64,000 bases of DNA from an uncultured virus (IMG/VR IMGVR_UViG_3300011842_000033) (taxonomy: Duplodnaviria; Heunggongvirae; Uroviricota; Caudoviricetes): the IMG/VR virus record IMGVR_UViG_3300011842_000033; one strand, given 5' to 3'. Positions within the stretch are counted from its first letter, which is position 1. Each line of letters opens with the position of its first letter. The translations under genes and the position numbers were made by a program. Positions 1 through 64,000 of the stretch are shown in pieces. The notes under the pieces were generated by a model. The model ran no database searches. It was not told where the DNA came from and saw nothing but the letters and a program-made list of their open reading frames with translations.

Positions 1-1590
1 GGCAAGCCTTCCCCGACCCCATCCGCTGACGAAGCCGCTGCGCCGGCCGGCTCCTCCGACACCGGGGGGCAGGGGGCGGGCTTTACGCCTGAGCAGGTTC
101 TGCGACGTTTTGCGCTGGTAGAGGGCACGACGCACGTCTGGGACCAGGACAAGAAAGCGGTGATGAAGAAGACCGCATTCGAGGCGCTGGTGACGAAGCC
201 GCTGGCGAAGGCCTGGGCGGATGACGTGAGCAAGAAGCTGATCGGTGCGGATACGGTGCGCGAGATCGAGCAGGCGCGCCGCATGGCAGGCAAGAAGGCC
301 GGGGCACTCGGCATGCCGCCGACAGAGCGCTATGTGTACATCGATGGGACGAAGGATGTATGGGACCGCGAGAAGAAGCGGCGGATTCCTGAAGGCGCCG
401 TGAAGATGGCGCTGGGCGATGCCTACGCGCTGTGGCTGAACTCGGCAGAGCGGCGCACGGTGGACGTGGACCATATCGTGTTCGACCCGACGATGACGAA
501 GGACCCGGCGACGTACATCAACACGTTCGAGGGCCTGCCGCTGGAGCCGGTGCGCGATGACGCGGCGTGCGAGAACCTGCGCTGGCTGATCTCGTTTCTG
601 TGCAACCACGACGGCAAGGCGCTGGACTGGCTGACGAAGTGGCTGGCCTTTCCGTTGCAGCATCCGGGCGCAAAGCTGGACACCGCTGTGCTGATGCATT
701 CGGTGATGGAGGGTTCCGGTAAGAGCCTGTTCTTCGCGGACACGATGGGTGCGCTGTATGGGCAGTACGCGGCGACGGTGGGGCAGACGCAGCTGGAGTC
801 GAACTTCAACGCGTGGCAGAGCCGGAAGCTGTGGGCGGTGTTTGAGGAGGTGGTCAGCCGCGACCAGCGTTACAACCAGGTGGGCAAGATCAAGCATCTG
901 ATCACCGGCAAGACGGTGCGGATGGAGTCGAAGTTCATCAATGGTTGGGAAGAAGCCAACCATATGAATGCGGTGTTTCTCTCGAACGAGATTCTGCCGT
1001 GGCCGATCAGTGACAGTGACCGCCGGCTGCTGGTGATGTGGCCACAGGAGACGTTGCCGCCGGAGCGGCAGCAGGCGATCGGGCGCGAGCTGGCCAATGG
1101 TGGTGTGGCTGCGCTGTATGCGTGGCTGCTGGCGGTTGACCTGGGTGACTTCAACGAGCGCACGCGCCCTCCGCATACCGATGCGCGGCAGCGCCTGGTG
1201 GCGTTAAGCCGGGCCGGCTGGCAGACCTTCCTGCATCAGTGGCGTACGCAGGAGCTGGGGCGCGGCTTGTGGGGCGGCTGCCTGTCGAGCGATCTCTATT
1301 CGCTGTTCCTCGAGTGGTGCCAGCGCAACCGGGAACACGCGATGAGCCAGACGAAGTTCTCGCTGTTCATCAGTTCCGAGGTAGAGAAGACGGCACGACC
1401 GATCCCCTGGACGGATGGCAACTCACGGCGCTTTGGTGCGTTCTTCATCCCTGACGATCCGAACTCTTCCCTGCCCCCATCTCTGACGAGCGCTGCGCTC
1501 GGCCAGTTGGTGAAGGATTGGCGTGCGAAGGCGCGGGAGGCGGGCTGGGACGTGGATGGCTGGGATCATGTGAAGGGGAAGGCAGCATGA
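1..1590 (+). CDS. Phage primase-helicase, C-terminal SF3/D5-like helicase part (5'-truncated by window)
   Basis: Frame open from base 1; Walker A EGSGKS, Walker B VFEE; near-identical to 39207-40793. Confidence 0.9.
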   Translation, partial: GKPSPTPSADEAAAPAGSSDTGGQGAGFTPEQVLRRFALVEGTTHVWDQDKKAVMKKTAFEALVTKPLAKAWADDVSKKLIGADTVREIEQARRMAGKKAGALGMPPTERYVYIDGTKDVWDREKKRRIPEGAVKMALGDAYALWLNSAERRTVDVDHIVFDPTMTKDPATYINTFEGLPLEPVRDDAACENLRWLISFLCNHDGKALDWLTKWLAFPLQHPGAKLDTAVLMHSVMEGSGKSLFFADTMGALYGQYAATVGQTQLESNFNAWQSRKLWAVFEEVVSRDQRYNQVGKIKHLITGKTVRMESKFINGWEEANHMNAVFLSNEILPWPISDSDRRLLVMWPQETLPPERQQAIGRELANGGVAALYAWLLAVDLGDFNERTRPPHTDARQRLVALSRAGWQTFLHQWRTQELGRGLWGGCLSSDLYSLFLEWCQRNREHAMSQTKFSLFISSEVEKTARPIPWTDGNSRRFGAFFIPDDPNSSLPPSLTSAALGQLVKDWRAKAREAGWDVDGWDHVKGKAA

Positions 1591-1928
1591 GTGCGCGCGA
1601 TTGTGTGTCTGGTGTGTTGGGTTGTGTCGGGTTTGGTTTTGCGACCCAACACAGCGCGGAGCAAGCAACGGCGGGGCTTTGCGGCGTGTGTGCGGGGTGT
1701 GTCGGGTTTGACGCGCGCGCAGGCGTGCATGCGGCGATTCGTTTGGCTGTTTCAAAGGCGGCGCTGTTTTTTTCTTATGCGAGGGCTGAAAAACCCAACA
1801 AACCCAACACACCCGACACAGATGCTTTGAAAGTATTGATTTGTAAGGGTTTTGAGTGTGTCGGGTTTGTGTTGGGTTGGGCGTTTGTGTGTCGGGTTGG
1901 TTTTGCAGGGGAGGTGGGCCGTGATTGA
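1587..1928 (+). CDS. Small ORF running through the iteron array, overlapping both neighbours
   Basis: ATGA overlap with primase stop; homologous ORF at 40790-41122. Confidence 0.4.
   Translation: MSARDCVSGVLGCVGFGFATQHSAEQATAGLCGVCAGCVGFDARAGVHAAIRLAVSKAALFFSYARAEKPNKPNTPDTDALKVLICKGFECVGFVLGWAFVCRVGFAGEVGRD
1600..1900. repeat. Putative replication origin: TGTGTYGGGT iterons in both orientations around an AT-rich tract
   Basis: About 10 copies, e.g. ~1613, 1623, 1697, 1857, 1868, 1888 forward and 1644, 1791-1820 reverse; directly after primase-helicase. Confidence 0.7.
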
Positions 1929-2412
1929 GGCAGTCGAGGCGTTGTTGCAGCACTGGGGAGAGCGGTGCCGTGGCGGGCTGGGTTCGCCTGGTGCGTCGGG
2001 TTCGTCACCGCTGGCGGCGGCGATGCAGTACGGCGGGATGATCCCCACTTCTGGTCGCGGCTCGATGGGGCTGGCTGGTGCGGTGGATCACGCTGCCGAG
2101 GAGGTGGATGCGGCCATCGGAACGCTCAAGCAGGCCGGGCTGGCACAGGACCGCAAGCTGGCGAAGGCGTGGAAGCTGGCAGGCCGCACCGGTCGCCCGC
2201 CGTTCTGCCTGGAAACGCAGCTGGTGAAGCTGGCCATGGTGCGCTACCTGCCTGACCCGATCCCGACGATTAAGCAGCAGATGCGGCGGGTGAAGATCGG
2301 TTCGGAGCGTACCTATCACGAGCGCGTGCAGCAGCTGCACGAGCGGGTGAGGGCGGAGCTGGAATGCCGCCGCCGGATGCAGCGGGTGCATGGCGGGCGT
2401 TACGTGGCTTAA
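1921..2412 (+). CDS. Putative late-gene regulator (Q-position protein, C-terminal HTH-like segment)
   Basis: Sits between origin and holin; QQMRRVKIGSERTYHERVQQLH aligns with the 41119-41706 product. Confidence 0.55.
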   Translation: MIEAVEALLQHWGERCRGGLGSPGASGSSPLAAAMQYGGMIPTSGRGSMGLAGAVDHAAEEVDAAIGTLKQAGLAQDRKLAKAWKLAGRTGRPPFCLETQLVKLAMVRYLPDPIPTIKQQMRRVKIGSERTYHERVQQLHERVRAELECRRRMQRVHGGRYVA

Positions 2413-2434
2413 TTCCTTCCGCCACATTGGCGGG

Positions 2435-2523
2435 AGATAACCGGCAGATAAGCATTAGATAACCGGAACATTGCCGGGTGGCGTTAACTCACCGTTTACG
2501 CCGCCGCAGTCGGGGGGTACAAA
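2435..2523 (+). promoter_or_regulatory. Putative late promoter with three phased upstream direct repeats
   Basis: AGATAA at 2435, 2446, 2457; TTTACG-17bp-TACAAA at 2495-2523; same layout at 41740-41824. Confidence 0.5.
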
Positions 2524-2529
2524 GCGCAT

Positions 2530-2652
2530 AACAGGTCAGAGCAGCGCCAAGGCGATGACCGAAACGAGCCTAACTTGCTGTGTCAGGCAAAGGCCGGTTC
2601 CCCTGCCGGTCACCTCTCAAAGCCCCGCCATCGTGCGGGGCTTTGTCTTTTC
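2530..2652 (+). ncRNA. Candidate structured late-leader small RNA
   Basis: Three hairpins (second and third carry TGCTGTGTC and TTCCCC) plus terminator AAAGCCCCGC/GCGGGGCTTT; structure conserved at 41831-41963. Confidence 0.5.
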
Positions 2653-2726
2653 TGGCTGATGGCGCCGCCATCGCCCTTGCCCGTCGCCATGCGGGCTTTT
2701 TTATTCGCAGTTCAGGAGTGCGGTGC

Positions 2727-3065
2727 ATGTCGACCGAACAGCAGATGCAGCAGTCGCTGGCAGACCTGCCGGCGTGGATGCTGATCCTTGTCGCGCTTGC
2801 TGGGCTGACCGGCGAGATGTGGCGCGCCGAGGCTGCTGGTGTGGCTGTCGGGGTGCTGGTCAAGCGAGTGCTGCTGCGCTTCGGCAGCTCGGCGCTGTTC
2901 GGCGTATCGATGCTGATGTTCGTCTACTGGCTCAAGCAGGACTATCTGCTGGCTGGCGCGATGGGCATCGCTGTGGGCCTGATCGGTGCAGACATCGCCG
3001 GTGGCATCTATGCGCGCTACCTGGCCAAGAAGGCGGGAGTCTGCAATGTCGAGCGGCAGGGCTGA
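2727..3065 (+). CDS. Phage holin
   Basis: Small multi-TM protein, AGGAG RBS, first late gene; homolog at 41984. Confidence 0.8.
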   Translation: MSTEQQMQQSLADLPAWMLILVALAGLTGEMWRAEAAGVAVGVLVKRVLLRFGSSALFGVSMLMFVYWLKQDYLLAGAMGIAVGLIGADIAGGIYARYLAKKAGVCNVERQG

Positions 3066-3420
3066 CCGGCGCGGCACGGCTGCGTCACGCGGGTATGGCT
3101 ACCGCTGGCAGCTGGCCCGTGAAGATCACCTGAGGCGCAATCCGTTTTGCGGGGAGTGCAGCAGCCCGGCCCGCCCGGTGCTGGCGCAGGTGGTCGACCA
3201 CAAGACGCCGCCCCGGCTGAAGGAAGCGAAGGCGAGCGGTGACCCCGAGCGCATTGCGGCTGCCTGGAAGTTGTTCTGGTCGCGGGATAACTGGCAGTCG
3301 CTGTGCACCAACTGCCACAGCTCGGACAAGCAGCGCTTCGAGAAGTCGGGGCGTCAGGCAGGGTGCGGCACCGATGGCCGGCCGCTCGACCCGCGCCACC
3401 ACTGGCACCGCCCAGGGTAG
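3046..3420 (+). CDS. Terminase-associated HNH endonuclease
   Basis: RGYGYRWQ, CxxC, VDH, NWQSLCxxCH motifs; upstream of terS. Confidence 0.9.
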   Translation: MSSGRADRRGTAASRGYGYRWQLAREDHLRRNPFCGECSSPARPVLAQVVDHKTPPRLKEAKASGDPERIAAAWKLFWSRDNWQSLCTNCHSSDKQRFEKSGRQAGCGTDGRPLDPRHHWHRPG

Positions 3421-3537
3421 GGGGGTGAAAAATTCAGCCGGCGACCCACTCTAGACCAGTCCCCCATCACCGTGTGCAACGGCGGGAAAAATGGAGAGGG
3501 GGGGGATCCGGAAAACGAAGCGCATCAGAGGTTATTT

Positions 3538-4062
3538 ATGGCCGGAAACAGTAACTCGGGACGCCCGGGCAAGCCGGCGCACCTGCACCTGCTACAGGGT
3601 AACCCGAGCAAAAAGAACGCCGACCAGTTGCTGGCCGAGGTGCTGGAACCGGCCGTGCCGGTCAACGCACCGCCGAAGCCTGACTGGCTGAGTGCCGAGG
3701 CTGCGGCCGAGTGGGATCGCGTGGTTGCGGACCTGCTTACCCTCGGCTGGATCAGCAAGTTGGACATGATGGCGCTGGCCACCTACTGCGAAGCGGTAGC
3801 GGACTGGCAGCGCTTCCGCCGGCTGATCGCCGAGCACAACGCCAAGGCTGAATGCAGTGGCGACATCCAGACATTCGCCACTGGCGCCAAGCAGATCAGC
3901 GTGTGGCGGCAGCTGGCCAACGACGCCGAAAAGCGCGCGAACGCCGCCGGCGCCCTGTTTGGCTTCTCGCCGATGGCCCGCCGCAACATGAAGGCGGCGG
4001 CCCCGCAAGGTGAGCTATTCCCCAATGAACAACGAGACGCTGCCGCCAAGTACTTCAGTTGA
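3538..4062 (+). CDS. Terminase small subunit (P27 family)
   Basis: GRPGKP..L+GNP, PPxWLSxEAxxEW, FGFSPxAR motifs. Confidence 0.9.
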   Translation: MAGNSNSGRPGKPAHLHLLQGNPSKKNADQLLAEVLEPAVPVNAPPKPDWLSAEAAAEWDRVVADLLTLGWISKLDMMALATYCEAVADWQRFRRLIAEHNAKAECSGDIQTFATGAKQISVWRQLANDAEKRANAAGALFGFSPMARRNMKAAAPQGELFPNEQRDAAAKYFS

Positions 4063-5848
4063 CCGCGTAACCGCATTCGCCCAGGCGGTGCTGGCCGGTG
4101 AGCTGGTCGCAGGCCCTGACGTGCGTAACGCCTGCAAGCGCCACCTGCGCGACCGCGATACCGCCGAACTGCGCGGGCTGGTCTGGGATCAGGCCGCCGC
4201 TGACAAGGCGCTCGGCTTCTTCGAGGAAGTGCTCTGCCTGAACGGCGGCGAGTACGAGGGCGAACCCTTCGTGCTGGCGCCCTGGCAGGCCTTTGTGGTC
4301 GGCAGCCTGTTCGGTTGGTACACCGTTGACGGCTACCGCCGGTTCCGGATGGCCTACATTGAGACGGGCAAGGGCTCCGGCAAGTCGCCGCTGGTGGGTG
4401 GCATCGGCCTTTACGGCCTTGTCGCCGACGACGAGCAGCGCGCCGAGATCTACGCAGCCGCCACCAAGCGCGACCAGGCGATGATCCTGTTCCGCGATGC
4501 CGTGAGCATGGTCAACATGTCGCCCGCGCTGGTGCGCCGACTGGTGCAATCGGGTCGGGACGAGAAGGTCTGGAACCTGTTCTACCCGAGCACCAATAGC
4601 TTCTTCCGGCCGATCAGCTCGGACGATGGTCAGTCCGGCCCGCGTCCGCACATCGGCCTGCTGGACGAGCTGCACGAGCACAAGAGCGCCACCGCCGTAA
4701 ACATGATGCGCGCCGGCACGAAGAACCGCCGCCGCGCCATGATCGTGATGATCACCAACAGCGGCAGCGACAAGAACAGCGTCTGCGGTCAGTACCACGA
4801 GTTGGGCAAGCGCATCTGCGCTGGCATCGAGGACAACGACAGCCTGTTCGCCTTCATCTGCTCCCTGGACGAAGGCGACGACCCGTTCACTGATGAGAGC
4901 TGCTGGGCGAAGGTCAACCCCTCGCTGGACTTCGTAGCTGATCCGGAGCGGCAAACCGAGGGCATTCCCGGCCGCAAGTATTTGCGCGAGCAGGTGGCCG
5001 AAGCGCGAGGCCTGCCGGCGAAAGAGGCGGTCGTGCGCCGTCTGAACTTCTGCCAGTGGACCCAGGCGGACAACCCCTGGATCGGCTGGGACGTTTGGAG
5101 CGCCGCCGAAGAGCGCGTGCCCATGCGCCTGCTGCGCAACCGCCCTGCGGTGGCGGGGCTCGACCTGTCGAGTACCACCGACCTCACGGCGTTCGCGTTG
5201 CTGTTCTACCCGACCGAAGCCGACCCGCACTGGCGGCTACTGCCGTACTTCTGGATTCCGGACCATCAGCTCGAGGAGCGGGAGCGCCGCGACAAGGTGC
5301 CCTACAGCGTTTGGATCAAGGAAGGCCATCTCGAAACCACGCCGGGCAAGGCCATCAGCAAGCTGCATGTGCTGCGCCGGCTGCAGACGATCTGCGACTA
5401 CTTCGAGGTGCACCAGATCGCTTACGACCGCTGGCGCATCGAAGACCTGCGCGAGCTGATGAACGAACACGGCATCACGCTCCCCGAGCTGACCCCGTTC
5501 GGCCAAGGCTTCAAGGACATGGGGCCGGCGGTGGATGAGTTCGAGCGGCGCCTGCTGGGTACCGTTGCGGAACCGGACGTGCTCGACCTAGACCCCGGCG
5601 ACTACCAACTGGTACCGCGCGAGGCGGGGGAAGTCGAAACGCTGCGGCACGACGGCAATCCGGTGCTGACCTGGAACGCAGGTAATGCCATCACCGTGTC
5701 GGACCCAGCCGGCAACCGCAAAGTGGACAAGCAAAAGGCGATCGGCCGTATCGATGGCATCGTCGCCGCGATCATGGCGACCGGCATCAGCGGCGCCGGC
5801 AGCGTGAGCAGCGGCACCTCAATCTACGAAGAAGGCACGGGCATATGA
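4025..5848 (+). CDS. Terminase large subunit
   Basis: GKGSGKS Walker A, LLDELHEH Walker B, GLDLS nuclease motif, RIDGIVA; start uncertain. Confidence 0.95.
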   Translation: MNNETLPPSTSVDRVTAFAQAVLAGELVAGPDVRNACKRHLRDRDTAELRGLVWDQAAADKALGFFEEVLCLNGGEYEGEPFVLAPWQAFVVGSLFGWYTVDGYRRFRMAYIETGKGSGKSPLVGGIGLYGLVADDEQRAEIYAAATKRDQAMILFRDAVSMVNMSPALVRRLVQSGRDEKVWNLFYPSTNSFFRPISSDDGQSGPRPHIGLLDELHEHKSATAVNMMRAGTKNRRRAMIVMITNSGSDKNSVCGQYHELGKRICAGIEDNDSLFAFICSLDEGDDPFTDESCWAKVNPSLDFVADPERQTEGIPGRKYLREQVAEARGLPAKEAVVRRLNFCQWTQADNPWIGWDVWSAAEERVPMRLLRNRPAVAGLDLSSTTDLTAFALLFYPTEADPHWRLLPYFWIPDHQLEERERRDKVPYSVWIKEGHLETTPGKAISKLHVLRRLQTICDYFEVHQIAYDRWRIEDLRELMNEHGITLPELTPFGQGFKDMGPAVDEFERRLLGTVAEPDVLDLDPGDYQLVPREAGEVETLRHDGNPVLTWNAGNAITVSDPAGNRKVDKQKAIGRIDGIVAAIMATGISGAGSVSSGTSIYEEGTGI

Positions 5849-6018
5849 AACTGATGGTGCTTTCCTGGCTGGCCGGGCTGGCTGGGTTCGGCCTGCTGGT
5901 GGCGGGTGTCGCCCTGCTCAACATACCCGCCGCGCTGATGGTGGCAGGTGGTGGGCTGCTCGGCTGGTCCTATCTGGCCGACCGCGCTGCTGCCAAACTC
6001 AACGCAAAAGGGGGCTGA
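5845..6018 (+). CDS. Small membrane protein between terminase and portal (57 aa; not in ORF track)
   Basis: MKLMVLSWLAGLAGFGLLVAGVALLNIPAALMVAGG...; ATGA overlap with terL stop. Confidence 0.7.
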   Translation: MKLMVLSWLAGLAGFGLLVAGVALLNIPAALMVAGGGLLGWSYLADRAAAKLNAKGG

Positions 6019-6019
6019 C

Positions 6020-7291
6020 ATGTTCTTTTCCAGCCTTCTCGGCGACACGCGCGGCAGCATCACCGAAAGCAACGACTGGTGGCGCGGGCTGATCGGCCGC
6101 GGCAAGAACAGCAGCGGGATGGTCGTCACGCCGGAAACGGCGCTGGGCATCCCGGTGCTGCAGAACTGCGTCACCCTGCTGGCCGAATCCATCGGCCAGT
6201 TGCCGCTGGAGCTGTACCGCCGGCAAGGGCAGGGCCAACGCGAAGCGGCCATCAACCATCCGCTGTACGACGTGCTGCGCTACCAGCCCAACGGCTTTCA
6301 AACGCCGTACGAACTGCGCGAGTGCACCCAGCTCTCCGCTGGCCTGCGCGGCAACGGCTTCCAGCTGATCGAACGGCGCGACGACGGCAACGTGGCTGCG
6401 CTCTGGCCCCTGGATACCAGTAAGGTGATCACCTACAAGGGCGGCGACATGCTGCCCTACTACCAGGTGGGCAACCATCCGGAGCGGCTGCCGATGCGCA
6501 TGGTTCACCATGTGCGCTGGCACACGGTCAACCACTACACCGGGCTGTCGCCCATCGAGCTGCACGCCGAAGCGGTGGGGCTGGCGCAGGCGGTACGCCA
6601 GTACACTGGCAAGAGCTTCGCCAATGGTGCGGCGGTTTCCGGCGTCATCGAGCGGCCCCGCGAGGCGCCGCCGATCAAGGATCAGGCGAGCATCGATCGC
6701 ATTCTGGATCAGTGGGGTGACAAGTACGGCGGCATGGACAACGCCAAGAAGGTCGCGCTGCTGCAGGAAGGCATGGCCTTCAAGCCGATCAGCATGAGCC
6801 ACGTCGATGCCGACATCGTCAATATCCTCAAGCTCAGCGGCACCGACGTAGCGCGGATCTACAAGATCCCGCTGCCGATGGTCAACGATCTGGAGAAGTC
6901 GAACTACAACACGCTGGAACAGCTGCTGATCCAGTTCGTAGTTTTCGCGTTGCTTCCGTGGGTCAAGCGTCACGAGCAATCGATGATGCGTGACTTCCTG
7001 CTGCCCAAGGACCGGCGCGACCACTTCATTGAGTTCAACCTGTCCGGCCTGCTGCGCGGCGACCAGAAGAGCCGCTACGAGTCGTACGCCATTGGCCGTC
7101 AATGGGGCTGGCTGAGCGTCAATGACATTCGGCGACTGGAGAACATGCCCCCGGTTGCCGGCGGCGATGTGTACCTGCAGCCGCTGAACATGGTCGATGC
7201 CGGCAAGGGCATGCCCGACCTGAACAACCCCAACGTCCGCGCGCAGCTCGAACTGCAGCACGCTGAAATCGAGAGGATCCTGGCGCAATGA
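6020..7291 (+). CDS. HK97-family portal protein
   Basis: HPLYDVLRYQPN, GLSPI, GWLSVNDIRRLENMPP. Confidence 0.95.
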   Translation: MFFSSLLGDTRGSITESNDWWRGLIGRGKNSSGMVVTPETALGIPVLQNCVTLLAESIGQLPLELYRRQGQGQREAAINHPLYDVLRYQPNGFQTPYELRECTQLSAGLRGNGFQLIERRDDGNVAALWPLDTSKVITYKGGDMLPYYQVGNHPERLPMRMVHHVRWHTVNHYTGLSPIELHAEAVGLAQAVRQYTGKSFANGAAVSGVIERPREAPPIKDQASIDRILDQWGDKYGGMDNAKKVALLQEGMAFKPISMSHVDADIVNILKLSGTDVARIYKIPLPMVNDLEKSNYNTLEQLLIQFVVFALLPWVKRHEQSMMRDFLLPKDRRDHFIEFNLSGLLRGDQKSRYESYAIGRQWGWLSVNDIRRLENMPPVAGGDVYLQPLNMVDAGKGMPDLNNPNVRAQLELQHAEIERILAQ

Positions 7292-8235
7292 AAGCCTATC
7301 TCAGAGCAGCCAGCCTGCTCTTCAACCAGCCGCTGCTGATTACCCCGGACATGCTCGAACTGGGCGTGCGCTGGGCCAACCAGGCGATGAGCCTGAACAT
7401 CGTCAACATCGGTGCCAGTGACGGCGCCCGGATGATCGAGGACGAAGGCCACAGCGACCGCCTGGCGGTGGCCGAGGAAAGCCGGCGGCAGACCATCGCG
7501 CGCACCGGCATTCAGGTCATCGACGTGCACGGTGTGCTGGTCAGCCGCGGAGCGCACCTGCAGCCCTGCGAAACCATGACCAGCTACGAAGGGCTTCGCC
7601 AGCAGCTTCGCGCCGCGGTCGCTGATCCGATGGTCGAGCACATCGTGCTGGACATCGACAGCCCGGGTGGCGCCGCTACCGGTGCCTTCGAGCTGGCTGC
7701 GGACATTCGTGCCATGGCCCAGCAAAAGCCGATCACCGGGGTGATCAACTTCAGCGGCTACAGCGGCGGCTACATCATCGCGGCGGCCTGCAGCGAGATC
7801 GTCGTCAGCCAGACCAGTGGGGTCGGCTCAATTGGCGTCATCGCCAGCCACTACGACCGCAGCCAGATGAACGAAAAGCTCGGCGTGAAGGTGACCACCG
7901 TCTACGCCGGCTCGCACAAGAACGACCTGACGCCGCATGAGCCGATCAGCGACCAGTCGCTGAAGGTGCTGAACGACCTGGTGCAGGAGAGCTATCAGCT
8001 GTTCGTCAACGCCGTGGCTGAGTACCGGGGGCTGTCCGTGCAGCAAGTCATCGACACCCAGGCAGGCCTCTACCGTGGCAAGGCTGGCATCGCGGCGGGG
8101 CTAGCCGATCGGCTGCAAAGCCCGCAGCAGGCCGTGGATGAGATATCCCAGGCCATCGCCCAGGCGCGAGCCCAGCGCAGCCCGACGCGGATTGGCATGC
8201 GCGCCGCCGCAGCCGACTTGCAAACCCGATTCTGA
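7288..8235 (+). CDS. S49 (SppA/ClpP-like) head maturation protease
   Basis: LDIDSPGG, SGGY, GSIGV motifs. Confidence 0.9.
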   Translation: MKAYLRAASLLFNQPLLITPDMLELGVRWANQAMSLNIVNIGASDGARMIEDEGHSDRLAVAEESRRQTIARTGIQVIDVHGVLVSRGAHLQPCETMTSYEGLRQQLRAAVADPMVEHIVLDIDSPGGAATGAFELAADIRAMAQQKPITGVINFSGYSGGYIIAAACSEIVVSQTSGVGSIGVIASHYDRSQMNEKLGVKVTTVYAGSHKNDLTPHEPISDQSLKVLNDLVQESYQLFVNAVAEYRGLSVQQVIDTQAGLYRGKAGIAAGLADRLQSPQQAVDEISQAIAQARAQRSPTRIGMRAAAADLQTRF

Positions 8236-8258
8236 CCGCGTTCGCGGCAGCTAACCCG

Positions 8259-8281
8259 AGCCCGCCCAGTGCGGGCTTTTT
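8259..8281 (+). terminator. Hairpin plus T-run before capsid gene
   Basis: AGCCCGC-ccagt-GCGGGCT-TTTT. Confidence 0.55.
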
Positions 8282-8300
8282 CATGCCCAGGAGACACCCG

Positions 8301-9617
8301 ATGTCCAAAGTACTTCAACTGCGAAGCGAACGCGCCCAGCTCAACACCGAGCTGCAAGCGTTGGCCAAACTCGAGGCTGACGGTACCAGCCTCAATGCCG
8401 AGCAGCTGGCCAAGTTCGGCGAGCTCGAAGCACAGATCAACACCCTGTCCGACAAGATCAGCCGTGCCGAAAGCGCGGAGCGTGCTGCCGCTTCCGCCGC
8501 CGTACCGGTGAACGAAAGCGCTCAGGGCATTAACAGCCCGCCGGGCAGCCGTGTAGAAGGCCCGTACAACCAGCCGACCAAGCCCGATGTGGCAATGGCG
8601 CAGATGGTGCGCCTGCTCGTGCAAGCGCAGGGCAATCAGCAGCAGGCCGCCGAGCTGGCCAAGGTGAACGGTTTCGGCGCCGACGTGCACATGGCGCTGT
8701 CCACCGTGACCGCTGGTGCTGGCGGTGTGCTGGTGCCGGAGAATTTCAGCTCCGGCGTCATCGAGTCGCTGCGTCCGAAGTCGGTGGTTCGTCGCATGGG
8801 GGCGGTCAGCCTGCCGCTGAACAACGGCAACATGACCCTGCCGCGTATCAACGGCAATACCTCGGTCAGCTACATCGGTACCGAGCAGGATATCCCGCTG
8901 ACCGAGATGACCTTCGCCGACCTCAAGCTGTCGGCCAAGAAGGCTGCTGCCATCGTGCCGATCTCCAACGACCTGCTGGCCTTCTCCGGCGTCAACCCGC
9001 GCGTCGATGCGCTGGTCAGCAGTGACCTGGCCACCAGCATGGGCCTCTCCGAGGACCTGCACTTCATCCGTGGCTCGGGCGTCGACCCGCTACCCAAGGG
9101 CCTGCGCAACTGGGCGCCGGCTGGGCACATCATCGCTGCGCCGGCCGGTGTCACCCTGGCTGACGTCGATACCTTCCTCGGCGGCCTGATGCTGCGCCTG
9201 GAGGTGGCAAACGTCGACCTGGCTGCCTGTGGCTGGCTGATGCACCCGCGCACCATTCGCTGGCTGCAGAGCCTGCGAGATGGCAACGGAAACAAGGCCT
9301 ATCCGGAGATCGATGCCGGCCTGCTCAAGGGCTACAAGTGGGCACTCACTACCCAGATCCCGACCAACCTGGGCGCGGGCGGCAACGAGTCCGAAATCTA
9401 CTTCGTCAACTTCGCCGACTGCTACATCGGCGAGGTCGAGCAGCTGGCCATCGCCATCAGCACCGAGGCTTCCTACAAGGACGGCGAAGGCAACGTGGTT
9501 AGCGCCTTCCAGCGCGACCAGACACTGATCCGCGTGATCAGCAAGCACGACTTCGGCCCGCGCCATATCGAGTCGATCGCCATCGGTACCAGCGTCACCT
9601 GGGGTGCCGGCATGTAA
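8301..9617 (+). CDS. HK97-type major capsid protein
   Basis: Coiled-coil N-terminus, GGVLVPE, LRDGNG motif, position. Confidence 0.95.
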   Translation: MSKVLQLRSERAQLNTELQALAKLEADGTSLNAEQLAKFGELEAQINTLSDKISRAESAERAAASAAVPVNESAQGINSPPGSRVEGPYNQPTKPDVAMAQMVRLLVQAQGNQQQAAELAKVNGFGADVHMALSTVTAGAGGVLVPENFSSGVIESLRPKSVVRRMGAVSLPLNNGNMTLPRINGNTSVSYIGTEQDIPLTEMTFADLKLSAKKAAAIVPISNDLLAFSGVNPRVDALVSSDLATSMGLSEDLHFIRGSGVDPLPKGLRNWAPAGHIIAAPAGVTLADVDTFLGGLMLRLEVANVDLAACGWLMHPRTIRWLQSLRDGNGNKAYPEIDAGLLKGYKWALTTQIPTNLGAGGNESEIYFVNFADCYIGEVEQLAIAISTEASYKDGEGNVVSAFQRDQTLIRVISKHDFGPRHIESIAIGTSVTWGAGM

Positions 9618-9670
9618 CTGACTGCCCCGCCAGCCGGCGGGGCGTCCCTTGAACCAAGCGAGACTCCAAC

Positions 9671-9931
9671 ATGAGCAAGCCGACCATCATCAAGTTCAAG
9701 AAACCCTGGCAGGGCTACGGCCCGAACGAAGTGGCCGGGTTCGCCAAGGAAAAGGCCGATCAACTGATCGAAGCGGGCGTGGCGGAAGCCTACGCCAAGG
9801 GTAAGGTCGCCACGGCCACGCAGCCTGCCGCACCCAAGGGCGGCGCGGCCGGAGCTACAAACACTGGTGACAACACCGCCGAGAACAAAACCGGCGATAA
9901 CGACACCGTCGACCAAGACAAGAAGCCCTAA
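9671..9931 (+). CDS. Small head-associated protein
   Basis: Follows capsid; ADQLIEAGVAE motif. Confidence 0.65.
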   Translation: MSKPTIIKFKKPWQGYGPNEVAGFAKEKADQLIEAGVAEAYAKGKVATATQPAAPKGGAAGATNTGDNTAENKTGDNDTVDQDKKP

Positions 9932-9934
9932 GCC

Positions 9935-10486
9935 ATGGCCAAGCGAATCGCCTACACCGGTCCGCCGGTTCTGACGCTCGAAGAAGTGGCCCGGCAATGC
10001 CGGGTCGAAGTCGAAGACCTCCAGCCGGAGCTGATCGAGCTGATCATCATCCCCGGCGTAACGGCCCAGTGCGAGGCGCGGACCGGTGCGGCGATTCGTG
10101 AAGCCACCTATGAAGAGGAGTGGCCGCCGGCATACGGCTCCGGCCACGCCCTCGACGTGGGGCAGGTCAAGGAAGTGCAGTCGGTGAGCGTGCGCGAAAG
10201 CGACGGCTCACTGACCGCCTTGCAGGTGCCGCATGTGCTACAGCACAGCGCCCGCGAAAGCTTCCTCATCTTTCCTGCCGGGCGTCCTCCGGGGCGCTTG
10301 GTGATCCGTTACAGCGCCGGGGTCGATCTGGATGCTTACCCGGGCGTGAAAAGCTGGATGCTGATGCATGCAGCGACGGCCTTTGAGAATCGGGAAACCC
10401 TGATTGTCGGGACCATCGTTGCAGAACTTCCGACCAGCTACATGGATTCCTTGCTGGCTGAAGTAACCGTTCCGCCGAGGTTCTGA
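9935..10486 (+). CDS. Head-tail connector (gp6-like)
   Basis: LTLEEVARQCRV, FENRE motif. Confidence 0.8.
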   Translation: MAKRIAYTGPPVLTLEEVARQCRVEVEDLQPELIELIIIPGVTAQCEARTGAAIREATYEEEWPPAYGSGHALDVGQVKEVQSVSVRESDGSLTALQVPHVLQHSARESFLIFPAGRPPGRLVIRYSAGVDLDAYPGVKSWMLMHAATAFENRETLIVGTIVAELPTSYMDSLLAEVTVPPRF

Positions 10487-10487
10487 T

Positions 10488-10823
10488 ATGGCACAGGCTG
10501 GTTTCCGGGCGGGTCTGCTCCGCCAGCGAGTAGTCATCACTCGTCGCCAGGACGTGCCCGACGCCTTCACCGGCCTCGATGCGCAACACCTGGCGCCGGT
10601 AACCGTATGGGCGGCGCTGCTGCCAGTCTCCGGCGCGACGTGGATCGGGTCGCAGCAGGTTGGCAGCCAGATCACCCACCGCATCGTCGTCAGGCATCGC
10701 CCCTTGCTCACAGCTGACCATGAGGTCACCTACGGCAGTCGCGTCTTCCGCATCCGTCGCGTAAGCGATTGGGAGGAGCGTGGGCGCTGGACGGTGCTCG
10801 ATTGCGAGGAGTTGCAACGATGA
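10488..10823 (+). CDS. Head closure protein
   Basis: AGLLRQRVVI, TVWA, THRIVVR. Confidence 0.8.
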   Translation: MAQAGFRAGLLRQRVVITRRQDVPDAFTGLDAQHLAPVTVWAALLPVSGATWIGSQQVGSQITHRIVVRHRPLLTADHEVTYGSRVFRIRRVSDWEERGRWTVLDCEELQR

Positions 10824-11293
10824 CCGTTTACCGCTCGCCTCTGGTTCGCGTTGCGACCAAGGGCTACCTCGGCTGGAAGCTGGACACGCGGTACATCCGC
10901 AAACTGGTCCGCGAAACGGCCGGCAACATTCAACGCGACTCCACCGCGCTGCTGGAAGGCAGCACTGGTGCCGGACGGCTGTGGTACCGCCCGGGTGGCG
11001 GCCAGTACCGGGCCTCAGCGCCCGGTGCGCTGCCGGCGCGCCGTACGGGCCATCTGGCGCAGAGCATCCTTGCGCGCGTCAGTAAGCGCGACGGGCTGAA
11101 GGCCTGGATCGGGCCCAGCCGCGGTTCGTACAAAAAGGGCGAGTTCTACCCTGAGTTTCTCATCTCCGGCCGGGACCAGATCGAGCGCCGTCTCAGCGCC
11201 ACCAGCGTGGCCGGCCGAAAGCATCTGGCGCGGTTCTCACGTGAACTGAAGAAAGCGATGGAAAAAGGCATCAAGCCTGAGGCCGCGAAATGA
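10820..11293 (+). CDS. Tail completion / HK97 gp10-like protein
   Basis: ASAPGxxPARRTGxLAxSI motif, position. Confidence 0.65.
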   Translation: MTVYRSPLVRVATKGYLGWKLDTRYIRKLVRETAGNIQRDSTALLEGSTGAGRLWYRPGGGQYRASAPGALPARRTGHLAQSILARVSKRDGLKAWIGPSRGSYKKGEFYPEFLISGRDQIERRLSATSVAGRKHLARFSRELKKAMEKGIKPEAAK

Positions 11294-11865
11294 ACCTCGA
11301 CAATGTGATTACGCGGCTGCGCGTAGCGTGCCCCAGCTTCGCCGGGCGGGTGGCGGGTGCTGCCGAGTTTGCGGGCCTGCCGCCGAACTCGAAAGTCGCT
11401 CTGCCGGCGGCCTTCGTCATCCCGAATGCCGACCAGGCTGGCCAGCAGCAAAGCCAGAACCGCTACCGGCAGACCATTACCGATCGAATCGCCATCGTCG
11501 TCGTGCTGGATAACAGCGCCGACCGGCGCGGCCAGGCGGCGGTGACGGAGATTCACGACATCCGTGCCGAGCTATGGCGCGCGTTGTTGCTATGGCCGCC
11601 GGGCCCGGAATATGACGGGCTGGTGTACGAAGGCGGGCAGGGCGTCGACATGGATGCCGCCCGGCTCTACTACCAGTTCGAGTTCTCGGCCGAGGCGGAA
11701 ATCGGCATCGAGGACACCGCGCAGCCCGGCATGGTCGAGCAAATGCCACGGCTTGCTGGCATCGATGTCCGTGCCGATGTGATCGACCCCATGTACGACC
11801 CCAACCTGGCATCACGCGGGCCAGACGGCCGCATCGAAGCCGGCGCTGACATCACCTTGGAGTAA
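11290..11865 (+). CDS. Tail terminator-like protein
   Basis: Position before sheath; LPAAFVIP motif. Confidence 0.65.
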   Translation: MNLDNVITRLRVACPSFAGRVAGAAEFAGLPPNSKVALPAAFVIPNADQAGQQQSQNRYRQTITDRIAIVVVLDNSADRRGQAAVTEIHDIRAELWRALLLWPPGPEYDGLVYEGGQGVDMDAARLYYQFEFSAEAEIGIEDTAQPGMVEQMPRLAGIDVRADVIDPMYDPNLASRGPDGRIEAGADITLE

Positions 11866-11868
11866 CCC

Positions 11869-12027
11869 ATGCACCTCAAACCCGCCCGTAGCCGCGTCGT
11901 TATCGACCCGGCTACTGGCCAGCCTTTGCCCGAAAACGGCGCCAAGGTTGAGCCGACTCAGTACTGGTTGCGCCGTATCGCTGATGGCGACGTGACTGAA
12001 GCCAAGCCCTCGAAGGAGAAAAAGTAA
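11869..12027 (+). CDS. DUF2635 / Mu gp38-like small protein (not in ORF track)
   Basis: MHLKPARSRVVIDPATGQPLPENG...YWLRRIADGDV. Confidence 0.8.
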   Translation: MHLKPARSRVVIDPATGQPLPENGAKVEPTQYWLRRIADGDVTEAKPSKEKK

Positions 12028-13514
12028 TGTCGTCGATGAGTTTCAGCCAAATCCCTGCGGGGCTGCGGGTGCCGTTCTTCTACATCGAACTGGACAGCAG
12101 CAAGGCCAACAGCTTCAGCCAGACCATGCGGGTGCTGCTGATCGGCCTAATGGCCGCCGATGCGACTGCGGAGGCCGATGTGCCGGTCATCTGCCCCAGC
12201 GCCGAGCAGGCGCGCAGCCTGTTCGGTAGCGGCTCCATGGCCGCCGCCATGGTCGAGGCGTTCCGTGCGGGCAACCTGTTCACCGAGTTGTGGGTGGCTC
12301 CCGTAGCTGAGCCTGCTGCCGGTGTTGCGGCGGTGCGCACCATCACCTTCACCGGAGCCGCGACTGCCAGCACCGTTGCGGCGCTGTACGTTGGCGCGGC
12401 ACGCGTAGCGATCACAATCCGTGCTGCTGATACCGCCGCTGACGTCGCGGCTGCATTCGCTGCCGCCGTGAATGCAGCTCCGTCGCTGCCTGTCACTGCA
12501 ACCGCGCTGGATGGCACGCTGACGCTCACCTCGCGCTTCAAGGGTGAAGCGGGCAACGGCGTGCCGTTGGCGCTCAATCGCCGCGGCCTTGCGGGGGGCG
12601 AGTCGTTCCCGGCCGGTATCAGTGCCGGGGCGGTCACTGTCGGGGCGGCCGGCGGGGGTGCGCCTGATCTGTCCGGCGTGATCGCCAACCTGGGCGATGA
12701 GGAATACGACTTCATTGGTTGCGCCTTCAGCGATGCTGTCAGCCTCGACGCGCTGCGCGCGGAGATGGACGATACCACCGGGCGTTGGAGCTGGGCGCGG
12801 CAGGTTTACGGCCATGTCTACAGTGCCCGCCGTGGCACGCTGGCTGAGCTGCAGGCCTACGGCGCCACCCGGAACGACCAGCACTGCACCCTGTTCGGCG
12901 TCGAGCCGCGAGTAGGTGCGTGCGACCACGAGTACATCGCTGCCCGGGTTGCCCGGGAGGCCTCGCTGCTGTCCGCACATGTAGCCCGGCCCACCCAGAC
13001 CGGCGAGATCAGCGGCGTGCTGGCGCCGGCTTCGCATGAGCGCCTCACCCTGACCGAGCGGCAGACGCTGCTTTCCAGCGGTATCGCCACTCACTACAGC
13101 GGCAAGGACGGCGTGGTGCGCATCGAGCGCTCCATTACCACCTACCAGAAAAACCCCTGGGGCTCGAACGACACCAGCTATCTGGACAGCGAGAACCTGC
13201 ACCAACTGGCGTACGTCATGCGCTACCTGCGCACCGGCGTGACTACCCAGTTTGGCCGCCATGCCCTGCGCAGCGACGGCATTCGCGTGCCGGAAGGCGT
13301 TGCCACCCCGAGCATGATCAAGGCGCGCCTGGTGGCGGACTACGCCGCGATGGAGCGGGCCGGCATCGTCGAGCGTTCCGATCTTTTCGCAGAGAACCTC
13401 ATCGTCGAGATCGACGAAACCAACCCCAACCGGGTGAACGTGCTGTATCCGCCGGATCTCGTGAACCAGCTGCGCATCTTCGCGGTGCTCAACCAGTTCC
13501 GCCTGAATTACTGA
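12027..13514 (+). CDS. Mu-like tail sheath protein
   Basis: LRVPFFYIELD start; NRVNVLYPPDLVNQLRIFA end. Confidence 0.95.
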   Translation: MSSMSFSQIPAGLRVPFFYIELDSSKANSFSQTMRVLLIGLMAADATAEADVPVICPSAEQARSLFGSGSMAAAMVEAFRAGNLFTELWVAPVAEPAAGVAAVRTITFTGAATASTVAALYVGAARVAITIRAADTAADVAAAFAAAVNAAPSLPVTATALDGTLTLTSRFKGEAGNGVPLALNRRGLAGGESFPAGISAGAVTVGAAGGGAPDLSGVIANLGDEEYDFIGCAFSDAVSLDALRAEMDDTTGRWSWARQVYGHVYSARRGTLAELQAYGATRNDQHCTLFGVEPRVGACDHEYIAARVAREASLLSAHVARPTQTGEISGVLAPASHERLTLTERQTLLSSGIATHYSGKDGVVRIERSITTYQKNPWGSNDTSYLDSENLHQLAYVMRYLRTGVTTQFGRHALRSDGIRVPEGVATPSMIKARLVADYAAMERAGIVERSDLFAENLIVEIDETNPNRVNVLYPPDLVNQLRIFAVLNQFRLNY

Positions 13515-13526
13515 TAGGAGCCATCC

Positions 13527-13886
13527 ATGAAAAACCGCATTGCAGGCACCTGCTTTGTCAGCGTCGACGGCGACCAGCTGGAGCTTGGTGGCTCGCTGAG
13601 CCTGTCGTTGAACAGCTCGGAAAAGGAGGGGCTCGCCGGCCTCTCCGGCGTTGCCGGTTACAAGGAAACCCCGCGGGTGCCCTTCATCGAACTGGAATGC
13701 TTCGTGCCCAAGGGCTTCCCGCTGGCCAAAATCCGCGACGGCGACGGCCTGGTGATCACCGCCGAGCTGGCCAACGGCATGACCGGTGTGCTGTCCGAAG
13801 CCTGGCTGGCCGGTGAACTCGCCATCAACGGCGCCGAAGGCAACACCTCGCTGCGCTTCGAAGGGAAGGAAGGCAAATGGATCTGA
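13527..13886 (+). CDS. Mu-like tail tube protein
   Basis: RIAGTCFVSVDG, AELANG; follows sheath. Confidence 0.9.
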   Translation: MKNRIAGTCFVSVDGDQLELGGSLSLSLNSSEKEGLAGLSGVAGYKETPRVPFIELECFVPKGFPLAKIRDGDGLVITAELANGMTGVLSEAWLAGELAINGAEGNTSLRFEGKEGKWI

Positions 13887-14328
13887 CCATCACGCTTAAA
13901 AAGCCCATCGAAGCGCACGGCCAGACTGTCGAGCAAATTCACCTGACCGAGCCGACCGGGCAGCATGTCATCAAGCTAGGCGAGCCATTCGTCATGGGCG
14001 GCGGCGGTGGCGGGAGCATTCGTGAGCTGCCGGAAATCACCGTCAACTACATCGTCAAGTTGGCAAAGATTCCCCGTAGTTCCGCCGAGGCGCTCGCACC
14101 GAGCGACCGCAAGAAGGTGTTCTTGTGGCTGCTCCCTTTTTTGATGCCGGAGGACGTGGAGGAACAGGCAGCGGATCAGGAGGACTGATCGACTGCTGTT
14201 TCGAGATCGCCCGTTACTTCGGCGTGTCCCCTCAAGTGGTGCTGGACTTGCCGCACTCGGAGCGCGAGCTCTGGGAGCGGCAGGCCCTGCGCCTGGCCCA
14301 GCTTGAAAACGAGGCCGCCAATGGCTAA
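13877..14328 (+). CDS. Tail assembly chaperone (13877-14188) with -1 frameshift extension to 14328
   Basis: Slippery T TTT TTG at 14137-14143; -1 frame open to 14328. Confidence 0.75.
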
Positions 14329-15997
14329 GGCAAGTTTCACTGCCGTACTCGACGTCATCGACCGGGTCACCCGGCCGCTGAAAAAGATGGAGCGGCAAAT
14401 GCGCCCGTTCAAGCGGGCGTTTCAGGACATCGGCCGGGCCACCTCCGGGCTGCAGGCGACCATCACCGGACTGGTGGCGCCGCTCAGCGCCGTATTCGGT
14501 GCGGCGGGGCTGGGCAGCATTGGTGCGCTCGGCACCAAGGTCGTCAGCACGTCGGCCCAGTTCGAGCGCTTCGAAACGATCCTCTCGACCATCGAGGGGA
14601 GTTCGGACAAAGCCAAAGCGTCGATGGACTGGATCAGCCAGTTCGCCGCCCAAACGCCCTATGAGCTGGCCGGGGTCACCGATGCCTTCGTCAAGCTGAA
14701 GGCGTATGGCATCGACCCGCAATCCGGTGCACTGAAGTCGGCGGGTGACGCTGCTGCCGCGATGGGCAAGCCACTGGAACAGGCGGTGGAGGCGCTGGCC
14801 GATGCGATGACTGGCGAGAACGAGCGCCTCAAGGAATTCGGTATCACGACTGAGAAAGCCGGGGACAAGATCGTCTATCGCTGGCAGCAGAACGGCAAAG
14901 CCATGGTGGCCACCGCCAAGGCCAACTCGCGAGAGCAGATTCAGGCGGTAATCCAGGGTATCTGGAACGGCAACTACGGCGGTGCGATGGACAAGCTGTC
15001 GACCACCTGGGACGGCATGTGGTCCAACCTGCAGGACACCTTCACCCGCGTCTTCAAGATGATCGGGGATGCCGGCATCTTCGATGTGCTCAAGGGTGAA
15101 CTGAAAGGCGTGCTCGATTCGCTTCAGGCGATGGAGGCCGATGGTTCGCTGAAGAAGTTTGCGCAGGCGGTATCCGACAACCTCGTCAGCGTGTTCCGCG
15201 AGCTGAAGGGCTGGGTAATGGCCATCGACTGGCAGGGCGTTTGGGACAGCGTCAAGGGCTTCACCACTGGCGTGATCGATGTGACCAAGGCACTCGGCGG
15301 GCTCAAGGGAATCGCCATCATCATCGCATCCATCATTGGTCTGCAGGTGCTGTCTTCTGTTGTCGGATTGACGATGGGGCTGTTCTCGCTGGGTGTCACC
15401 GCCGGCCCTGCACTGATGGCAGTCGCCACCGGGTTCAAGGGGGTGCTGCTCGCCATGGGGCCCGTTGGCTGGATCCTTGCCGGTATCGGTACTGCTGCCG
15501 CGCTCATCTATGCCAACTGGGAAACGGTCGGCCCGTGGTTCGCTGCGATGTGGCAGGGCATCAAGGATGTGGCCTCGGCGACTTGGGATTGGCTGAAGGA
15601 CGCATTCTTCAGCTTTAGCCCGCTCGGCCTGGTGATCAAGAACTGGGAGCCGCTCGTTGGCTGGTTCTCAGGTCTTTGGGATCGGGTGAAGAAGTTCATC
15701 GAACCCATTACCGGCGCAGTGAGCAAGGTCGGCGGCTGGTTCGGCGGTGACGAAGAAGCGGCGCCAACGGCAGCATCAGGTGCCGGAGGCGGTGGGGTTG
15801 CTCCGCCCGGCGCGGTGACCGACGCCATCGCTCGCCAGCGTGCTTTGGTTTCCGGGAATCGCCAGAGCCTGGATGGGCAGATGGTGGTCAAGTTCGAGAA
15901 TGCCCCGCCAAGCATGCAGGTGCAGGCAGCGAAAACCAATCAGCCAGGGCTCGCCATGGAGGCGGACGTGGGGTACCGGTCGTTGGCGATGCCGTAG
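14321..15997 (+). CDS. Tape measure protein
   Basis: Ala/Gly-rich, W-periodic repeats, position after chaperone. Confidence 0.9.
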   Translation: MAKASFTAVLDVIDRVTRPLKKMERQMRPFKRAFQDIGRATSGLQATITGLVAPLSAVFGAAGLGSIGALGTKVVSTSAQFERFETILSTIEGSSDKAKASMDWISQFAAQTPYELAGVTDAFVKLKAYGIDPQSGALKSAGDAAAAMGKPLEQAVEALADAMTGENERLKEFGITTEKAGDKIVYRWQQNGKAMVATAKANSREQIQAVIQGIWNGNYGGAMDKLSTTWDGMWSNLQDTFTRVFKMIGDAGIFDVLKGELKGVLDSLQAMEADGSLKKFAQAVSDNLVSVFRELKGWVMAIDWQGVWDSVKGFTTGVIDVTKALGGLKGIAIIIASIIGLQVLSSVVGLTMGLFSLGVTAGPALMAVATGFKGVLLAMGPVGWILAGIGTAAALIYANWETVGPWFAAMWQGIKDVASATWDWLKDAFFSFSPLGLVIKNWEPLVGWFSGLWDRVKKFIEPITGAVSKVGGWFGGDEEAAPTAASGAGGGGVAPPGAVTDAIARQRALVSGNRQSLDGQMVVKFENAPPSMQVQAAKTNQPGLAMEADVGYRSLAMP

Positions 15998-16063
15998 CGT
16001 TCGTTGACTTTGCCTGTTTGCAGTGGACAATCGCGGCAGGACTATCAAATCAAGGAGGTTGCG

Positions 16064-16381
16064 ATGCGTTATCTACTACTGCTCGGACTGGCGGCGATGA
16101 GCCTCGGCGCTTTGGCTGCTCCCACCCAGGCGCAGCTCGACTTCGTGGAGTATCTCAAGAGCGACGAGGAGCCAAAGGTCAAGGACGCGACCTGGATGAC
16201 GGATGACAATCTCTACGTTGGTGTGATCGACGATGGTTCGAACCGTCGCGGTTTTGCCGAGTATCTATGCATGGTCGCTCCGGACCACGGTGCATCGCCT
16301 GCGATGATCAAGATCGTCGACATCGTTAAGGTCGTAAACGAAAACAAGTTCCACGAGCTGGGCAAGGCCTACTGCCGCTGA
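16064..16381 (+). CDS. Moron: small secreted protein
   Basis: Signal peptide, AGGAGG RBS, TTGACT..GACAAT upstream, terminator 16397-16421. Confidence 0.75.
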   Translation: MRYLLLLGLAAMSLGALAAPTQAQLDFVEYLKSDEEPKVKDATWMTDDNLYVGVIDDGSNRRGFAEYLCMVAPDHGASPAMIKIVDIVKVVNENKFHELGKAYCR

Positions 16382-16439
16382 TCCCACCGTTAACCGAAAC
16401 CCCGCCCCGGCGGGGTTTTTTATTGCCCGGAGAAAAGCC

Positions 16440-17729
16440 ATGGCCTGGCGTGATCGGCTGCAACCCGCCTCGTTTCGGGGCGTGGCGTTTGAATACCAGT
16501 CCGATGACCTGGGCGGCATCGGGCGGCGCAACGTGGTGCACGAGTACCCCAAGCGCGACGTACCCTACGTCGAGGACATGGGGCGCAGCGTCGAGGAGAT
16601 CAGCCTCGAAGCCATCGTCATCGGTCCCGACTACCTGACCCAGCTCGACGAGCTGCTCAAGGCGCTGCGTGCCGAAGGCCCCGGCGAGCTGGTCCACCCG
16701 TTCTATGGGCGGCTGCAGGTAGTTGCGTCGGGCTGTCGGGTGCGGCACACCTTCGAGGAGGGCGGGCTGGCGCGCGTCTCGATGACGTTCACCGAGGCCG
16801 GCGAGAACCAGTATCCGGCGGGCGGGTCCGTTCCGCAGCTGGAGATCGCCACCTTCCGCGAGTCCCTGCTGCAGTCCGCCTTCAATCGCTTCACCGATAA
16901 GTTCGGCATAGATGGTTGGCCGGACTGGGTATCGACCGACAGCCTGTCGGCGGTGCAGGAAGGCTTCACCACGGCGCAACAGCTCTATGGCGATTTCGTT
17001 TCAGGCGACTATGCCGGCCTGCTCAGCGGCATGCCGCTGCCGGGCTGGGTCGACCGCGCCGTGTTGGATGAAGTAGCCGGCGTGGTCGGTTACGCGCAAA
17101 CGGCGGTCGGCAAGATCCTCAACGGCACCTGGCCTTCCTTGCTGGGCGCCCCCGGTGCGCTGGCGACCAGCATGCTGGCCTTCGTCTCGAGCTTTGGCGG
17201 CGGGTCATCCGCGCGGTCGTATCGCCGCGCCACCGGTCCGACGGCGGCGCTCAGTCTGGCGCAGGCATACAGCGCGCAGCCACGCTTGCCGGCGGCGCGT
17301 GCTTCCTCCGCTGCGCTCACTCAGGCGCGGGGCAACATGGCGGCCGTACAGGATCTGTTCACCCAGGCGGCGATCGCCAAGGCGGCGGTCGAGCTGGCTG
17401 CGGTCGAGGAGCCGGTTTACGACGACCTGCAGGGCTGGAAGGGGCAGCTGGTCAGCGTGATCGATACGGAGATCGGCAGGCCTGGGCAGCCACAGCCCAC
17501 GGTCGAGGCGCTGGCAGAGCTGCGGGGCGCCGTCAGCCGCTATGTGCTCGCCGAGGCCGGTACCGCTTCGCGCCTGGTCGAAGTCACGCCGCGGCAGGTC
17601 ACACCGGCCGCGGTGCTGGCCTATGACCTCTACGACGACGCCAGCCGGGGCGAGGAGATCACCCGCCGCAACGGCCTGGCACACCCGGGTTTTGTGCCGC
17701 CGACCACGCTTAAGGTACTCAACGCATGA
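16440..17729 (+). CDS. Mu-like DNA circularisation protein
   Basis: WRDRLQPASFRGVAF, HEYPKRD, GELVHPFYG, HPGFVP. Confidence 0.9.
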   Translation: MAWRDRLQPASFRGVAFEYQSDDLGGIGRRNVVHEYPKRDVPYVEDMGRSVEEISLEAIVIGPDYLTQLDELLKALRAEGPGELVHPFYGRLQVVASGCRVRHTFEEGGLARVSMTFTEAGENQYPAGGSVPQLEIATFRESLLQSAFNRFTDKFGIDGWPDWVSTDSLSAVQEGFTTAQQLYGDFVSGDYAGLLSGMPLPGWVDRAVLDEVAGVVGYAQTAVGKILNGTWPSLLGAPGALATSMLAFVSSFGGGSSARSYRRATGPTAALSLAQAYSAQPRLPAARASSAALTQARGNMAAVQDLFTQAAIAKAAVELAAVEEPVYDDLQGWKGQLVSVIDTEIGRPGQPQPTVEALAELRGAVSRYVLAEAGTASRLVEVTPRQVTPAAVLAYDLYDDASRGEEITRRNGLAHPGFVPPTTLKVLNA

Positions 17730-18826
17730 AGGCAACCGAACGCGTGCGGCTGGTGGTCAACGGCCACGAGCATGCGGGCTGGAAGGAGGTACGGCTCTCG
17801 GCCGGCATCGAGCGCCAGTGTCGCGACTTCTCGCTCACCGTGACCGACCGCTGGCCAGGCAACGAAGTGATTCGCCGGGTTCGCCCCGGCGACCTGTGCG
17901 AAGTCTGGTTCGGCGCGGACAAGATGCTGACCGGCTACATAGACGCCACGCCGATCAGCTACGAGGCGGGGCAGGTGACGGTATCGGTCAACGGCCGCAG
18001 CAAGACCGCCGACCTGGTGGACTGCGCCGCGCAGCACCGCTCCGGCCAGTGGCGCAGCGCAAGCGTACTGCGCATCGCGCAGGAGCTGGCGGCGCCCTAC
18101 GGCGTCACGGTGCTGGCCGAGGTCGAGCCGGGCAATATCGCCGAGCATCAGCTCGAGCCGGGCGAAACGGTGTTCGAGAGCATCGACCGGCTGATCACCC
18201 AGAAGGCGCTGCTCGCCACGGATGATGGCGAGGGGCGGCAGATTCTCACCCGCGCAGGCCGGCTTCGCGCCGGTACCGCACTGGAAACCGGGGTGAACAT
18301 CCTCACCGGCTCGGCCTCGCTGGACTTCAAGGAACGCTTCTCCGAGTACATCTGCAAAGGGCAGCGCGCCGGAAATGATCAGGACTTCGGCGCAGCGGTC
18401 GCGCAGTCGGCCGCCAGCGTCACCGACGCCAGCATCACCCGTCGCCGCGTTATCGAACTGCGCGCAGAAGGGCAGGGCGATATCGCCGCCTGCCGTGATC
18501 GCGTGCGCTGGGAGGCGGCCTACCGCGCCGGCAAGAGTTACCAGACGACCTACACCGTGCAGGGCTGGCGCCAGGCCGATGGTTCGCTGTGGCTGCCGAA
18601 TCAGCGGGTACCGGTGCGCGACGGGGTAATGGGTTTCGATCTGGAGATGCTCATCGCTGAAGTTGAGTACAGCCAGAGCGAGGCGGGGACGATCGCCACG
18701 CTGACCGTGGCGCCGGTGGCAGCGTTCGAGCTGCTGCCCGAGGTACCCAAGCCCAAGGGCAAAAAGAAGAAGGGCAGCGGGGGCTTCTCCCTGCAGCCCG
18801 GTGAAACCCTGGTGGAGTTCAACTGA
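17726..18826 (+). CDS. Baseplate hub (Mu gp44-like)
   Basis: GRSKTADLVDC, RFSEY, GWRQADGSLW. Confidence 0.9.
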   Translation: MKATERVRLVVNGHEHAGWKEVRLSAGIERQCRDFSLTVTDRWPGNEVIRRVRPGDLCEVWFGADKMLTGYIDATPISYEAGQVTVSVNGRSKTADLVDCAAQHRSGQWRSASVLRIAQELAAPYGVTVLAEVEPGNIAEHQLEPGETVFESIDRLITQKALLATDDGEGRQILTRAGRLRAGTALETGVNILTGSASLDFKERFSEYICKGQRAGNDQDFGAAVAQSAASVTDASITRRRVIELRAEGQGDIAACRDRVRWEAAYRAGKSYQTTYTVQGWRQADGSLWLPNQRVPVRDGVMGFDLEMLIAEVEYSQSEAGTIATLTVAPVAAFELLPEVPKPKGKKKKGSGGFSLQPGETLVEFN

Positions 18827-19350
18827 TGCGCAGCATGCGACGACTCAGCGAAAAGATGCAGCGGGGCCTCGGTAACCTGCTTGCCCGTGCGGTGCTGGCC
18901 GGCGTGCAGCAGAACCGGCTGCAGTCCCTGCAGCTGCAACTGCTGGCCGGCGAGGTGAAAGACGGCGTCGAGCTGTTCGAGCCTTACGGGCTCACCGGTC
19001 ATGCGCTGCCGGGGGCGGAAGCAGCGGTGGCCTTCATCGATGGCAGCCGCACCCACGGCATTGCCTTGGTGCAGACCGACCGGCGCTATCGCCCCGTTGA
19101 CCTGGCGCCTGGCGAGGTGGCCCTGTTCAACCACGAGGGCACCTGTGTGGTGCTGCGTAACGGCGGGCGCATCGAGATGACCGCCGCCACCGAAGTGGCT
19201 ATCCAGACCGGTCGGCTTGCGCTGACGGGCGATCTGGCCGTCACGGGCAATACCACCTTCACCGGCACCGTGAGCGCGAACGGCAAGCGCATCGACGAAT
19301 CGCACCGCCACCCCGGTGACAGCGGTGGCACTACGGGGGCCGTGCTATGA
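18826..19350 (+). CDS. Baseplate spike (Mu gp45-like)
   Basis: EPYGLT, DRRYRP, C-terminal HxH motif. Confidence 0.9.
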   Translation: MRSMRRLSEKMQRGLGNLLARAVLAGVQQNRLQSLQLQLLAGEVKDGVELFEPYGLTGHALPGAEAAVAFIDGSRTHGIALVQTDRRYRPVDLAPGEVALFNHEGTCVVLRNGGRIEMTAATEVAIQTGRLALTGDLAVTGNTTFTGTVSANGKRIDESHRHPGDSGGTTGAVL

Positions 19351-19778
19351 GCTTCGACTTCCCGCTGATCCTTGATGGCGCCGGCCGCAAGCTGCAGGAC
19401 ACGCGCCTGGCCAAGGCCATCATCAACAGCCTGTTTTCCTGGGCTCGGGCGCGCCCCGGCGATGAGCTGCCTACCCCGGAAAGCTCGAGCATGGGTTGGT
19501 GGGGCGACAGCTATTCGCCCGTCACCGGGGATCGGTTCGGCTCACGCCTCTGGCTGCTGAGTCGTGAAACCCTCACCGCCGCGACCGTTGCCAAGGCGCG
19601 GGATCTGGCGCGCGAGGCGCTTGCCTGGCTCACCGAAGATGGCCTGGCCGTCCGCGTCACCGTAGAGGCCGAACGCATCGGCAATGACACATTGGGCATG
19701 CGCGTGCTGATCGACCGGCCGGACGGGCAACGCCTGGACATCCGTTTCGCTGACATCTGGAGTGCAATCCGTGGCTGA
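19347..19778 (+). CDS. Baseplate protein (Mu gp46-like)
   Basis: GWWGDS, GSRLWLLSR. Confidence 0.9.
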   Translation: MSFDFPLILDGAGRKLQDTRLAKAIINSLFSWARARPGDELPTPESSSMGWWGDSYSPVTGDRFGSRLWLLSRETLTAATVAKARDLAREALAWLTEDGLAVRVTVEAERIGNDTLGMRVLIDRPDGQRLDIRFADIWSAIRG

Positions 19779-20829
19779 AACCAGTTTCTCTCGCCCAACC
19801 ATGGCGATGCTGGTCGCGCGACAGCGCACCGACCTGCTGAGCCGGCTCGACCTCTCCGATGTGCGCCGCGACGATGCCGAAGTCTTCGCCCGGGTGCAGG
19901 CCGAAGGGCTCAATGGGCTCTATGCCTACCTGGAATGGCAGGCAGAACAGTACCTGCCTGACCTGGCGGCGCAAGGCGGCCTCGAGCGCTGGGCGCGACT
20001 GCTCGGCTTGTGGTACGCGCCGGCCCGCGCCGCGACCGGCGAGCTCACGGTAACCGGTGTGGTCGGCAGCCAAATCGACGTCGATGCCCAGTGGCAGACC
20101 GCGGCCGGTGTTATCTACCGGCCCGTTGATGCGGTAACGCTCACCGCCGCCACCCAGGCGGTGGCAGTCACGGCGGCGGAGGCGGGTGCGGCGGGCAACC
20201 TTGCAGCGGGGAATGTGCTGACGCTCATCTCGCCCATTGCCGGTGTTCAATCCCAGGCCGCGGTGGCGGCTGCGGGGCTCAGTGGCGGTGCCGATCAGGA
20301 AGAGGTCGAGTCGCTGCGCGCCCGGGTGCTGATGCGTCTGCGTCAACCGCCGCGTGGTGGCAGTCGCGGCGACTACGAAAGCTGGGCGCTCGCCGCCCAT
20401 GCCAGCGTGACGCGGGCGTGGGTTTACCGCCACGAGCTTGGGCCGGGCACGGTCACCGTTCGGCTGGTGTGCGATCGCCTGGATGATCCGATACCGACCG
20501 CCGCGGTGCTTGAGGCAGTGGCCGCGTACATCGAGCAGGTCCGCCCGGTTACGGCCGAAGTCTACGTTGTGGCGCCGGTGGCGGTGCCGGTCGACTTTAC
20601 CCTGCGCGTCGTTCCGGATACGGCCGCGGTCCGTGCGGGCGTGCTCAGCAGCCTGGCTGATCTGATGCGGCGTGAGTCCGAACCGGGCGGCACGCTGCTG
20701 CTGAGCCACATCAAGGAAGCGATCAGCCAGGTGGCCGGCGAAACCGACCATGTGCTGAGCGCACCCGCTGCCGACGTGGTGCTCGGTGCCGGCGAGTTTG
20801 CGGTGATGGGAGCGATCACATGGCTATGA
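19771..20829 (+). CDS. Baseplate J-like (Mu gp47) protein
   Basis: GGADQEEVESLRARV, GGSRGDYESWA, GPGTV. Confidence 0.9.
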   Translation: MAETSFSRPTMAMLVARQRTDLLSRLDLSDVRRDDAEVFARVQAEGLNGLYAYLEWQAEQYLPDLAAQGGLERWARLLGLWYAPARAATGELTVTGVVGSQIDVDAQWQTAAGVIYRPVDAVTLTAATQAVAVTAAEAGAAGNLAAGNVLTLISPIAGVQSQAAVAAAGLSGGADQEEVESLRARVLMRLRQPPRGGSRGDYESWALAAHASVTRAWVYRHELGPGTVTVRLVCDRLDDPIPTAAVLEAVAAYIEQVRPVTAEVYVVAPVAVPVDFTLRVVPDTAAVRAGVLSSLADLMRRESEPGGTLLLSHIKEAISQVAGETDHVLSAPAADVVLGAGEFAVMGAITWL

Positions 20830-21422
20830 GCAGTGAAGACTACCGGCAGCAGCTCACGGCGCTGCTTCCGCCTGGGCCGGCCTGGGAGCCGGAAGTCGAT
20901 GCCTTTCCCGAGGCGCTGCTGGCGGGCTTCGCCACCGGCCTGGCGGCGGCCCATACGCGCGCTGATGAGCTGGTGAACGAAGCCGACCCGCTCACCGTGC
21001 ATGAGCTGGTTCCGGATTGGGAGCGGGTGATGAACCTGCCCGATGCGTGCCTGGGTCCGTCCCCTACGCTGGAGGACCGCAAGCGCGCCATACGTCAGCG
21101 CTTCGCCGAACTCGGCGGCCAGACCCCGGCGCGGTACGTGCAGATTGCGGTCAGCCAGGGCTACGCCAATGCCCGAGTGGTCGAGCGTCGCGCCCCTCGC
21201 TTCGGCCGCGCCCGCTTCGGCCGTTCGCACTTCGGCACCTGGGCGCAACAGCATATGTGGACGTTGTATGCCGGCGAACGCCTGTCAGGCGGCCGCCGCT
21301 TCGGCGTCAGCTACTGGGGCGAGCGCTTCGGCGCCAACCCGGCCGCCGCGCTCGAATGCCTGATCAGACGCGCCGCCCCGGCGCACACCCTTGAAACCAT
21401 TCAATACGAAGAGGCGCCCTGA
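20820..21422 (+). CDS. YmfQ/DUF2313 (Mu gp48-like) baseplate protein
   Basis: LLPPGPAW, LPDAC, LECLIRRAAPAHT. Confidence 0.9.
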   Translation: MAMSSEDYRQQLTALLPPGPAWEPEVDAFPEALLAGFATGLAAAHTRADELVNEADPLTVHELVPDWERVMNLPDACLGPSPTLEDRKRAIRQRFAELGGQTPARYVQIAVSQGYANARVVERRAPRFGRARFGRSHFGTWAQQHMWTLYAGERLSGGRRFGVSYWGERFGANPAAALECLIRRAAPAHTLETIQYEEAP

Positions 21423-22909
21423 TGGATTACCCGAAGAGTGTGCCGGGCGTTGGCCTGGTCAATAACCAGTTTGTCGACGAAGACCCGGTGAACGGCACCC
21501 CCGGCTCGCTGATTCCGGCGAAGTGGGGCAACGACGTGACGAAAGAAATGCTGGCCGTGATTCAGGCCGCCGGCCTGGAGCCCAGCGAAGAGCAGCAAGA
21601 CCAGCTGCTAAAGGCGGTGCGCAAGCTGCGCGGCGGGGCGGTCAATTTCGGGCTGTGGCAATTCAGCGCCGCCGGTGGCAATCCCGCAGCCGGCCGCGTG
21701 ACCCTGAATAATGGCGACCCGGCCCTGGCTTCGGCGTTGCTGATTGCTGAAAGCAGCGCCGAAGCGCTGGACTACTCGCCAAGCCTGGGCATGCTGCGCG
21801 CTGGCGATACGGTAAGCCTTCAGGAGCGCGACGCGCTGGTCGTTTCGCACCGTTTCCGCGTGACCGGCCCGGCTGTGGATCACGGCGCTTATCGTTCCAT
21901 CCCGGTCAGCTATGTGAGCGGCAGCGGCGGTGCGCCTGCGGTTGACGCGATGCTGTCGGTGCTGCTGACGCAAGCCGGCGCTTCCGACGCGGCGGTGCCG
22001 CTGTTTTCGGTGCAGTGGTGGCCGAGCCGCGCGTCGATTCCGGCCGGCTATGCCCCGGTCGATGGCCAAGCGCTGCCGCGCGCTACCTTCCCTGATGCCT
22101 GGGCGGGGATTCAGGCCGGCAACGTGCCTACGGTGGCCGAAGCTACCTGGCAGGCGACCCCGGCCGAGCGTGGCAAGTACACCGTAGGCGACGGCGCGTC
22201 GACCTTCCGCCTGCCGGACTACAACGGCAAGGCGGCGGGCTCGCTGGGGGCTGTGTTCCTGCGCGGTGACGGAGCGCTTTCGGAAGCGGTGGCAGGCGCG
22301 ATTCAGCTCGACGCATTCCAAGGCCACCACCACAACATCACCTCCAGCAACGGGAATGGTGACGCAGCGGCTGGCCCTGATCGCCAGACAATCCATAACT
22401 CCGACGGTGGTGTGCTTCCGGGCGAGAAGGTGACCTCAGCAAAGTCCGACGGAGTTAACGGCCCGCCTCGCACGGCCTCAGAAACCCGCCCCCTTAACGT
22501 GACGGGCTGCTGGGTCGTCAAGCTGTTCGGCGCGGTGAATAATCCGGGGAGTGCTGATGCGGCCCAATTAGCTACGGACTATGCCGCGCTGGTTGGTCGC
22601 GTGAATGCCTTGGAAACCCGCCCGCGTGGCTTAGGAGATGGGCAGTCGTGGCAGAACGTCACGGGCAGTCGCGCCGCGAACACCGTTTACACAAACACAA
22701 CAGGTCGGCCGATCATGGTGAAGGTCATAACGATAGCCACATGGCCGGGCTCGCGCGATCTATTGGTCAATGGCGTTTCAGTTGACTATCAGGCGGTAAA
22801 CAGCACATGGAACGGCGTAATTGCTCAGTTCGCAATCGTGCCTGCGGGTGCAACCTATCAGTTCGGAGTTGCCCCGGTGCCGGTTAATCAGTGGATGGAG
22901 TTGCGATAA
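21422..22909 (+). CDS. Tail fibre protein
   Basis: MDYPKSVPGVGL N-terminus, collar motif GDGASTFRLPD, ETRPLN. Confidence 0.9.
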   Translation: MDYPKSVPGVGLVNNQFVDEDPVNGTPGSLIPAKWGNDVTKEMLAVIQAAGLEPSEEQQDQLLKAVRKLRGGAVNFGLWQFSAAGGNPAAGRVTLNNGDPALASALLIAESSAEALDYSPSLGMLRAGDTVSLQERDALVVSHRFRVTGPAVDHGAYRSIPVSYVSGSGGAPAVDAMLSVLLTQAGASDAAVPLFSVQWWPSRASIPAGYAPVDGQALPRATFPDAWAGIQAGNVPTVAEATWQATPAERGKYTVGDGASTFRLPDYNGKAAGSLGAVFLRGDGALSEAVAGAIQLDAFQGHHHNITSSNGNGDAAAGPDRQTIHNSDGGVLPGEKVTSAKSDGVNGPPRTASETRPLNVTGCWVVKLFGAVNNPGSADAAQLATDYAALVGRVNALETRPRGLGDGQSWQNVTGSRAANTVYTNTTGRPIMVKVITIATWPGSRDLLVNGVSVDYQAVNSTWNGVIAQFAIVPAGATYQFGVAPVPVNQWMELR

Positions 22910-23241
22910 TGCGATATTTCAAGAATGGAAATGGGCCAGTTCATGCCTTTACGGATGAGGAGGTTTCTACGGGATGGGTGCCCACTGGCTTGGTCGAGCT
23001 TTCGTCAGCCGAGCAGGCCGCCCACTTGGCCCCGCCGGCAGTTGAGCCCATAACTCGCGCGCAGGTCGAGGAATTGCGTTTACGCGCCTACGCCGATCCG
23101 CTGACCGGCAGCGACCGCTATTTCGCCGAGGCGCAGCGCGAAAGCCTGCTCGGCAATGCCGAGGCCGCAGAGGCGGCTAAGGCGCTCGGCCTGGCTCGTT
23201 TCGCCGAGATTCAAGCCGAATACCCCTGGCCGGCCGAGTAG
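22909..23241 (+). CDS. Tail fibre assembly-like protein
   Basis: Follows fibre; AYADPLTGSD..YPWP. Confidence 0.7.
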   Translation: MRYFKNGNGPVHAFTDEEVSTGWVPTGLVELSSAEQAAHLAPPAVEPITRAQVEELRLRAYADPLTGSDRYFAEAQRESLLGNAEAAEAAKALGLARFAEIQAEYPWPAE

Positions 23242-23308
23242 GTCGCCCGCCACCACGAAGCCCCGCCCCGTGCGGGGCTTTTCGTTTCTGATTCCGAGGA
23301 ATTCCCCG

Positions 23309-23938
23309 ATGCTGACCCATGTACTACGGGCGGCCCTGCAATGGGCCTGCCTGCTGCCGCTGCGCGTCCTGATGATCCTGGCCGGCCTGGTGGTCGTTCC
23401 GCTCGCCCTGCCGTTCCGCGTGACGCAAGGCCCGGCGCAACCCTTCAGCCAGGCCGCCGGCGACTGGCTGCTGATCCTGCTGCCGTCCTGGGCCTGGCTG
23501 TGGAGCAATGACCGCGACGGCGCCGCCGGCGACAAGCGCGGCTGGTGGCACCTGAACGCGCCTTTCGGCCTGGGCGCCTATCACTGGCTGTCGATGTTCT
23601 GGTGGCTGGCGATCCGCAACCCGGCGAACAACGCGCGCTTTTCCACGCTGTTCGGCTGCCCCGTGACCGAATGCGACTACCGCTATTGTGGCCAGGCCTC
23701 GGTCGAGGACGACCCCGGCAAGGGCGGCTGGCGGCTGCTGCTGGCCACGCACCGCAAGACCGGCCGGCGCTTCTATGGCTTCTATTGGGTGCGGCAGTGG
23801 TCGGCGACCCGCGCCCTGGTCGTGCAGCTGGGCTTCAAGGGCGAGCCCGAGGACTGGGCCGACGACTACAGCGCCGACCCCTCGAAGCAGTGGAAGGGTT
23901 TTACCTTCGAGGTGAACCTCTGGAAGGCGATCGGCTGA
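23309..23938 (+). CDS. Hypothetical Trp-rich membrane protein
   Basis: GAGGA RBS after terminator; N-terminal TM segment. Confidence 0.65.
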   Translation: MLTHVLRAALQWACLLPLRVLMILAGLVVVPLALPFRVTQGPAQPFSQAAGDWLLILLPSWAWLWSNDRDGAAGDKRGWWHLNAPFGLGAYHWLSMFWWLAIRNPANNARFSTLFGCPVTECDYRYCGQASVEDDPGKGGWRLLLATHRKTGRRFYGFYWVRQWSATRALVVQLGFKGEPEDWADDYSADPSKQWKGFTFEVNLWKAIG

Positions 23939-24358
23939 TCACTTGGAAAGTACAGCCTTCACCAGGTGGGCAAGCCATAGGAAGTCCCGTTCAGGGTGAT
24001 CAAGTTCGACAACAGTCGTTCCGTTTTCCAGCAGCACGTCGGTATGTAAGCTGAAGAGGTAGGTCGCACATAACTGCGGCTTTCCGTCGGCGCCGGGCTT
24101 GGAAACCGAGAGCACAGCGCGCACTCCGTCATCCATCAGTCGAGGAGAGATTGTCGCTGTAAATGACTGGCCCAGCGCCTGGCCGGTTACGCTGCTCGCG
24201 GCGGGGGCGTCGAGCACCACTGCTGTCTCAAGATTCCTAGTGGCAAGGCCGCGCCACCCCTCCGCCACATCAAAGAAAAACTCGGCGATTTTCTTGTACC
24301 GACGATTCGCGGTAGTCAGCGCCTGGGCCGCTTGGTGTCCATTTTCGTAGCCTTGCAT
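23939..24358 (-). CDS. Hypothetical moron protein
   Basis: AGGAG RBS, antisense to late operon, lower GC. Confidence 0.6.
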   Translation of the reverse strand: MQGYENGHQAAQALTTANRRYKKIAEFFFDVAEGWRGLATRNLETAVVLDAPAASSVTGQALGQSFTATISPRLMDDGVRAVLSVSKPGADGKPQLCATYLFSLHTDVLLENGTTVVELDHPERDFLWLAHLVKAVLSK

Positions 24359-24438
24359 TGCAATCACTCCTTGATGAATGGGAGTCCGCAGTCTGCCGTG
24401 TACAATTGGATGGCACAATGCCGGCTAGGGGCGCGAAC

Positions 24439-24642
24439 ATGCGGCTGAATGACATACACAAGGGGCTTCGGGTTTGGATAACCAACCCCGCTAAGGTACC
24501 GCTCGGATACCTCCCTTACGGGACTGTCACCAGAGTATTCGATCATCTCGGCGACCACCCGGTTTTGAACATTGGTGTGTTGCTGGATCAGGAAGGCCAT
24601 GTAGTGGGGAGCCTGCGTCCTGAAGATCTCGATTTCGAATAG
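24439..24642 (+). CDS. Small hypothetical protein
   Basis: ORF followed by terminator at ~24660-24685. Confidence 0.5.
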   Translation: MRLNDIHKGLRVWITNPAKVPLGYLPYGTVTRVFDHLGDHPVLNIGVLLDQEGHVVGSLRPEDLDFE

Positions 24643-24699
24643 CTGCACCGAATTGCGTAGGCCCGCCTTGTGCGGGCTTCTTTTTGCCTGGAGAAAAAC

Positions 24700-25332
24700 A
24701 TGCGCCCCCTGACAGAGCAGCAGCTGCTGCGCATTCTTCCCAACGCCCGCCCTGTCGCGGGCGTTTTTGTTCCTGCCCTCAATCGAGCGATGAACCGCTA
24801 TCGCATTGAGAGCCCGGTGCGTCGCGCGGCATTCCTTGCGCAGGTCGGGCATGAGTCGGGCCAGCTGCGGCGCCTGGTGGAGAACCTCAACTACAGCGCC
24901 GCCGGTCTCGCCGCGACCTGGCCTTCCCGGTTCCGCAGTGCCGATGGACAGCCGAACGCTCTGGCGCGTCGGCTGGAGCGACAGCCCGAAGCAATTGCCA
25001 ACCACGTCTATGCCGATCGGCTCGGTAACGGCCCTGCCGCCCGCGGCGACGGCTGGCGATTCCGTGGGCGCGGGCTGATCCAGCTCACCGGGCGGACAAA
25101 CTATCGCGCGTGCGGCGAGGCGATCGGCGCTGACCTGGTGGTGAATCCCGAGCTGCTCGAGCAGCCCGAGTGGGCCGCCATGTCAGCAGCATGGTTCTGG
25201 TCGAGCAACGGGCTGAACGAACTGGCCGACGCTGGCCGCTTTGAAGACGTCACCCGCCGCATCAACGGCGGTACTCACGGCCAGCCGCAGCGCCTGGCGC
25301 TCTGGCGTGCGGGGCAGGAGGTGTTGGCATGA
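24700..25332 (+). CDS. GH19 endolysin
   Basis: FLAQVGHES, FRGRGLIQLTGRTNY, TRRING. Confidence 0.95.
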   Translation: MRPLTEQQLLRILPNARPVAGVFVPALNRAMNRYRIESPVRRAAFLAQVGHESGQLRRLVENLNYSAAGLAATWPSRFRSADGQPNALARRLERQPEAIANHVYADRLGNGPAARGDGWRFRGRGLIQLTGRTNYRACGEAIGADLVVNPELLEQPEWAAMSAAWFWSSNGLNELADAGRFEDVTRRINGGTHGQPQRLALWRAGQEVLA

Positions 25333-25862
25333 TGGGCGTGCTCAAGCAGTACAAGCTGGCTGCCGCGGGTGTGGCCGTCCTCGTGCTGTGCGCGCTGTCC
25401 TTCGGCGCTGCGTGGCAGTGGCAGGGCAACGCCTACGGCAGGCAGTTGGCCGCCAAGGATGTCGAGCACCAGGTGTTTCTACGTCAAGTGGCCGAGGCCA
25501 ATGCCGCGGTGATCCTCAAGCAGCAGGCCGAACGGATTGATCTCGAAAGGCGCCTGGCCAAGGCGGACCAACAATCAACTGAGAAACTCACCCATGCACT
25601 CACCGAAAACGATCGCCTCGAGCGTCTGTATAGCTCTGCTGACGATGAGCGTCGCAGCCTGCGGATCGAAGTCACCCTTGCCCGTAATGACGCCATCGTG
25701 TCCGCCACCACCGGCTCCGGCAGCGTGGGCGATGCAGCCAGCCTCGAACTCAGTGCAGCAGCTGGACGCGCTGTTTGGGATATCCGGCGGTCAATGATCG
25801 ATGACCAGGCGAAGCTGTCCTATCTGCAGGAATGGGCCCGTCAGATTCTAGGTGTCCGCTGA
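25329..25862 (+). CDS. Rz-like inner spanin
   Basis: N-terminal TM plus coiled coil after endolysin. Confidence 0.85.
   Translation: MMGVLKQYKLAAAGVAVLVLCALSFGAAWQWQGNAYGRQLAAKDVEHQVFLRQVAEANAAVILKQQAERIDLERRLAKADQQSTEKLTHALTENDRLERLYSSADDERRSLRIEVTLARNDAIVSATTGSGSVGDAASLELSAAAGRAVWDIRRSMIDDQAKLSYLQEWARQILGVR
25594..25797 (+). CDS. Rz1-like outer spanin lipoprotein nested in Rz
   Basis: +1 frame, lipobox VAAC, Pro-rich CPPPPAPAAW. Confidence 0.8.
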   Translation: MHSPKTIASSVCIALLTMSVAACGSKSPLPVMTPSCPPPPAPAAWAMQPASNSVQQLDALFGISGGQ

Positions 25863-26162
25863 TCCATCCTCGGCCAGGCACCACCAGGACTGCGCGTAGG
25901 CAACCCCGTCGATGATTTCGTACCCAGTCAGCACGAACCCGTTGGTGCTCATGCCATGGAGAGCTACGTCCAGCAGTTGTGGTATCACGCTTGATTCCAG
26001 AGGGTTGCTCTGCACAAGCCGAGCGATCTCTGACTGGCGCCCGAGATCCTCGCTTCGGCTGGTCTCGATGCGCACATCCCCGTAGATCGGCGGGGTGCTT
26101 CGGCGCTTGCGCGGTTCTATCGGTCGGCCATGATCGCGCATCAGCCGGACATATACATACAT
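25848..26162 (-). CDS. Hypothetical protein downstream of SRAP
   Basis: Tightly linked to SRAP; GFVLTGYE..YAQSWWC. Confidence 0.65.
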   Translation of the reverse strand: MYVYVRLMRDHGRPIEPRKRRSTPPIYGDVRIETSRSEDLGRQSEIARLVQSNPLESSVIPQLLDVALHGMSTNGFVLTGYEIIDGVAYAQSWWCLAEDGSADT

Positions 26163-26164
26163 GG

Positions 26165-26866
26165 CTACAGCACCGGGTCGCTGATTCGCTCGATGAGGTG
26201 TGCTCCCTCGTTTCGCACATTGCCTACGGCCGCCGGCACCGGGTACCAGGTGAACTCATCGACGCCAAGGCCGTGCTCCAGTGCGAGCTCCTCGGCCTCT
26301 TCTGGGGATAGCTCCGGGTCCAGCCAATGCGCTGCGCATTCCGGGGACAGCACAAGCGGGCGGCGGTCGTGGATGTCGAGCATGCCCGCGCCGCTGCTTG
26401 CTGTGATGATCACGAAACCGTTCTCATCCCGTGGCTCAGCCACGCCGCCGCGCTGGAATTGCCCGATCGCAGCAAAGAAGCACGGTTCGCCAGAGGCCAG
26501 CTTGATCAAGTAGGGCTGCTTGAGCTTCGGCTTGGCCTCGTCCTTTTTCCATTCGAACCAGCCGTCCGCGGGCACGATAGCCCGGCCGGTTTTCCATATG
26601 TCGCGGAAGAACTTGCTCGTCGCGGCTGTCTCGACCCTGGCATTGATCGCCGGCGGCCGTTTCCCCTGCGCCCAGAACGGGGCGTATCCCCAGCGCACCC
26701 CGTCCATGCGCAACCCATCTTGGTCCCGGTGCAGCAACTGCACCCGCGATTGTGGCGGCACGTTGTACCGCCCGATCGGAGTCGGATCTACTCCATCGAT
26801 CGTCATCTGCCCGAGCGCTTCAAGGTATTCAATCGGGTATCGGTACTGCGTGATGCGTCCACACAT
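26165..26866 (-). CDS. SOS response-associated peptidase (SRAP/YedK/HMCES family)
   Basis: MCGR N-terminus, INARVET, GWFEW, HDRRP. Confidence 0.95.
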   Translation of the reverse strand: MCGRITQYRYPIEYLEALGQMTIDGVDPTPIGRYNVPPQSRVQLLHRDQDGLRMDGVRWGYAPFWAQGKRPPAINARVETAATSKFFRDIWKTGRAIVPADGWFEWKKDEAKPKLKQPYLIKLASGEPCFFAAIGQFQRGGVAEPRDENGFVIITASSGAGMLDIHDRRPLVLSPECAAHWLDPELSPEEAEELALEHGLGVDEFTWYPVPAAVGNVRNEGAHLIERISDPVL

Positions 26867-26994
26867 GGTTGTTCCGCAGCCTCAAAATGCATGTTCTGCA
26901 TAGACCCTAGACGCTGGAAATGGTTGGGAAGCGTGCTGCTGGTGACAGTTCGCAGCGGCTCGGCGAGGCGGTAACTGTCGCCGTTACTGTCACC

Positions 26995-27023
26995 AAATAA
27001 AAAGGGGCCTCGATAGAGGCCCC
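26995..27023 (-). terminator. Rho-independent terminator downstream of tRNA 3' end
   Basis: GGGGCCTC-tatc-GAGGCCCC-TTTTTATTT on minus strand. Confidence 0.8.
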
Positions 27024-27031
27024 GTAGAATC

Positions 27032-27075
27032 TGGAGCGGGCGAAGGGAATCGAACCCTCGTCATGAGCTTGGGAA
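27032..27075 (-). tRNA. 3' fragment of tRNA-Gly(CCC); att core, not an intact tRNA
   Basis: Reverse complement TTCCCAAGCTCATGACGAGGGTTCGATTCCCTTCGCCCGCTCCA: anticodon loop, T-arm, CCA; no D-arm upstream. Confidence 0.9.
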
Positions 27076-27228
27076 TCTATAACGGGCCAAATATCAGGGT
27101 ATAACGCGAGGTATCGTAAAGGCGCTACAATCCCCGTCCTGTATGGGCTGGGGCTTCCGGCTCAGTCTCAATCTGTCCCGCTGAATATCGTGTTAGTTCG
27201 GGACAACTGTCACCGGAAACTGTCACGC

Positions 27229-28428
27229 ATGCTAACCGAAAAGCAGATCCGTTCGCTCAAGCCAGAAGACCGCGACTACGTCATGTCCGATGGGCGCGGT
27301 GCGCGTGGCGAAGGGGTGTTGCTGCTGAAGGTTCGCGCCAATGGCACGAAGGAGTTCTACTACCAGTGGTTCGTGGCCGGCAAGAAGAAGCAACGCAAGC
27401 TCGGTGTGTGGCCAACGATGTCGCTCACCGTTGCGCGCGACAAGTGCAAAGGTGCCTCGCCGCAGAGTGAAGCGGAGGGCACGCTGCAGAACCTGATCGA
27501 TTCGTATGTGGCCAAGCTGAAAGCCGAAGGCGCGGCCTCGGCCGGCAACGTGGAATGGTCGCTCAAGCACTATGTCTCTGAGCCGTTCCCGCATCTGGTG
27601 AAGAAGCTGGCCAGCGCCATCGAGCCAGGGGATATCCGGGACATTATCTCCGCGATGATCAAGGCGAAGGTGACCACCTACTGCAACCGGGTGCGGTCGC
27701 AGCTGCATGCGGCGTTCCAGCACGGGCTCAACCAGGAATACAACCCGCGGGACTACCTCAAGTCCAAAGTGCGCTTCGGGTTGACCTATAACCCGGTGGC
27801 GAGCATCCCGGTGCAGGGCGATTGGGAGCGCCCAGGCCAGCGCGTGCTGAGCAAGGAAGAGCTGGCGGCGCTGTGGAACCTGTTGCCCGAGGAGCTGAGC
27901 CTGGTCACGGCGGAGCTGATCAAGTTCCTGATTGCCAGCGGTGGGCAGCGGCCGGAGCAGGTGGTGGCGTCAGACCGCACGATGTACCGCGACGACTACT
28001 ACATGATTCGCAGCAAGAAGGGCGTCGAAGGCGAGCGGGAGATTCATGTGGTGCCGTTCAACGGCCTGAGCCGCGCCTGCCTGGAGCGGCTGAAACCGAT
28101 CTCCGGCGATGAGGCCTTTCCGTTCATGGGCCGGTATAAGAACAACTCGATCAACGTGCAGTCCGTATCGCGGGCGGTGACGAAGCTATGCTCGCGGCAC
28201 CCGGACACGTTCAAGACGCCATTCACGCTGCGTGACCTGAGGCGAACCTGTAAGACGCTGATGGGTGTGGCGGGCATCAGCAAGGAACTGCGCGATCGCA
28301 TCCAGGGGCATGCGTTCAGCGATGTGTCGTCGAAGCACTATGACCGCTACGACTACCTGAAAGAAAAAAGCCAGGGCCTCGAGGATTGGGCTACCTGGCT
28401 TGTAGATGTGGCTGGCGTGAAGCCGTAG
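27229..28428 (+). CDS. int: Tyrosine integrase with N-terminal arm-binding domain
   Basis: MLTEKQIRSLKP, GQR, RDLRRT, GH..HYDRY; adjacent to att. Confidence 0.95.
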   Translation: MLTEKQIRSLKPEDRDYVMSDGRGARGEGVLLLKVRANGTKEFYYQWFVAGKKKQRKLGVWPTMSLTVARDKCKGASPQSEAEGTLQNLIDSYVAKLKAEGAASAGNVEWSLKHYVSEPFPHLVKKLASAIEPGDIRDIISAMIKAKVTTYCNRVRSQLHAAFQHGLNQEYNPRDYLKSKVRFGLTYNPVASIPVQGDWERPGQRVLSKEELAALWNLLPEELSLVTAELIKFLIASGGQRPEQVVASDRTMYRDDYYMIRSKKGVEGEREIHVVPFNGLSRACLERLKPISGDEAFPFMGRYKNNSINVQSVSRAVTKLCSRHPDTFKTPFTLRDLRRTCKTLMGVAGISKELRDRIQGHAFSDVSSKHYDRYDYLKEKSQGLEDWATWLVDVAGVKP

Positions 28429-28431
28429 CCG

Positions 28432-28632
28432 TCACGCCGCCTGATTGCTCCACGCTTCTGGGTCCTCCAGCCAAAGGCGCAGGTCGGATGCCCGCCAACC
28501 GACGCGGCCTGGCGAGAGTCGGACCTGTTTCGGGAAGCGCCCGGCCTTGATCTCGCGCCAGAGCGTGGCATGGGAAAGGGTTGTGACCTCCAGCACCTGC
28601 TCCTCGCGCAGGTAACCTTCAAGCGCGACCAC
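28432..28632 (-). CDS. AlpA-family excisionase/regulator
   Basis: YLREEQVLEVTTLSHATLW..GRFPKQVRL..VGW. Confidence 0.9.
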   Translation of the reverse strand: MVALEGYLREEQVLEVTTLSHATLWREIKAGRFPKQVRLSPGRVGWRASDLRLWLEDPEAWSNQAA

Positions 28633-28930
28633 GGCGTTTCCCTCCCTTGCGATGCTTCTTGGTGCCGCCGTGGCAGGTCAGGCGGTAGCTGATGAAAGTG
28701 GCCAGCTCACCGATCTCGGCTTTGATGTCGTCGATGATGGCGCCCATGATCGCGTTCACCTCCTCATAGGTGGCGCGCTGGATGGTGCGGGAGTTGTCGA
28801 CGTGGGTCTTGCCGTCTGGCGTCTTGACCAGCCATTCCATCAACCAGCGCTGCGGCTTGCGTGGCAGGCGCCCGCTGACCTGGGCGGTGTCGTTCGGCAT
28901 TTCGGTGCTGTAGAAAATCGAGTAGGTCAT
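28619..28930 (-). CDS. Hypothetical protein
   Basis: GGGGAGG RBS; ATGA overlap with MTase stop. Confidence 0.65.
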   Translation of the reverse strand: MTYSIFYSTEMPNDTAQVSGRLPRKPQRWLMEWLVKTPDGKTHVDNSRTIQRATYEEVNAIMGAIIDDIKAEIGELATFISYRLTCHGGTKKHRKGGKRRGRA

Positions 28931-30606
28931 GCTGCATCCTCCCCGAGCTGCTGCGCGCTGAGGTTGGCGCGGACGAGGGCGGCGGCTACCGGTGGGCAGA
29001 CGCTGTTGCCACACATACGCACCTGCGCGGCCTTGCTGAGCTTCTTGCCGTCGGCGGTGCGGTCGTGGATGTAGTCGGCCGGGAAGCCCTGTGCTGCGAA
29101 CAGTTCGTGCGGTTCGAGCATGCGCATGCCGATGTCCACGATCTGGTAGGGCTCGCCCTTGACCATCACCAGACCCATGCGGTGCTTGGTGGTGACGGTG
29201 TGCAGCGGGTCAGTCAGCGGCTGGCCGATGCCGGTGTCGTAATACTTGAGCAGGAACGCGCGAACCTCGCCCATGTGGCCACCGGTAGTCAGCGTATGGA
29301 TAGGCTCGCGCACGTCCTGGCCGATGCAGTTGTTGCGCAGTTTCACCAGGTGGCTGGTCACCAGCGCGTTGTGGTCGACGGTGGTCGCGGTTGGCAGCGG
29401 GCTTTCCAGGCTACTGCCAGGGCCGGTGTAGTTGCCGCCGTAATGTTTGGCGAGGAAGGCGGCGACGAGAGCATGCTTACCGCCGCCGGCGACAACTGTG
29501 CCGAGTGGCTTGTCGAGCCCTGGCGCGCGGGGTGCTTGGCCTTTGCGTTCGCCATAGCCTACCTGCACCAGTGTTGGCGATACGACCGCAAAGTGCCCGC
29601 CTTTCACCTGGGCGCAGATGGTGCGCAGCGGTGCAGCAGCTGGCATGTTGCGCTGGGTGCTCCCGTTGGCGTGCTCGGTGATAAAAGGCGCGAGAGTCGG
29701 AACGACGAGCCCGGTACCGAGCTTGCTGGTAATGGTCTGAAGCGGTTCATCCAGAGCCTGACCTCGGAAGTAGTCGTACCCGTGGTTGACCTTCACTAGG
29801 AATGGTTCGGTCGTCTCCAGCACATAGCGCTGAATGCCTCGCGCGATACGGCGCAGGGTGTTCTCAGCCAGTGGCTTCTTGCGGGTGAAGATCGACGGGC
29901 AAGGCAGCGACCAGTCGATGATCTCCGCGGCGGTGCGCCAGGGTTTCAAGCGCTTGGCCTTGACCGCCTCGCTCGCCGAGTCCCCGTGGGTGGGCTCGGG
30001 CCAGACGATCGGCTGGCCGTCGCAACGGGCGATAAGGAACAGGCGCTTGCGGATGGTCGGGGCGCCGTAGTCACAGGCGCGCAGCTCACGCCAGTCCACC
30101 TGGTAGCCCAGGCGGCGGAGTGCGTTGACGAAGCTGGTGAAAGTGCGGCCCTTGTTCTTCGGGCAGGGTCGGCCATCAGTGGCCAACGGGCCCCAAGTGA
30201 CGAACTCCTCGACGTTCTCCAGCATGATCACCTTCGGCTTGACCGTGGCGGCGTAGCGGATGGCGACCCAGGCGAGGCCGCGGATCTCCTTTTTCACCGG
30301 GGCGCCGCCCTTGGCTTTGCTGAAGTGTTTGCAGTCCGGCGAGAACCAGCACAGATCGACAGGGCGGCCGTTGACGATCACGCGCGGGTCGACTTCCCAT
30401 ACGGATTCGCAGAAGTGCCGGGTGTGTGGGTGATTGATGTCATGCATGGCCACGGCTTCGGGGTCGTGGTTAATGGCGATATCGACGGGGCGACCGAGCC
30501 CAAGCTCGATGCCCGTGGAGGCGCCACCGCCGCCTGCGAAGTTGTCGATGACCAGGCCATGGAAGTTCAAACCGGCCTGTGGGTGGAGTCGGTAGAGGTT
30601 CTTCAT
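28927..30606 (-). CDS. DNA cytosine-5 methyltransferase
   Basis: DNFAGGGG, SPDC, ENV, RKRLF, GNSV; internal PLxT(I/V)T repeats. Confidence 0.95.
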   Translation of the reverse strand: MKNLYRLHPQAGLNFHGLVIDNFAGGGGASTGIELGLGRPVDIAINHDPEAVAMHDINHPHTRHFCESVWEVDPRVIVNGRPVDLCWFSPDCKHFSKAKGGAPVKKEIRGLAWVAIRYAATVKPKVIMLENVEEFVTWGPLATDGRPCPKNKGRTFTSFVNALRRLGYQVDWRELRACDYGAPTIRKRLFLIARCDGQPIVWPEPTHGDSASEAVKAKRLKPWRTAAEIIDWSLPCPSIFTRKKPLAENTLRRIARGIQRYVLETTEPFLVKVNHGYDYFRGQALDEPLQTITSKLGTGLVVPTLAPFITEHANGSTQRNMPAAAPLRTICAQVKGGHFAVVSPTLVQVGYGERKGQAPRAPGLDKPLGTVVAGGGKHALVAAFLAKHYGGNYTGPGSSLESPLPTATTVDHNALVTSHLVKLRNNCIGQDVREPIHTLTTGGHMGEVRAFLLKYYDTGIGQPLTDPLHTVTTKHRMGLVMVKGEPYQIVDIGMRMLEPHELFAAQGFPADYIHDRTADGKKLSKAAQVRMCGNSVCPPVAAALVRANLSAQQLGEDAA

Positions 30607-31109
30607 GGCCGCGGCCCCGCTTGTTCCACCCGGCTACGCAAGTCACTTTCGGCGCCAGTGAAGTGCCTGAATGCATTTTCAAATGACATGCTGACAGCCG
30701 GCAGTAGACGGCCCGATCGAGGTTGCCTGATGATCAGCCGGAGCGTTTGATGCAGGGAGTTGCGGCTATGACAATGATTTGTTTTACCGAGCAATCCGCG
30801 TTCTGCGGTATCACCTATTCGGTCGCGCTGGTGGGCCTTCAGCAGGAAGGTAGTAGGGAAGCCTGGACCTACCACGTCAATATCACATCGAGCGACGGGA
30901 ACGAGACCGCGAGAAGCCTCAAAGGCACCGGCCTCTACGAAGACCTGTCGATTGCTGAGCGTGAGGCTCATGCTCGGGCGCGCTGTTTGATTGAGGCGAG
31001 TACCGCTGCAATTCAAGCCTGAGAGCAAGCCGGCAAACCAAGCGAAGCTGACGCCGATGCGAATAACGCGTTTCGGGAGGCCTGTGCTGGGCGCGTAATG
31101 GTTGTTCAT
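30603..31109 (-). CDS. Hypothetical ORF overlapping MTase start
   Basis: GGGGGA RBS; stop overlaps MTase ATG. Confidence 0.4.
   Translation of the reverse strand: MNNHYAPSTGLPKRVIRIGVSFAWFAGLLSGLNCSGTRLNQTARPSMSLTLSNRQVFVEAGAFEASRGLVPVARCDIDVVGPGFPTTFLLKAHQRDRIGDTAERGLLGKTNHCHSRNSLHQTLRLIIRQPRSGRLLPAVSMSFENAFRHFTGAESDLRSRVEQAGPRP
30768..31022 (+). CDS. Small antisense hypothetical protein
   Basis: AGGGAG RBS, globular-looking 84 aa. Confidence 0.5.
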   Translation: MTMICFTEQSAFCGITYSVALVGLQQEGSREAWTYHVNITSSDGNETARSLKGTGLYEDLSIAEREAHARARCLIEASTAAIQA

Positions 31110-31119
31110 GCCATTCCCC

Positions 31120-31659
31120 CTACATGCACTGCGGCGTCGCCGCGCCGGTGTGTTCGGCGTCGACGCGCTCCCAGGTGGAGAGGGCTCGGTGGGTGGGTTG
31201 CAGCGGGTCTATCGTTGGCAGCGTTTGCCAGTAGCGATCAAACAGCGCGCGGGCGTGGGTTGAGAGCCGGCGGCAGACCTGGGCTTGGTCGGTTGAGCCG
31301 AGTCCCGCGAAGGTGTTGGCGGCTAGGCTGAGTTTTTCGGCCATGGCGATGAGCTGGTTGGCGTCGTCTTCGGACATTACGCGCTGCTGCAAGCTCGCAA
31401 GCTGTGCGCGGGTGGCGTCCAGCTCCTCGGTCAGGTGCTCCAGTGCCTGGGCTGCGTTGAGGCGGCTGATGGTGTGTTCGTGCTGGGCGCGTTCGGCGCG
31501 GTGGCGCAGGTTCTCGACCAGCTGGCGGTTGGCGGTAGCCAGGTGTTCGAGGTCCTGCCGGGCGGCGCGGCGGCCTTCGAGGTAGCCGAGGCCGAAGACA
31601 ATGGCCATGGCGGCGACGGCGCCGACGAAGGCCAGAATCTGGATGGTGGTGAAGTTCAT
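31120..31659 (-). CDS. Hypothetical protein (N-terminal TM plus coiled coil)
   Basis: ORF in early operon. Confidence 0.7.
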   Translation of the reverse strand: MNFTTIQILAFVGAVAAMAIVFGLGYLEGRRAARQDLEHLATANRQLVENLRHRAERAQHEHTISRLNAAQALEHLTEELDATRAQLASLQQRVMSEDDANQLIAMAEKLSLAANTFAGLGSTDQAQVCRRLSTHARALFDRYWQTLPTIDPLQPTHRALSTWERVDAEHTGAATPQCM

Positions 31660-31719
31660 TGCTGTGTCCCTCTGATGTAGAACCGCCGGCTGGTAAGGCC
31701 GGCGGGGTGTGTGCTGCGC

Positions 31720-32550
31720 TTACTTGCCGAGGCTGAAGGTGCCGATGCTCAGGGGCACGATGCCGCCCACTTCCTGCTCGAGCACCGCCTTGAATTCGCG
31801 GGCGAACTCTTCGCGCTGGGCTTCTTCACCGACCCAGCGGAGCTTGAGCTGCGGCTCGTCGCGGCCGGTGATGACGGACAGGCGCAGGGTGATCGTGGTG
31901 ACCTGCAGGCCTTCGAACGGCACGGTGGTGAAGATGAACGCCGACGGCAGGGTTTCCTGGCTCTTGGCCTCGATCTCGTCCATGGCCGAACGGCTGGAGG
32001 AGAAGTCGCCGACGTTGCTGTCGCGCTGGCTGGTGGCCTTGATGGTCATGCGGCGCACGGCGTTGATGGCCTTGATCATGTTCAGGTCAGTGCTGCCGTC
32101 GAGCGCCTGCAGGTTGGGCAGCCAGTCCTCCAGCCATTCGGCGAGCGCCTGCTGGCTGTGCGTTTTGCCGACAATGCCCAGCAGTGCGGCATAGGCGGCG
32201 GTGGGCTTGAGGGTCAGTGTGGCGGTGTCGTCACCGTGGCCGGCGTGGTCGGGCTCGCCCAGGTTGAAGATGACGGTGGCGGACATGGCGTCCTGATCAA
32301 TGAAGCCACCCGGGCGGGGTTGGTTGGCGTTGTCATGGGCGGCGACGTACTTGGTGAAGTCGCGCAGCGAATGAGTGCGCAGTGTTCCGCGGAAACGATC
32401 GCGCAGAGGCTGGTACTGCTCGAGGCTGCGCAGGCTGACCGCTTCCGGCAGCACGGCCACGGAAGTGCCGCCGTCGATGACGATAGGCTTGGCGGCGGCG
32501 ATGATGGCCTGGGACTCGATGTGCTGAATGGCTTCTTTGCTCAGTGGCAT
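31720..32550 (-). CDS. DUF2303 (YfdQ-like) protein
   Basis: SLEQYQPLRDRFRG, GHGDDTA, LAEWLEDW, PFEGL. Confidence 0.85.
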   Translation of the reverse strand: MPLSKEAIQHIESQAIIAAAKPIVIDGGTSVAVLPEAVSLRSLEQYQPLRDRFRGTLRTHSLRDFTKYVAAHDNANQPRPGGFIDQDAMSATVIFNLGEPDHAGHGDDTATLTLKPTAAYAALLGIVGKTHSQQALAEWLEDWLPNLQALDGSTDLNMIKAINAVRRMTIKATSQRDSNVGDFSSSRSAMDEIEAKSQETLPSAFIFTTVPFEGLQVTTITLRLSVITGRDEPQLKLRWVGEEAQREEFAREFKAVLEQEVGGIVPLSIGTFSLGK

Positions 32551-32588
32551 GGTGTTGCTTCCTTGTGTGGTAAGTGGGTTTTGCTGGG

Positions 32589-32936
32589 TCAGACTTCGCG
32601 CGCTTTAACCGGCGCGTCTTCGCGGCTGAACAGCTGCGCGGTCGGGTCGGTTTGGAACAGTTCGAGGCCGTTGGCGGTGACGTACAGCGGCGTGTCGAGC
32701 GTGGTGTCTTCGCGCTTCTTGCCGCGCTTGGTGGGCTGCACGTAGTCGAGCGTGTGCGACACGGCCACCTGGTTGCTCTGGCCAATCTGCTTGAGCTTGA
32801 AGGTCAGGGTGATCTGGCCTTGCTTGCTGTGCTCGATGACGCCTGCGGCGACGTCGGACAGCGCGCGGCCTACCTGGTCGGCGAACACGCCGGCGTTGAG
32901 GCTGTTGATGAACTCGCTGGTGTCGGTTGCTTTCAT
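32589..32936 (-). CDS. YfdP-like partner of DUF2303
   Basis: PTKRGKKREDTTLDTPLYV; adjacent to DUF2303. Confidence 0.7.
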   Translation of the reverse strand: MKATDTSEFINSLNAGVFADQVGRALSDVAAGVIEHSKQGQITLTFKLKQIGQSNQVAVSHTLDYVQPTKRGKKREDTTLDTPLYVTANGLELFQTDPTAQLFSREDAPVKAREV

Positions 32937-32960
32937 TTGCTGTGTCCTTGTTGCGGTTGG

Positions 32961-33227
32961 TTACGACGCCACGCGGTCAGTGGCGGGTTGGGTGTTGCTC
33001 GGGTCGTGGGCGTCCAGCCAGGCGGCCAGATCGCGCAGGTAAACAACGGGTGGCGCCTTGCGGGTGACGTCCGTGCGGGTGTAGCGCAGGCGGACGCGGC
33101 CCTGGTGGATCAGCTTGATCAGCGACTCGACGTCGCCAATGTGCGGCAGGTACTCGGCGCGCACTTCGTCCAGCGGCAGGCAGGGCCGGTCGTAGCGGCG
33201 CAGCAATTGCTGGTAGGTGCTGCTCAC
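32961..33227 (-). CDS. Pyocin activator PrtN-family protein
   Basis: LLRRY..LPLDEVRAEY..VYLRDLAAWLD. Confidence 0.8.
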   Translation of the reverse strand: MSSTYQQLLRRYDRPCLPLDEVRAEYLPHIGDVESLIKLIHQGRVRLRYTRTDVTRKAPPVVYLRDLAAWLDAHDPSNTQPATDRVAS

Positions 33228-33622
33228 CGCGTTGCCCCTCCGATCTCCCCGCGCCCCTCTGAGGTGCGTGCCGGGCTGGGCGCGGTGTGGCGCAGGCGGA
33301 TGAGTTCGGTGACGCCCTCGATGGTCTTGCCCAGCTGGCGGTCGACGACGTTGCCGGCGGCATCGGTGATGACGCAGGCGTAGGGCGTGGCCGGGTCGGT
33401 GGTCAGCGTGACGTAGGGCATGTAGCCGCGCGGCGTGACGGCGAGCAGGCTGCAGAAGAAGCTGCCCAGGTCAGCGGCGCATGGATGATTGAGCCGCAGC
33501 AGGGCGATCGCATCGGCGCAGGCGTCACGCAGCACGGTGGCGGGAACCACGCCGGGGTGGTCCAGATGCAGGCTAGTGAGCTTGAGCGCGCCGATTGCGT
33601 GTTGGTTGGCAGAGATTGTCAT
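33224..33622 (-). CDS. Hypothetical protein
   Basis: Overlaps both neighbours in early operon. Confidence 0.65.
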   Translation of the reverse strand: MTISANQHAIGALKLTSLHLDHPGVVPATVLRDACADAIALLRLNHPCAADLGSFFCSLLAVTPRGYMPYVTLTTDPATPYACVITDAAGNVVDRQLGKTIEGVTELIRLRHTAPSPARTSEGRGEIGGATR

Positions 33623-33894
33623 GCGGCGGCGTCCTTCTTGGTGACGGTGATGCCCAGCTGGTCGGCCAGCCAGCCGATTCCCTTTTCGGTGGCCATGACC
33701 ACGCCGTAATGGCTGTAGGTGCTGATGGCCGGGTTCCAGCGGCTGCGGGTGTCGACGAACAGCCGGCCACGGCTGCGCTCGGTGCTGATGAGCTCGCCGG
33801 CGTGGTTGAGCAGGCCCAGCTCGCGCATACGGGCGCGGAGCTTGCGCGGGCCAATGCCGAGCACGGCGGCTGCCTGGTCGAGGGTGCGGTTCAT
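33619..33894 (-). CDS. Antirepressor KilAC/ANT-domain protein
   Basis: AAVLGIGPRKLRARMR..TEKGIGWL. Confidence 0.8.
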   Translation of the reverse strand: MNRTLDQAAAVLGIGPRKLRARMRELGLLNHAGELISTERSRGRLFVDTRSRWNPAISTYSHYGVVMATEKGIGWLADQLGITVTKKDAAA

Positions 33895-33905
33895 GGTGGC
33901 GGGCC

Positions 33906-34637
33906 TCAGGCTGTGGGGCTGGTGGCCGACAAGGCGCAGCGGGCTTCCGCGATTGCGAGGTCCATCCAGGCGTCTCTGCTCAGCTCAGGAAACAGGCGCT
34001 TCTGGCGGTCCCATTCCGCGCAAATCTTGTGCAGCGCCGGTTCCAGCCTGCTTTCCTCTGGCCGAGCCGGTGCTGGCTCTGCCTGTGCATTCAGATCGCG
34101 CGCGGCAGCGTTGAATGCCGCCGCGGCAGCAGCCAGATCGCTCGGCTCGACAAGCTGTTTACGCTGAATGGCGTTCCATGCGTCGTGCGCTTCGGCCTCG
34201 GTATCAGCACCTTCAACCTTGTGGCAGTCGCGATAGCGACACTTAACACCGTGGAGAAACGCGTTACCGGTCGATGAGTAGTCGTACCCGATAGCCTCGC
34301 CGCCGCATTTGCAGCAGTTTTGCAGTGGTGCGGGTGTAGTGCGCTGCGGGATGGCCTCGGCCGTATCCGCCGTGCCGTTGGCTACCGCCTCGATCCAATC
34401 GGCCAGGTGCTGGGCGTTGGCGCCGTCGTTGCGCTGGAGGGTCATGCTGTGGCGCTGCTCGCGCATGAACAGCACGGCCAGCAGCTGATCGCCGCTGTCG
34501 CTGGTGAATGGCTCGATGCTCAGCTCGGCGCGCAGCTCGCGGGCGGGCTGGGTGAGCAGCAGGGTTTCGCTACCGGCCTGGTTGGCGAGCATGCCGAGGG
34601 CGGCTTCGCTGCCTCTGGTGAGGGAGAAGGTGCTCAT
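33906..34637 (-). CDS. Hypothetical protein with internal Lar-like zinc finger
   Basis: CCKCGG..VKCRYRDC..EAHDAWN. Confidence 0.65.
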   Translation of the reverse strand: MSTFSLTRGSEAALGMLANQAGSETLLLTQPARELRAELSIEPFTSDSGDQLLAVLFMREQRHSMTLQRNDGANAQHLADWIEAVANGTADTAEAIPQRTTPAPLQNCCKCGGEAIGYDYSSTGNAFLHGVKCRYRDCHKVEGADTEAEAHDAWNAIQRKQLVEPSDLAAAAAAFNAAARDLNAQAEPAPARPEESRLEPALHKICAEWDRQKRLFPELSRDAWMDLAIAEARCALSATSPTA

Positions 34638-34828
34638 GCTGCGCCACCGAACGGACCGAAGTCCTCGAAGGCGGGCAGGGTGTGGCGCTTGAGTTGTGCG
34701 GCGCGCAGGGTGACGTGAGCGGTCAGGCCGGTTTCTCGTTCGATGCGGCGCACGGTGAAGGGGTTGGATGCCGATGCCGGGTGCAGAAAGACCGGGCAGC
34801 GGGTGCTGCTGTGCTGTGCTGTGTCCAT
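34634..34828 (-). CDS. First gene of early left operon, hypothetical
   Basis: MDTAQHSSTRCPVFLHP; ATGA overlap with next gene. Confidence 0.65.
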   Translation of the reverse strand: MDTAQHSSTRCPVFLHPASASNPFTVRRIERETGLTAHVTLRAAQLKRHTLPAFEDFGPFGGAA

Positions 34829-34862
34829 TGTCGCGATCCCGTGGTAAGTGGGTACGCGGCAA

Positions 34863-34922
34863 TAATCCGTCAACGAATTTATCTAGTCAATACGCATAGG
34901 GATTAAAATACCAAAGCGGCTT
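34863..34922 (-). promoter_or_regulatory. PL promoter and three operators (AATnCGnnnnCGnATT)
   Basis: TTGACT-17bp-GATTAT; operators 34864-79, 34889-904, 34907-22. Confidence 0.75.
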
Positions 34923-34943
34923 TCCGCGATGAGGCGACGCCTA

Positions 34944-35384
34944 TTAGTGGCTGTCTCGAAACTCTTGGGCGAGGCGTGCAAGGTAGCGCATCAAATCTCT
35001 CTGGCGGGCTTGACCATGAGCATCTGGCCATAGAAACGCTAACAGCTGGTAGCTCTCTTCTTCGAGCTCGCCCTGGACATACACCAGCGCGGCATCTTGC
35101 CCTGGTTTTCCAGGCTGGCAGACGCGGTAATACTGCGCGCGGTCCTGTGGAAAGCGGCCGGGGGGAAGCTTTATGTGGATGTGCATCAACGAGGATTTAA
35201 GCGCTTCGGGAGGCTGCGTGTAGCAGACGTCACGCCCAAAATAATGCGGCGGGTTGGTACGGTCGGATTCTACGTACCGCTGAAAGTCAGCCCTTAATTT
35301 CTCGGCAAGGCCGGGTTAGCTGGCTTCTATCGGAGCGAACAGTTCGGAATATGTGGAGCTATTGAAGGTAACGATTACCGCCAT
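34944..35384 (-). pseudogene. YafO-family toxin with in-frame TAA at codon 23
   Basis: FGRD, HIH, LVY, PDAH..AQEFR motifs; stop at 35316-35318, frame otherwise intact. Confidence 0.75.
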
Positions 35385-35387
35385 TCG

Positions 35388-35900
35388 CTAGGCAATCTTC
35401 GCCAGATGCCTAGTGGAATGGTCTGCAAGCGCTTTCAGCCCTTCCATGTCGATGTCGCTCTCGAAGTAGTCCGGCGTTTCATGAGCTTGGAGAAGAAGAT
35501 TCTCTAGCTGAACCAGTCGGCCTCTGACCTTCGCCACTGAGCGGCGCAAGCCCATGTGCGCCTCCTCAATATCAGGCTGAACGATGGTCCCACGCAGGGC
35601 CGCCTCTAGCGCTCTCGTCATGCTGATGTGGTGTGGAAGACGCTCAAACAGCTCTGCGTCGAAGCACCCGCGCTTAAGAGTGGCCTGAATTGCTTGCGCG
35701 TAGAGTCCGTCCAGTTCATTGAACTGGTCCCGGATCTCTTCGATTATGCGGCGCTGGTCCTGTCGGTTGACTGGCTTACTCGGGCGTTCCGCATGCGACG
35801 ATGAAGAACGCAGATGCGAAGCCTGTGCAGCAACCGAATAATCTCCAACCATTGCCAGCGTGGCCATGATCAGCGATGAGGCAGCGAGATTGAGAGCCAT
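35388..35900 (-). CDS. Hypothetical protein, putative antitoxin/partner of YafO-like gene
   Basis: Stop 3 bp before toxin ATG; downstream of cI. Confidence 0.6.
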   Translation of the reverse strand: MALNLAASSLIMATLAMVGDYSVAAQASHLRSSSSHAERPSKPVNRQDQRRIIEEIRDQFNELDGLYAQAIQATLKRGCFDAELFERLPHHISMTRALEAALRGTIVQPDIEEAHMGLRRSVAKVRGRLVQLENLLLQAHETPDYFESDIDMEGLKALADHSTRHLAKIA

Positions 35901-36033
35901 ATCTGCGTCTCTTTTGGGTGCAAGCATGTTTCAAGTGGCCGGCGAGTATACGGATATAAAGACCGCGTTGCCACTCGCCAGTTCTGTATCTTTACACCTT
36001 TGGTTCGGATTCTGTCCAGTCTCTGCCCGCGGT

Positions 36034-36696
36034 CTACCGTCGTTTCCGCTTGATCCATGAACCAGTCACTACACCGCAGAAGCTCGTTTGTTCTGGCATA
36101 TGCAGGATTCGATTCGGAAATTCCGGGTTCAATGCCAGAAGGTATGTGCCGTCCTCGGTTATCTGCAAGCGCTTGAACGTTACCTGGCCATCCGGAGTGC
36201 GTACGACAACGTCATCGTTGTGCATGGGGACCAGCTCGGGCTCCACGAGAAGAATCTCCCCGGTTCTGTACTCTGGGGACATGCTCAGCCCTCGGACCTC
36301 TAGGCAGTAGGCGGAGGGGCTATGGGGGAACGGGCAGTCCAGCCAGTCATCGGCAAAGCCAGGTTCAAACAAATCTATCGCCTCGCATAAATCTCCGGCG
36401 CGCACCCATGAAATCAGAGGTACGCGTTGATGCAAGGCGGGCCCAGGTCCCAAGGTCGAGTCTAGGGTTTGCGGATCGGGCTGGCGGAGGCCGAGTACTT
36501 CAGCCATGTCCAACCCAAGGGCGCGAGTGAGGCGCTCGATGTAATTGATCTGCGGGTTCTGGAACTCACCCTTGAGGATGCGGTGCACGGTGGATTGGTT
36601 AAGGCCGGCTCTCTTGGCCAGCTCTGTCTCGCTCCAGCCCAGCTTTTCGCGCCTTGCCGCCAGCGTGGCGGCGATGTGACCGATCGAAATAGCCAT
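36034..36696 (-). CDS. cI: CI-like repressor (XRE HTH plus S24 peptidase)
   Basis: HTH SETELAKRAGLNQSTVHRI; VRAG cleavage site, GLSM, TFKRL. Confidence 0.95.
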   Translation of the reverse strand: MAISIGHIAATLAARREKLGWSETELAKRAGLNQSTVHRILKGEFQNPQINYIERLTRALGLDMAEVLGLRQPDPQTLDSTLGPGPALHQRVPLISWVRAGDLCEAIDLFEPGFADDWLDCPFPHSPSAYCLEVRGLSMSPEYRTGEILLVEPELVPMHNDDVVVRTPDGQVTFKRLQITEDGTYLLALNPEFPNRILHMPEQTSFCGVVTGSWIKRKRR

Positions 36697-36704
36697 GCCG
36701 AGAT

Positions 36705-36761
36705 TATTCCTTTGCGAATTATGCAAAGCGTATTGCGGCTGACAATTCCGATGCGTATTAT
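36705..36761 (+). promoter_or_regulatory. PR promoter and OR operators
   Basis: TTGCGG-17bp-TATTAT (36733-36761); operators 36705-20, 36719-34, 36744-59 match the PL consensus. Confidence 0.7.
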
Positions 36762-36796
36762 CTTGCTCAATGCGTAGCCGGATACATTCCTTTGTC

Positions 36797-37054
36797 ATGA
36801 CTACTCCCTCGATCACTGAAATGCTGAAAGCGCTTATCGAAGCTGGGATGACCCAGCAAGGCATCGCTGATGCTATTGGCGTTACTCAGCCGACCGTTTT
36901 CCGGGCGCTGAATGGCGCTGAGCTCCGTTACTGCATCGGTAAGGAGCTGGAAAAGCTCTATGCCGAGAAGAGCGGCGGCGCCGGCTTCGAAGCTGACCGC
37001 CGCCAGGCGGAGCGTAGGCGCGGAGAGCGGCGCCAAGGCGAACGCCGCGCCTAA
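36797..37054 (+). CDS. cro: Cro-like HTH protein with (D/E)RR-repeat tail
   Basis: MTQQGIADAIGVTQPTVFRAL; divergent from cI. Confidence 0.85.
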   Translation: MTTPSITEMLKALIEAGMTQQGIADAIGVTQPTVFRALNGAELRYCIGKELEKLYAEKSGGAGFEADRRQAERRRGERRQGERRA

Positions 37055-37066
37055 CCAGAATCACAG

Positions 37067-37371
37067 CCCGCCTTCAGGACACAGCACAGCAGCACACGTA
37101 TCAGGCGGGAGCCGGCCCGAGAGTCTTACCAACGCCATCGGGCCGGCGCCGGGCAAGCAGCCTAGAAACACAAAAGCCTGTCGCTACGGCGGCAGGCTTG
37201 TATAGAGGTCGAGAACTGGGGACCCACTTACCACAGCAAGAACCCCAGCCTCGACGGTCCGGTAACCGGTTACCAGCCGGCTACCTCAACCCGCGACCCG
37301 TGGACACAGCAGTCATGAGGGTCGCGTGCTGTAGGTGAACTGTAGGGCAACGGCCCGGCGGTTGGCTACAG
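37067..37371 (+). ncRNA. Array of hairpins displaying GGACACAGCA / CTTACCA loops
   Basis: Stems at 37067-109, 37111-147, 37174-199, 37208-255, 37292-326, 37340-371. Confidence 0.55.
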
Positions 37372-37392
37372 CGTTACAGGGGCATTAACGCT

Positions 37393-37884
37393 ATGAGCCG
37401 TAAAGACCTTCTGCCGGGCGCCGGCCCGGTGCTGACCACCCGCCAGGCGCTGTACCGCGCCACGCGGGACGCCGAGGGCGGGCAGCTTGCCGTGGCGCTG
37501 ACCATTGGCATGGACCCGGACGAGCTGAGCAAGCGCGTCAACCCTACGGGCAATCGCCCGATTCACCCTGAGTTCATCGAGGAGATCGTCGCCACGACGC
37601 GCGACCCGCGCCTGCTGGCGGCGTTGGTGCGCCCGGCCGGTGCGGTGGTGTTCGTGCCCAAGCCTGTGCGGGCAACGCCGGATGCGCTGAAGGCGCTGGG
37701 TGAGTTGCTGCAGGCCGAAGGCGAGTTCGTCGGCAGCCTGCACGACGGCGCCGCGGACAGCCACTGGGAGCACCACGAGGTGGAGGCGTTGCGCTACCAC
37801 GCGAACAAGGTGATCGGCGAGATCCTGGGGATTGTGGCCGGCGCTGAGCAGGCGATGGAAGCGGAGGCGGTGTGCCATGGATGA
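37393..37884 (+). CDS. CII-like phage regulatory protein
   Basis: Position after cro; GG..AVALTIGM..LSKRVNP HTH-like. Confidence 0.7.
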   Translation: MSRKDLLPGAGPVLTTRQALYRATRDAEGGQLAVALTIGMDPDELSKRVNPTGNRPIHPEFIEEIVATTRDPRLLAALVRPAGAVVFVPKPVRATPDALKALGELLQAEGEFVGSLHDGAADSHWEHHEVEALRYHANKVIGEILGIVAGAEQAMEAEAVCHG

Positions 37885-38098
37885 GCATCTGATCGAACGT
37901 GCCCAGCGCGAGCAGGACGAGGCGTTGCAGCGGCTCATCGACAGCCGCGTGCAGTACCAGGGCGAAAGCCTGGACGAGTGCGAAGGGTGCGGTGGCGAGA
38001 TTCCGCAGGCCCGGCGCGACGCGGTGAAGGGTTGCCGGATGTGCTTTGACTGCCAGCAGGTGATCGATAAGCGGAATGCGGGGGTGCGGCGTGGTTGA
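37877..38098 (+). CDS. TraR/DksA C4 zinc-finger protein
   Basis: CEGCGGEIPQARR..GCRMCFDCQ. Confidence 0.9.
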   Translation: MDEHLIERAQREQDEALQRLIDSRVQYQGESLDECEGCGGEIPQARRDAVKGCRMCFDCQQVIDKRNAGVRRG

Positions 38099-40793
38099 GC
38101 GCGTTCCTCTTACGCTGGCCGACCTGACCGAGCTGCTGCAGTACATCCCGGCCGATGACCGTGATACCTGGTTGCAGGTGGGCATGGGCATCAAGGCGGA
38201 GTTCGCCAGTGCTGGCTTTGACGCCTGGGATACTTGGAGTGCGACGGGCGCAGGGTATAACGCAGGCGATGCGAAGACGGTTTGGCGGAGCTTCCGCAAG
38301 GCCGGCACGGGCATGGGCACGGTGATCAAACTGGCGAAGGACAACGGCTGGCGGCCGCGCCGGGAGCCAATGACTGCCGAGGAGAAGCGCCGCCTGAATG
38401 CCGAGGCGGAAGCCCGGCGGGCGGTGCGGCAGGCTGAGATCGAAGCGGACGATGCACGGGCCTCGGTGATGCGCGAGGCGGTGGCCAGCGCGTGTGAGCT
38501 GATCTGGACGAAGCATTGCAAGCCGCAAGGCGAAAGCCCCTACCTGGAACGCAAGCTGGTGGGGGCTTTTGGCGTTGGCTATTTCCATTACACGGTTGTG
38601 CTTTCCATCGATGACCAGCGGCAGCGCTGCGATGTGTGGGTGGGCAGCGAGACCCGCGAGTTTTTCGCCAACCTGCCGAAGCCGCGACCAGATTCGATCA
38701 GCTTCCTGATGTTCAAGAAGGGAAGCATTGCCATTCCGCTGCGCGATGCGGCGGGCAAGCTCTGGAGCCTGCAGGCGATCAACGAGCAGGGCACGAAGCT
38801 GTTCCCGAAGTACGGGCGCAAGGCGGGTTGCCGGCATGTGCTGGGTGACCTGGCCGACGCGACGGTGATCGGCGAGGCCGAAGGCTATGCGACGGCTGCC
38901 AGTGTGCATATGGCGAAGGGCTGGCCGGTGGCGATGGCGCTGGACTCCGGCAACATGCCGGCGGTAGCGCGTGACCTGGTGGCGCAATGCCCGGATGCGC
39001 TGCTGGTGGTTGCCGGTGACGATGACCCGACGAAGCCGTGCAACCCGGGCCGCAAGAAGGCGGAAGCGGCGGCGGGTGAGGTGGGCGGCATTGCGGCCTT
39101 CCCGACGCAGCCGGCCGAAGGCGAGGCGGGGCAAGATTGGAACGATGTGCATGTGGCGTGGGGGCTGGATGCGGTAGCGCAGCAGCTCGACGCGGCTGTT
39201 GCCGCTGGCAAGCCTTCCCCGACCCCATCCGCTGACGAAGCCGCTGCGCCGGCCGGCTCCTCCGACAACAGGGGGCAGGGGGTGGGCTTCACCAGTGAGC
39301 AGATCCTGCGGCGGTTCGCGTTGGTGGAAGGCACCACGCACGTCTGGGACCAGGACAAGAAAGCGGTGATGAAGAAGACCGCGTTCGAGGCGCTGGTGAC
39401 GAAGCCGCTGGCGAAGGCCTGGGCGGATGACGTGGCCAAGAAGCTGATCGGCGGCGATACGGTGCGCGAGCTGGAGCAGGCGCGGCGGATGGCGGGCAAG
39501 AAGGCCACGGCGCTGGGGATGACGCCCATCGACCGGTATGTGTACATCGACGGGACGAAGGATGTGTGGGACCGCGAGAAGAAGCGGCGCATCCCGGAGG
39601 GCGCGGTGAAGATGGCGCTGGGCGATGCCTACGCGCTGTGGCTGAACTCGGCCGAGCGCCGCACGGTGGATGTGGACCACATCGTGTTCGACCCGACGAT
39701 GACAAAGGACCCGGCGGTGTACATCAACACGTTCGAGGGGCTGCCGCTGGAGCCGGTGCGCGATGACGCGGCGTGCGAGAACCTGCGCTGGCTGATCTCG
39801 TTCCTGTGCAACCACGAGGCGGAGCCGCTGGACTGGCTGGTGAAGTGGCTGGCCTTTCCGCTGCAGCACCCGGGCGCGAAGCTGGACACGGCGGTGCTGA
39901 TGCATTCGGTAATGGAGGGCTCGGGCAAGAGCCTGCTGTTCGCCGATACGTTGGGTGCGCTGTATGGGCCGTATGCGGCGACAGTTGGGCAGACGCAGCT
40001 GGAATCGAACTTCAACGCTTGGCAGAGCCGGAAGCTGTGGGCGGTGTTCGAGGAAGTGGTCAGCCGTGATCAGCGGTACAACCAGGTGGGCAAGATCAAG
40101 CATCTGATCACCGGCAAGACGGTGCGGATGGAATCGAAGTTCATCAATGGTTGGGAGGAAGCCAACCATATGAATGCGGTGTTCCTTTCGAACGAGATCC
40201 TGCCGTGGCCGATCAGTGAGTCGGACCGGCGCTTTCTGGTGATGTGGCCGTTGGAGACGCTGCCGGAGGAACGGCAGCGGGCGATCGGCGCGGAGCTGGC
40301 GAACGGTGGGGTGGCGGCACTCTACGGCTGGCTGCTGGATGTGGACCTGGGTGACTTCAACGAGCGCACGCGGCCGCCACATACCGAGGCGCGGCGCCGG
40401 CTGGTGGCGCTTTCGCGGGCCGGCTGGCAGACGTTCCTTCATCAGTGGCAGCACGGGGAGTTGGGGCAGAAGCTGTGGGGCGCGTGCCTGTCGACGGACC
40501 TTTATGCGCTGTTCCTCGAGTGGTGCCAGCGCAATCGCGAGCATGCGATGAGCCAGACGAAGTTCAGCCTGTTTATCAGCTCCGAGGTGGAGAAGACGCG
40601 GTCGATCCCCTGGACGGAGGGGGCGAACCGGCGCTTCGGGGCGTTCTTCTTTCCCAGTGACCCGGACTCTTCCCTGCCCCCATCTATGAGCGCGGCTGCG
40701 CTTGGCCAGCATGTGGCGGCCTGGCGGGCGAGGGCGAAATTGGCGGGCTGGGATGTGGACGGCTGGGAGCATTTGAAGGGGGCTGCGGCATGA
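38091..40793 (+). CDS. Primase-helicase (PriCT-2, TOPRIM, SF3 helicase)
   Basis: DDRDTWLQVGM, EGYATA, GDDD, DWND, GSGKS. Confidence 0.95.
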   Translation: MVERVPLTLADLTELLQYIPADDRDTWLQVGMGIKAEFASAGFDAWDTWSATGAGYNAGDAKTVWRSFRKAGTGMGTVIKLAKDNGWRPRREPMTAEEKRRLNAEAEARRAVRQAEIEADDARASVMREAVASACELIWTKHCKPQGESPYLERKLVGAFGVGYFHYTVVLSIDDQRQRCDVWVGSETREFFANLPKPRPDSISFLMFKKGSIAIPLRDAAGKLWSLQAINEQGTKLFPKYGRKAGCRHVLGDLADATVIGEAEGYATAASVHMAKGWPVAMALDSGNMPAVARDLVAQCPDALLVVAGDDDPTKPCNPGRKKAEAAAGEVGGIAAFPTQPAEGEAGQDWNDVHVAWGLDAVAQQLDAAVAAGKPSPTPSADEAAAPAGSSDNRGQGVGFTSEQILRRFALVEGTTHVWDQDKKAVMKKTAFEALVTKPLAKAWADDVAKKLIGGDTVRELEQARRMAGKKATALGMTPIDRYVYIDGTKDVWDREKKRRIPEGAVKMALGDAYALWLNSAERRTVDVDHIVFDPTMTKDPAVYINTFEGLPLEPVRDDAACENLRWLISFLCNHEAEPLDWLVKWLAFPLQHPGAKLDTAVLMHSVMEGSGKSLLFADTLGALYGPYAATVGQTQLESNFNAWQSRKLWAVFEEVVSRDQRYNQVGKIKHLITGKTVRMESKFINGWEEANHMNAVFLSNEILPWPISESDRRFLVMWPLETLPEERQRAIGAELANGGVAALYGWLLDVDLGDFNERTRPPHTEARRRLVALSRAGWQTFLHQWQHGELGQKLWGACLSTDLYALFLEWCQRNREHAMSQTKFSLFISSEVEKTRSIPWTEGANRRFGAFFFPSDPDSSLPPSMSAAALGQHVAAWRARAKLAGWDVDGWEHLKGAAA

Positions 40794-41122
40794 GAATGGC
40801 GAAAAGTGTGTTGGGTGTGTTGGGTTGTGTTGGGTTTGGTTTGCGCACCCGGCACAGCGCGAGGCCAGCAACGGCGGGGCTTTGCGCCGGCTGTGCGGGG
40901 TGTGTTGGGTTTTATGTCGCGCGCGCGCGTGCGTGTGTTTTGTTGCAGCCTCTGAACGGGGCTGATGCGGAAGGAAAAAATTGCTACGCGAGGACCGAAA
41001 AACCCAACAAACCCAACACACCTAACACAGTTGCTTTGAAGGCTTTGATTTATAAGGTTTTTAAGTGTGTTGGGTTTGTGTTGGGTTGCGGGTTTTGTGT
41101 CGGGTTGGGGGGCAGAGCATGA
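40790..41122 (+). CDS. Small ORF running through the iteron array
   Basis: ATGA overlaps at both ends; homolog at 1587-1928. Confidence 0.4.
   Translation: MRMAKSVLGVLGCVGFGLRTRHSARPATAGLCAGCAGCVGFYVARARACVLLQPLNGADAEGKNCYARTEKPNKPNTPNTVALKALIYKVFKCVGFVLGCGFCVGLGGRA
40805..41108. repeat. Putative replication origin iteron array (TGTGTYGGGT)
   Basis: Same arrangement as 1600-1900. Confidence 0.7.
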
Positions 41123-41706
41123 TCGAGGCCATGGAGGTGCTGTTGCAGGCGTGGGGCCGTGAGGTTGTGAACCCCGCTCTGGATGTGGCCATCGCCTCGC
41201 CGCTGGGGCGGATGGGTGACGATGCGCCGGGCGGTGTGGGCGGGCATCGCTGCCTGTCGCTGGTGGAGTGCGCGGTGGCGATCAGCCGGGCGAGCCAGGC
41301 CGTGAGCATGGCGCTGGATGGTATGGCGAAGGATGCGCCGCTTGGCCTCGGATCGCGTGGCCGTGTGCTGCAGCGGCTGGCGCATGTGCGCTACTGCCAG
41401 GGGCCGGAGGCGGTCGCCGTGGCGGCGCAGTGTGCGCGGCTGGGTATCTCGATGCGGACGTATCGTGCGCAGGTGGACGAGCTGCATGCCGAGCTGCGGG
41501 CGGAGTGGCCGGTGGCACTTGCGCGGCTGCAAGCGGCGGAGCGGGGCACGGATGCGCATGCGGCTGCGGTGAAGCGTGCGCGTGCGGCGCGGGACGTAGC
41601 GCGGGAGAACGCACGGGCTGAGCGCAAGCGGGTGGCTGAGCGCAAGGCTGCTGCGCGGGCGGTGAAGGCGGCAGCGGAGTTGCGGAAAGTCGGCGCCGCT
41701 GGATGA
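41119..41706 (+). CDS. Putative late-gene regulator
   Basis: MIEAMEVLLQAWG homologous to 1921-2412; HTH-like LGISMRTY. Confidence 0.55.
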   Translation: MIEAMEVLLQAWGREVVNPALDVAIASPLGRMGDDAPGGVGGHRCLSLVECAVAISRASQAVSMALDGMAKDAPLGLGSRGRVLQRLAHVRYCQGPEAVAVAAQCARLGISMRTYRAQVDELHAELRAEWPVALARLQAAERGTDAHAAAVKRARAARDVARENARAERKRVAERKAAARAVKAAAELRKVGAAG

Positions 41707-41739
41707 CCGTTCGTCGGGTTGGTTTGGCGCGAACAGAGT

Positions 41740-41824
41740 TCAACCGTGCTCAAGTGTGCTCAACCGTGTTGAACAGCGCCGCGAAAAACGGGCGGTTGCG
41801 GGCGTTGCATGTCGGCTGTAGAAA
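41740..41824 (+). promoter_or_regulatory. Putative late promoter with three phased repeats
   Basis: TCAA(C/G) at 41740, 41750, 41760; TTGCGG-17bp-TAGAAA. Confidence 0.5.
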
Positions 41825-41830
41825 GTGCCC

Positions 41831-41963
41831 ATGGTTGTAGAGCTGCGCCCGCAGCGATAACCGCCGAGCGACGTGCTGTGTCGCGGCCTGTTCCCCGGCA
41901 GGCCAGCCCTCGCAAGAGGGCACCCATTCCAAGGCTCACCCCAAACGGTGGGCCTTTTTCATT
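41831..41963 (+). ncRNA. Candidate structured late-leader small RNA
   Basis: Hairpin loops GTGCTGT and TTCCCC, extra GCAA hairpin, terminator 41931-41959. Confidence 0.5.
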
Positions 41964-41983
41964 TGTGCCGCTGGAGGTCAAGC

Positions 41984-42346
41984 ATGTCTACCGAACAACA
42001 GGTGCAGCAGTCGCTGGCCGATCTTCCGACGTGGCTGCTGATCCTGGTGGCGCTAGCAGGGCTTACCGGCGAGATGTGGCGGGCCGATGCGGCTGGCATG
42101 GCGGTGGGTGAGCTCATCAAGCGCGTTCTGCTGCGCTTCGGTGCCTCGGCGGTGTTCGGTCTGGCGACCGTGCTATTGGCAACGGCCTGGGGGTCGAGCC
42201 TGCTGACCTCTGCAGCGCTGGGAAGCGTGGTCGCGTGCCTAGGGGCAGATGTGGCCAGCGGGCTTTATGCGCGCTGGCTGGCGCGGCGGGCGGGTGTGTG
42301 TGATGAGGTAACTAAAGCCGCGGCCGAGAGTTCTGACCTGCGCTAA
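41984..42346 (+). CDS. Phage holin
   Basis: Homolog of 2727-3065. Confidence 0.8.
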   Translation: MSTEQQVQQSLADLPTWLLILVALAGLTGEMWRADAAGMAVGELIKRVLLRFGASAVFGLATVLLATAWGSSLLTSAALGSVVACLGADVASGLYARWLARRAGVCDEVTKAAAESSDLR

Positions 42347-42351
42347 GAATG

Positions 42352-43299
42352 CTATGTGTCAGTGGTGACAGGTTTAAGTACGTTGGTGCATGCATTGAAA
42401 TCGTTAATGATCTGAATTATTTCTGGGAGCTGCTTCAGTAGAGTAGCCACTTTTTCTTCCGGAGCTACGGATTGTCCTCCCTGTTTTGCCATCAGCTGAC
42501 GCTTGCCATCCAATGTCTGCAAAGCTGCAAGTGTTTCGGTAGGTGCTACCGATAACTTCGCAACTTTTTCTAGGGCGTCGTCAATTTTGAAAGCCGTCTT
42601 GTTTATCTCGCTAATTTCGTACCGAAGGAGCAACAGATTACGGTTGTGTGCGTATAGCTGAGGTGCTTTGATGAAACTCAATGCCGCTAGCTGTGCCGCT
42701 GTATCTGATTCCGAGTTCATTGCTGCGTTAATAATCGAGGCCGCTTGGAAAGGCTGTAGGCCGCTGGATTGTATTTGTCCGGAGTAAACAACGCCCCTGA
42801 TTGTATCGTTGTTTTTTCTCACGGCTTTTTTGGCGTTATCGATGGTTGCAGTGTCTAAACTCCCCAACTGATCAGCAAGAATTTGCATCTGCAGACCGGA
42901 GCAGTATGCGGATTCGGCAGTGTTGAAGTAGATAGCACGTTGATCTTTGGGTTTGAAGTATTGATTACTTCCCATACCTAGACCTAGCAGAGCACCCGCG
43001 GCTTTATATAGCTTGGACTTAGACCCTGTGAGCGCTCCACCTGCCGCAAGAGTAACTGCGAATATAGACAATCCGTCCGCTTTCACTCCGAAGTCATTAG
43101 CGGCGTCAGATGCATGCGCTTTCTCCAAAGCGCTTGCATAGAAAGCAGATGCCACGCTCTGAGCCTGCTCAGCAGGACTGGACGCTACTTTTTTGGGTGC
43201 TGTGAAAGCGGACGCAGCTCGCGGAGCCTGAACGGGGGCGGTTGTGCAACCTGCCATCATCAACGCAGAAACTACCAACAACGAGCCGGCGAATTTCAT
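42352..43299 (-). CDS. Moron: low-GC lipoprotein
   Basis: Lipobox MAGC; antisense to late operon; AT-rich codons. Confidence 0.8.
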   Translation of the reverse strand: MKFAGSLLVVSALMMAGCTTAPVQAPRAASAFTAPKKVASSPAEQAQSVASAFYASALEKAHASDAANDFGVKADGLSIFAVTLAAGGALTGSKSKLYKAAGALLGLGMGSNQYFKPKDQRAIYFNTAESAYCSGLQMQILADQLGSLDTATIDNAKKAVRKNNDTIRGVVYSGQIQSSGLQPFQAASIINAAMNSESDTAAQLAALSFIKAPQLYAHNRNLLLLRYEISEINKTAFKIDDALEKVAKLSVAPTETLAALQTLDGKRQLMAKQGGQSVAPEEKVATLLKQLPEIIQIINDFNACTNVLKPVTTDT

Positions 43300-43384
43300 A
43301 GAAGATCCGTCCTTGGTGAGAAGTTACCTGAGTGTAGTTCTCTATCCGGCTTTGCAAGTCCTGCGCGGAGGGAAGAAGTGAAGC

Positions 43385-43440
43385 GGGTCCTCCCCGGCGT
43401 TTTTTCCTAATGCGGCGACGTAGACCGCGGATTTTTCGCA
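43385..43440 (+). other. Lambda-like cos site
   Basis: GGGTCCT (lambda cosQ), then GCGGCGACGT and CGCGGATTTTTCGC, just upstream of terS. Confidence 0.7.
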
Positions 43441-43497
43441 GATTGACGGGCGTATAGGGGGTTCCGCTTCCGGCCTGGCGCTGCGCTGGAGTTGTTC

Positions 43498-44007
43498 ATG
43501 CCCTCGCAAAGAGAAATTGCCCAGCATCTGGACATGAGCGAGCGCAACTGCCGAGACGTGCTCAAGTCGCTCGCAATCGACTGGACCTCGGCCACCCTCG
43601 ACGAAATTCGCACCGCCTACATCCGCGACCTGCGAGAGAAGGCGGCCGGCAGGGGAGGCAGTCAGGTCGAGCTGCTCAATGCGGCTCGGATCGAGGAGTC
43701 AACGGTCAAGGCGGCCAACGGCCGACTGGCCTATCACGAGAAACTCGGGACGCTCGTCCCCGCGGCTGACGCAACGCTCGCACTCAGCGACTGGGCCAGC
43801 TTCGCCAACCGCGAGTACCAGAGCGGATTCGAGAAGCTGATTCAAGAGCTGGAGAACGGCCTGAAAGTCAGCATCGACCGAACCATGGTGGCCCGCATTG
43901 CTGAATCTACAGTCGGCCGAATTGGAGGCTATGCGGATAAGCTTGGCCGGCGCCTTGCTGGAGGCCGGCAAGCAATTCAATCCGCCGAAGCAGATAGCGA
44001 CAGCTGA
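43498..44007 (+). CDS. Terminase small subunit (Nu1-like)
   Basis: SQREIAQHLDMSER wHTH; position. Confidence 0.85.
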   Translation: MPSQREIAQHLDMSERNCRDVLKSLAIDWTSATLDEIRTAYIRDLREKAAGRGGSQVELLNAARIEESTVKAANGRLAYHEKLGTLVPAADATLALSDWASFANREYQSGFEKLIQELENGLKVSIDRTMVARIAESTVGRIGGYADKLGRRLAGGRQAIQSAEADSDS

Positions 44008-45964
44008 ATACCTGTCGAACGAGTTTTATCTGCCGCCCGAATCTGGCGTGCTCAGCGGCCTCTACGATTTCTATTACACCCCTTATTTCCTTGGTGTAGC
44101 CGCTGCGCTGGATGACCCAGCTGTCAATGAAATCGTCTTGATGAAGGCAGCCCAGATCGGCTGGACCTACTTCATGCTTGGTTTCATATTCAAGCGTGTG
44201 CAAGGCCAGCCCATGCCGATCATGGTGCTGTTCGCTAAAGAGGGTGACGGTAAGAGCTTCCACGATGAGAAGCTGGTTCCAGCTGTTAACGCCAACCCGC
44301 AGATCGGGCGGCTTATGGACGTTTCCACGGCCAAGAAGCAGGGCAACCGCTGGAACCACAAGTCATATGCCGGCGGCTTTCTCAAGCTGGTCGCCTCCAA
44401 CTCGCCTGGCAACGTCAAGTCGACTTCATCGGTGGGCCTGGCCATCGTCGAAGAACCCGACGACACCAGCGATGACGTGAAGAAACAGGGCGACGCCATC
44501 GGCCTGCTTGAAGAGCGCGTCAAGCGCTACCCCGGCGCCAAGTTCGTTGTCGGAGGAACGCCATCGCTCAAGGGGTTTTCCAAGACCGAGCAGCGCATCG
44601 AGCAGAGTGATCGGCGAGTTCTACCGATCGCCTGTCACGAATGCGGCGAATCACATGTGCTGGACTTCCAATACATCAGCTGGCTCGAAGCTGACCATGA
44701 TGCCCCGCCGCACGAGATCTACGGACGTGCCCTGCCAGATACAGCCGTCTACGCCTGTCCGCATTGCGGCAGTACATGGGACGACTATCAGCGAAAGGAA
44801 AATATTCGAAATACCGTCTTCGGAGCGTTTGAGCGAGGCGACCCGTTACGCGGGTGGGTACCGACGCGGCCCTTCCACGGTAAGGCAGGGTTTGAAGAAC
44901 TGAACGAGCTTTACGCCTGCCTGCCTGGCACAACGCTCGCGGGCCTGGTCCGCGAAAAGCTGGCGGCGGAAAAGCTCGCCGAGAGTGGCGATCTCAAGCA
45001 GATCATCAAGTTCGTCAACCAGAAGCAGGGTCGGCCGTACGAGTACAAGTCCGACCTGCCTGACGCAGAAAAGCTGGCCGAGCGTGTCGAGGAGTACGCC
45101 GAGCTGCGTGTTCCTGCTGGTGGGCTGATGCTCACCCTTACCGTGGACGTGCAGCACGACCGTATCGCGATCATCCTGCGGGCTTGGGGCCGAGGCGAAG
45201 AATCCTGGCTCATTCTCTGGACCGAAATATCCGCTCAAACGGGTACGTCGGACAAGAACGACCCGGTGTGGGAAGAGCTTGATCGGCTGCTGTTCGGCGT
45301 CTACGAACACGCCAAGGGTTATCGGCTGCGCATCAGCGCGGCCAGCATCGATGCTTCGGACGGGCAGACGAACGACGCGGTGTACCACTACGTCCGCACC
45401 CGCAGGCAGCGGCTATCCAAGCTGCTGGCGATCAAGGGGGCCACCACGCTGGACGCGGAGATCCTCACCGCCCCGCGCAAGATCGACCTCAACACCAAAG
45501 CCACCAAAGCAGCGAAGTACGGCCTGCAGGTCTACATGGTCGGCACCAACAAGGCCAAGGACCTGCTGGCCGAGCGCCTCAAATTGACCGGTCACGGACC
45601 AGGCCGCATGCATACCTATGCTGGCGTGAGAGCCGATTACTTCCCGCAGATGTGCGCCGAGGTGAAAGCGCCAAGTCGACGGCATGCGGGCAAGAAGGTC
45701 TGGCAACCGAAGGCTGGCGCGGCCCATGAAGCATGGGACTGCGAGACCTATCAGATCCACCTGGCTCGCTACCTGCGATTGCACCTCAAGTCGCCCGCCG
45801 ACTGGGATGCCGTAGAGGCTGGATTGATGCAGCCGGACCTGCTTGCTGACACCGATGTGGTGCCGGTAACCACGGTCGAAAACCTGCCAGCTGCACAAAC
45901 CACGACCACAAAACCAGCGCCCTCGCTGGCGGAGCTGGGGCGGATGATGAACGGAGACGATTGA
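43931..45964 (+). CDS. Terminase large subunit (lambda GpA family)
   Basis: MKAAQIGWT, CxxC pairs, VDVQHDR, EAWDC. Confidence 0.95.
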   Translation: MRISLAGALLEAGKQFNPPKQIATAEYLSNEFYLPPESGVLSGLYDFYYTPYFLGVAAALDDPAVNEIVLMKAAQIGWTYFMLGFIFKRVQGQPMPIMVLFAKEGDGKSFHDEKLVPAVNANPQIGRLMDVSTAKKQGNRWNHKSYAGGFLKLVASNSPGNVKSTSSVGLAIVEEPDDTSDDVKKQGDAIGLLEERVKRYPGAKFVVGGTPSLKGFSKTEQRIEQSDRRVLPIACHECGESHVLDFQYISWLEADHDAPPHEIYGRALPDTAVYACPHCGSTWDDYQRKENIRNTVFGAFERGDPLRGWVPTRPFHGKAGFEELNELYACLPGTTLAGLVREKLAAEKLAESGDLKQIIKFVNQKQGRPYEYKSDLPDAEKLAERVEEYAELRVPAGGLMLTLTVDVQHDRIAIILRAWGRGEESWLILWTEISAQTGTSDKNDPVWEELDRLLFGVYEHAKGYRLRISAASIDASDGQTNDAVYHYVRTRRQRLSKLLAIKGATTLDAEILTAPRKIDLNTKATKAAKYGLQVYMVGTNKAKDLLAERLKLTGHGPGRMHTYAGVRADYFPQMCAEVKAPSRRHAGKKVWQPKAGAAHEAWDCETYQIHLARYLRLHLKSPADWDAVEAGLMQPDLLADTDVVPVTTVENLPAAQTTTTKPAPSLAELGRMMNGDD

Positions 45965-46173
45965 TGGCAACCCTGCAGCAACTCACCGAGGCACGCGACG
46001 CGCTGCACCTGCTCATCACCGGGCAAGGCATGGTGCGAGTCCAGCGTGACGGGAAAATGGTCGAGTTCACTCCGGCAAACCGCCGAGACCTGGAAAGCTA
46101 CATCACCCAACTGGAGGGCCAGCTCGGCGTCGGCGCGCAAGCCCGGCGGCGGCCGGCACGTGTGATCGCATGA
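45964..46173 (+). CDS. gpW-like head-tail joining protein
   Basis: ALHLLITG..VQRDGKMVEFT. Confidence 0.9.
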   Translation: MATLQQLTEARDALHLLITGQGMVRVQRDGKMVEFTPANRRDLESYITQLEGQLGVGAQARRRPARVIA

Positions 46174-47750
46174 GCAACTTGCAGATCCTGGCGCCGAACG
46201 GCCTGCCGGCGCGAGAGCAACTGAGCACCTGGCAGGGCGCCGGTGGCGGCTTCGGTGGCCAACTGGAGCGGTGGCAGCCTCGGCTGCAAACCGTCGACGC
46301 CGCGTTGTTGCCGAACCTGAAATTGGGCAACGCCCGCGCCGAGGACGTGACGCGTAACAACGCGTTCGCGGCCAACGCCGTGCAGATGCACATCGACAAT
46401 ATCGTCGGGCACCTCTTCCGGCTCAGCTACAAACCCCGGTGGCGCCTGCTGGGCATCAGCGACGCCGACGCCCGGGCGTTCGCTCAGGATGTCGAGGCCT
46501 GGTGGTTCGAGTTTGCCGAGGACCCGGTCGGCTGTTGGCTGGATGTCGAGCGAAAGCGCACCGCAACGATGATGGTCCGCGAAGCGGTTGGCACCCATAC
46601 CCGCTTGGGTGAGGTCTCGGCCGCGGCTGAGTGGGTCGAGCGTCGGGGCACACCCATGCGAACGGCTGTTCGCATGGTCAGCCCCAAGCGAATCGGCAAC
46701 CCGGGTGATCGCTCTGATACCACCACCCTGCGCGGCGGTGTCGAGTTCGACCGAAACGGTGTGGCCATCGCCTATCACATCCGCCAGCTCAGCACCGGTG
46801 GCCTTGGTTTGGGGAACGGTTACGCAAGCGAATGGCGCCGTGTCGAGCGAGAGGCTGCGAACGGCCGGCTCAAGTTCATCCATGTCTTCGAGCCAAGCGA
46901 GGACGGGCAGGCCAGAGGGGCCAACCAGTTTCTGTCGGTGCTCGAGCAAAGCCACATGTTGCCAAAGCTGCAGCACACCAAGCTGCAGAACGCGATCGTC
47001 AATGCGATGTATGCCGCGACGATCGAGAGCGAGTTAGGTAATGAGGCGGCGCTCGAGCTGATCGGCGCTGGCGAGGAAAGCATTACCAAGATCGCCCAGT
47101 ACATGATGGCGGTGAACAGCTTCAACAGCGGTAGCAAGCTATCCCTCAACGGCGTGAAAATCCCGCACCTCTGGCCCGGCGAAAAGCTACACCTGCAAAC
47201 CAGCGGCAACGTGGACAACGGGTTTGCCGATTTCGAATCGAGCATCCTCCGCTGGATGGCGGCCGGCCTCAACGTGCCTGTAGAGCCATTTTCGAAGGAC
47301 TACCGACAGAGCACCTACAGCAGCGCTCGTGCGTCGATGATGGAAGGTTGGCGGTACTACATGGGGCGCCGCAAGGTTATCGCGGCCCGCTTCGCCACCC
47401 ATCTGTTTGTACTGGCGTTCGAGGAGGCGCTGCAGCGTCGGCTTTTGAAGCTTCCACGCAACGCCACGCGCGGGTTCTACGAGGCGCGTGCCTCCTGGTG
47501 CAACTGTGAATGGATTGGTGCTGGGCGCCTGGCAATCGACGGTCTCAAGGAAGTGAAGGAGGCGGTACTGCGTATCGAATCCGGCCTGAGTACCTACGAG
47601 AAGGAGCTGGCGCTGCTGGGTGAGGACTACCAGGAAACCTTCGCGCAGCAGGTGCGCGAGATGAACGAGCGCCGCGAGGCCGGCCTGCCGCCGCCGAGCT
47701 GGATGCAAGCCCAGGCGTTGGCCCCGGATCAGACTGAGCCAACCGAATAG
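46170..47750 (+). CDS. Lambda-family portal protein
   Basis: YSSARASM, IDGLKEV, GLSTYEKE. Confidence 0.95.
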   Translation: MSNLQILAPNGLPAREQLSTWQGAGGGFGGQLERWQPRLQTVDAALLPNLKLGNARAEDVTRNNAFAANAVQMHIDNIVGHLFRLSYKPRWRLLGISDADARAFAQDVEAWWFEFAEDPVGCWLDVERKRTATMMVREAVGTHTRLGEVSAAAEWVERRGTPMRTAVRMVSPKRIGNPGDRSDTTTLRGGVEFDRNGVAIAYHIRQLSTGGLGLGNGYASEWRRVEREAANGRLKFIHVFEPSEDGQARGANQFLSVLEQSHMLPKLQHTKLQNAIVNAMYAATIESELGNEAALELIGAGEESITKIAQYMMAVNSFNSGSKLSLNGVKIPHLWPGEKLHLQTSGNVDNGFADFESSILRWMAAGLNVPVEPFSKDYRQSTYSSARASMMEGWRYYMGRRKVIAARFATHLFVLAFEEALQRRLLKLPRNATRGFYEARASWCNCEWIGAGRLAIDGLKEVKEAVLRIESGLSTYEKELALLGEDYQETFAQQVREMNERREAGLPPPSWMQAQALAPDQTEPTE

Positions 47751-47758
47751 GACCCCAC

Positions 47759-49075
47759 ATGAACTATCCACAAATTGCCAGCCGGGTGCTGAACACACCC
47801 CTGTTGCTGGAGCCGGCCTATGCGCGCGTTTTTTTAAGTGCGCTGGGCTCCCGGCTCAACATCGCCGAACTCAAGGACGAGCAGGGCGCTATCGACATGG
47901 GCCAGAAGCTGCGGGTGGACGCCCGCACTTACAACAAGACGCGTACCAACAGCTGGGGAGTAGAGGAAGTCCTGTTCCAGGTGGTGGATGGCATTGCTCT
48001 GCTGGATGTGAAAGGCACCCTGGCCCACAAGTCCGGCTACCTCAAGCCGTACAGCGGTATGACCGGCTATGACGGCATCATCAACCGCTACGCAATGATG
48101 CTCGCCGAGAGCGACGTCAAGGGTGTGCTGATGGACATGCACACACCAGGCGGTGAGGTGTCCGGCTGCTTCGACACCGCCGACCGCCTGCGGCAAATGG
48201 CACAGCAAGCCGGCAAGCCACTGTGGGCCATGGCGTGCGATTCGGCCTGCTCGGCTGGCATGGCGCTGGCCAGCGCGGCAGAACGTCGCCTGGTCACCCA
48301 AACCGCCTACATGGGGTCTGTCGGGGTGGTGATGGCTCATGCGAGCTACGAAGACTACCTGGAGCAGGAGGGCATCAAGGTCACGCTCATCCACTCCGGT
48401 GCGCGCAAGGTCGACGGCAACCCGTATGAGGACCTTCCCGAGGAGGTCCTGAGCCGCTTTCAGGCCGATACCGACGCACTACGCCAACAGTTCGCCGAGC
48501 TGGTCGCCCGCAATCTGGGAATGACCAGCGAGGCGGTGCTGGCCACCGAAGCTGCGGTGTTCCGTGGCCAGGCGGCAATCGATGTCGGCTTCGCCCATGC
48601 CATGGTCAACGGGCATGAGGCAGTTCCCGAGTTCTCTGAATACCTGTCCACCCAGGGCAGGGTGACCACCCTAGGAGTCAAACGCATGGCTGGAAACACC
48701 CCCGCGCCGACTGCCGAAGCTGCACCGCCTGCCCAGGCGGGAAGCGAGGCACCGGCCGCAATCGACACCGCCGCCGCTGCCAGTGCTGAGCGCACTCGCG
48801 TGCAAGGCATCCTGCAGCATGCCGAAGCGCAGGGCCGAGGCAAGATGGCGGAGCATCTGGCCTTCAACACCAGCATGGGAGTTGAAGAAGCGGGCGCTCT
48901 GCTGGCTGCTGCGCCCAAAGAGCAGGCCGCCAACCTCGACGCCAGCACCGCGCTGGACAAGATGATGGCCGCCGAAGAACAGCCGAACCTCACCGCAGGT
49001 GCAGGCGACGCGAAACCCAACCTAGCCCAGGCTATTGCCGGCAGCTGGGCCCAAGCCACGGGAGCGAAAGTCTGA
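47759..49075 (+). CDS. gpC-like S49 protease with nested Nu3-like scaffold (start 48686)
   Basis: DMHTPGG, GSVGV; in-frame internal AGGAG..ATG. Confidence 0.9.
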   Translation: MNYPQIASRVLNTPLLLEPAYARVFLSALGSRLNIAELKDEQGAIDMGQKLRVDARTYNKTRTNSWGVEEVLFQVVDGIALLDVKGTLAHKSGYLKPYSGMTGYDGIINRYAMMLAESDVKGVLMDMHTPGGEVSGCFDTADRLRQMAQQAGKPLWAMACDSACSAGMALASAAERRLVTQTAYMGSVGVVMAHASYEDYLEQEGIKVTLIHSGARKVDGNPYEDLPEEVLSRFQADTDALRQQFAELVARNLGMTSEAVLATEAAVFRGQAAIDVGFAHAMVNGHEAVPEFSEYLSTQGRVTTLGVKRMAGNTPAPTAEAAPPAQAGSEAPAAIDTAAAASAERTRVQGILQHAEAQGRGKMAEHLAFNTSMGVEEAGALLAAAPKEQAANLDASTALDKMMAAEEQPNLTAGAGDAKPNLAQAIAGSWAQATGAKV

Positions 49076-49425
49076 TGGCCACCGTACAGCAACCCGTCGA
49101 CAACTGGGTGACCGGTTCCGACTCTTACCAGACCACACTCGGCACCATCGCTGTAGGGCAGAACCTGGCGGAAAAGACTCCGCTCGGCCAGATCACCGCA
49201 AGCGGCAAACTGGTTGCCTGGGACCCTGCTGCAACAGACGGCTCCGAGGTTGCCGCATACATCACCGCCTATGCCGTTGACGCACGCGCAGCCGAACAGC
49301 AGGCGCAGGTAATCAAGTCCGGGACTTTCAACCCGGAGCAGGTCGTCTGGCCGGCAGGCACGACAGCCGCGCAGAAGCTTGCAGCCTTCGTCGGCACGCC
49401 GATCAGCCTGCAATTGCCCGTTTAA
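49075..49425 (+). CDS. gpD-like head decoration protein
   Basis: GKLVAWD, KSGTFN..VWP. Confidence 0.9.
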   Translation: MATVQQPVDNWVTGSDSYQTTLGTIAVGQNLAEKTPLGQITASGKLVAWDPAATDGSEVAAYITAYAVDARAAEQQAQVIKSGTFNPEQVVWPAGTTAAQKLAAFVGTPISLQLPV

Positions 49426-49486
49426 GGGCTTTCACCGCACCCATAGGGCCGCTCTAGCGGCCTTTTTTCATTCAGGAGACTGAACA

Positions 49487-50512
49487 ATGGCCGCTGGCTA
49501 CGATACGACCACCCTGCTGGGTGTGAAGGAACTTCTCCCGAAGTTCACCCCGCTGTTCCTGCAGATGTTCTTCCCAACCGTCGCCACCTTCCCGACCGAA
49601 GAGGTGGCGTTCGATAAGATCAAGAAGGATCGTCGTCTGGCTCCCTTCGTCTCGCCGTTGGTATCCGGCCGGCCGAGGCGCGAACGCGGTGGCTTCCTCA
49701 CCACACTCAAGCCGGCGTACATCAAGGAAACGGACGTGGTTCGTCCGACCCGCCTGATCAAGCGCCGCCTGGGTGAGGCCTTGAACGGCGAGATGAGCGC
49801 CGCGCAGCGTCACGATGCCGTAGTCGCCGATCTGCTGGTCGAGCACGAAGAGAACATCGTGGCGCGCGAAGAGTGGATGGCCGTTCAAGCCGTGCTGTAC
49901 GGCAAGGTCACCATGGAAGGGCCAGATCACCCGCCCGTCGAGGTCGATTACGGGCGCAGCCCGGAAAACCAGGTGATTCTCGCCGGTGCGGCGAAGTGGG
50001 ACGCGGTCGACCCCGAGACCTACGACCCCACCGACGATATCGAGGACTGGGCGAGCGAGACCACCGGCCCGGCTGGTGTGCTGATGATGGGCAAGGGCGC
50101 CTGGCGCCTGTTCAGCCGCTTCAAGGCGGTACGTGACAAGCTGGAAACCCGCCGTGGTAGCACGTCGCAGTTGGAGCTCGGGCCGCAGCTTGAAAAGGAA
50201 GTCATGCGTAAGGGCTTCTTCGGAGAGTTCGAGATCATCGTCTACACCGGCAAGTACACCAACGACGAAGGCGAGAAAGTGAGCTTCATGCCGGAGTTCG
50301 GTGTGCTCGTCGCCCCCTCCAGCGCAGACAACGTGATGGCCTACGGCGGCATTCAGGACGCCAAGGCCAACGCCAATGGCATCGCGGAAGCCACGCGCTA
50401 TCCGTCCAACTGGTTCACCGACAACCCCAGCGTCGAGTGGCTCCAGACCCAGACCGCGCCGGTGCCGGCGCTGTTCGACGCCGACGAGTTCACCTTCGTC
50501 ATCGTGGCCTGA
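49487..50512 (+). CDS. gpE-like major capsid protein
   Basis: LAPFVSP, KPAYIK, EEWMAVQA, TQTAP. Confidence 0.95.
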   Translation: MAAGYDTTTLLGVKELLPKFTPLFLQMFFPTVATFPTEEVAFDKIKKDRRLAPFVSPLVSGRPRRERGGFLTTLKPAYIKETDVVRPTRLIKRRLGEALNGEMSAAQRHDAVVADLLVEHEENIVAREEWMAVQAVLYGKVTMEGPDHPPVEVDYGRSPENQVILAGAAKWDAVDPETYDPTDDIEDWASETTGPAGVLMMGKGAWRLFSRFKAVRDKLETRRGSTSQLELGPQLEKEVMRKGFFGEFEIIVYTGKYTNDEGEKVSFMPEFGVLVAPSSADNVMAYGGIQDAKANANGIAEATRYPSNWFTDNPSVEWLQTQTAPVPALFDADEFTFVIVA

Positions 50513-50565
50513 CCGGCTCCCTCACCACTGAGGCGCGCCATCGGCGCGCCGTCAGGAGAATACTC

Positions 50566-50814
50566 ATGGCAAAGCAATACATCGTGAAAACCACCGTGCA
50601 CGGGCTGGTCAAAGCGGGTGGCAAGAAGGTAGTCATCAAAAGCTCGCCGGAACCGCAGGATGTACCCAGCGGCCTGGTGAAGGAGCTCCTCGAGCGTGGT
50701 GTGATCGAAGAGTACGAAAGCAAAGCGAAGGGCAAGGCCACTGACACCGCTGATGACGAAGATGCTGGTGCTGGTGCTGGTGCTGGTGAAGGCGACGGCG
50801 CGAGCGGCGACTGA
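50566..50814 (+). CDS. Small protein in gpFI position
   Basis: AGGAG RBS; acidic low-complexity tail. Confidence 0.6.
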   Translation: MAKQYIVKTTVHGLVKAGGKKVVIKSSPEPQDVPSGLVKELLERGVIEEYESKAKGKATDTADDEDAGAGAGAGEGDGASGD

Positions 50815-50816
50815 TC

Positions 50817-51152
50817 ATGGCCAGCGACTTCGACCGCATCATGCAGCGTGCCGATACCACGCTGTTCCGCGTGTTCGGTGAGGATCGCGGCTCTTGCGGG
50901 CCTACGTACACCGCCCCGGACGGCTTTGCCCGTCCGGTTCAGCTGGACGTCATCCTCGGCCGTGACGTCGAGGTCGCAGGCGCTGACGGCACGTTCCGCG
51001 TCGTGCAATGCCTGGTAGAAATTAGGCTATGCCAGTTGGGCAAACCCAAACGGGGCGGTCGGCTGAACCTGGCGGAAGGCGAATTCATCCTGGATGAGCC
51101 ACTCGGCACCGACGGAATCGTCGAGCGTTGGGCGTTGCTCCCTGCGAGGTAG
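50817..51152 (+). CDS. Head-tail joining protein (FII position)
   Basis: Position and size. Confidence 0.6.
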   Translation: MASDFDRIMQRADTTLFRVFGEDRGSCGPTYTAPDGFARPVQLDVILGRDVEVAGADGTFRVVQCLVEIRLCQLGKPKRGGRLNLAEGEFILDEPLGTDGIVERWALLPAR

Positions 51153-51154
51153 CG

Positions 51155-51724
51155 ATGGCCGGTTACGATTCAGTCCGCGTCGAATACAGCGACGCTGGCC
51201 GGTTCGCCGGCCGGCTCGATGAAATGCCGGTCAAGCTCAGGCGGGCGATTCAGTTGGCGCTGAATACGGTAGGCCGGCGCACCCGAACGCGTAGTTGGCG
51301 TGCGATCCGGGATGAGATCAACCTCAAGCCCAGCTACATCCGCGACGAGGTCAATTTCATTCCCGCTACGCCGGAGCAATTGCGCGTCATCATCTTCGCT
51401 CGTAAGCGCGAGGTCACGCTCAGCCAGTTCCCGCACCGTCAACTCTGGAAACGCGGCAAGTCGGGCAAGCGTGTCAGAGCCGGGGTGCGGGTCAGCATCA
51501 GTGCTGGTTGGACGGAGCTGAATGAGGGTGCGTTTATCGCCCCAATCGGCCCGGCTGGCGGGCTTATCGCCGAACGGGTCGCCAAGCCGCGCCTGCCGCT
51601 GGAGGTACTGCATGGGCCATCGCCTTCGCAGGTGCTCGGCAGCTTGCTCGATGACCTCGGCGCCGAAGCGTCCCGTGATCTCGGTGCTGAGACCGAGCGC
51701 CAACTCAACAGGGCGGACCTATGA
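51155..51724 (+). CDS. gpZ-like minor tail protein
   Basis: Basic; RLPLEVLHGPS. Confidence 0.7.
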   Translation: MAGYDSVRVEYSDAGRFAGRLDEMPVKLRRAIQLALNTVGRRTRTRSWRAIRDEINLKPSYIRDEVNFIPATPEQLRVIIFARKREVTLSQFPHRQLWKRGKSGKRVRAGVRVSISAGWTELNEGAFIAPIGPAGGLIAERVAKPRLPLEVLHGPSPSQVLGSLLDDLGAEASRDLGAETERQLNRADL

Positions 51725-52185
51725 CGAATCCCATTCAACAGGCACATCAGGCGCTTATCGCGCGTCTCCAGCGTATTACGCCGGGGAATGGCTACTTGAC
51801 CGATGCCGGTTTCAGGGTGCGCGAGGGTTGGCTCGAAGAGCTGCTAAGTGGTGACGAGGTAGCGTTTCCCTTCATCGCGGTGCAGCCAGACGAATACCCA
51901 GCTCCGCAACAGGGCCCCGGCTCACTGCAGGGCACGATTGGTCGTCGGGTAGTCGCTGTCGTGGATGGCTCATCGCCGGAGGGATACCTGGGGCAGCTTG
52001 ACGCGCTTTACCTGGACCTGGCCGTTGCGCTGCAAGCATCGCCAAGCATGCCAAACCCTTGGGGGCGGCCGGGCCCCTACAAGGTCACATTCGGCGCTTC
52101 CCGGCCCTTCCCTCCGGGGAGTGGACTTTCCGCCGGCACCCTTGTTTTCCCCGTACAACTCCACGTCATCATCAACGGAGAGTAA
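51721..52185 (+). CDS. Tail terminator-like protein
   Basis: ITPGNGYLTDAG; position. Confidence 0.65.
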   Translation: MTNPIQQAHQALIARLQRITPGNGYLTDAGFRVREGWLEELLSGDEVAFPFIAVQPDEYPAPQQGPGSLQGTIGRRVVAVVDGSSPEGYLGQLDALYLDLAVALQASPSMPNPWGRPGPYKVTFGASRPFPPGSGLSAGTLVFPVQLHVIINGE

Positions 52186-52189
52186 CTCC

Positions 52190-52378
52190 ATGAGCAGCAA
52201 AGCCACGGTACCTGCCCAGCAGGTCGCCGAGATCTCGGTCGTCCTGGCCAAACCCCACACCCACCGCGGCGAGCATCTGAAAGCCGGGGTGAACATCAAA
52301 GTAACCGCCAAAGAGAAAGCCTGGCTCGAAAAGCGTGGCGTAATCGGCGGCCAATCGGAGGAAATGACTCATGGCTGA
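52190..52378 (+). CDS. Small virion-module protein
   Basis: KPHTHRG..WLEKRGVI. Confidence 0.6.
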   Translation: MSSKATVPAQQVAEISVVLAKPHTHRGEHLKAGVNIKVTAKEKAWLEKRGVIGGQSEEMTHG

Positions 52379-53111
52379 TCTGCGCGGCGCGTTTCTGGGG
52401 GTCGGAAAGATCTATCTCGAGGACCTGGAAGACCCCAAAGGGCTGATCTTCATCGGCAACTGCAACTCGCTTACCTACGAGGCCACTCCTCAGGAGATCG
52501 AGGAACAGGACTACACCACGCCCGGCGGTGGCCTCGACGCATCCGTTCAGCGCATCAGCGCGCTTAACGTCACCTACAATGCCCGCCATTTCAAGAAGGA
52601 CAACTTGGCCCGTGCGATGTATGGGGCTGCGTCTGACGTTGCGGCCGGCACTGTGACCAGCGAAGCGCACACCGCTCACCCCGGTGCCCTGATCCTGCTC
52701 GCCTACCCCGGCGCCACCGACGTTGAGGTCACCAGTGCAGACGGCCAATCCACATACGTGCTTGATACCGACTACACCCTGGGCCCTGCCGGTTTTCCAG
52801 TCATCACCGAGGACGGTGCTATCACCGAAGTTACACCAGTCCTGGTGAGCTACAGCTATGCCAAGCACGCGACCATCCAGGCGCTGGTCAAGTCGGGCAA
52901 ACGCTTCCGCCAGGTCTTCGTGGGCCTGAACGAGGCGCGCTCGGGCAAGCCGGTGGTCATCGAGGTGTTCCGTGTGAACCATTCTCCCGCTTCGCTGAGC
53001 TTCATTGGCGACGAATTCCAGGGCATGGAATTCACTGCGAAGGTTGAGAAGGATCAAACCAAGGTCGGCACCGGCATCAGCCAGTACATGGTGATCAAGG
53101 ACGTGGAGTAA
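52371..53111 (+). CDS. Major tail tube protein
   Basis: FLGVGKIY, IGNCNSL, GLNEARSG. Confidence 0.85.
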   Translation: MADLRGAFLGVGKIYLEDLEDPKGLIFIGNCNSLTYEATPQEIEEQDYTTPGGGLDASVQRISALNVTYNARHFKKDNLARAMYGAASDVAAGTVTSEAHTAHPGALILLAYPGATDVEVTSADGQSTYVLDTDYTLGPAGFPVITEDGAITEVTPVLVSYSYAKHATIQALVKSGKRFRQVFVGLNEARSGKPVVIEVFRVNHSPASLSFIGDEFQGMEFTAKVEKDQTKVGTGISQYMVIKDVE

Positions 53112-53196
53112 GCGCCCGAGCCCAAGCCCAGCCGTGTGCTGGGCTTTGGCGCGGGGGCTTTGGTAGATTGCCCCGAAAGGTACGGGAGGGACCCTT

Positions 53197-53601
53197 ATGC
53201 GATGCCCAAAGTGCAGCTACGAACCAACAATGGCTGAAATGCAGCGCAGCTCAACTGACTGCGTCAGGTGCGGTGCGAACTACGCAACCTACCGTGCGCC
53301 GACGGCAGCTCAGCGCCTCGCCCGTGGGATGAAAGGTGCCAAGGCGGCGATAGCCGAAGGTCGAGCCAAGCGTAGCGCCAATCTGTATTGCCCTCACTGC
53401 GGTTCGGTCAGCGGTGGTATCTCGCATACCCGTGGCTCGATGCTGGTGGAGTTGATCCTGTGGCTTTGCTTCCTAGCGCCGGGAATCATCTACAGCGTTT
53501 GGCGCATTTCATCCCGGCAGACCGTTTGCCCGTCATGCCTCAGCCCTGATGTCATTCCCGTGGATTCACCGCGGGCTCGGCGCGAGCTCGGCCGAGGCTA
53601 A
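53197..53601 (+). CDS. Moron: zinc-ribbon membrane protein
   Basis: CxxC motifs, TM hairpin LWLCFLAPGIIYSVW, terminator 53618-53639. Confidence 0.75.
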   Translation: MRCPKCSYEPTMAEMQRSSTDCVRCGANYATYRAPTAAQRLARGMKGAKAAIAEGRAKRSANLYCPHCGSVSGGISHTRGSMLVELILWLCFLAPGIIYSVWRISSRQTVCPSCLSPDVIPVDSPRARRELGRG

Positions 53602-53656
53602 TTGAACCAACATCTACAACCCGCTTCGGCGGGTTTTTTATTGCCTGGAGATTCGT

Positions 53657-54063
53657 ATGAGCGAAAGCGCAGTAGGCAAATCGGTGATCAAGAAGGTAAG
53701 CGGTCGCAGCGTGGTTTGCAGTGAGCTGACCGTAGGGCAGGTGCGTGGGCTGTTGCAGCAGAACAGTGGCGGTGACCTGTTGGACGAGCTGCTGCTCGAG
53801 GATGTGCGGCTGGCTGACCTGCCGATTTTTACCGGCCTGCCCGCTGAGGAGCTTGAGCAGATGCTGCCCAGCGACCTTGATGTGCTGGTCGAAGGTTGCA
53901 AGGAGGCCAACCCCAGTTTTTTTCGCATGCTGGCCAAGCTGGCCAGTCTCCAGCAAACGGCCTGAAGACGCTCGACGATGTGGCATGCCGGCTGATCCGG
54001 CTGGGACACCATGGCGTGTGGGGCTATCCGTGGTCGCTGTTTCTGCAAGCACTGAAGGGGTGA
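53657..54063 (+). CDS. Tail assembly chaperone (53657-53965) with -1 frameshift extension to 54063
   Basis: T TTT TTT at 53917-53923; -1 frame reads LKTLDDVACRLIRLGHHGVWGYPWSLFLQALKG*. Confidence 0.75.
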
Positions 54064-54066
54064 TCT

Positions 54067-56874
54067 ATGGCTGACGTAGAACTGCGGCTGGTAGCGGATG
54101 TTGACCAGGCGACGAAGGGGATCAGTGCATTTAGCAAGCACTATCAGGAGCTTGTTCGCACCCTTTCCCAGCCGCTGAAAAAGATCAATGCGCTGCGGGA
54201 GCTGGAAAACGACCTCGAGCGCACCGGGCAGCAGTCGCGGCAGACGCGCGAGCTGATTCGCGACCTCGGCAACGAGTTGGCGCGACAAGCCGAACCGAGC
54301 AAAGAGCTGTCTGCCGCCTATCGCAACGCGGTGAGTGAGCTGCGGCGGCTGGAGCGCTCGGAGCAGAGTGCGCGGAACGAACTTGCTAGCCGTCGCCGTG
54401 AACTGCAAGCAGCTGGCGTTGACACGCGTAATCTGGCCAGCGAGCAACAGCGGCTTGCTCGTGAACTGGAAACGGCCACAGCGGGTGGCCGCAATGAGCA
54501 GGCAGTAGCCGGCATCCGCGCCCGAGCCGCGGCACTGGCGCAGGTAACCCGTGAGCAGCGTTTGGCGAACGTGGAGGCGGCCCGCTCCGACCTGGGCGTA
54601 AATCGTTATCGCCAGCTCCAATCCGAGCTTCTGCGTTTGCGCAGCCAGTACCAGTTGCTGCGCACCTCCGGCAACCTGACGACCCAGGAGCTGGCGCTAG
54701 CGCAACGCACCATGACCGCCCGCGTGCGTGAAACGCAGCAGGCACTGCGAGAGATGAATGCCGAGCAGCGTCGCGGTGCTGGTGCCATGTCCGGCATCGG
54801 TCTGCTGGCCGCCGGTTACGGCATGGCGCGGGGCCTGCGTGGCGTTACGAACACCGCCGATCAGTGGGTCGAGATCGATGACCGTATTCGTCTTGCGTCC
54901 GAGTCCCAGGCCGAACATGCGCAGGGCATGGAGCGCCTGCGTGAGATCAGCGACCGCACCTACACGGACATGAAGAACAATGCCGAGCTCTACATCGGCT
55001 CGCTGTCCGTTCTGCGTGGCCGCGGCTTCTCCAGTGCAGATGCGTTGGGCCTGACCGAGGCAATCGGCCTCGGGCTGGTAGCCAGCGCCGCGAAAGGGGA
55101 GCGCGCGGCTTCGGTGATCAACCAGCTGAACCAGGCGCTGCAGGATGGCGAGCTGCGTGGCGACGCTTTCAACTCGGTCATCCGCAACACGCCAGCACTG
55201 GCCGACGCTTTAGCGCGAGGGCTGGGCAAAACACGTGAGCAGCTGGCCGCCATGGCGAAGGATGGCGAGCTCACTACCGACGTGTGGGTGCCAGCCCTGA
55301 TCGGCCAGGTTGATAGCCTCGGCGAAGCCGTGGAAGGCATGCAGGTAACCGTAGGCGATGCGCTGACCAGGCTGAACAATGCATGGGAGGAGTCGATCGG
55401 CAAAGCCGATACACAGCCACTCATCAACGCCATCGAGGGGCTTACGCAGGTAATCTCCGATCCGGTCGTCATGGAGAACCTGGTCGCTCTGGCGGGCGCT
55501 TTGGTCACCCTGGCCGCCACTGCCGCCGAGGGCGGCTCCGAGTTCGTTGACCTGGGCAAACGCATCGGCTTTATCGCCGCCAATGCCTCGGGCGCGATCA
55601 CCGAGCTGGATAAGATCGACCAGCAGATCAAGGACCTTGATCGCAGCATGGCCGGTACTGGGCTGAACCGGACGCTGGCCGGCATGTGGTATTCGAAGGA
55701 AGAGCTGCAGGCACAACGTCAGGCGCTAGTCTCGCTGCGCGAGCTGCTTGTAACCGAGCAGACCGGCATGAACGCCGAACAGCGTGCCCTGGAGCAGGAG
55801 CGGACCGAGGACGCCAAGCGGCAGCAGGCTGAAAAGCTGGCCGATTACCGCCGGTACATTGGGGAGCTGGGGCGACTGCAGGCTGAGCAGGTGAAAGCGT
55901 CCGAAACCGCTGCGAAAAAGCTGGCCAGCGACGAGAAGAAAGCGCTCAGCGACATTGAGAAAGTCCGTAACGATCGCTTGAAGATCGAGCAGCGTTACCA
56001 GGAAGCGCTGGCTGGCTTGGGCGGCAGTGGGGAGGCATCCTACGGAGCTGCGCAGGCTCTCAAGGTTGGCGCAAAGCAGGCACTGAGTGCAGGCGATGTC
56101 GCTGGTGCGCAGCGACAGGCTCAAGCCGCGCTGAAGATGCTCCAGGATCTCGCCGCGGCTGGTGGGAACACCTACGGTTTCGAAGGGTTCATCAAGGAAC
56201 TGCAGGCGATCGAACTGGCCGCGAACGACATTGAGCAGACCAACGCAGAGGCCAAGCTTCAGGCCATCCGCGGCGAGATCGCCTCGCTCAAGGAACAGGC
56301 CAAGCAGCTGAAGGACATTTCGGTCTCGGTGAAAACCGACGAGTCGACCATCGAGCAAGTGCGGTCGCAGATCCAGGCACTGGCGCAACAGCTCGGCCAG
56401 ACCGAGATCGTGATGCCGGTACGCCTGCAGATGCCGGATACGAGCGGAGCAGCGGCCACTTCACCGACCACACCCGGCTTCTCCGGCGGTGGCTGGACCG
56501 GGCCGGGCGGCAAGTACCAGCCGGCAGGCATTGTCCACGCCGGTGAGCATGTGCAGCCGCAGGAGGTAGTGCGCGAGCCTGGGGCGTTGGCCTTCCTTGA
56601 GCGAATTCGTCGCAACGGCTTTCGCGCCACGCTGGATCAGCTGCGGTTGCGCGGCTACGCCAACGGTGGGCCCGTCGTGCCGGTTCCGCGCTTCGTGCCG
56701 AATGTTCCGGCGCCGAGCCCGGCGCTGCTGGAGGCGGCTGCTGGGCTGCAGTTTCCGCACCTCGGGCAGGTCGATCTCAGCCTGGGTGGTGCCTCGTACA
56801 CGATGTATGTCGAGCGCGAGGTGGCCAGCGAGCTGCGCCTCGCGGCGAGGAAGATCGGCCGCACCCATCGCTGA
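54067..56874 (+). CDS. Tape measure protein
   Basis: Coiled coil, QLNQAL..LRGDAFNS, GFSGGGWTG. Confidence 0.9.
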   Translation: MADVELRLVADVDQATKGISAFSKHYQELVRTLSQPLKKINALRELENDLERTGQQSRQTRELIRDLGNELARQAEPSKELSAAYRNAVSELRRLERSEQSARNELASRRRELQAAGVDTRNLASEQQRLARELETATAGGRNEQAVAGIRARAAALAQVTREQRLANVEAARSDLGVNRYRQLQSELLRLRSQYQLLRTSGNLTTQELALAQRTMTARVRETQQALREMNAEQRRGAGAMSGIGLLAAGYGMARGLRGVTNTADQWVEIDDRIRLASESQAEHAQGMERLREISDRTYTDMKNNAELYIGSLSVLRGRGFSSADALGLTEAIGLGLVASAAKGERAASVINQLNQALQDGELRGDAFNSVIRNTPALADALARGLGKTREQLAAMAKDGELTTDVWVPALIGQVDSLGEAVEGMQVTVGDALTRLNNAWEESIGKADTQPLINAIEGLTQVISDPVVMENLVALAGALVTLAATAAEGGSEFVDLGKRIGFIAANASGAITELDKIDQQIKDLDRSMAGTGLNRTLAGMWYSKEELQAQRQALVSLRELLVTEQTGMNAEQRALEQERTEDAKRQQAEKLADYRRYIGELGRLQAEQVKASETAAKKLASDEKKALSDIEKVRNDRLKIEQRYQEALAGLGGSGEASYGAAQALKVGAKQALSAGDVAGAQRQAQAALKMLQDLAAAGGNTYGFEGFIKELQAIELAANDIEQTNAEAKLQAIRGEIASLKEQAKQLKDISVSVKTDESTIEQVRSQIQALAQQLGQTEIVMPVRLQMPDTSGAAATSPTTPGFSGGGWTGPGGKYQPAGIVHAGEHVQPQEVVREPGALAFLERIRRNGFRATLDQLRLRGYANGGPVVPVPRFVPNVPAPSPALLEAAAGLQFPHLGQVDLSLGGASYTMYVEREVASELRLAARKIGRTHR

Positions 56875-56918
56875 CCAAAGCCCCGCACCTGCGGGGCTTC
56901 TTGTTTCTGGAGTCTTGA

Positions 56919-57431
56919 ATGTCCCCACCACGAATCATGCTCGGCGGCGTGCCGATCGTGCTGCATGCCGGTGCGCCCGAGGAAAGCATCGGCCCGATTG
57001 GCGGGAGCACCGTGCTGCGCATGAGTGACGGCGCCGGCGTAAAGATGCAGCACTGGAAGAAGTCGGCCGGCAGCATTTCCGGTACCGGCTGGATGCCGCC
57101 AGGCCTCGCGGGGCTGGATTTTTCCCAGCCGCTGGAGCTGCGCAGCACCAAGACGCTGAGTCACGTTGGTCCGGGCCCGACCTTCACGTTGCTCGGCACA
57201 CCTCGGCCAGACGTTGCGCCCTGGGCGCAGGCGCTGATCGGTGGGCGGGATTGGGTACGGGTGCCGTGCTCGTTCGCGGATGGCGTGGTCACCGTGCCCC
57301 CAGTGCCCGGCGCGACGCTGTATCAGGCCTGCTACATGCCGGTGTTCTCGGTGTTCGCCGAGGACCCACAGGAATCGCAGTCATCAGGTACGGCCACCCA
57401 TAGCTGGTCCATCCCCTGGGAAGAAGCCTAA
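56919..57431 (+). CDS. Distal tail-like protein
   Basis: Position after tape measure. Confidence 0.6.
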   Translation: MSPPRIMLGGVPIVLHAGAPEESIGPIGGSTVLRMSDGAGVKMQHWKKSAGSISGTGWMPPGLAGLDFSQPLELRSTKTLSHVGPGPTFTLLGTPRPDVAPWAQALIGGRDWVRVPCSFADGVVTVPPVPGATLYQACYMPVFSVFAEDPQESQSSGTATHSWSIPWEEA

Positions 57432-59156
57432 ATGCTCAACGCCTCGCCACTCAACGCCGTGCCGCTGAATGGTCTGGCCGGTGCCGCTGCAGAACCCGAA
57501 TACGTCGTGCGTGGACAGTCGTTCGTGTGGGCGCTGCGCGTGTTGGTGGGCGGCGTGAACCGCACGGCGCAGCTCACCGGCAAGGTGACCGTCGACCGGG
57601 AAGAGGGCGCTGCGGGCATCGCTGGCTTCGATCTGTTCATCGCGCCAGGCGTCGCCGTAGTGCCTCCGGACTGGAAGGGCCGGGCGGTGTCGATCGACTA
57701 CATCAGCACGAGCCAGGGCGAAACGACCGAGGCGCGCAAGTTCACCGGGCAGATCAGTCGTGCTGACTGGAACCCGGTCAATCGCATCCTGACCTGCGAA
57801 TGCTCCGACCAACTGCAGCAGCGGGTCGAGGGCATGACGATTGCGGCTATTGATGCGCTGGTCGGCGGGCGATGGTCGGAAGATCTGTTCGAGCCGGTCG
57901 AGGGCCGCAGCCATTGGGACTATGCCAGCGAGCGCACGAGTACGCGCACCGCCAGCCTAGACTGTTCCGCTTACGGCGATCTGCGCGTGACGAGCTGGTA
58001 TGCCACGGCACCGCATTTCGTGTTTGGCCCGGGCACAACGCTCTATCAGCAGATCGACCTGCAGCAATCCGACCTTGAGGCGACGACAAACCGCGTCGAG
58101 ATCGAATTCAGCTACCGCTATCAACGCCTCTGGCAGCTGAACGAGGGCTACAGCTGGACTCACGTCAACGCGGGCGGCGGCCAGAGCGGGTTCTGTAACT
58201 GGCGGGTATGGGCGACCGAGCTGCCTGACACGGACATGATCGCCAGCGCCGTCTCTGGAAGCGGCCAGCAGCTGCTCGGTGGCGTGGGCGGCTACAAGCT
58301 GCCGCTGTCCATGGCCAACCCGTGCGGCGATGGCCAGGGCTGGGTCAACACCTTCGACAACCTCTGGCTTTCGGCTTCGTTCACCGGTGCGCGGCGCTGG
58401 GTGCAGAGCGTAACCGAGAGCTACAAGCTAGTGCTGTCCACCGCTGCCGGCGAGTCAGAGCTTACCCGCATCGTTCAGCGCGCGGGCTACACCGTGTCGA
58501 TCGAGCGCGATCAGGCAGAGAGCTGGGGCAGCGATCCGATCCGCGGTGGCGGAACTGGTAGTCAGGACCTGTTCGACGAAGGCCGGCGCACCAATGCAAT
58601 TGCAACCGCGCTGCGTATTGGCCAGGCAATGATCGTCGGCGCTCACCGGGAGACGACGCTCAGCTGGGATGTCACGACCAGCATGGCGATGGGCATCGAC
58701 CTGTGGCACACGCTGGAGGTCGCCGACCAGGGCGTTCACGCGGTCGGCAAATGCAGGCGCATCGTCCACCAGTTCGATCTTGACAGCGGTGAAGCGATCA
58801 CCTCTCTGAGCATTTCGATCATGCGCGGCGGCGGTGTCAGTGACGCGCTGGCTGTGCCGGCGCAGCCAGATACCAGCCTGCCGCCGTTCACGTCGTCGGT
58901 TCAATTGCTGCTGGGCACCCAGCTCGGTGGCCGCCAAGTTGACCCGTACACGGGCTTCCCAATCGGTCCCTATGACGATGATCGGCCAGGCTTCTCGGGC
59001 AACTACGACACGAACGACAACATGCCAGCGGAGTTCTACCCGCGCCGATTCCTGATCGAGTCGCGCGAGATCGGTGCTGAGTATCGCGACGAGCGCACCG
59101 CCTTGGCCGAAGCGTTCTATCGCATCGGCATCCCCAACGATTTGCTGGAGCTATGA
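57432..59156 (+). CDS. Putative tail tip/hub protein
   Basis: Position; MLNASPLNAVPLNG start. Confidence 0.6.
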   Translation: MLNASPLNAVPLNGLAGAAAEPEYVVRGQSFVWALRVLVGGVNRTAQLTGKVTVDREEGAAGIAGFDLFIAPGVAVVPPDWKGRAVSIDYISTSQGETTEARKFTGQISRADWNPVNRILTCECSDQLQQRVEGMTIAAIDALVGGRWSEDLFEPVEGRSHWDYASERTSTRTASLDCSAYGDLRVTSWYATAPHFVFGPGTTLYQQIDLQQSDLEATTNRVEIEFSYRYQRLWQLNEGYSWTHVNAGGGQSGFCNWRVWATELPDTDMIASAVSGSGQQLLGGVGGYKLPLSMANPCGDGQGWVNTFDNLWLSASFTGARRWVQSVTESYKLVLSTAAGESELTRIVQRAGYTVSIERDQAESWGSDPIRGGGTGSQDLFDEGRRTNAIATALRIGQAMIVGAHRETTLSWDVTTSMAMGIDLWHTLEVADQGVHAVGKCRRIVHQFDLDSGEAITSLSISIMRGGGVSDALAVPAQPDTSLPPFTSSVQLLLGTQLGGRQVDPYTGFPIGPYDDDRPGFSGNYDTNDNMPAEFYPRRFLIESREIGAEYRDERTALAEAFYRIGIPNDLLEL

Positions 59157-59620
59157 CCATGACCAATGAGGAACGGCGCCGCGCCTCCGGTGCGGCCATG
59201 GAAGCGAGCCGCCGCGGAAGTGGTGTTGCGATGGAGGCGAGCCGGCGGGCTAGCGGTGCAGCCATGACAGCGCGCCGCACCGGCAAGAGCGTGGCCGACG
59301 ATATTCAGTCCCTCGTCCAGCCGCCCCGGCAGGCCAAGCCGCTGCCTCGCATCGATCCGGTTGGCTCGCTGCTGCCGCAGCGCGGCCTTGGCACGTCGCC
59401 AGGCCCTGGAGCCGGCGGCGCCCCCGGAGGCGGCATTGCCAGCCCGCTGTCAGAGGTTCCTGAGTCGCGGGTGTACTACACCGAGGCTCAATCGCAGTCG
59501 ATCTATTCAAATGACTACTTGTTGAGCATGGAAGTCCTGCCGCTGAAGTCGCTGTTTATGACCGATGCGACTGGCGCTGCTGTGCAGATGAACTTCGCAT
59601 TACCGGTGAGGGCAGTCTGA
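59153..59620 (+). CDS. Hypothetical tail-region protein with 11-aa repeats
   Basis: ASGAAMEASRR-like unit x3. Confidence 0.6.
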   Translation: MTMTNEERRRASGAAMEASRRGSGVAMEASRRASGAAMTARRTGKSVADDIQSLVQPPRQAKPLPRIDPVGSLLPQRGLGTSPGPGAGGAPGGGIASPLSEVPESRVYYTEAQSQSIYSNDYLLSMEVLPLKSLFMTDATGAAVQMNFALPVRAV

Positions 59621-61149
59621 TGTTCGATTCCCCGCTTGAGGAGTCGATGCCCGGGCAGGTTCTGCGTTTTGGGCTTGGGTATCACGGCTTCGTTGAGTTC
59701 CCGACACTTCAGTCGAAAACCTCCTGTCCGGGCAACGAGGTCAAGCTGACAACCTATAACGGAGTGACGCTTTATCCGTTCCCGGCCGGCGTGACCTTTC
59801 CGCGCCGGACCGTCGAGAGCGCGGTTCTGTTCCGTGATCCTCGGGCGACCGATTTGCCTGGCGACGGGGAGGGTGCCACGGGTCGTGACTGGCGCCGATA
59901 TGCAGTGATCCAGACCAATGGCATCAGAACAGGTGCTATGCCCGGAGAGCCAACGTACAACTATGCGCTGCATACGCCGACGCGAAATGTCCTGATCAAC
60001 GTCTCTTTGGCCGTTTGCCTGGTGATGAAGACAAAGATCATAGCCAGGCGGTCATCGCCCGTCAGCTCCGAAACCTATCCGATCACCGGGCCATCACTGG
60101 GCAATAGCTCGCTGTTTGCGGACGCGGTCCCGACCGGCGCGAGGGCACTGTACTGCAGTCCAGGCAGCTGGCTGCGTGAGCTGGTCATTACCGGGGATTA
60201 CCCGGCCATTAAACCCGTTAGCTCGAATGTCGTGGCTCAAGGTGAAACCATCGCCACATCCGAGACCGGGACCGCAATTTACGACGTAGGCAATTGGGAG
60301 TTCGGCGCCTTCGCCAGCGGCATCACGGAGGGCAATTACAGCATCATCGTGATTGATCGCGCCGATACCGGCGCCCCGTTTCCGGAAGGCCACATCTTCA
60401 AATTGCCCTACTCGGGCCGGCGGTCAACTACTCGGCGGCGGGTGGTTGGCGGGTACTACGAGGGGGAGCGCATTGCCCAGATCTGGAGCGAGGACGAATA
60501 TCGCGATGTCTATTCGCGTACCGCTTCATGGGGCGTCACCAGCCAGATCGTGACGAACGATGGCGCACAGGTTTCATCCTTCCTCAATGAGACCAACAAC
60601 TTCGAGTCGACGAGCAGCGTCGCGCTTATCCAGGACGGCGCAAGCGTGTCGAGGTTCGAGATAAAGGCGGCCAGCGAGAGCACCCAGAACAGAACCTGGA
60701 CATCCGGGGCCGGGTCGTTTTCCGGGACCGGCGGCTCTGACTCGTCCAACACCAGCGATCGCAGTTTTTCGGTGAGGCTGGATGGGGCAAACGTTATCGC
60801 GGCCTTCCCGGGTGACTGGGAGCAGGTCGGCGGCGGCAGCTATGGTTCGTTTCCGCTTCAAGACCGATCTGCGCCATCGGGAACGCAGATTCGCCTGCAG
60901 ATCAACGTCGGCGTTTACAGCTACTCCATGCAGCTCAAATGCCTGCGCGTTGAGGTGATCTATACGCGCCGCGTTTCAGATGTCCTCGTTGAAACGCGGG
61001 CGGCCTACTTCTACGGCAACGCCTGCTGCAGAGGCAATGTCGACGGTGGCGTTCACTCCCCGGCGAGCGGCGGAACGCTCTACGGCTCAGCCGACCCACT
61101 TACTGGCGAAATACGCCGCAACTATCCATACCCAGTCACCTGGTGCTGA
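59620..61149 (+). CDS. Hypothetical Ser/Thr/Gly-rich protein, possible receptor-binding protein
   Basis: Position; beta-rich composition. Confidence 0.55.
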   Translation: MFDSPLEESMPGQVLRFGLGYHGFVEFPTLQSKTSCPGNEVKLTTYNGVTLYPFPAGVTFPRRTVESAVLFRDPRATDLPGDGEGATGRDWRRYAVIQTNGIRTGAMPGEPTYNYALHTPTRNVLINVSLAVCLVMKTKIIARRSSPVSSETYPITGPSLGNSSLFADAVPTGARALYCSPGSWLRELVITGDYPAIKPVSSNVVAQGETIATSETGTAIYDVGNWEFGAFASGITEGNYSIIVIDRADTGAPFPEGHIFKLPYSGRRSTTRRRVVGGYYEGERIAQIWSEDEYRDVYSRTASWGVTSQIVTNDGAQVSSFLNETNNFESTSSVALIQDGASVSRFEIKAASESTQNRTWTSGAGSFSGTGGSDSSNTSDRSFSVRLDGANVIAAFPGDWEQVGGGSYGSFPLQDRSAPSGTQIRLQINVGVYSYSMQLKCLRVEVIYTRRVSDVLVETRAAYFYGNACCRGNVDGGVHSPASGGTLYGSADPLTGEIRRNYPYPVTWC

Positions 61150-61151
61150 CC

Positions 61152-61571
61152 ATGCAGACCTACGTAAATAACTGGCTCCGGGAGATCACCCTGGCGCAGG
61201 GGGCTACGTCGTGCCCGCTCGATCTGCCTGATGGCGAGTACCGGCTGACGCTGGCTGACACGGCCGGCACCGAGTGGGAGATCGTCGACGCAACCGTCGC
61301 GAATGGCGTCGCCACCCTAGTGAGGGCGCGAGAAGGCACAGCGGACCAGCTCTGGTCTCTTGGCAGTGTCATCTACAACGCCATCACGGCGGAGCAGGCG
61401 ATGTACCTCATGCAACAGGCGCGACAGGTCCCCATCTTGCAGCAGCTGCTTTCCGACCTCGCCGCGCGTGTTGAAGAGCTCGAACAGGGCCAGGGCGTGG
61501 ATGGCGCCTTGGCCGACGAGTTGGGAAATGAGTTGGTCGATGAGTCCGGTTACAACCTGGTAGGAGAATGA
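61152..61571 (+). CDS. Hypothetical tail-region protein
   Basis: WEIV..RAREGT..ITA motif typical of fibre N-termini. Confidence 0.55.
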   Translation: MQTYVNNWLREITLAQGATSCPLDLPDGEYRLTLADTAGTEWEIVDATVANGVATLVRAREGTADQLWSLGSVIYNAITAEQAMYLMQQARQVPILQQLLSDLAARVEELEQGQGVDGALADELGNELVDESGYNLVGE

Positions 61572-61888
61572 ATGCAATGGCTATTACGCAACACACATAT
61601 TCAGGGAATGGCTCGCCAGAAGTGACCGGCATCGGCTCCGCCGCAGCGATTGGTAGCCACTACACCGATCTCGATACCGGCGACTTCTATCTCCGCGTAA
61701 GCGATCCGGGATCAGGTGGGCGCTGGCAGCAAATGATGTCCGTAGTGGTGGCGGAGACTGTAGACGATATCAACTACATGACCCCTGCCGGGCCGATGTT
61801 CGTTATGTCGCCTAACGGCGACATACATGTGTCGCGAGTCATTAACGGGGTGTGGTCCTGGCACCTGCTGGCGGCGACGCCGACGTAG
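61568..61888 (+). CDS. Hypothetical protein
   Basis: GSHYTDLDTGDFY; overlaps upstream gene. Confidence 0.55.
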   Translation: MNAMAITQHTYSGNGSPEVTGIGSAAAIGSHYTDLDTGDFYLRVSDPGSGGRWQQMMSVVVAETVDDINYMTPAGPMFVMSPNGDIHVSRVINGVWSWHLLAATPT

Positions 61889-62029
61889 TTGACTGCAAGT
61901 TTATCCATTCGACACGGTAGCTGCCCTGAATCAGTCATATCCGGGGTGTGGATGTGTGATCGAGCGCGCCAGTCATTGGCCAAAAATCCGGCAGGATCGT
62001 CGCTTCATCCATTTGCAAAGGGAATTGCA

Positions 62030-62206
62030 ATGCGCGCGTCCATCAAACGCATCCTCACGGTGGTCGCCTTCGGCACGTCGTGTTCGATGGCAGGCTTCTA
62101 TATCGGCATCAATCAGGCGTACGACCATATTACGGAGGATTTGCCGGCGATGATCGAGTCGGCTGTGTGTTCGATGCCGCAGGTCTCAGAGCTGCTTTCC
62201 CTGTAA
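62030..62206 (+). CDS. Small membrane protein
   Basis: AAGGGA RBS, one TM segment. Confidence 0.45.
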   Translation: MRASIKRILTVVAFGTSCSMAGFYIGINQAYDHITEDLPAMIESAVCSMPQVSELLSL

Positions 62207-62226
62207 CCCCGTGCGCCTGCGGTGAG

Positions 62227-62415
62227 CTAAAGCGCTTCAAGGCGCAGGGCTTCAGCCAATAGCTGATTGGCCAACCTTTCCAATTCTCGCATGGCGGCCA
62301 AACGGTCAGCTGGCCTGATCTCTGCCTCAGCAAAGTCGATTTCTGTGGGCACGGCATCACGTATCGCCTGCGCTGCCCAGCCGGCCGCGAAAGCCTGAAC
62401 ACTCGCTTTGACCAT
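62227..62415 (-). CDS. Small hypothetical protein
   Basis: Helical ORF, convergent with previous gene. Confidence 0.35.
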   Translation of the reverse strand: MVKASVQAFAAGWAAQAIRDAVPTEIDFAEAEIRPADRLAAMRELERLANQLLAEALRLEAL

Positions 62416-62465
62416 TGAAACCCCTCGGCCCGCCACGTGCGGGCTTTTTTGTGCCTGGAGGAAAG

Positions 62466-62951
62466 ATGCAGAGCAACGAACCCAAGTGGGTGATTGAGGC
62501 CCGCAAGCTGATCGGCCTGCACGAGGTGCATGGCCCTGATCATAACCCTGAGATAGTGCAGATGTGGCGGGACATCAAGCGCGGAGGCATCAGGGACGAC
62601 GAGACGCCATGGTGTGCAGCGTTCGTCGGAGCGATGCTTGAGCGTGTCGGAATCCGTTCCAGTCGATTCGAAAGTGCCCGTTCGTATCTCGACTGGGGAC
62701 AACACCTGGCGCTTCCGGTGTCGGGCTGCATCGTGGTGTTTACTCGCCATGGCGGTGGCCATGTCGGCTTTGCAGTTGGTCGCGATAAGGTCGGCAATCT
62801 ACTGATTCTCGGCGGTAACCAGTCGGACGCCGTTAACATCAAGGCATTCCCAGTTGCGCGCGTAACTGGCTATCGCTGGCCTGCAGGTGTGCCTGTAATC
62901 GCTGAGCCCTTATCCCTGTTCAACGCCGAGCGTTCGGAGCGTGAGTCGTGA
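62466..62951 (+). CDS. TIGR02594-family (CHAP/NlpC-like) endolysin
   Basis: DETPWCAAFV, GGHVGF, LGGNQ. Confidence 0.9.
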   Translation: MQSNEPKWVIEARKLIGLHEVHGPDHNPEIVQMWRDIKRGGIRDDETPWCAAFVGAMLERVGIRSSRFESARSYLDWGQHLALPVSGCIVVFTRHGGGHVGFAVGRDKVGNLLILGGNQSDAVNIKAFPVARVTGYRWPAGVPVIAEPLSLFNAERSERES

Positions 62952-63433
62952 TCGCCTCGCTGGTTGAACGCTCGACCATTTACGGGCTGCTGGCCGCGCT
63001 GTGCTTCACAGCTGGCTGGAAGGTAAACGGTTGGCGGTTGGGGGAGGGCATCGCCCAGCAGAAGGCAGAGGCGGTGACGGTCGTTCGAGTGATCGAGCGC
63101 AAGCAGCAGTTGATCGCCGATACAGAGGGGAACAAGGGCCATGAAGAACTTGAAGGTTTGCGCCGCGCTGCTGATCGCGCCAGCGTTACTGCTGCAGGGC
63201 TGCGGGTCGAAGCCAGTCGACTCGCCACTCAGCTCGCTACCTGCAATGCCGGAACTGCCGGCGAGCGCCAGGCAAGGGCAGACGCCGCCGCAGTGTTTGC
63301 CGACGTGCTTGGAGAGATGGAATCAGAAGGCCGCGCAATGGCAGCGGCGGCTAGCCGCGCCCGCAGCGCAGGGCTCACCTGCGAGCGCGTCTACGATGGA
63401 GTGAAGCGGGGCGCTAGTAGCAATAGGGATTAG
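62948..63433 (+). CDS. Rz-like spanin (DUF2514-like)
   Basis: TM plus coiled coil, AGLTCERVYD. Confidence 0.85.
   Translation: MIASLVERSTIYGLLAALCFTAGWKVNGWRLGEGIAQQKAEAVTVVRVIERKQQLIADTEGNKGHEELEGLRRAADRASVTAAGLRVEASRLATQLATCNAGTAGERQARADAAAVFADVLGEMESEGRAMAAAASRARSAGLTCERVYDGVKRGASSNRD
63141..63404 (+). CDS. Rz1-like lipoprotein nested in Rz
   Basis: Lipobox LQGC, LPAMPELP, CLPTC. Confidence 0.8.
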   Translation: MKNLKVCAALLIAPALLLQGCGSKPVDSPLSSLPAMPELPASARQGQTPPQCLPTCLERWNQKAAQWQRRLAAPAAQGSPASASTME

Positions 63434-63473
63434 CGCCTTTATCCGAACAGTTTGTCCTGCTTATCCATAACAA

Positions 63474-64000
63474 TCACTTAACTCTCGAGTCGTCCGCTAT
63501 TAATGCGGCCGCTGCTTTTTGTTTAGCGCGGCGCGCAAGCATGTTCAGCACTTCGACCCCGGCAGAGAACGCCATTGCAGCATAGACATAGCCCTTGGGT
63601 ACATGGGCGCCAAAGCCTTCCGCAATAAGAGTCATGCCGATCATCAATAGGAAACCAAGCGCGAGCATTACGACGGTAGGGTTCTGGTTGATGAAGTTAG
63701 CAAGCGGGTTGGCAGCCACCAGCATAACGGTGACTGCAACGATGACAGCGATAACCATGATCTCGATGTGATTGGTCATGCCGACGGCCGTAATGATGCT
63801 GTCGACTGAAAACACAAGATCCAACAGCAGGATTTGACCGATGGCCGCGCTGAATCCTAGCGTTGCACCGCGCTCAATGGGCTTTCCCTCAAACATGTCC
63901 CCACCGGGCGTAGGGTCCATGCTGTGGTGGATCTCTTTTGTTGCTTTCCATAGCAGGAACAGGCCGCCTGCAATGAGAATCATGTCTTTCCAAGAGAATG
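63474..64000 (-). CDS. terC: TerC-family membrane protein (5'-truncated by window)
   Basis: [26 protein letters not shown]. Confidence 0.9.

What the first reader, a model, noticed from the sequence alone, without database searches (positions are those of the whole stretch)
31660..34853. Two motifs alternate at translation starts through the early left operon
Seen on the minus (sense) strand: ACCCACTTACCAC at 34841-53 (hairpin loop at the 5' end of the PL transcript) and 32567-79 (before the DUF2303 RBS). CTTACCA is the loop of a perfect 8-bp stem at 31683-31705. GGACACAGCA occurs at 34817-26 (overlapping the start codon, followed by CAGCA repeats), 32938-47 and 31660-69 (both spanning the RBS up to the ATG). 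They are always in sense orientation, also in the rightward transcript, so they likely act as RNA. Inference: coordinated post-transcriptional control of early genes by an antisense RNA and/or an RNA-binding protein.
Basis: partly seen in the sequence, partly recalled or inferred. Interest (0 to 1): 0.8.

Follow-up and report, generated by a model that had tools for sequence, protein, structure and literature searches.

The report
Phage antisense RNA and its targets
The two repeated motifs are most likely docking sites on a prophage's early messenger RNAs for a small antisense RNA, encoded on the opposite strand between cro and cII, that could switch those genes off together.

Summary
All coordinates are right and both motifs exceed chance: GGACACAGCA occurs 5 times against 0.17 expected, ACCCACTTACCAC 3 times against 0.01. 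They are phage-specific and conserved in about 90 related Pseudomonadaceae phage loci.

Motif B (GACACAGCA) sits 0-9 nt before start codons of many different early genes. Motif A sits at the 5' end of the PL mRNA or in GC-hairpin loops just upstream.

The "rightward sense copies" at 37222 and 37302 are best read on the other strand. That stretch has:
- a conserved minus-strand promoter, in 63 of 65 distinct spacers;
- a hairpin with a U-tract;
- folding that favours the minus strand, with 72 G-U pairs against 6, and more stable in 20 of 21 sequences.

This predicts a ~166-nt sRNA whose loops are exact complements of A and B. Loop and target alleles agree in 59 of 61 loci. A second anti-B hairpin lies in the late-operon leader in 55 of 62 loci.

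No transcript was seen. The scan found the same sRNA earlier on other DNA (e1-5767143). It works like the P1/P7 c4 RNA but is not a member of that family.

The parts
34862..34890 (-). PL promoter-like site (TTGACT, 17 nt, GATTAT). The inferred start near 34855 puts motif A at about +3 to +15 of the PL mRNA.
   Evidence: 9 of 12 matches. It forms an operator-like inverted repeat with the PR region (I1). In relatives, homology across different immunity modules resumes exactly at GTACCCAC.
34841..34853 (-). Target site A at the 5' end of the PL mRNA, in the loop of a weak hairpin. It is a 13-nt exact complement of the sRNA SL3 loop.
   Evidence: Its allele matches the sRNA loop allele in 59 of 61 loci.
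34803..34827 (-). Target site B over the start codon of the first PL gene (64 aa, phrog_13491), followed by CAGCA repeats. It is an 11-nt exact complement of the sRNA SL1 loop.
   Evidence: Relatives conserve the motif in different reading frames, so the conservation is at nucleotide level rather than protein level.
32938..32947 (-). Target site B spanning the SD region up to the ATG of the yfdP-like gene (32936).
   Evidence: The region is predicted unstructured.
32559..32579 (-). Target site A just upstream of the SD of the DUF2303/YfdQ gene (ATG 32550). 14 nt match exactly, and 18 of 21 nt are complementary to the sRNA SL3 loop.
   Evidence: (I15).
31683..31705 (-). GC hairpin (8 bp) with loop CTTACCA. 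Its loop and 3' arm (31696-31685) are a 12-nt exact complement of the sRNA SL2.
31660..31669 (-). Target site B abutting the ATG (31659) of the gene after yfdQ.
37339..37368 (-). Predicted sRNA promoter: -35 TAGCCA (37368-63), 18-nt spacer, -10 TACAGT (37344-39).
   Evidence: The pattern TAGCC[AG]/17-18 nt/TAnnnT is found on the minus strand in 63 of 65 distinct spacers, on the plus strand in 1 of 65, and in 0 of 164 control windows. It falls below the strict consensus scan.
37165..37332 (-). Predicted ~166-nt antisense sRNA. SL1 (37332-37287) has a loop with anti-B. SL2 (37285-37256) has loop CUGGUAA. SL3 (37255-37208) has a loop with anti-A. The terminator hairpin is 37197-37176, followed by UUUUGUGUUU.
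   Evidence: Minus-strand fold: -88.9 kcal/mol, z -5.39. 17 of 29 pairs carry compensatory changes. G-U pairs: 72 on the minus strand against 6 on the plus strand. Alifold: -34.4 against -20.7; the minus strand is more stable in 20 of 21 sequences. No Rfam family matches. No transcript was seen.
37067..37147 (+). Hairpins H1 (loop with B, 37077-86) and H2 (loop with CTTACCA, 37125-31), just beyond the sRNA terminator. They are sense copies on the PR mRNA: either targets or decoys. The folding strand is not settled.
   Evidence: Alifold favours the plus strand (-21.9 against -11.4), but single-sequence energies tie (plus more stable in 8 of 21).
41868..41884 (+). Late-leader hairpin presenting a second anti-B (GTGCTGTGTC, 41873-82), upstream of an intrinsic terminator.
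   Evidence: The anti-B core lies 25-115 nt before a terminator in 55 of 62 loci. Stems covary among five leader types.
41931..41966 (+). Intrinsic terminator of the late leader, just before the first late gene (ATG 41984, phrog_3897).
2575..2584 (+). Anti-B (TTGCTGTGTC) in the late leader of the neighbouring tandem prophage X.

Best explanation
Motifs A and B are seed-match sites on the leftward early mRNAs. They lie at the 5' end of the PL transcript and at the ribosome-binding regions of each cistron that is not translationally coupled. Their likely partner is a ~166-nt trans-acting antisense sRNA made from the minus strand of the cro-cII spacer (about 37332 to 37166).

The sRNA has three stem-loops:
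- SL1 loop: the exact complement of B.
- SL3 loop: the exact complement of A.
- SL2 loop: the complement of the hairpin at 31696-85.

Pairing would cover the SD, the AUG or the mRNA 5' end. It would therefore block 30S binding or expose the mRNA to decay, silencing the early-left operon as a block. That operon holds a KilAC/antirepressor-like gene, a PrtN-like gene, and the excision and methylase genes.

A hairpin in the late-operon leader RNA carries a second copy of anti-B and may add a late shut-off.

Shown here: the motifs, their positions and their conservation; the exact complementarity; loop and target alleles that agree across phages; and minus-strand promoter, terminator and folding signals.

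Inferred: that the sRNA is made, that it pairs with these sites, and that the effect is repression.
For: Complementarity. The six best matches between the sRNA gene and the sense strand of the left operon are 14, 13, 12, 11, 10 and 10 nt. All fall on the PL 5' end or on translation-start regions. The antisense of the same operon gives no match above 9 nt.

Minus-strand transcription unit.
- A -35/-10 pattern is present in 63 of 65 distinct spacers on the minus strand, 1 of 65 on the plus strand, and 0 of 164 control windows.
- The hairpin at 37197-37176 is followed by a U-tract on the minus strand only.
- Canonical pairs are 561 of 601 on the minus strand (72 G-U) against 495 of 601 on the plus strand (6 G-U).
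- One G-U pair is kept in 20 of 21 sequences.
- On the same alignment columns, alifold gives -34.4 against -20.7, and the minus strand is more stable in 20 of 21 sequences.
- 17 of 29 pairs carry compensatory changes.

Covariation of regulator and targets. The SL3-loop allele (TT, TC or CT before ACCA) equals the PL-leader allele in 59 of 61 loci. Other lineages switch both sides together: CTCTACA, CTCTGAC and CTCTCAC with anti-B covering the AUG, GACACAGCC, and ACACGCACATG.

Position and orientation. In the left operon, sense contexts of ACACAGC outnumber antisense 117 to 1. In 74 contexts (73 loci) a start codon follows within 9 nt.

Phage-specific. The motifs are not a host feature.

Late-leader anti-B. 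It is present in 55 of 62 loci and in five diverged leader types.
Against: No transcript, 5' end or 3' end has been seen.
- The three raw RNA runs held 0, 0 and 1 reads of this phage.
- The one metatranscriptome gave only unstranded contigs.

The predicted signals are imperfect.
- The promoter scores 8 of 12 and fails the strict scan.
- The terminator stem has a C-A mismatch on the minus strand in this phage, where the plus strand has a G-T pair.

The statistics have limits.
- Matches of 9-10 nt are common by chance here: shuffles give a mean of 5.7.
- Duplex energies of B sites with the late leader (-17.5 to -25.4) overlap the controls (mean -15.8, sd 4.3; minimum -30.1).
- The allele concordance is not phylogenetically independent. 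There are three main classes and the number of switches is unknown.

Some features are not explained.
- H1 and H2 carry the motifs in sense on the PR mRNA, and their role is open.
- Two loci (L043, L044) have discordant alleles.
- The late leader is absent from Halopseudomonas-type phages that keep B.
- In L015 and L096 the late leader pairs only with a bulge.
Confidence: 0.62

Rival explanations
1. All ten copies are sense sites on the PL and PR mRNAs. The only antisense regulator is the late-operon leader RNA (about 41850-41960), which pairs with B.
For: A conserved anti-B hairpin lies before a terminator in 55 of 62 loci and in five diverged leader types. It pairs over 9-10 contiguous nt with every B site. 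The StxS sRNA of Stx phages is a precedent for a leader RNA made by early termination just downstream of the late promoter PR' (PMC7547250; search listing and start of abstract only).
Against: The leader holds no complement of A, so it cannot explain why A alleles agree across copies. It is absent from two complete Halopseudomonas-type proviruses that keep B. The 37208-37332 stretch folds better on the minus strand and has its own promoter. No strict promoter is found before the leader.
Confidence: 0.1
2. A and B are bound in sense RNA by a protein. One option is a RegA-like translational repressor. Another is an N/nut-like antitermination set, with the A hairpin bound by a phage factor and B by a host factor.
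For: The motifs lie just downstream of PL and downstream of cro, flanking the swappable immunity module as nut sites do. A sits in hairpin loops with lineage-specific sequence while B is universal.
Against: No N-like or RNA-binding family was found in the early genes. The first PL protein is identical or nearly so in phages with different A alleles. A k-mer association between the CTTACCA and CTCACCA classes found only the sites themselves and linked bases. Sites at internal start codons, and minus-strand folding of the PR-side copies, do not fit nut.
Confidence: 0.1
3. There is no trans factor. B is a reused efficient start region (SD plus a CA-rich unstructured spacer) and the hairpins are mRNA stabilisers or recombination linkers at module joints. 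The complements elsewhere are by-products.
For: B includes the SD purines with a fixed short spacing to the ATG. The same cassette precedes unrelated genes in different phages. Homology breakpoints coincide with the cassettes. Start-associated sequences of Cluster K mycobacteriophages have no known partner (PMC3203893, passages).
Against: This does not explain the exact 10-14-nt complements concentrated in loops of a conserved promoter-to-terminator unit. It does not explain why regulator loop and target change together. It does not explain why B is kept downstream of the ATG, and in different reading frames, in the first PL gene.
Confidence: 0.1
4. The motifs are DNA sites for a phage DNA-binding protein, for example the CII-like or PrtN-like regulator.
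For: B occurs in both orientations if the late leader is counted.
Against: Sense bias in the left operon is 117 to 1. The motifs sit in hairpin loops whose stems covary. G-U asymmetry implies an RNA fold.
Confidence: 0.03

Closest known systems
c4 antisense RNA of phages P1/P7 (immI), with P4 CI RNA as a relative
   Same: It is a small phage RNA whose loops pair with short repeated complementary sites on the phage's own mRNA, covering a ribosome-binding region. Seed and targets differ between related phages in step. This is described in the review PMC12197685 (passages); the detail on P1/P7 heteroimmunity is recalled.
   Different: c4 is cut out of the same transcript that carries its targets. 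The RNA here has its own promoter and terminator. It lies convergent inside the PR operon and targets at least five sites in the divergent PL operon. There is no sequence or Rfam match.
Start-associated sequences (SAS/ESAS) of Cluster K mycobacteriophages
   Same: Both are an asymmetric short motif a few bases before start codons of non-structural genes. Both occur in one orientation, are absent from the host, precede genes of different families, and often have an inverted repeat just upstream whose sequence differs by subcluster (PMC3203893, passages).
   Different: The motif sequence differs. The SAS authors found no support for RNA hairpins in ESAS and favoured DNA-binding proteins. Here the stems covary. 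Here a complementary RNA gene is also present, and none is known for SAS.
StxS sRNA of Stx phages
   Same: It is a short leader RNA made by early termination downstream of the late promoter PR' and acts as a base-pairing sRNA (PMC7547250, listing and start of abstract; PMC12197685, passages). It resembles the late-leader anti-B hairpin here. That lambda 6S RNA is the equivalent PR' leader is recalled, not seen in a call.
   Different: StxS acts on rpoS and stx1 mRNAs, not on a tag shared by the phage's own early genes. No Q-like antiterminator has been identified here.
Lambda OOP RNA and P22 sar RNA
   Same: Both are short leftward antisense RNAs inside or beside the early-right or immunity region that lower expression of lysis-lysogeny genes (recalled; sar is cited in PMC12197685).
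   Different: Both act in cis on the overlapping transcript only. The RNA here would also act in trans through two or three loop seeds.
Lambda nutL/nutR
   Same: It is a two-part RNA site placed after PL and after cro, at the borders of the immunity module (recalled).
   Different: There is no boxA-like sequence and no N homologue. Sites also occur at internal start codons. The PR-side copies fold on the opposite strand.

Membership tests
c4-type phage antisense RNA (P1/P7 c4, P4 CI) | Small RNA with loops complementary to repeated sites on the phage's own mRNA, including a ribosome-binding region | tested here: met
   Exact complements of 10-14 nt fall at six 5'-end or start-region sites.
c4-type phage antisense RNA (P1/P7 c4, P4 CI) | Regulator processed from the same operon transcript, upstream of its targets | tested here: not met
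   The sRNA has its own minus-strand promoter and terminator, and its targets lie in the divergent PL operon.
c4-type phage antisense RNA (P1/P7 c4, P4 CI) | Sequence and structure homology to the curated RNA family | tested here: not met
   A scan of 30000-39000, both strands, against all Rfam 15 families at E<=1 gave only two unrelated sub-threshold hits.
c4-type phage antisense RNA (P1/P7 c4, P4 CI) | Seed and target change together between heteroimmune relatives | tested here: met
   59 of 61 loci are concordant. Other lineages switch both sides together.
Start-associated sequences (Cluster K SAS/ESAS) | Asymmetric motif within a few nt of start codons, in one orientation, in non-structural genes, absent from the host | tested here: met
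   (74 contexts with a start within 9 nt; 117 sense against 1 antisense). for the host.
Start-associated sequences (Cluster K SAS/ESAS) | The 13-bp SAS consensus given in PMC3203893 | tested here: not met
   B is a different sequence. The likeness is in placement only.
Lambda-type nut site | boxA-like linear element plus boxB hairpin, with an N-type antiterminator as first PL gene | tested here: not met
   No Pfam or PHROG function was found for the first PL gene. That protein does not track the A allele. The PR-side copies fold on the minus strand. The boxA comparison rests on recall only.
RsmA/CsrA-binding sites (GGA in loops) | Conserved GGA core in hairpin loops or over the SD | tested here: not met
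   In the P. aeruginosa-type relatives the H6 loop keeps GACACAGCAC but has no GGA.
Hfq-type trans-acting sRNA | Own promoter, seed region, intrinsic terminator with U-tail; expression and Hfq binding | tested here: inconclusive
   Promoter, seeds and terminator are predicted. Expression was not seen. Hfq binding is not testable with these tools.

The most novel reading that the evidence does not exclude
The sRNA is made in lysogens and forms a second, RNA-based immunity layer. At least six A alleles exist (CTTACCA, CTCACCA, CCTACCA, CTCTACA, CTCTGAC, CTCTCAC). These would define specificity classes that are independent of repressor immunity.

Under this reading a resident prophage silences the early-left operon of any incoming relative of the same class. 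The universal B seed, repeated in the late leader, shuts early genes off once late transcription starts. The sense copies H1 and H2 on the PR mRNA would then act as decoys that free the targets when PR fires.
Probability: 0.25. Interest if true: 0.85.

Novelty: new variant of a known kind. Interest (0 to 1): 0.72.

Why it matters
If the model holds, three things follow.

- **An unrecognised control layer.** A widespread group of temperate Pseudomonas, Stutzerimonas and Halopseudomonas phages would control a whole early operon with one small RNA that reads a shared tag on each start region. That layer of the lysis-lysogeny switch is missed when only repressors are annotated.
- **A mechanism for start-associated sequences.** The function of these motifs has been open since they were described in Cluster K mycobacteriophages (PMC3203893). 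A trans-acting RNA that reads them would be the first concrete proposal.
- **A ready-made experiment.** The natural single-base allele pairs, CTTACCA in PG1 and CTCACCA in pAN, amount to a compensatory-mutation test already performed by evolution.

I found no description in print. Searches found nothing on these motifs or on this sRNA. The scan itself had already flagged the same sRNA on other DNA (e1-5767143).

Tried and rejected
**Complementarity to host 16S rRNA (G001 copy).** Core motifs are no better than shuffles: the fraction of shuffles at least as good is 0.34, 0.07, 0.69 and 0.08. Only one variant-specific extension reached 0.01. Sense-strand likenesses to 16S were judged chance.

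**RsmA/CsrA sites.** GGA is not conserved in the P. aeruginosa-type loops.

**A complement of A as sense RNA elsewhere in the loci.** None was found for five allele classes. The sixth gave only scattered coding hits. This search assumed the cro-cII copies were sense, which I later revised.

**The first PL protein as specificity factor.** Identical or near-identical proteins go with different alleles.

**K-mer association between allele classes (12 against 21 loci).** It recovered only the sites and linked bases.

**Duplex energies.**
- Long-sequence RNAduplex was uninformative: controls were as low as the targets.
- Short windows overlapped the controls.

**RNA evidence.**
- Three raw-read runs of the species label held 0, 0 and 1 reads of this phage, so they are no test.
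- One metatranscriptome gave unstranded contigs covering 34728-37574, and none over the late leader.

**Late leader in Halopseudomonas-type proviruses.** It was not found by promoter, terminator or motif patterns.

**The mini-ORF after B at 37315.** It is not conserved.

**Literature search for the motif letters.** It returned only unrelated eukaryotic primers.

**Look-up of this genome's earlier notes.** None exist.


Full report
**What the window is.** The finding lies in the early region of a lambda-like prophage of the Stutzerimonas stutzeri type.
- The closest named relatives are phage PG1 (92.8% identity over 63% of 31500-38500) and vB_PstS-pAN (86.2% over 49%).
- Gene order: integrase 27190-28428 (+); a leftward early operon from about 34828 down to about 28430; a low-GC insert with a YafO-like gene; an S24 repressor at 36034-36696 (-); a cro-like gene at 36797-37054 (+); a 340-nt non-coding spacer; then a CII (CP76-family) gene at 37393-37884, a DksA/TraR-like gene, a primase, and the late genes.
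- PL and PR sit in a 40-nt operator-like inverted repeat (I1). A PL promoter-like site lies at 34890-34862.
- The window's own assembly is not held. I used the nearest genome, G001, as host proxy.

**The observation.** All coordinates are correct.
- GGACACAGCA (B) occurs 5 times against 0.17 expected; 0 of 100 shuffles reach 5.
- ACCCACTTACCAC (A) occurs 3 times against 0.01 expected; 0 of 100 shuffles reach 3.
- The core CTTACCA occurs 6 times against 2.35 expected (3 of 100 shuffles reach 6), and 5 of the 6 lie between 31691 and 37233.
- The 8-bp stem at 31683-31705 is perfect.
- In G001, B occurs 8 times in 4.8 Mb, 5 of them within 5 kb of its related prophage (reversed-pattern control: 4). 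B followed by YATG occurs 0 times. The exact A 13-mer occurs twice, both in that prophage. Neither motif is therefore a host ribosome-site feature.

**Relatives.** Using the CII-like protein as an unbiased handle, I fetched 11 genome loci and 77 viral loci, with CII identity from 53 to 100%.
- The 9-mer GACACAGCA occurs in 174 distinct contexts.
- For the 7-mer ACACAGC in the left operon, 117 distinct contexts are sense and 1 is antisense. In 74 contexts (73 of 91 loci) an ATG or GTG opening at least 40 codons follows within 9 nt. Most often it follows 2 nt after the 7-mer: 56 of 86 start-linked contexts over all regions.
- The genes behind B differ from phage to phage.
- In the first PL gene, B lies just after or around the ATG and in different reading frames in different lineages. 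It is therefore conserved as nucleotides, not as protein.
- Upstream of B there is usually a GC hairpin whose loop carries A.
- Each phage has one dominant A allele in 3-10 sense copies. The alleles are CTTACCA, CTCACCA, CCTACCA, CTCTACA, CTCTGAC and CTCTCAC. Sense-to-antisense totals are 125:3, 285:16 and 109:8 for the first three.
- This placement closely resembles the start-associated sequences of Cluster K mycobacteriophages, whose function is unknown (PMC3203893, passages).

**The cro-cII spacer.** Read on the plus strand it folds into seven hairpins (z -4.76; pAN z -5.51). B sits in the loops of H1 and H6, and A in the loops of H2, H4 and H5. In 22 aligned spacers, 13 of 38 pairs show compensatory changes. 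At first I read this as a structured PR leader carrying sense copies.

**The change of reading.** It proposes a ~170-nt sRNA between cro and cII with two loops complementary to early ribosome-binding regions. I tested that claim here.
- (i) Promoter. On the minus strand there is a promoter-like TAGCCA (37368-63), an 18-nt spacer, and TACAGT (37344-39). The pattern TAGCC[AG]/17-18 nt/TAnnnT occurs on the minus strand in 63 of 65 distinct spacers, on the plus strand in 1 of 65, and in 0 of 164 control windows of the same loci. A looser version hit 67 of 67.
- (ii) Terminator. Hairpin H3 (37176-37197) is followed by a U-rich tract only when read on the minus strand, both here and in the 21 aligned relatives.
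- (iii) Strand asymmetry of pairing. In the helices of the 37208-37332 stretch, 561 of 601 cells are canonical on the minus strand (72 G-U) against 495 of 601 (6 G-U) on the plus strand. One G-U pair is kept in 20 of 21 sequences. That structure was predicted on the minus-strand alignment and so leans towards it.
- (iv) A less biased comparison on the same alignment columns. Alifold gives -34.38 for the minus strand against -20.67 for the plus strand. Single-sequence energies favour the minus strand in 20 of 21.
- (v) The minus-strand RNA folds at -88.9 kcal/mol, z -5.39, and 17 of 29 pairs have compensatory changes.
- The unit runs from about 37332 to about 37166, roughly 166 nt. No Rfam family matches it.

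**Complementarity to targets.** The best exact matches between the sRNA gene and the sense RNA of the left operon are:

| Length | Left-operon position | Site |
|---|---|---|
| 14 nt | 32579-66 | before the yfdQ SD |
| 13 nt | 34853-41 | 5' end of the PL mRNA |
| 12 nt | 31696-85 | loop and 3' arm of the hairpin |
| 11 nt | 34827-17 | over the first start codon |
| 10 nt | 31669-60 | start region |
| 10 nt | 32947-38 | start region |

- The remaining 9-10-nt matches lie in coding sequence and are at chance level: shuffles give a mean of 5.7 matches of 9 nt or more.
- The antisense of the operon gives only two 9-mers.
- The seeds sit in the loops of SL1 (anti-B), SL2 and SL3 (anti-A).
- The B start regions are predicted unstructured.

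**Regulator and targets change together.** The dinucleotide before ACCA in the SL3 (H4) loop equals that in the PL leader in 59 of 61 loci: 24 TT, 28 TC and 7 CT. Two are discordant, L043 and L044. The two sites are separated by immunity modules of several unrelated types.
- Against the noisier count of all left-operon sites, 51 of 75 loci agree, 17 tie and 7 disagree.
- In the P. aeruginosa-type proviruses the minus-strand RNA would carry a 13-nt anti-B that covers the AUG, plus two loops complementary to their own A allele.
- Halopseudomonas-type phages have GACACAGCC both in the spacer loops and at start regions.
- Denitrificimonas-type phages share GCACATGCA between the H6 loop and their start regions.
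- These classes are related by descent, so the counts are not independent events.

**The late leader.** The complement of B also lies on the plus strand at 41873-82. It sits in a small hairpin 50 nt before an intrinsic terminator (41931-56) and before the first late gene. A second copy is at 2575-84 in the neighbouring prophage.
- The core GCTGTG lies 25-115 nt before a terminator of this type in 55 of 62 loci with enough downstream DNA. Five other 6-mers gave 0-15; one overlapping 6-mer gave 27.
- Five leader types that share little else keep it, and the hairpin stems covary.
- It is missing from all five Halopseudomonas-type loci and from two complete proviruses of that type. In L015 and L096 it is changed and pairs only with a bulge.
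- The leader has no complement of A.
- I read it as a second, late source of anti-B, comparable to the StxS RNA made by early termination downstream of PR' (PMC7547250, listing and start of abstract only).

**What remains open.**
- No RNA has been seen. The raw RNA runs held essentially no reads of this phage, and the metatranscriptome contigs are unstranded.
- The direction of the effect is inferred from the position of the sites.
- H1 and H2, just past the sRNA terminator, carry B and A in sense on the PR mRNA. Consensus folding favours the plus strand (-21.9 against -11.4) but single-sequence energies tie. They could be targets, decoys, or part of a read-through form.

**Comparison with known systems.** It works like the c4 RNA of P1/P7: loops pairing with repeated sites on the phage's own mRNA, and seed and target diverging in step (PMC12197685, passages; details recalled). 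It is not a member of that family. It has its own promoter and terminator, targets a divergent operon, and has no Rfam match.
- Its targets look like SAS/ESAS.
- Its late-leader element looks like StxS.
- Searches found no paper describing these motifs or this sRNA.
- The scan has noted the same sRNA before (e1-5767143) and analogous start-tag and mirror-RNA pairs in other phages (e1-5965918, e1-7982344). I did not check those.

Noticed in passing
window 1-27100 and 27190-64000: The window holds two related prophages in tandem. Positions 1-25000 match phage PG1 at 97.2% over 91%, running from the 3' part of the primase gene through the late genes. A second prophage then starts at the integrase (27190). 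The two primase genes share only patches of identity, at an offset of 39206.
   Followed up: partly
window 40800-41110: There are many copies of GTGTTGGGTT-like iterons in both orientations between the primase gene and the next gene. This is probably the replication origin. Relatives L015, L096 and L066 have a different iteron (TGTCTAGGGT, 9-14 copies) at the same place.
   Followed up: no
window 34900-36030: A low-GC insert lies between PL and the repressor gene. It carries a YafO-like toxin family ORF (34944-35189, minus strand, Pfam E 3e-13) and a 179-aa ORF of no family. One metatranscriptome contig covering 34728-36774 has a depth of 212, far above the neighbouring phage genes.
   Followed up: no
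window 48033-48045: A 13-nt exact complement of the sRNA segment between SL2 and SL1 (CCGGCTACCTCAA) lies inside a late gene on the sense strand. About 0.07 such matches are expected in that stretch, so it may be a further target or chance.
   Followed up: no
window 41790-41850; L-series late leaders: Upstream of the late leader there is a conserved GGTA(C/G)AAAG block with a TTGCGG- or TTTACG-like hexamer 17 nt before it. This may be the late promoter. The gene before it (41119-41706, phrog_4300) has no known function and could be the late regulator.
   Followed up: partly
window 42352-43299: A low-GC leftward ORF of 315 aa is inserted between the first late gene and the small terminase gene. 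It looks like a moron.
   Followed up: no
window 37200-37207 and 41838-41846: A (G/A)TAGAG block recurs after H3 in the cro-cII spacer and near the start of the late leader, in the same sense. It is conserved in relatives and unexplained.
   Followed up: no

Follow-up and report, generated by a model that had tools for sequence, protein, structure and literature searches.

A conserved multi-hairpin leader between cro and cII that looks like an undescribed RNA control system for lysis-lysogeny genes

The C4 antisense RNA of phages P1 and P7 has a and b target sites, and the CI RNA of P4 has seqA and seqC. In lambda, the PR'-tR' late leader (6S RNA) is a promoter-proximal, terminated RNA located upstream of the lysis genes, and it has no known trans target, while cII is overlapped at its 3' end by the cis-antisense RNA OOP. 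In Pseudomonas phages neither N homologues nor nut sites can be recognised, and the gating of cII, replication and delayed-early genes in lambdoid phages outside the coliphages is largely obscure. The genome paper on vB_PaeP_YA3 reports that no N homologue was found. In HK022, putL lies just 3' of PL and putR ~270 nt 3' of PR, and both act as folded nascent RNA (PMC9378689).

The hairpin array and its conservation

The region between a cro-like gene and cII was examined in a 64,000-nucleotide sequence of an uncultured virus (IMG/VR record IMGVR_UViG_3300011842_000033), the whole of which is referred to here as the window. The host context is that of a Stutzerimonas prophage. A preliminary description of this DNA had proposed an array of hairpins with a cI-type repressor gene, a cro-like gene and cII as neighbours, and these three genes were identified. 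The loops of the array display two motifs, M1 with the core C-U-N-A-C-C (three copies) and M2, GACACAGCA (two copies), the latter having the form of a Shine-Dalgarno (SD) sequence plus spacer.

36034–36690, minus strand: S24/HTH repressor gene
36800–37054, plus strand: cro-like HTH gene, upstream neighbour of the array
37067–37372, plus strand: array of seven to eight hairpins, forming the leader between the cro-like gene and cII
37067–37109, plus strand: H1, 7-bp stem CCCGCCT/AGGCGGG, 29-nt loop displaying M2 (GGACACAGCACAGCAGCAC)
37111–37147, plus strand: H2, 10-bp stem, loop GAGTCTTACCAACGCCA displaying M1 (GAGTCTTACCAAC)
37151–37163, plus strand: small variable hairpin, then a conserved A-rich linker (AGAAACACAAAA), from the fold and the homologues
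37174–37199, plus strand: H3, 11 pairs including one U.G, loop UACG
37216–37248, plus strand: H4, inner 6-bp stem within an outer 6-bp stem at 37208–37255, loop ACCCACTTACCACAGCAAGAA displaying M1 (ACCCACTTACCACAG)
37266–37280, plus strand: H5, outer stem extending to 37261–37285, GGUAaCCGG/CCGGcUACC, loop UUACCAG, a short form of M1 (UACCA)
37292–37326, plus strand: H6, 8-bp stem, loop GTGGACACAGCAGTCATGA displaying M2 (GGACACAGCA)
37328–37334 with 37366–37372, plus strand: S7, long-range helix GCUGUAG/CUACAGC enclosing a small hairpin at 37345–37356
37370–37392, plus strand: cII start hairpin, 7-bp AGCGUUA/UAACGCU with the cII SD AGGGG in the loop and the AUG at 37393
37393–37884, plus strand: cII (Pfam Phage_CP76, E 2e-11)

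All of the hairpins described previously were recovered in their proposed places when checked against the sequence, as was the TGCTGT downstream of H6 (37327–37332); S7 and the cII start hairpin were not among them and are added here. No hairpin is conserved more widely than H6, which P. aeruginosa-type phages have as well. In three lineages the loop of H1 carries M1 (ACACTYACCAC) in place of M2. The cII start hairpin shares 3 nt with the 3' arm of S7, and its P. aeruginosa-type counterpart, CCGUAAA-AGGAGCA-UUUACGG, occupies the same position. As the 5' arm of S7 (GCUGU) is complementary to M2 in the loop of H6, an H-type pseudoknot between H6 and S7 is geometrically possible; P. aeruginosa-type arrays do not have this alternative GCUGU pairing in cis. 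The array does not encode a conserved protein; the only ORF in it has 46 aa and a TTG start. A leader peptide in H6 (7 codons) was also rejected, as its AUG is missing from most homologues.

The plus strand of 37050–37400 gave a minimum free energy of -154.9 kcal/mol (z -4.76), and none of 100 shuffled sequences folded as well. The structure was then compared across 22 homologues sharing 44–78% identity (alignment A1). As RNAalifold on the raw MAFFT alignment returned a poor consensus of 35 pairs, a structure drawn by hand from the window's own fold was used instead and then tested. In this structure 82.3% of cells were paired, compared with 32–44% when the partners were slid by 1–3 columns, and 30 of the 67 stem pairs changed on both sides, a number reached in none of 500 shuffles (mean 19.7). 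Cells with a change on both sides numbered 97, against 38.4 in the shuffles. Changes on both sides were found in H1 (3/7 pairs), H2 (4/10, e.g. GCCGGCCCGA to GCCGGTACCGG), H3 (6/11, with a conserved non-Watson-Crick position in mid-stem), H4 (8/12, outer and inner stems together) and H5 (4/8). S7 had none; its arms are nearly invariant, GCTGT is invariant, and U-A is replaced by U.G in nine sequences and A-U by G.U in seven.

Among 76 unique leaders, the predicted probability of being unpaired was 0.77 for M1 (171 sites) and 0.71 for M2 (202 sites), compared with 0.39 for the leaders overall. As the unrelated stems covary while the loops are conserved, selection acts on the displayed single-stranded sequence, which bears out the suggestion made when the repeated loops were first noticed. 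The array was confirmed as a real, conserved, multi-hairpin leader RNA.

The strand was less readily assigned. The minus strand of the same interval folds even better (-174.7, z -5.99), hence folding energy cannot name the functional strand, and a call from wobble pairs was abandoned because G.U and A.C counts pointed in no consistent direction: 66 G.U versus 60 A.C cells in the alignment, and 17 G.U versus 40 A.C single mismatches in Watson-Crick-only folds read on the plus strand. Only S7 clearly favours the plus strand (16 G.U cells). It is most improbable that a leftward RNA, either an sRNA or an establishment transcript from near the cII start, is the functional product. Such an RNA would end at a minus-strand terminator formed by H3, and its loops UGCUGUGUC and UGGUAAGUG would act in trans on left-operon mRNA by pairing with M2 and M1, supplying a complement for M1 that is otherwise missing. 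The better minus-strand fold and the 40 A.C mismatches, which are G.U on the minus strand, speak for it, and the partly conserved U-rich tract that follows H3 on the minus strand makes H3 a possible leftward terminator. However, no promoter-like minus-strand site was found in 37200–37500, a terminator scan called H3 on neither strand, and the 16 G.U cells of S7 would become A.C. The U.G pair of H3 in the window is also a plus-strand wobble, and its UACG loop belongs to the UNCG tetraloop class only when read on the plus strand.

The array precedes cII in 76/76 unique leaders from viral contigs and from genomes of Stutzerimonas, Pseudomonas, Halopseudomonas and Denitrificimonas; it measures 160–400 nt with 4–10 hairpins. 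None of the deposited phage genomes that were checked, namely PG1, pAN and Turba, has it annotated, and no description of it was found in literature on nut, put or antitermination in Pseudomonas phages. The Rfam scan returned neither C4 nor c4-a1b1 nor any other family, with no matches in the whole window at the gathering score (Rfam 15) and, in a cmscan of 34000–41000 with E up to 10, five weak matches of which none lay in 37055–37392. A widespread RNA strongly supported by covariation is thus absent from Rfam.

Homology between the window and PG1 and six genomic relatives begins at window positions 37021–37097, and cro and cI differ. The same pattern is seen in P. aeruginosa phages, and by these boundaries the array and cII travel together as one module.

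36995–37054, plus strand: 3'-terminal part of the cro-like ORF with four (D/E)RR repeats (DRRQAERRRGERRQGERRA) in its translation, found in 9/27 phages

This tail, in which 9 of 18 residues are Arg, is the sole strongly Arg-rich segment and occurs only at the end of the cro-like ORF. As homology between phages starts there despite different cro and cI genes, it belongs to the array/cII module. TRF made no call for its 15-nt periodicity.

A metatranscriptome contig of depth 32 covers 36751–37574, next to a cI contig of depth 212; it is strandless and its ends are not defined. Coverage ends ~180 nt into cII, which is weakly consistent with a transcript that starts at PR, crosses the array and ends soon after entering cII. 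Three raw-read runs with the same species label contained no reads from this region and were hence uninformative.

Motif copies in the left operon and the late-leader complement

M1 and M2 were found to recur, always in sense, where the PL transcript begins and in each sizeable intergenic gap of the left operon. These sites, which had gone unnoticed in the preliminary description, form a phage-wide set consisting of the PL 5' end and the translation starts of the left operon.

34890–34862, minus strand: PL-like promoter TTGACT-17-GATTAT (promoter scan)
34803–34858, minus strand: PL 5' site, the left-hand counterpart of the array, hairpin CGCGUA-CCCACUUACCAC-GGGAUCGCG with M1 in the loop, an AUG, then M2 (GGACACAGCACAGCACAGCAGCAC)
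32936–32946, minus strand: M2 serving as SD and spacer, immediately 5' of the AUG of a yfdP-like gene
32551–32578, minus strand: M1 (CCCACUUACCACA) immediately 5' of the SD of a yfdQ-like gene
31660–31710, minus strand: hairpin CCGCCGGC-CUUACCA-GCCGGCGG with M1 in the loop, then M2 (GGGACACAGCA), which abuts the AUG of a membrane-protein gene

At the PL 5' site, M2 covers the start of a conserved 64-aa gene and is kept at the RNA level in two different reading frames. The genes at the motif-bearing gaps have their own ribosome-binding sites. Several of the left copies are not within hairpins.

The motifs exist in phage-specific forms. M1 occurs as CCCACTTACCA, CCCACTCACCA or CCACCTACCAC in Stutzerimonas-type phages and as CTCTCACC, CTCTGACC or CCTCTACAC in P. 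aeruginosa-type phages, M2 is either GACACAGCA or GACACAGCC, and within each phage the copies change in concert. When the M1 8-mer of each of 12 phages (a 7-mer in L163) was searched for in its own sequence, 19 copies were found on the plus strand in the array and 21 on the minus strand in the left arm, with none of the 40 in antisense orientation. Exact loop-motif repeats of at least 11 nt followed the same sense-only pattern in most of 27 phages. Through these sense-only, concerted copies, a phage-wide RNA regulon can be put to a direct test.

Readings at the level of DNA (CII sites or stoperator-like repressor sites) were rejected, as they explain neither the compensatory changes in the stems nor the motif copies squeezed in between the stop codon of one gene and the AUG of the following one. 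Recognition by RsmA/CsrA or Hfq/Crc, or complementarity to 16S rRNA or tRNA, judged on consensus motifs, was likewise set aside because it leaves the phage-specific variants unexplained.

A complement of M2 was found in the window in a predicted RNA upstream of the holin gene.

41831–41959, plus strand: late-leader RNA of ~129 nt, folding into four hairpins, intrinsic terminator at 41931–41956
41873–41882, plus strand: loop of late-leader hairpin 2, GUGCUGUGUC, the complement of M2

The late-leader RNA is predicted to be ~120–130 nt and terminated across the phages. Counting exact or near-exact complementarity, the M2 complement was present in the late leader of 32 of the 36 phages examined (15/15 Stutzerimonas-type and 17/17 P. 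aeruginosa-type), where it lies in or beside a hairpin loop of the compact, terminated RNA. The complementarity is only 9–10 nt in the window itself; in the P. aeruginosa type it spans the H6 loop, with 8 plus 6–10 pairs around one mismatch. The duplex has an invariant 9-nt core and a tenth position without covariation, and L124, L136 and L137 have sites of the form ...GCAC but a late leader of the form ...UUGC. Folding the whole late leader against the array gave duplexes with z from -3.0 to 0, values that are meaningless for such G+C-rich RNAs.

Three phages carrying the GACACAGCC variant (L144, L146 and L147), two of them complete proviruses, have no M2 complement anywhere in their records yet keep the array and the left copies, and in L173 no complement was found within 8 kb. 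M2 is thus conserved without a late-leader partner, and antisense pairing cannot be the whole story. Nor was a complement found for M1, either on any strand of the whole PG1 genome, except opposite its own sense copies, or as a conserved sequence in a scan of the Turba genome. The late leader was rejected as the partner of M1, as phages that differ in their M1 variant have the same GGU..GAG segment at its 5' side. The idea put forward in the preliminary description, that the array is an antisense target of, or a sponge for, the late-leader RNA, therefore has real support for M2, given the conserved complement in a hairpin loop, and fails to account for the part of the system represented by M1.

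As with P1 C4 and P4 CI, a short structured phage RNA has a loop complementary to sites in early mRNA that include ribosome-binding regions, the target leader lies upstream of an operon with a P4-alpha-like primase, and there are several target copies per genome. However, a small structured RNA with a target-complementary loop was found for M2 only (32/36 phages), so that one of two motifs is complemented, some relatives are without a complement, and Rfam gave no C4 or c4-a1b1 match. The antisense RNA would also differ in being the terminated leader of the late operon rather than a processed piece of the target operon. The arrangement is like that of lambda in combining a terminated late leader before the lysis genes with a proposed antisense layer acting on cII, but the pairing would be in trans with the 5' leader of cII and not, like that of OOP, in cis at its 3' end. 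A trans function, one never assigned to lambda 6S RNA, is thereby suggested as possible for the late-leader RNA.

Possible roles of the array

The array looks like an undescribed RNA control system for lysis-lysogeny genes. The proposal that it is a target, attenuator or sponge gating cII and replication agrees with the structure and with the M2 complement, and not with the missing M1 complement or the lack of an Rfam C4 match. The reading we favour, tentatively and short of thinking it probable, is that the cII/replication leader holds a multivalent RNA operator, the array, which is read in trans. It builds on what the sequences show, namely the structure and its covariation, the display of the motifs, their distribution in sense only, the variation of their copies in concert, and the complementarity kept across the phages. 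In the rightward early transcript from PR, the array would form an untranslated leader ahead of the cII-traR-primase portion. Its stems would serve solely to hold M1 and M2 single-stranded, and together with the PL and left-operon sites it would make up one post-transcriptional regulon of delayed-early genes, read by phage-specific partners acting in trans. The partner of M2 would be the late-leader RNA, which is short and terminated and, like 6S, comes from the late promoter. Loop-loop pairing with M2 would occlude the start sites in the left operon. In the array it would rearrange the H6/S7/start-site region or cause transcription to end prematurely, so that cII and the replication genes are expressed less. 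This would constitute an RNA layer of immunity or of lytic commitment, of the P1 C4 or P4 CI kind. We infer that the pairing occurs, as well as its direction (target or sponge) and its effect on cII. M1 would be read by a second phage-specific factor, most likely a protein.

The main rival of the trans-read operator, possible though somewhat doubtful, is a nut- or put-like site for processive antitermination in which the M1 hairpins are boxB-like and M2 is an accessory box. A phage factor would be loaded onto RNA polymerase leaving PL and PR, or the RNA would act on it directly, and downstream terminators would be read through into cII, replication and later genes. As for lambdoid nut sites, the motif sites lie downstream of both early promoters on the sense strand, and their positions, at the PL start and ~300 nt after PR, past cro, match those of lambda nutL/nutR and HK022 putL/putR. 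The elements can be likened to put, by description, as cis-acting RNA elements of lambdoid early operons in agreeing positions, but put has ~70 nt and two stems (PMC9378689) and binds RNA polymerase with no help from a phage protein, whereas the array has 7–8 hairpins in the window and conserves its loops, not its stems. The phi21 nut site is similar in part, as its hairpin too joins a variable stem to a conserved, phage-specific loop. Its boxB hexaloop, CUAACC (PMC12550061), agrees with the M1 core C-U-N-A-C-C, and exact CUAACC occurs in some P. aeruginosa-type arrays. Concerted phage-specific variants are what N/boxB specificity predicts, terminator-like sites lie downstream (40918–40937 and 41931–41956), the Arg-rich (D/E)RR tail sits at the module border in 9/27 phages, and the first PL gene, at the position of N, encodes a small protein of low predicted order. 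Against this, a boxA consensus with at most one mismatch gave 16 matches in the window, compared with 24 expected, and none in the array or PL site (37055–37392 and 34800–34860). No N-like arginine-rich protein is common to all of the phages, the tail being absent in 18/27 and the first PL protein not Arg-rich, and instead of hexaloops there are larger loops, of 7–21 nt in Stutzerimonas-type phages and of 8 nt in P. aeruginosa-type ones. The right-hand site has three to six hairpins where nut has one. Antitermination predicts neither the extra copies, in the form of SD plus spacer, before three to five starts deep in the left operon nor the conserved M2 complement in the late leader.

Another reading, which we consider unlikely, is that M2/M1 is a phage-specific start cassette for a phage-encoded regulator or for ribosome standby. 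The five array copies, which have no start codon, would bring 30S subunits or the regulator to the structured leader of cII, or else titrate the regulator, and cII output would thereby follow translation of the left operon. The distance from the end of M2 to the AUG is 0–3 nt at the yfdP-like gene, the yfdQ-like gene (P. aeruginosa type) and the membrane-protein gene, M2 overlaps the first PL start, and every left-operon gap of at least 24 nt in the window bears M1 and/or M2 while overlapping (coupled) genes bear none. The cII SD itself lies in a hairpin loop beside S7, whose arms are invariant and whose 5' arm can alternatively pair with M2. However, that pairing is absent from P. aeruginosa-type arrays, no conserved leader peptide follows the loop copies in the homologues, no such regulator was found, and recognition by the host ribosome would not produce variants specific to each phage. 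It is very unlikely that the role is passive or Rho-related, with the array being a structured spacer against Rho or RNases or a rut-like attenuator of the tR1 type and the motifs being common by descent only. The array has the same location as lambda tR1, its loops are C/A-rich and G-poor, and RNA coverage in the one metatranscriptome contig ends early in cII. A rut site is a C-rich, G-poor, weakly structured stretch of ~80 nt, but here only the loops are C/A-rich, the array is highly structured and G+C-rich, and M2 has no pyrimidine-C dimers. Concerted phage-specific variation over 5–10 dispersed copies, and fixed loops on freely covarying stems, demand sequence-specific recognition.

An extension of the trans-read operator, which we regard as rather doubtful, is that temperate phages of the Pseudomonadaceae address their RNAs in a code of two words, M1 and M2, for which each phage has its own pair of reading factors. 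The words would stand in the loops of the cII-leader hairpins, in the opening nucleotides of the PL RNA and at each early-left gene that is translated independently, and the readers would be the 6S-like late-leader RNA, as a trans antisense, and an M1-binding protein with a loop specificity like that of phi21 N. The array would then be a multivalent hub that turns the ratio of the two factors into a decision on cII and replication. Such a code, if real, would represent a new class of post-transcriptional immunity or commitment circuit in phages.

Several phage proteins were considered as the specificity factor. The cro tail was rejected because it is missing in 18/27 phages, and cI and cro because PG1 and the window have common motifs but different cI and cro. 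The first PL gene product was rejected as an N analogue, having no Pfam family, no informative Atlas match and an AlphaFold mean pLDDT of 62. In a class-association screen of the P. aeruginosa-type proteins, in which the lineages are too few and too related to carry a conclusion, cI and the yfdP-like and yfdQ-like proteins ranked highest.

Structure and conservation of the cro-cII leader

The early region of the window is lambdoid in style and includes the following genes:

36034-36690, minus strand: S24/HTH repressor
36800-37054, plus strand: cro-like HTH gene (PHROG 6831, E 1.4e-17)
37393-37884, plus strand: cII (Pfam Phage_CP76, E 2e-11; PHROG 101)
early region: TraR/DksA zinc-finger gene
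early region: primase/helicase of 905 aa with PriCT-2, Toprim and DUF5906 domains

The 338-nt gap between the cro-like gene and cII holds the array, a multi-hairpin leader RNA, and all six hairpins (H1 to H6) and the TGCTGT at 37327 were found where the preliminary description had placed them. H4 has an additional outer stem, and H5 is longer than previously described, with a conserved internal mismatch. The plus strand of 37050-37400 folds at -154.9 kcal/mol (z -4.76), a value reached by none of 100 shuffles. The minus strand folds better still (z -5.99), and folding energy alone therefore cannot assign the strand.

Homologues were drawn from 6 of 67 genomes of the genus, 11 genome contigs and 77 viral contigs. 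The 94 upstream stretches (80 unique) yielded 76 leaders in 37 clusters at 92% identity, after four with a misplaced match were left out. An alignment of 22 cluster representatives, 44-78% identical to the window, was examined against the structure drawn from the window's own fold. Covariation was evident, as 30 of 67 pairs had changed on both sides (shuffled mean 19.7; 30 reached in 0 of 500 shuffles), with 97 double-sided cells against 38.4 in the shuffles. Paired cells made up 82.3%, compared with 32-44% after partners were slid by 1-3 columns, a control that somewhat flatters the structure, whose source was itself among the aligned sequences. That bias does not bear on the many double changes, for example CTGGGG/CCCCAG to CAAGGC/GCCTTG in H4.

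The loops carry two motifs, M1 (CUYACCA in H2 and H4, UACCA in H5) and M2 (GACACAGCA in H1 and H6). Both were found by inspection in all 76 leaders, six of which carry a CUCUACAC variant, in line with the earlier proposal of conserved, single-stranded loops, and the predicted unpaired probabilities are 0.77 for M1 and 0.71 for M2 (overall 0.39). The array very probably represents a real family of conserved, structured cis-regulatory leader RNAs, one that is absent from Rfam.

The 3' part of the array is closed by the long-range helix S7 (GCUGUAG/CUACAGC; 37328-37334 with 37366-37372), which shows no covariation in the alignment and instead includes 16 U.G or G.U cells. The cII Shine-Dalgarno (SD) sequence is presented in the loop of a 7-bp hairpin that overlaps the S7 3' arm and is immediately followed by the AUG, and an equivalent hairpin is found in P. 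aeruginosa-type leaders. The GCUGU of the S7 5' arm is invariant and could instead base-pair with M2 in the H6 loop; a classical H-type pseudoknot competing with S7 would then be possible, with loops of 5 and 8 nt and a junction of 0-1 nt predicted from the sequence.

The array and cII form one module. Stutzerimonas phage PG1, the closest deposited phage, shares 96% identity from window position 37037 rightwards, but its cro and repressor differ from those of the window. In PG1 and six genomic relatives, homology starts at window 37021-37097, the extreme end of the cro ORF, and in the P. aeruginosa phages Turba, Lodos, Presto, Meadow and LPPA56 it likewise starts at the first hairpin. Turba has no annotation in the 163-nt gap that separates cII from the cro-like gene, which is labelled antirepressor there. 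The P. aeruginosa-type cII is 53-55% identical, and its leaders, some shorter and some longer, contain 2-6 M1 hairpins. They follow the same grammar: 8-nt loops of CUCU-N-ACC, an H6-like hairpin with CACAGCAC, an S7-like helix and the SD-in-loop hairpin.

The cro-like ORF ends (36995-37054, plus strand) in four (D/E)RR repeats of five residues each, with a 15-nt DNA periodicity for which TRF made no tandem-repeat call. This tail is the most Arg-rich segment of the early region, and its coding sequence lies inside the array module. It was present in 9 of 27 phages, solely at the end of the cro-like ORF, with no occurrence in another frame or place within 9 kb either side. In other phages, a similar tail is joined to unrelated HTH domains as part of the array/cII module. 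The tail may serve to bind RNA, or it may simply be a by-product of the repeated DNA.

In a marine metatranscriptome assembly, one contig spans 36751-37574 at a depth of 32, and the contig beside it, which covers the repressor gene, has a depth of 212; this inequality argues for RNA over contaminating DNA. The first contig fits a transcript from the rightward early promoter PR through the array, stopping ~180 nt into cII, though neither the strand nor the true ends of an RNA can be read from contigs. In three raw-read runs no read fell on the stretch, which counts neither for nor against transcription.

Motif copies in the leftward operon

The array loops display two recognition sequences common to the leftward early operon, where exact copies lie on the minus strand in both the window and PG1. 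These occupy homologous places between phages, listed here after the promoter of that operon:

34890-34862: leftward early promoter PL (TTGACT-17-GATTAT), with GCGTATTG words also found between cI and cro
start of the PL transcript: M1-loop hairpin, then M2 overlapping the start of a conserved gene of 64-69 aa (phrog_13491)
directly before the AUG of a yfdP-like gene: M2 as SD and spacer
just upstream of the SD of a yfdQ-like gene: M1
before a membrane-protein gene: M1 hairpin and M2
in some phages: one further motif site

In the window, every gap of at least 24 nt in the left operon contains a motif and overlapping genes have none. When 8 kb of flank from 27 phages was scanned for exact loop-motif repeats of at least 11 nt, most had 3-6 on the left-arm minus strand (one weak match only in locus L173) and none were found on the plus strand of that arm. 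The phage's own M1 word (8 nt; 7 nt in L163) gave 19 matches on the array plus strand and 21 on the left-arm minus strand in 12 phages, with 0 of 40 antisense. M2 is conserved as RNA and not as peptide, being read at the first PL gene as MDTAQH in one lineage and, with a two-base shift, as MQTQPS in another.

All copies within a phage share one variant, which differs between phages. M1 is CCCACTTACCA, CCCACTCACCA or CCACCTACCAC in Stutzerimonas-type phages and CTCTCACC, CTCTGACC, CCTCTAC(A/C)C or CTCTAACC in P. aeruginosa-type phages, and M2 is GACACAGCA or GACACAGCC. As the flanks of the copies differ, selection has acted on the core rather than by block copying, and this concerted variation calls for a trans-acting, phage-specific partner. 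The repressor and the HTH part of cro were ruled out as that partner, since the motifs are common to PG1 and the window and those genes are not.

The product of the first PL gene (34634-34828, minus strand) has 64 aa and is shared by Stutzerimonas and P. aeruginosa phages; its conserved features are RC(P/Q)V(Y/F)LHPAAA and, at the C-terminus, FGPFGG/GPWGG-AA. It matched no known family, and its AlphaFold model is of low confidence (mean pLDDT 62).

The late leader and possible readers of the array

The late leader, a compact RNA of ~117-132 nt with four hairpins, precedes the holin gene; its promoter has a TA(C/G)AAA -10 element, and it ends as follows:

41931-41956: intrinsic terminator of the late leader

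The suggested link between this RNA and the array is supported for M2, whose complement (G)UGCUGUGUC lies in late-leader hairpin 2, but not for M1, which has no complement there. (G)UGCUGUGUC was found in 15 of 15 Stutzerimonas-type phages (the window, its second prophage at 2577, PG1 and 12 more), which have two leader types with differing flanks. All 17 P. aeruginosa-type phages carry AUGCACGUGCUGUGC (GAGCACGUGCUGUGCG in L153) at the same place, and its complement fits the H6 loop and 3' arm (CACAGCAC-A-UGCAUC...) with 8 plus 6 to 10 pairs and one A.C mismatch. In nine folded leaders, the 9-nt core had a predicted unpaired probability of 0.41-0.66, compared with 0.37-0.46 for whole leaders.

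Simple antisense pairing is counted against by the lack of covariation at the position adjoining the M2/anti-M2 core, and by L144, L146 and L147 (GACACAGCC variant), which have four or five copies each, all sense. No M2 complement was found in these three records (two complete proviruses and one 67%-complete fragment), or within 8 kb in L173. An M1 complement was absent from all transcript-sense strands of the complete PG1 genome, and no conserved one was found in a Turba scan. The late leader was rejected as the M1 reader because its 5' GGU..GAG segment is identical across phages with different M1 variants.

Tentatively, the array may be a multivalent operator, in which late-leader RNA would read M2 and a second factor would read M1, lowering expression of cII, of the replication genes and from the left-operon start sites. 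A nut/put-like antitermination site is a somewhat weaker possibility. The core of M1, C-U-N-A-C-C, is the same as the CUAACC hexaloop that N peptide binds in phi21 boxB (PMC12550061), and the PL-start and post-cro positions mirror nutL/nutR and HK022 putL/putR (PMC9378689); however, there is no boxA and no N-like protein common to all phages. With M2 standing as SD and spacer at the yfdP-like gene, a translation-start mimic or a regulator sponge was also considered, and is unlikely. Passive structure or Rho attenuation, set beside the double-sided changes and conserved loops, is very unlikely, and a functional leftward transcript, despite the better minus-strand fold, is more improbable still.

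Neighbouring features

Across Stutzerimonas and P. aeruginosa phages, the late leader (41831-41959, plus strand) is conserved as a terminated transcription unit of ~120-130 nt. Its promoter is preceded by repeated boxes, GTGCTCAA and TTCAACCGTG in the window (41730-41790) and AGATAACCGG in the other leader type, putative sites that could bind the PrtN-like activator encoded at 32961-33227 (minus strand). Directly upstream of the leader, 41065-41706 (plus strand) encodes a 213-aa protein (phrog_4300) ending in a Lys/Arg-rich helical tail (RAERKRVAERKAAARAVK), a candidate late regulator that is absent from Turba, where a leftward gene is found instead. In the L144 group, the usual late leader is replaced by a region (L144 locus coordinates 12650-12800) in which CCCTAGACA boxes recur in either orientation ahead of a 145-aa gene, which looks like a different late-control system; the array is still kept.

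The window contains two PG1-like prophages in tandem (160-26866 and 27190-64000). Late genes of the first (holin, terminase, portal, capsid, contractile tail and lysis) extend to ~26.9 kb, followed by an integrase gene (27190-28428) and the complete early region and late genes of the second. Each has its own late leader (2,430-2,700 and 41,831-41,959), of two different types. Between the repressor gene and PL, the position of lambda rex-type morons, are a YafO-toxin-like ORF (34944-35189, minus strand; Pfam PF13957, E 3e-13) and a 179-aa ORF (35388-35927, minus strand). Between the primase gene and the next gene (40804-41087), ~8 direct and inverted copies of GTGTTGGGTT(T) lie beside a (CG)6-(TG)n run (40918-40937), and look like replication-origin iterons for a P4-alpha-like primase/helicase.
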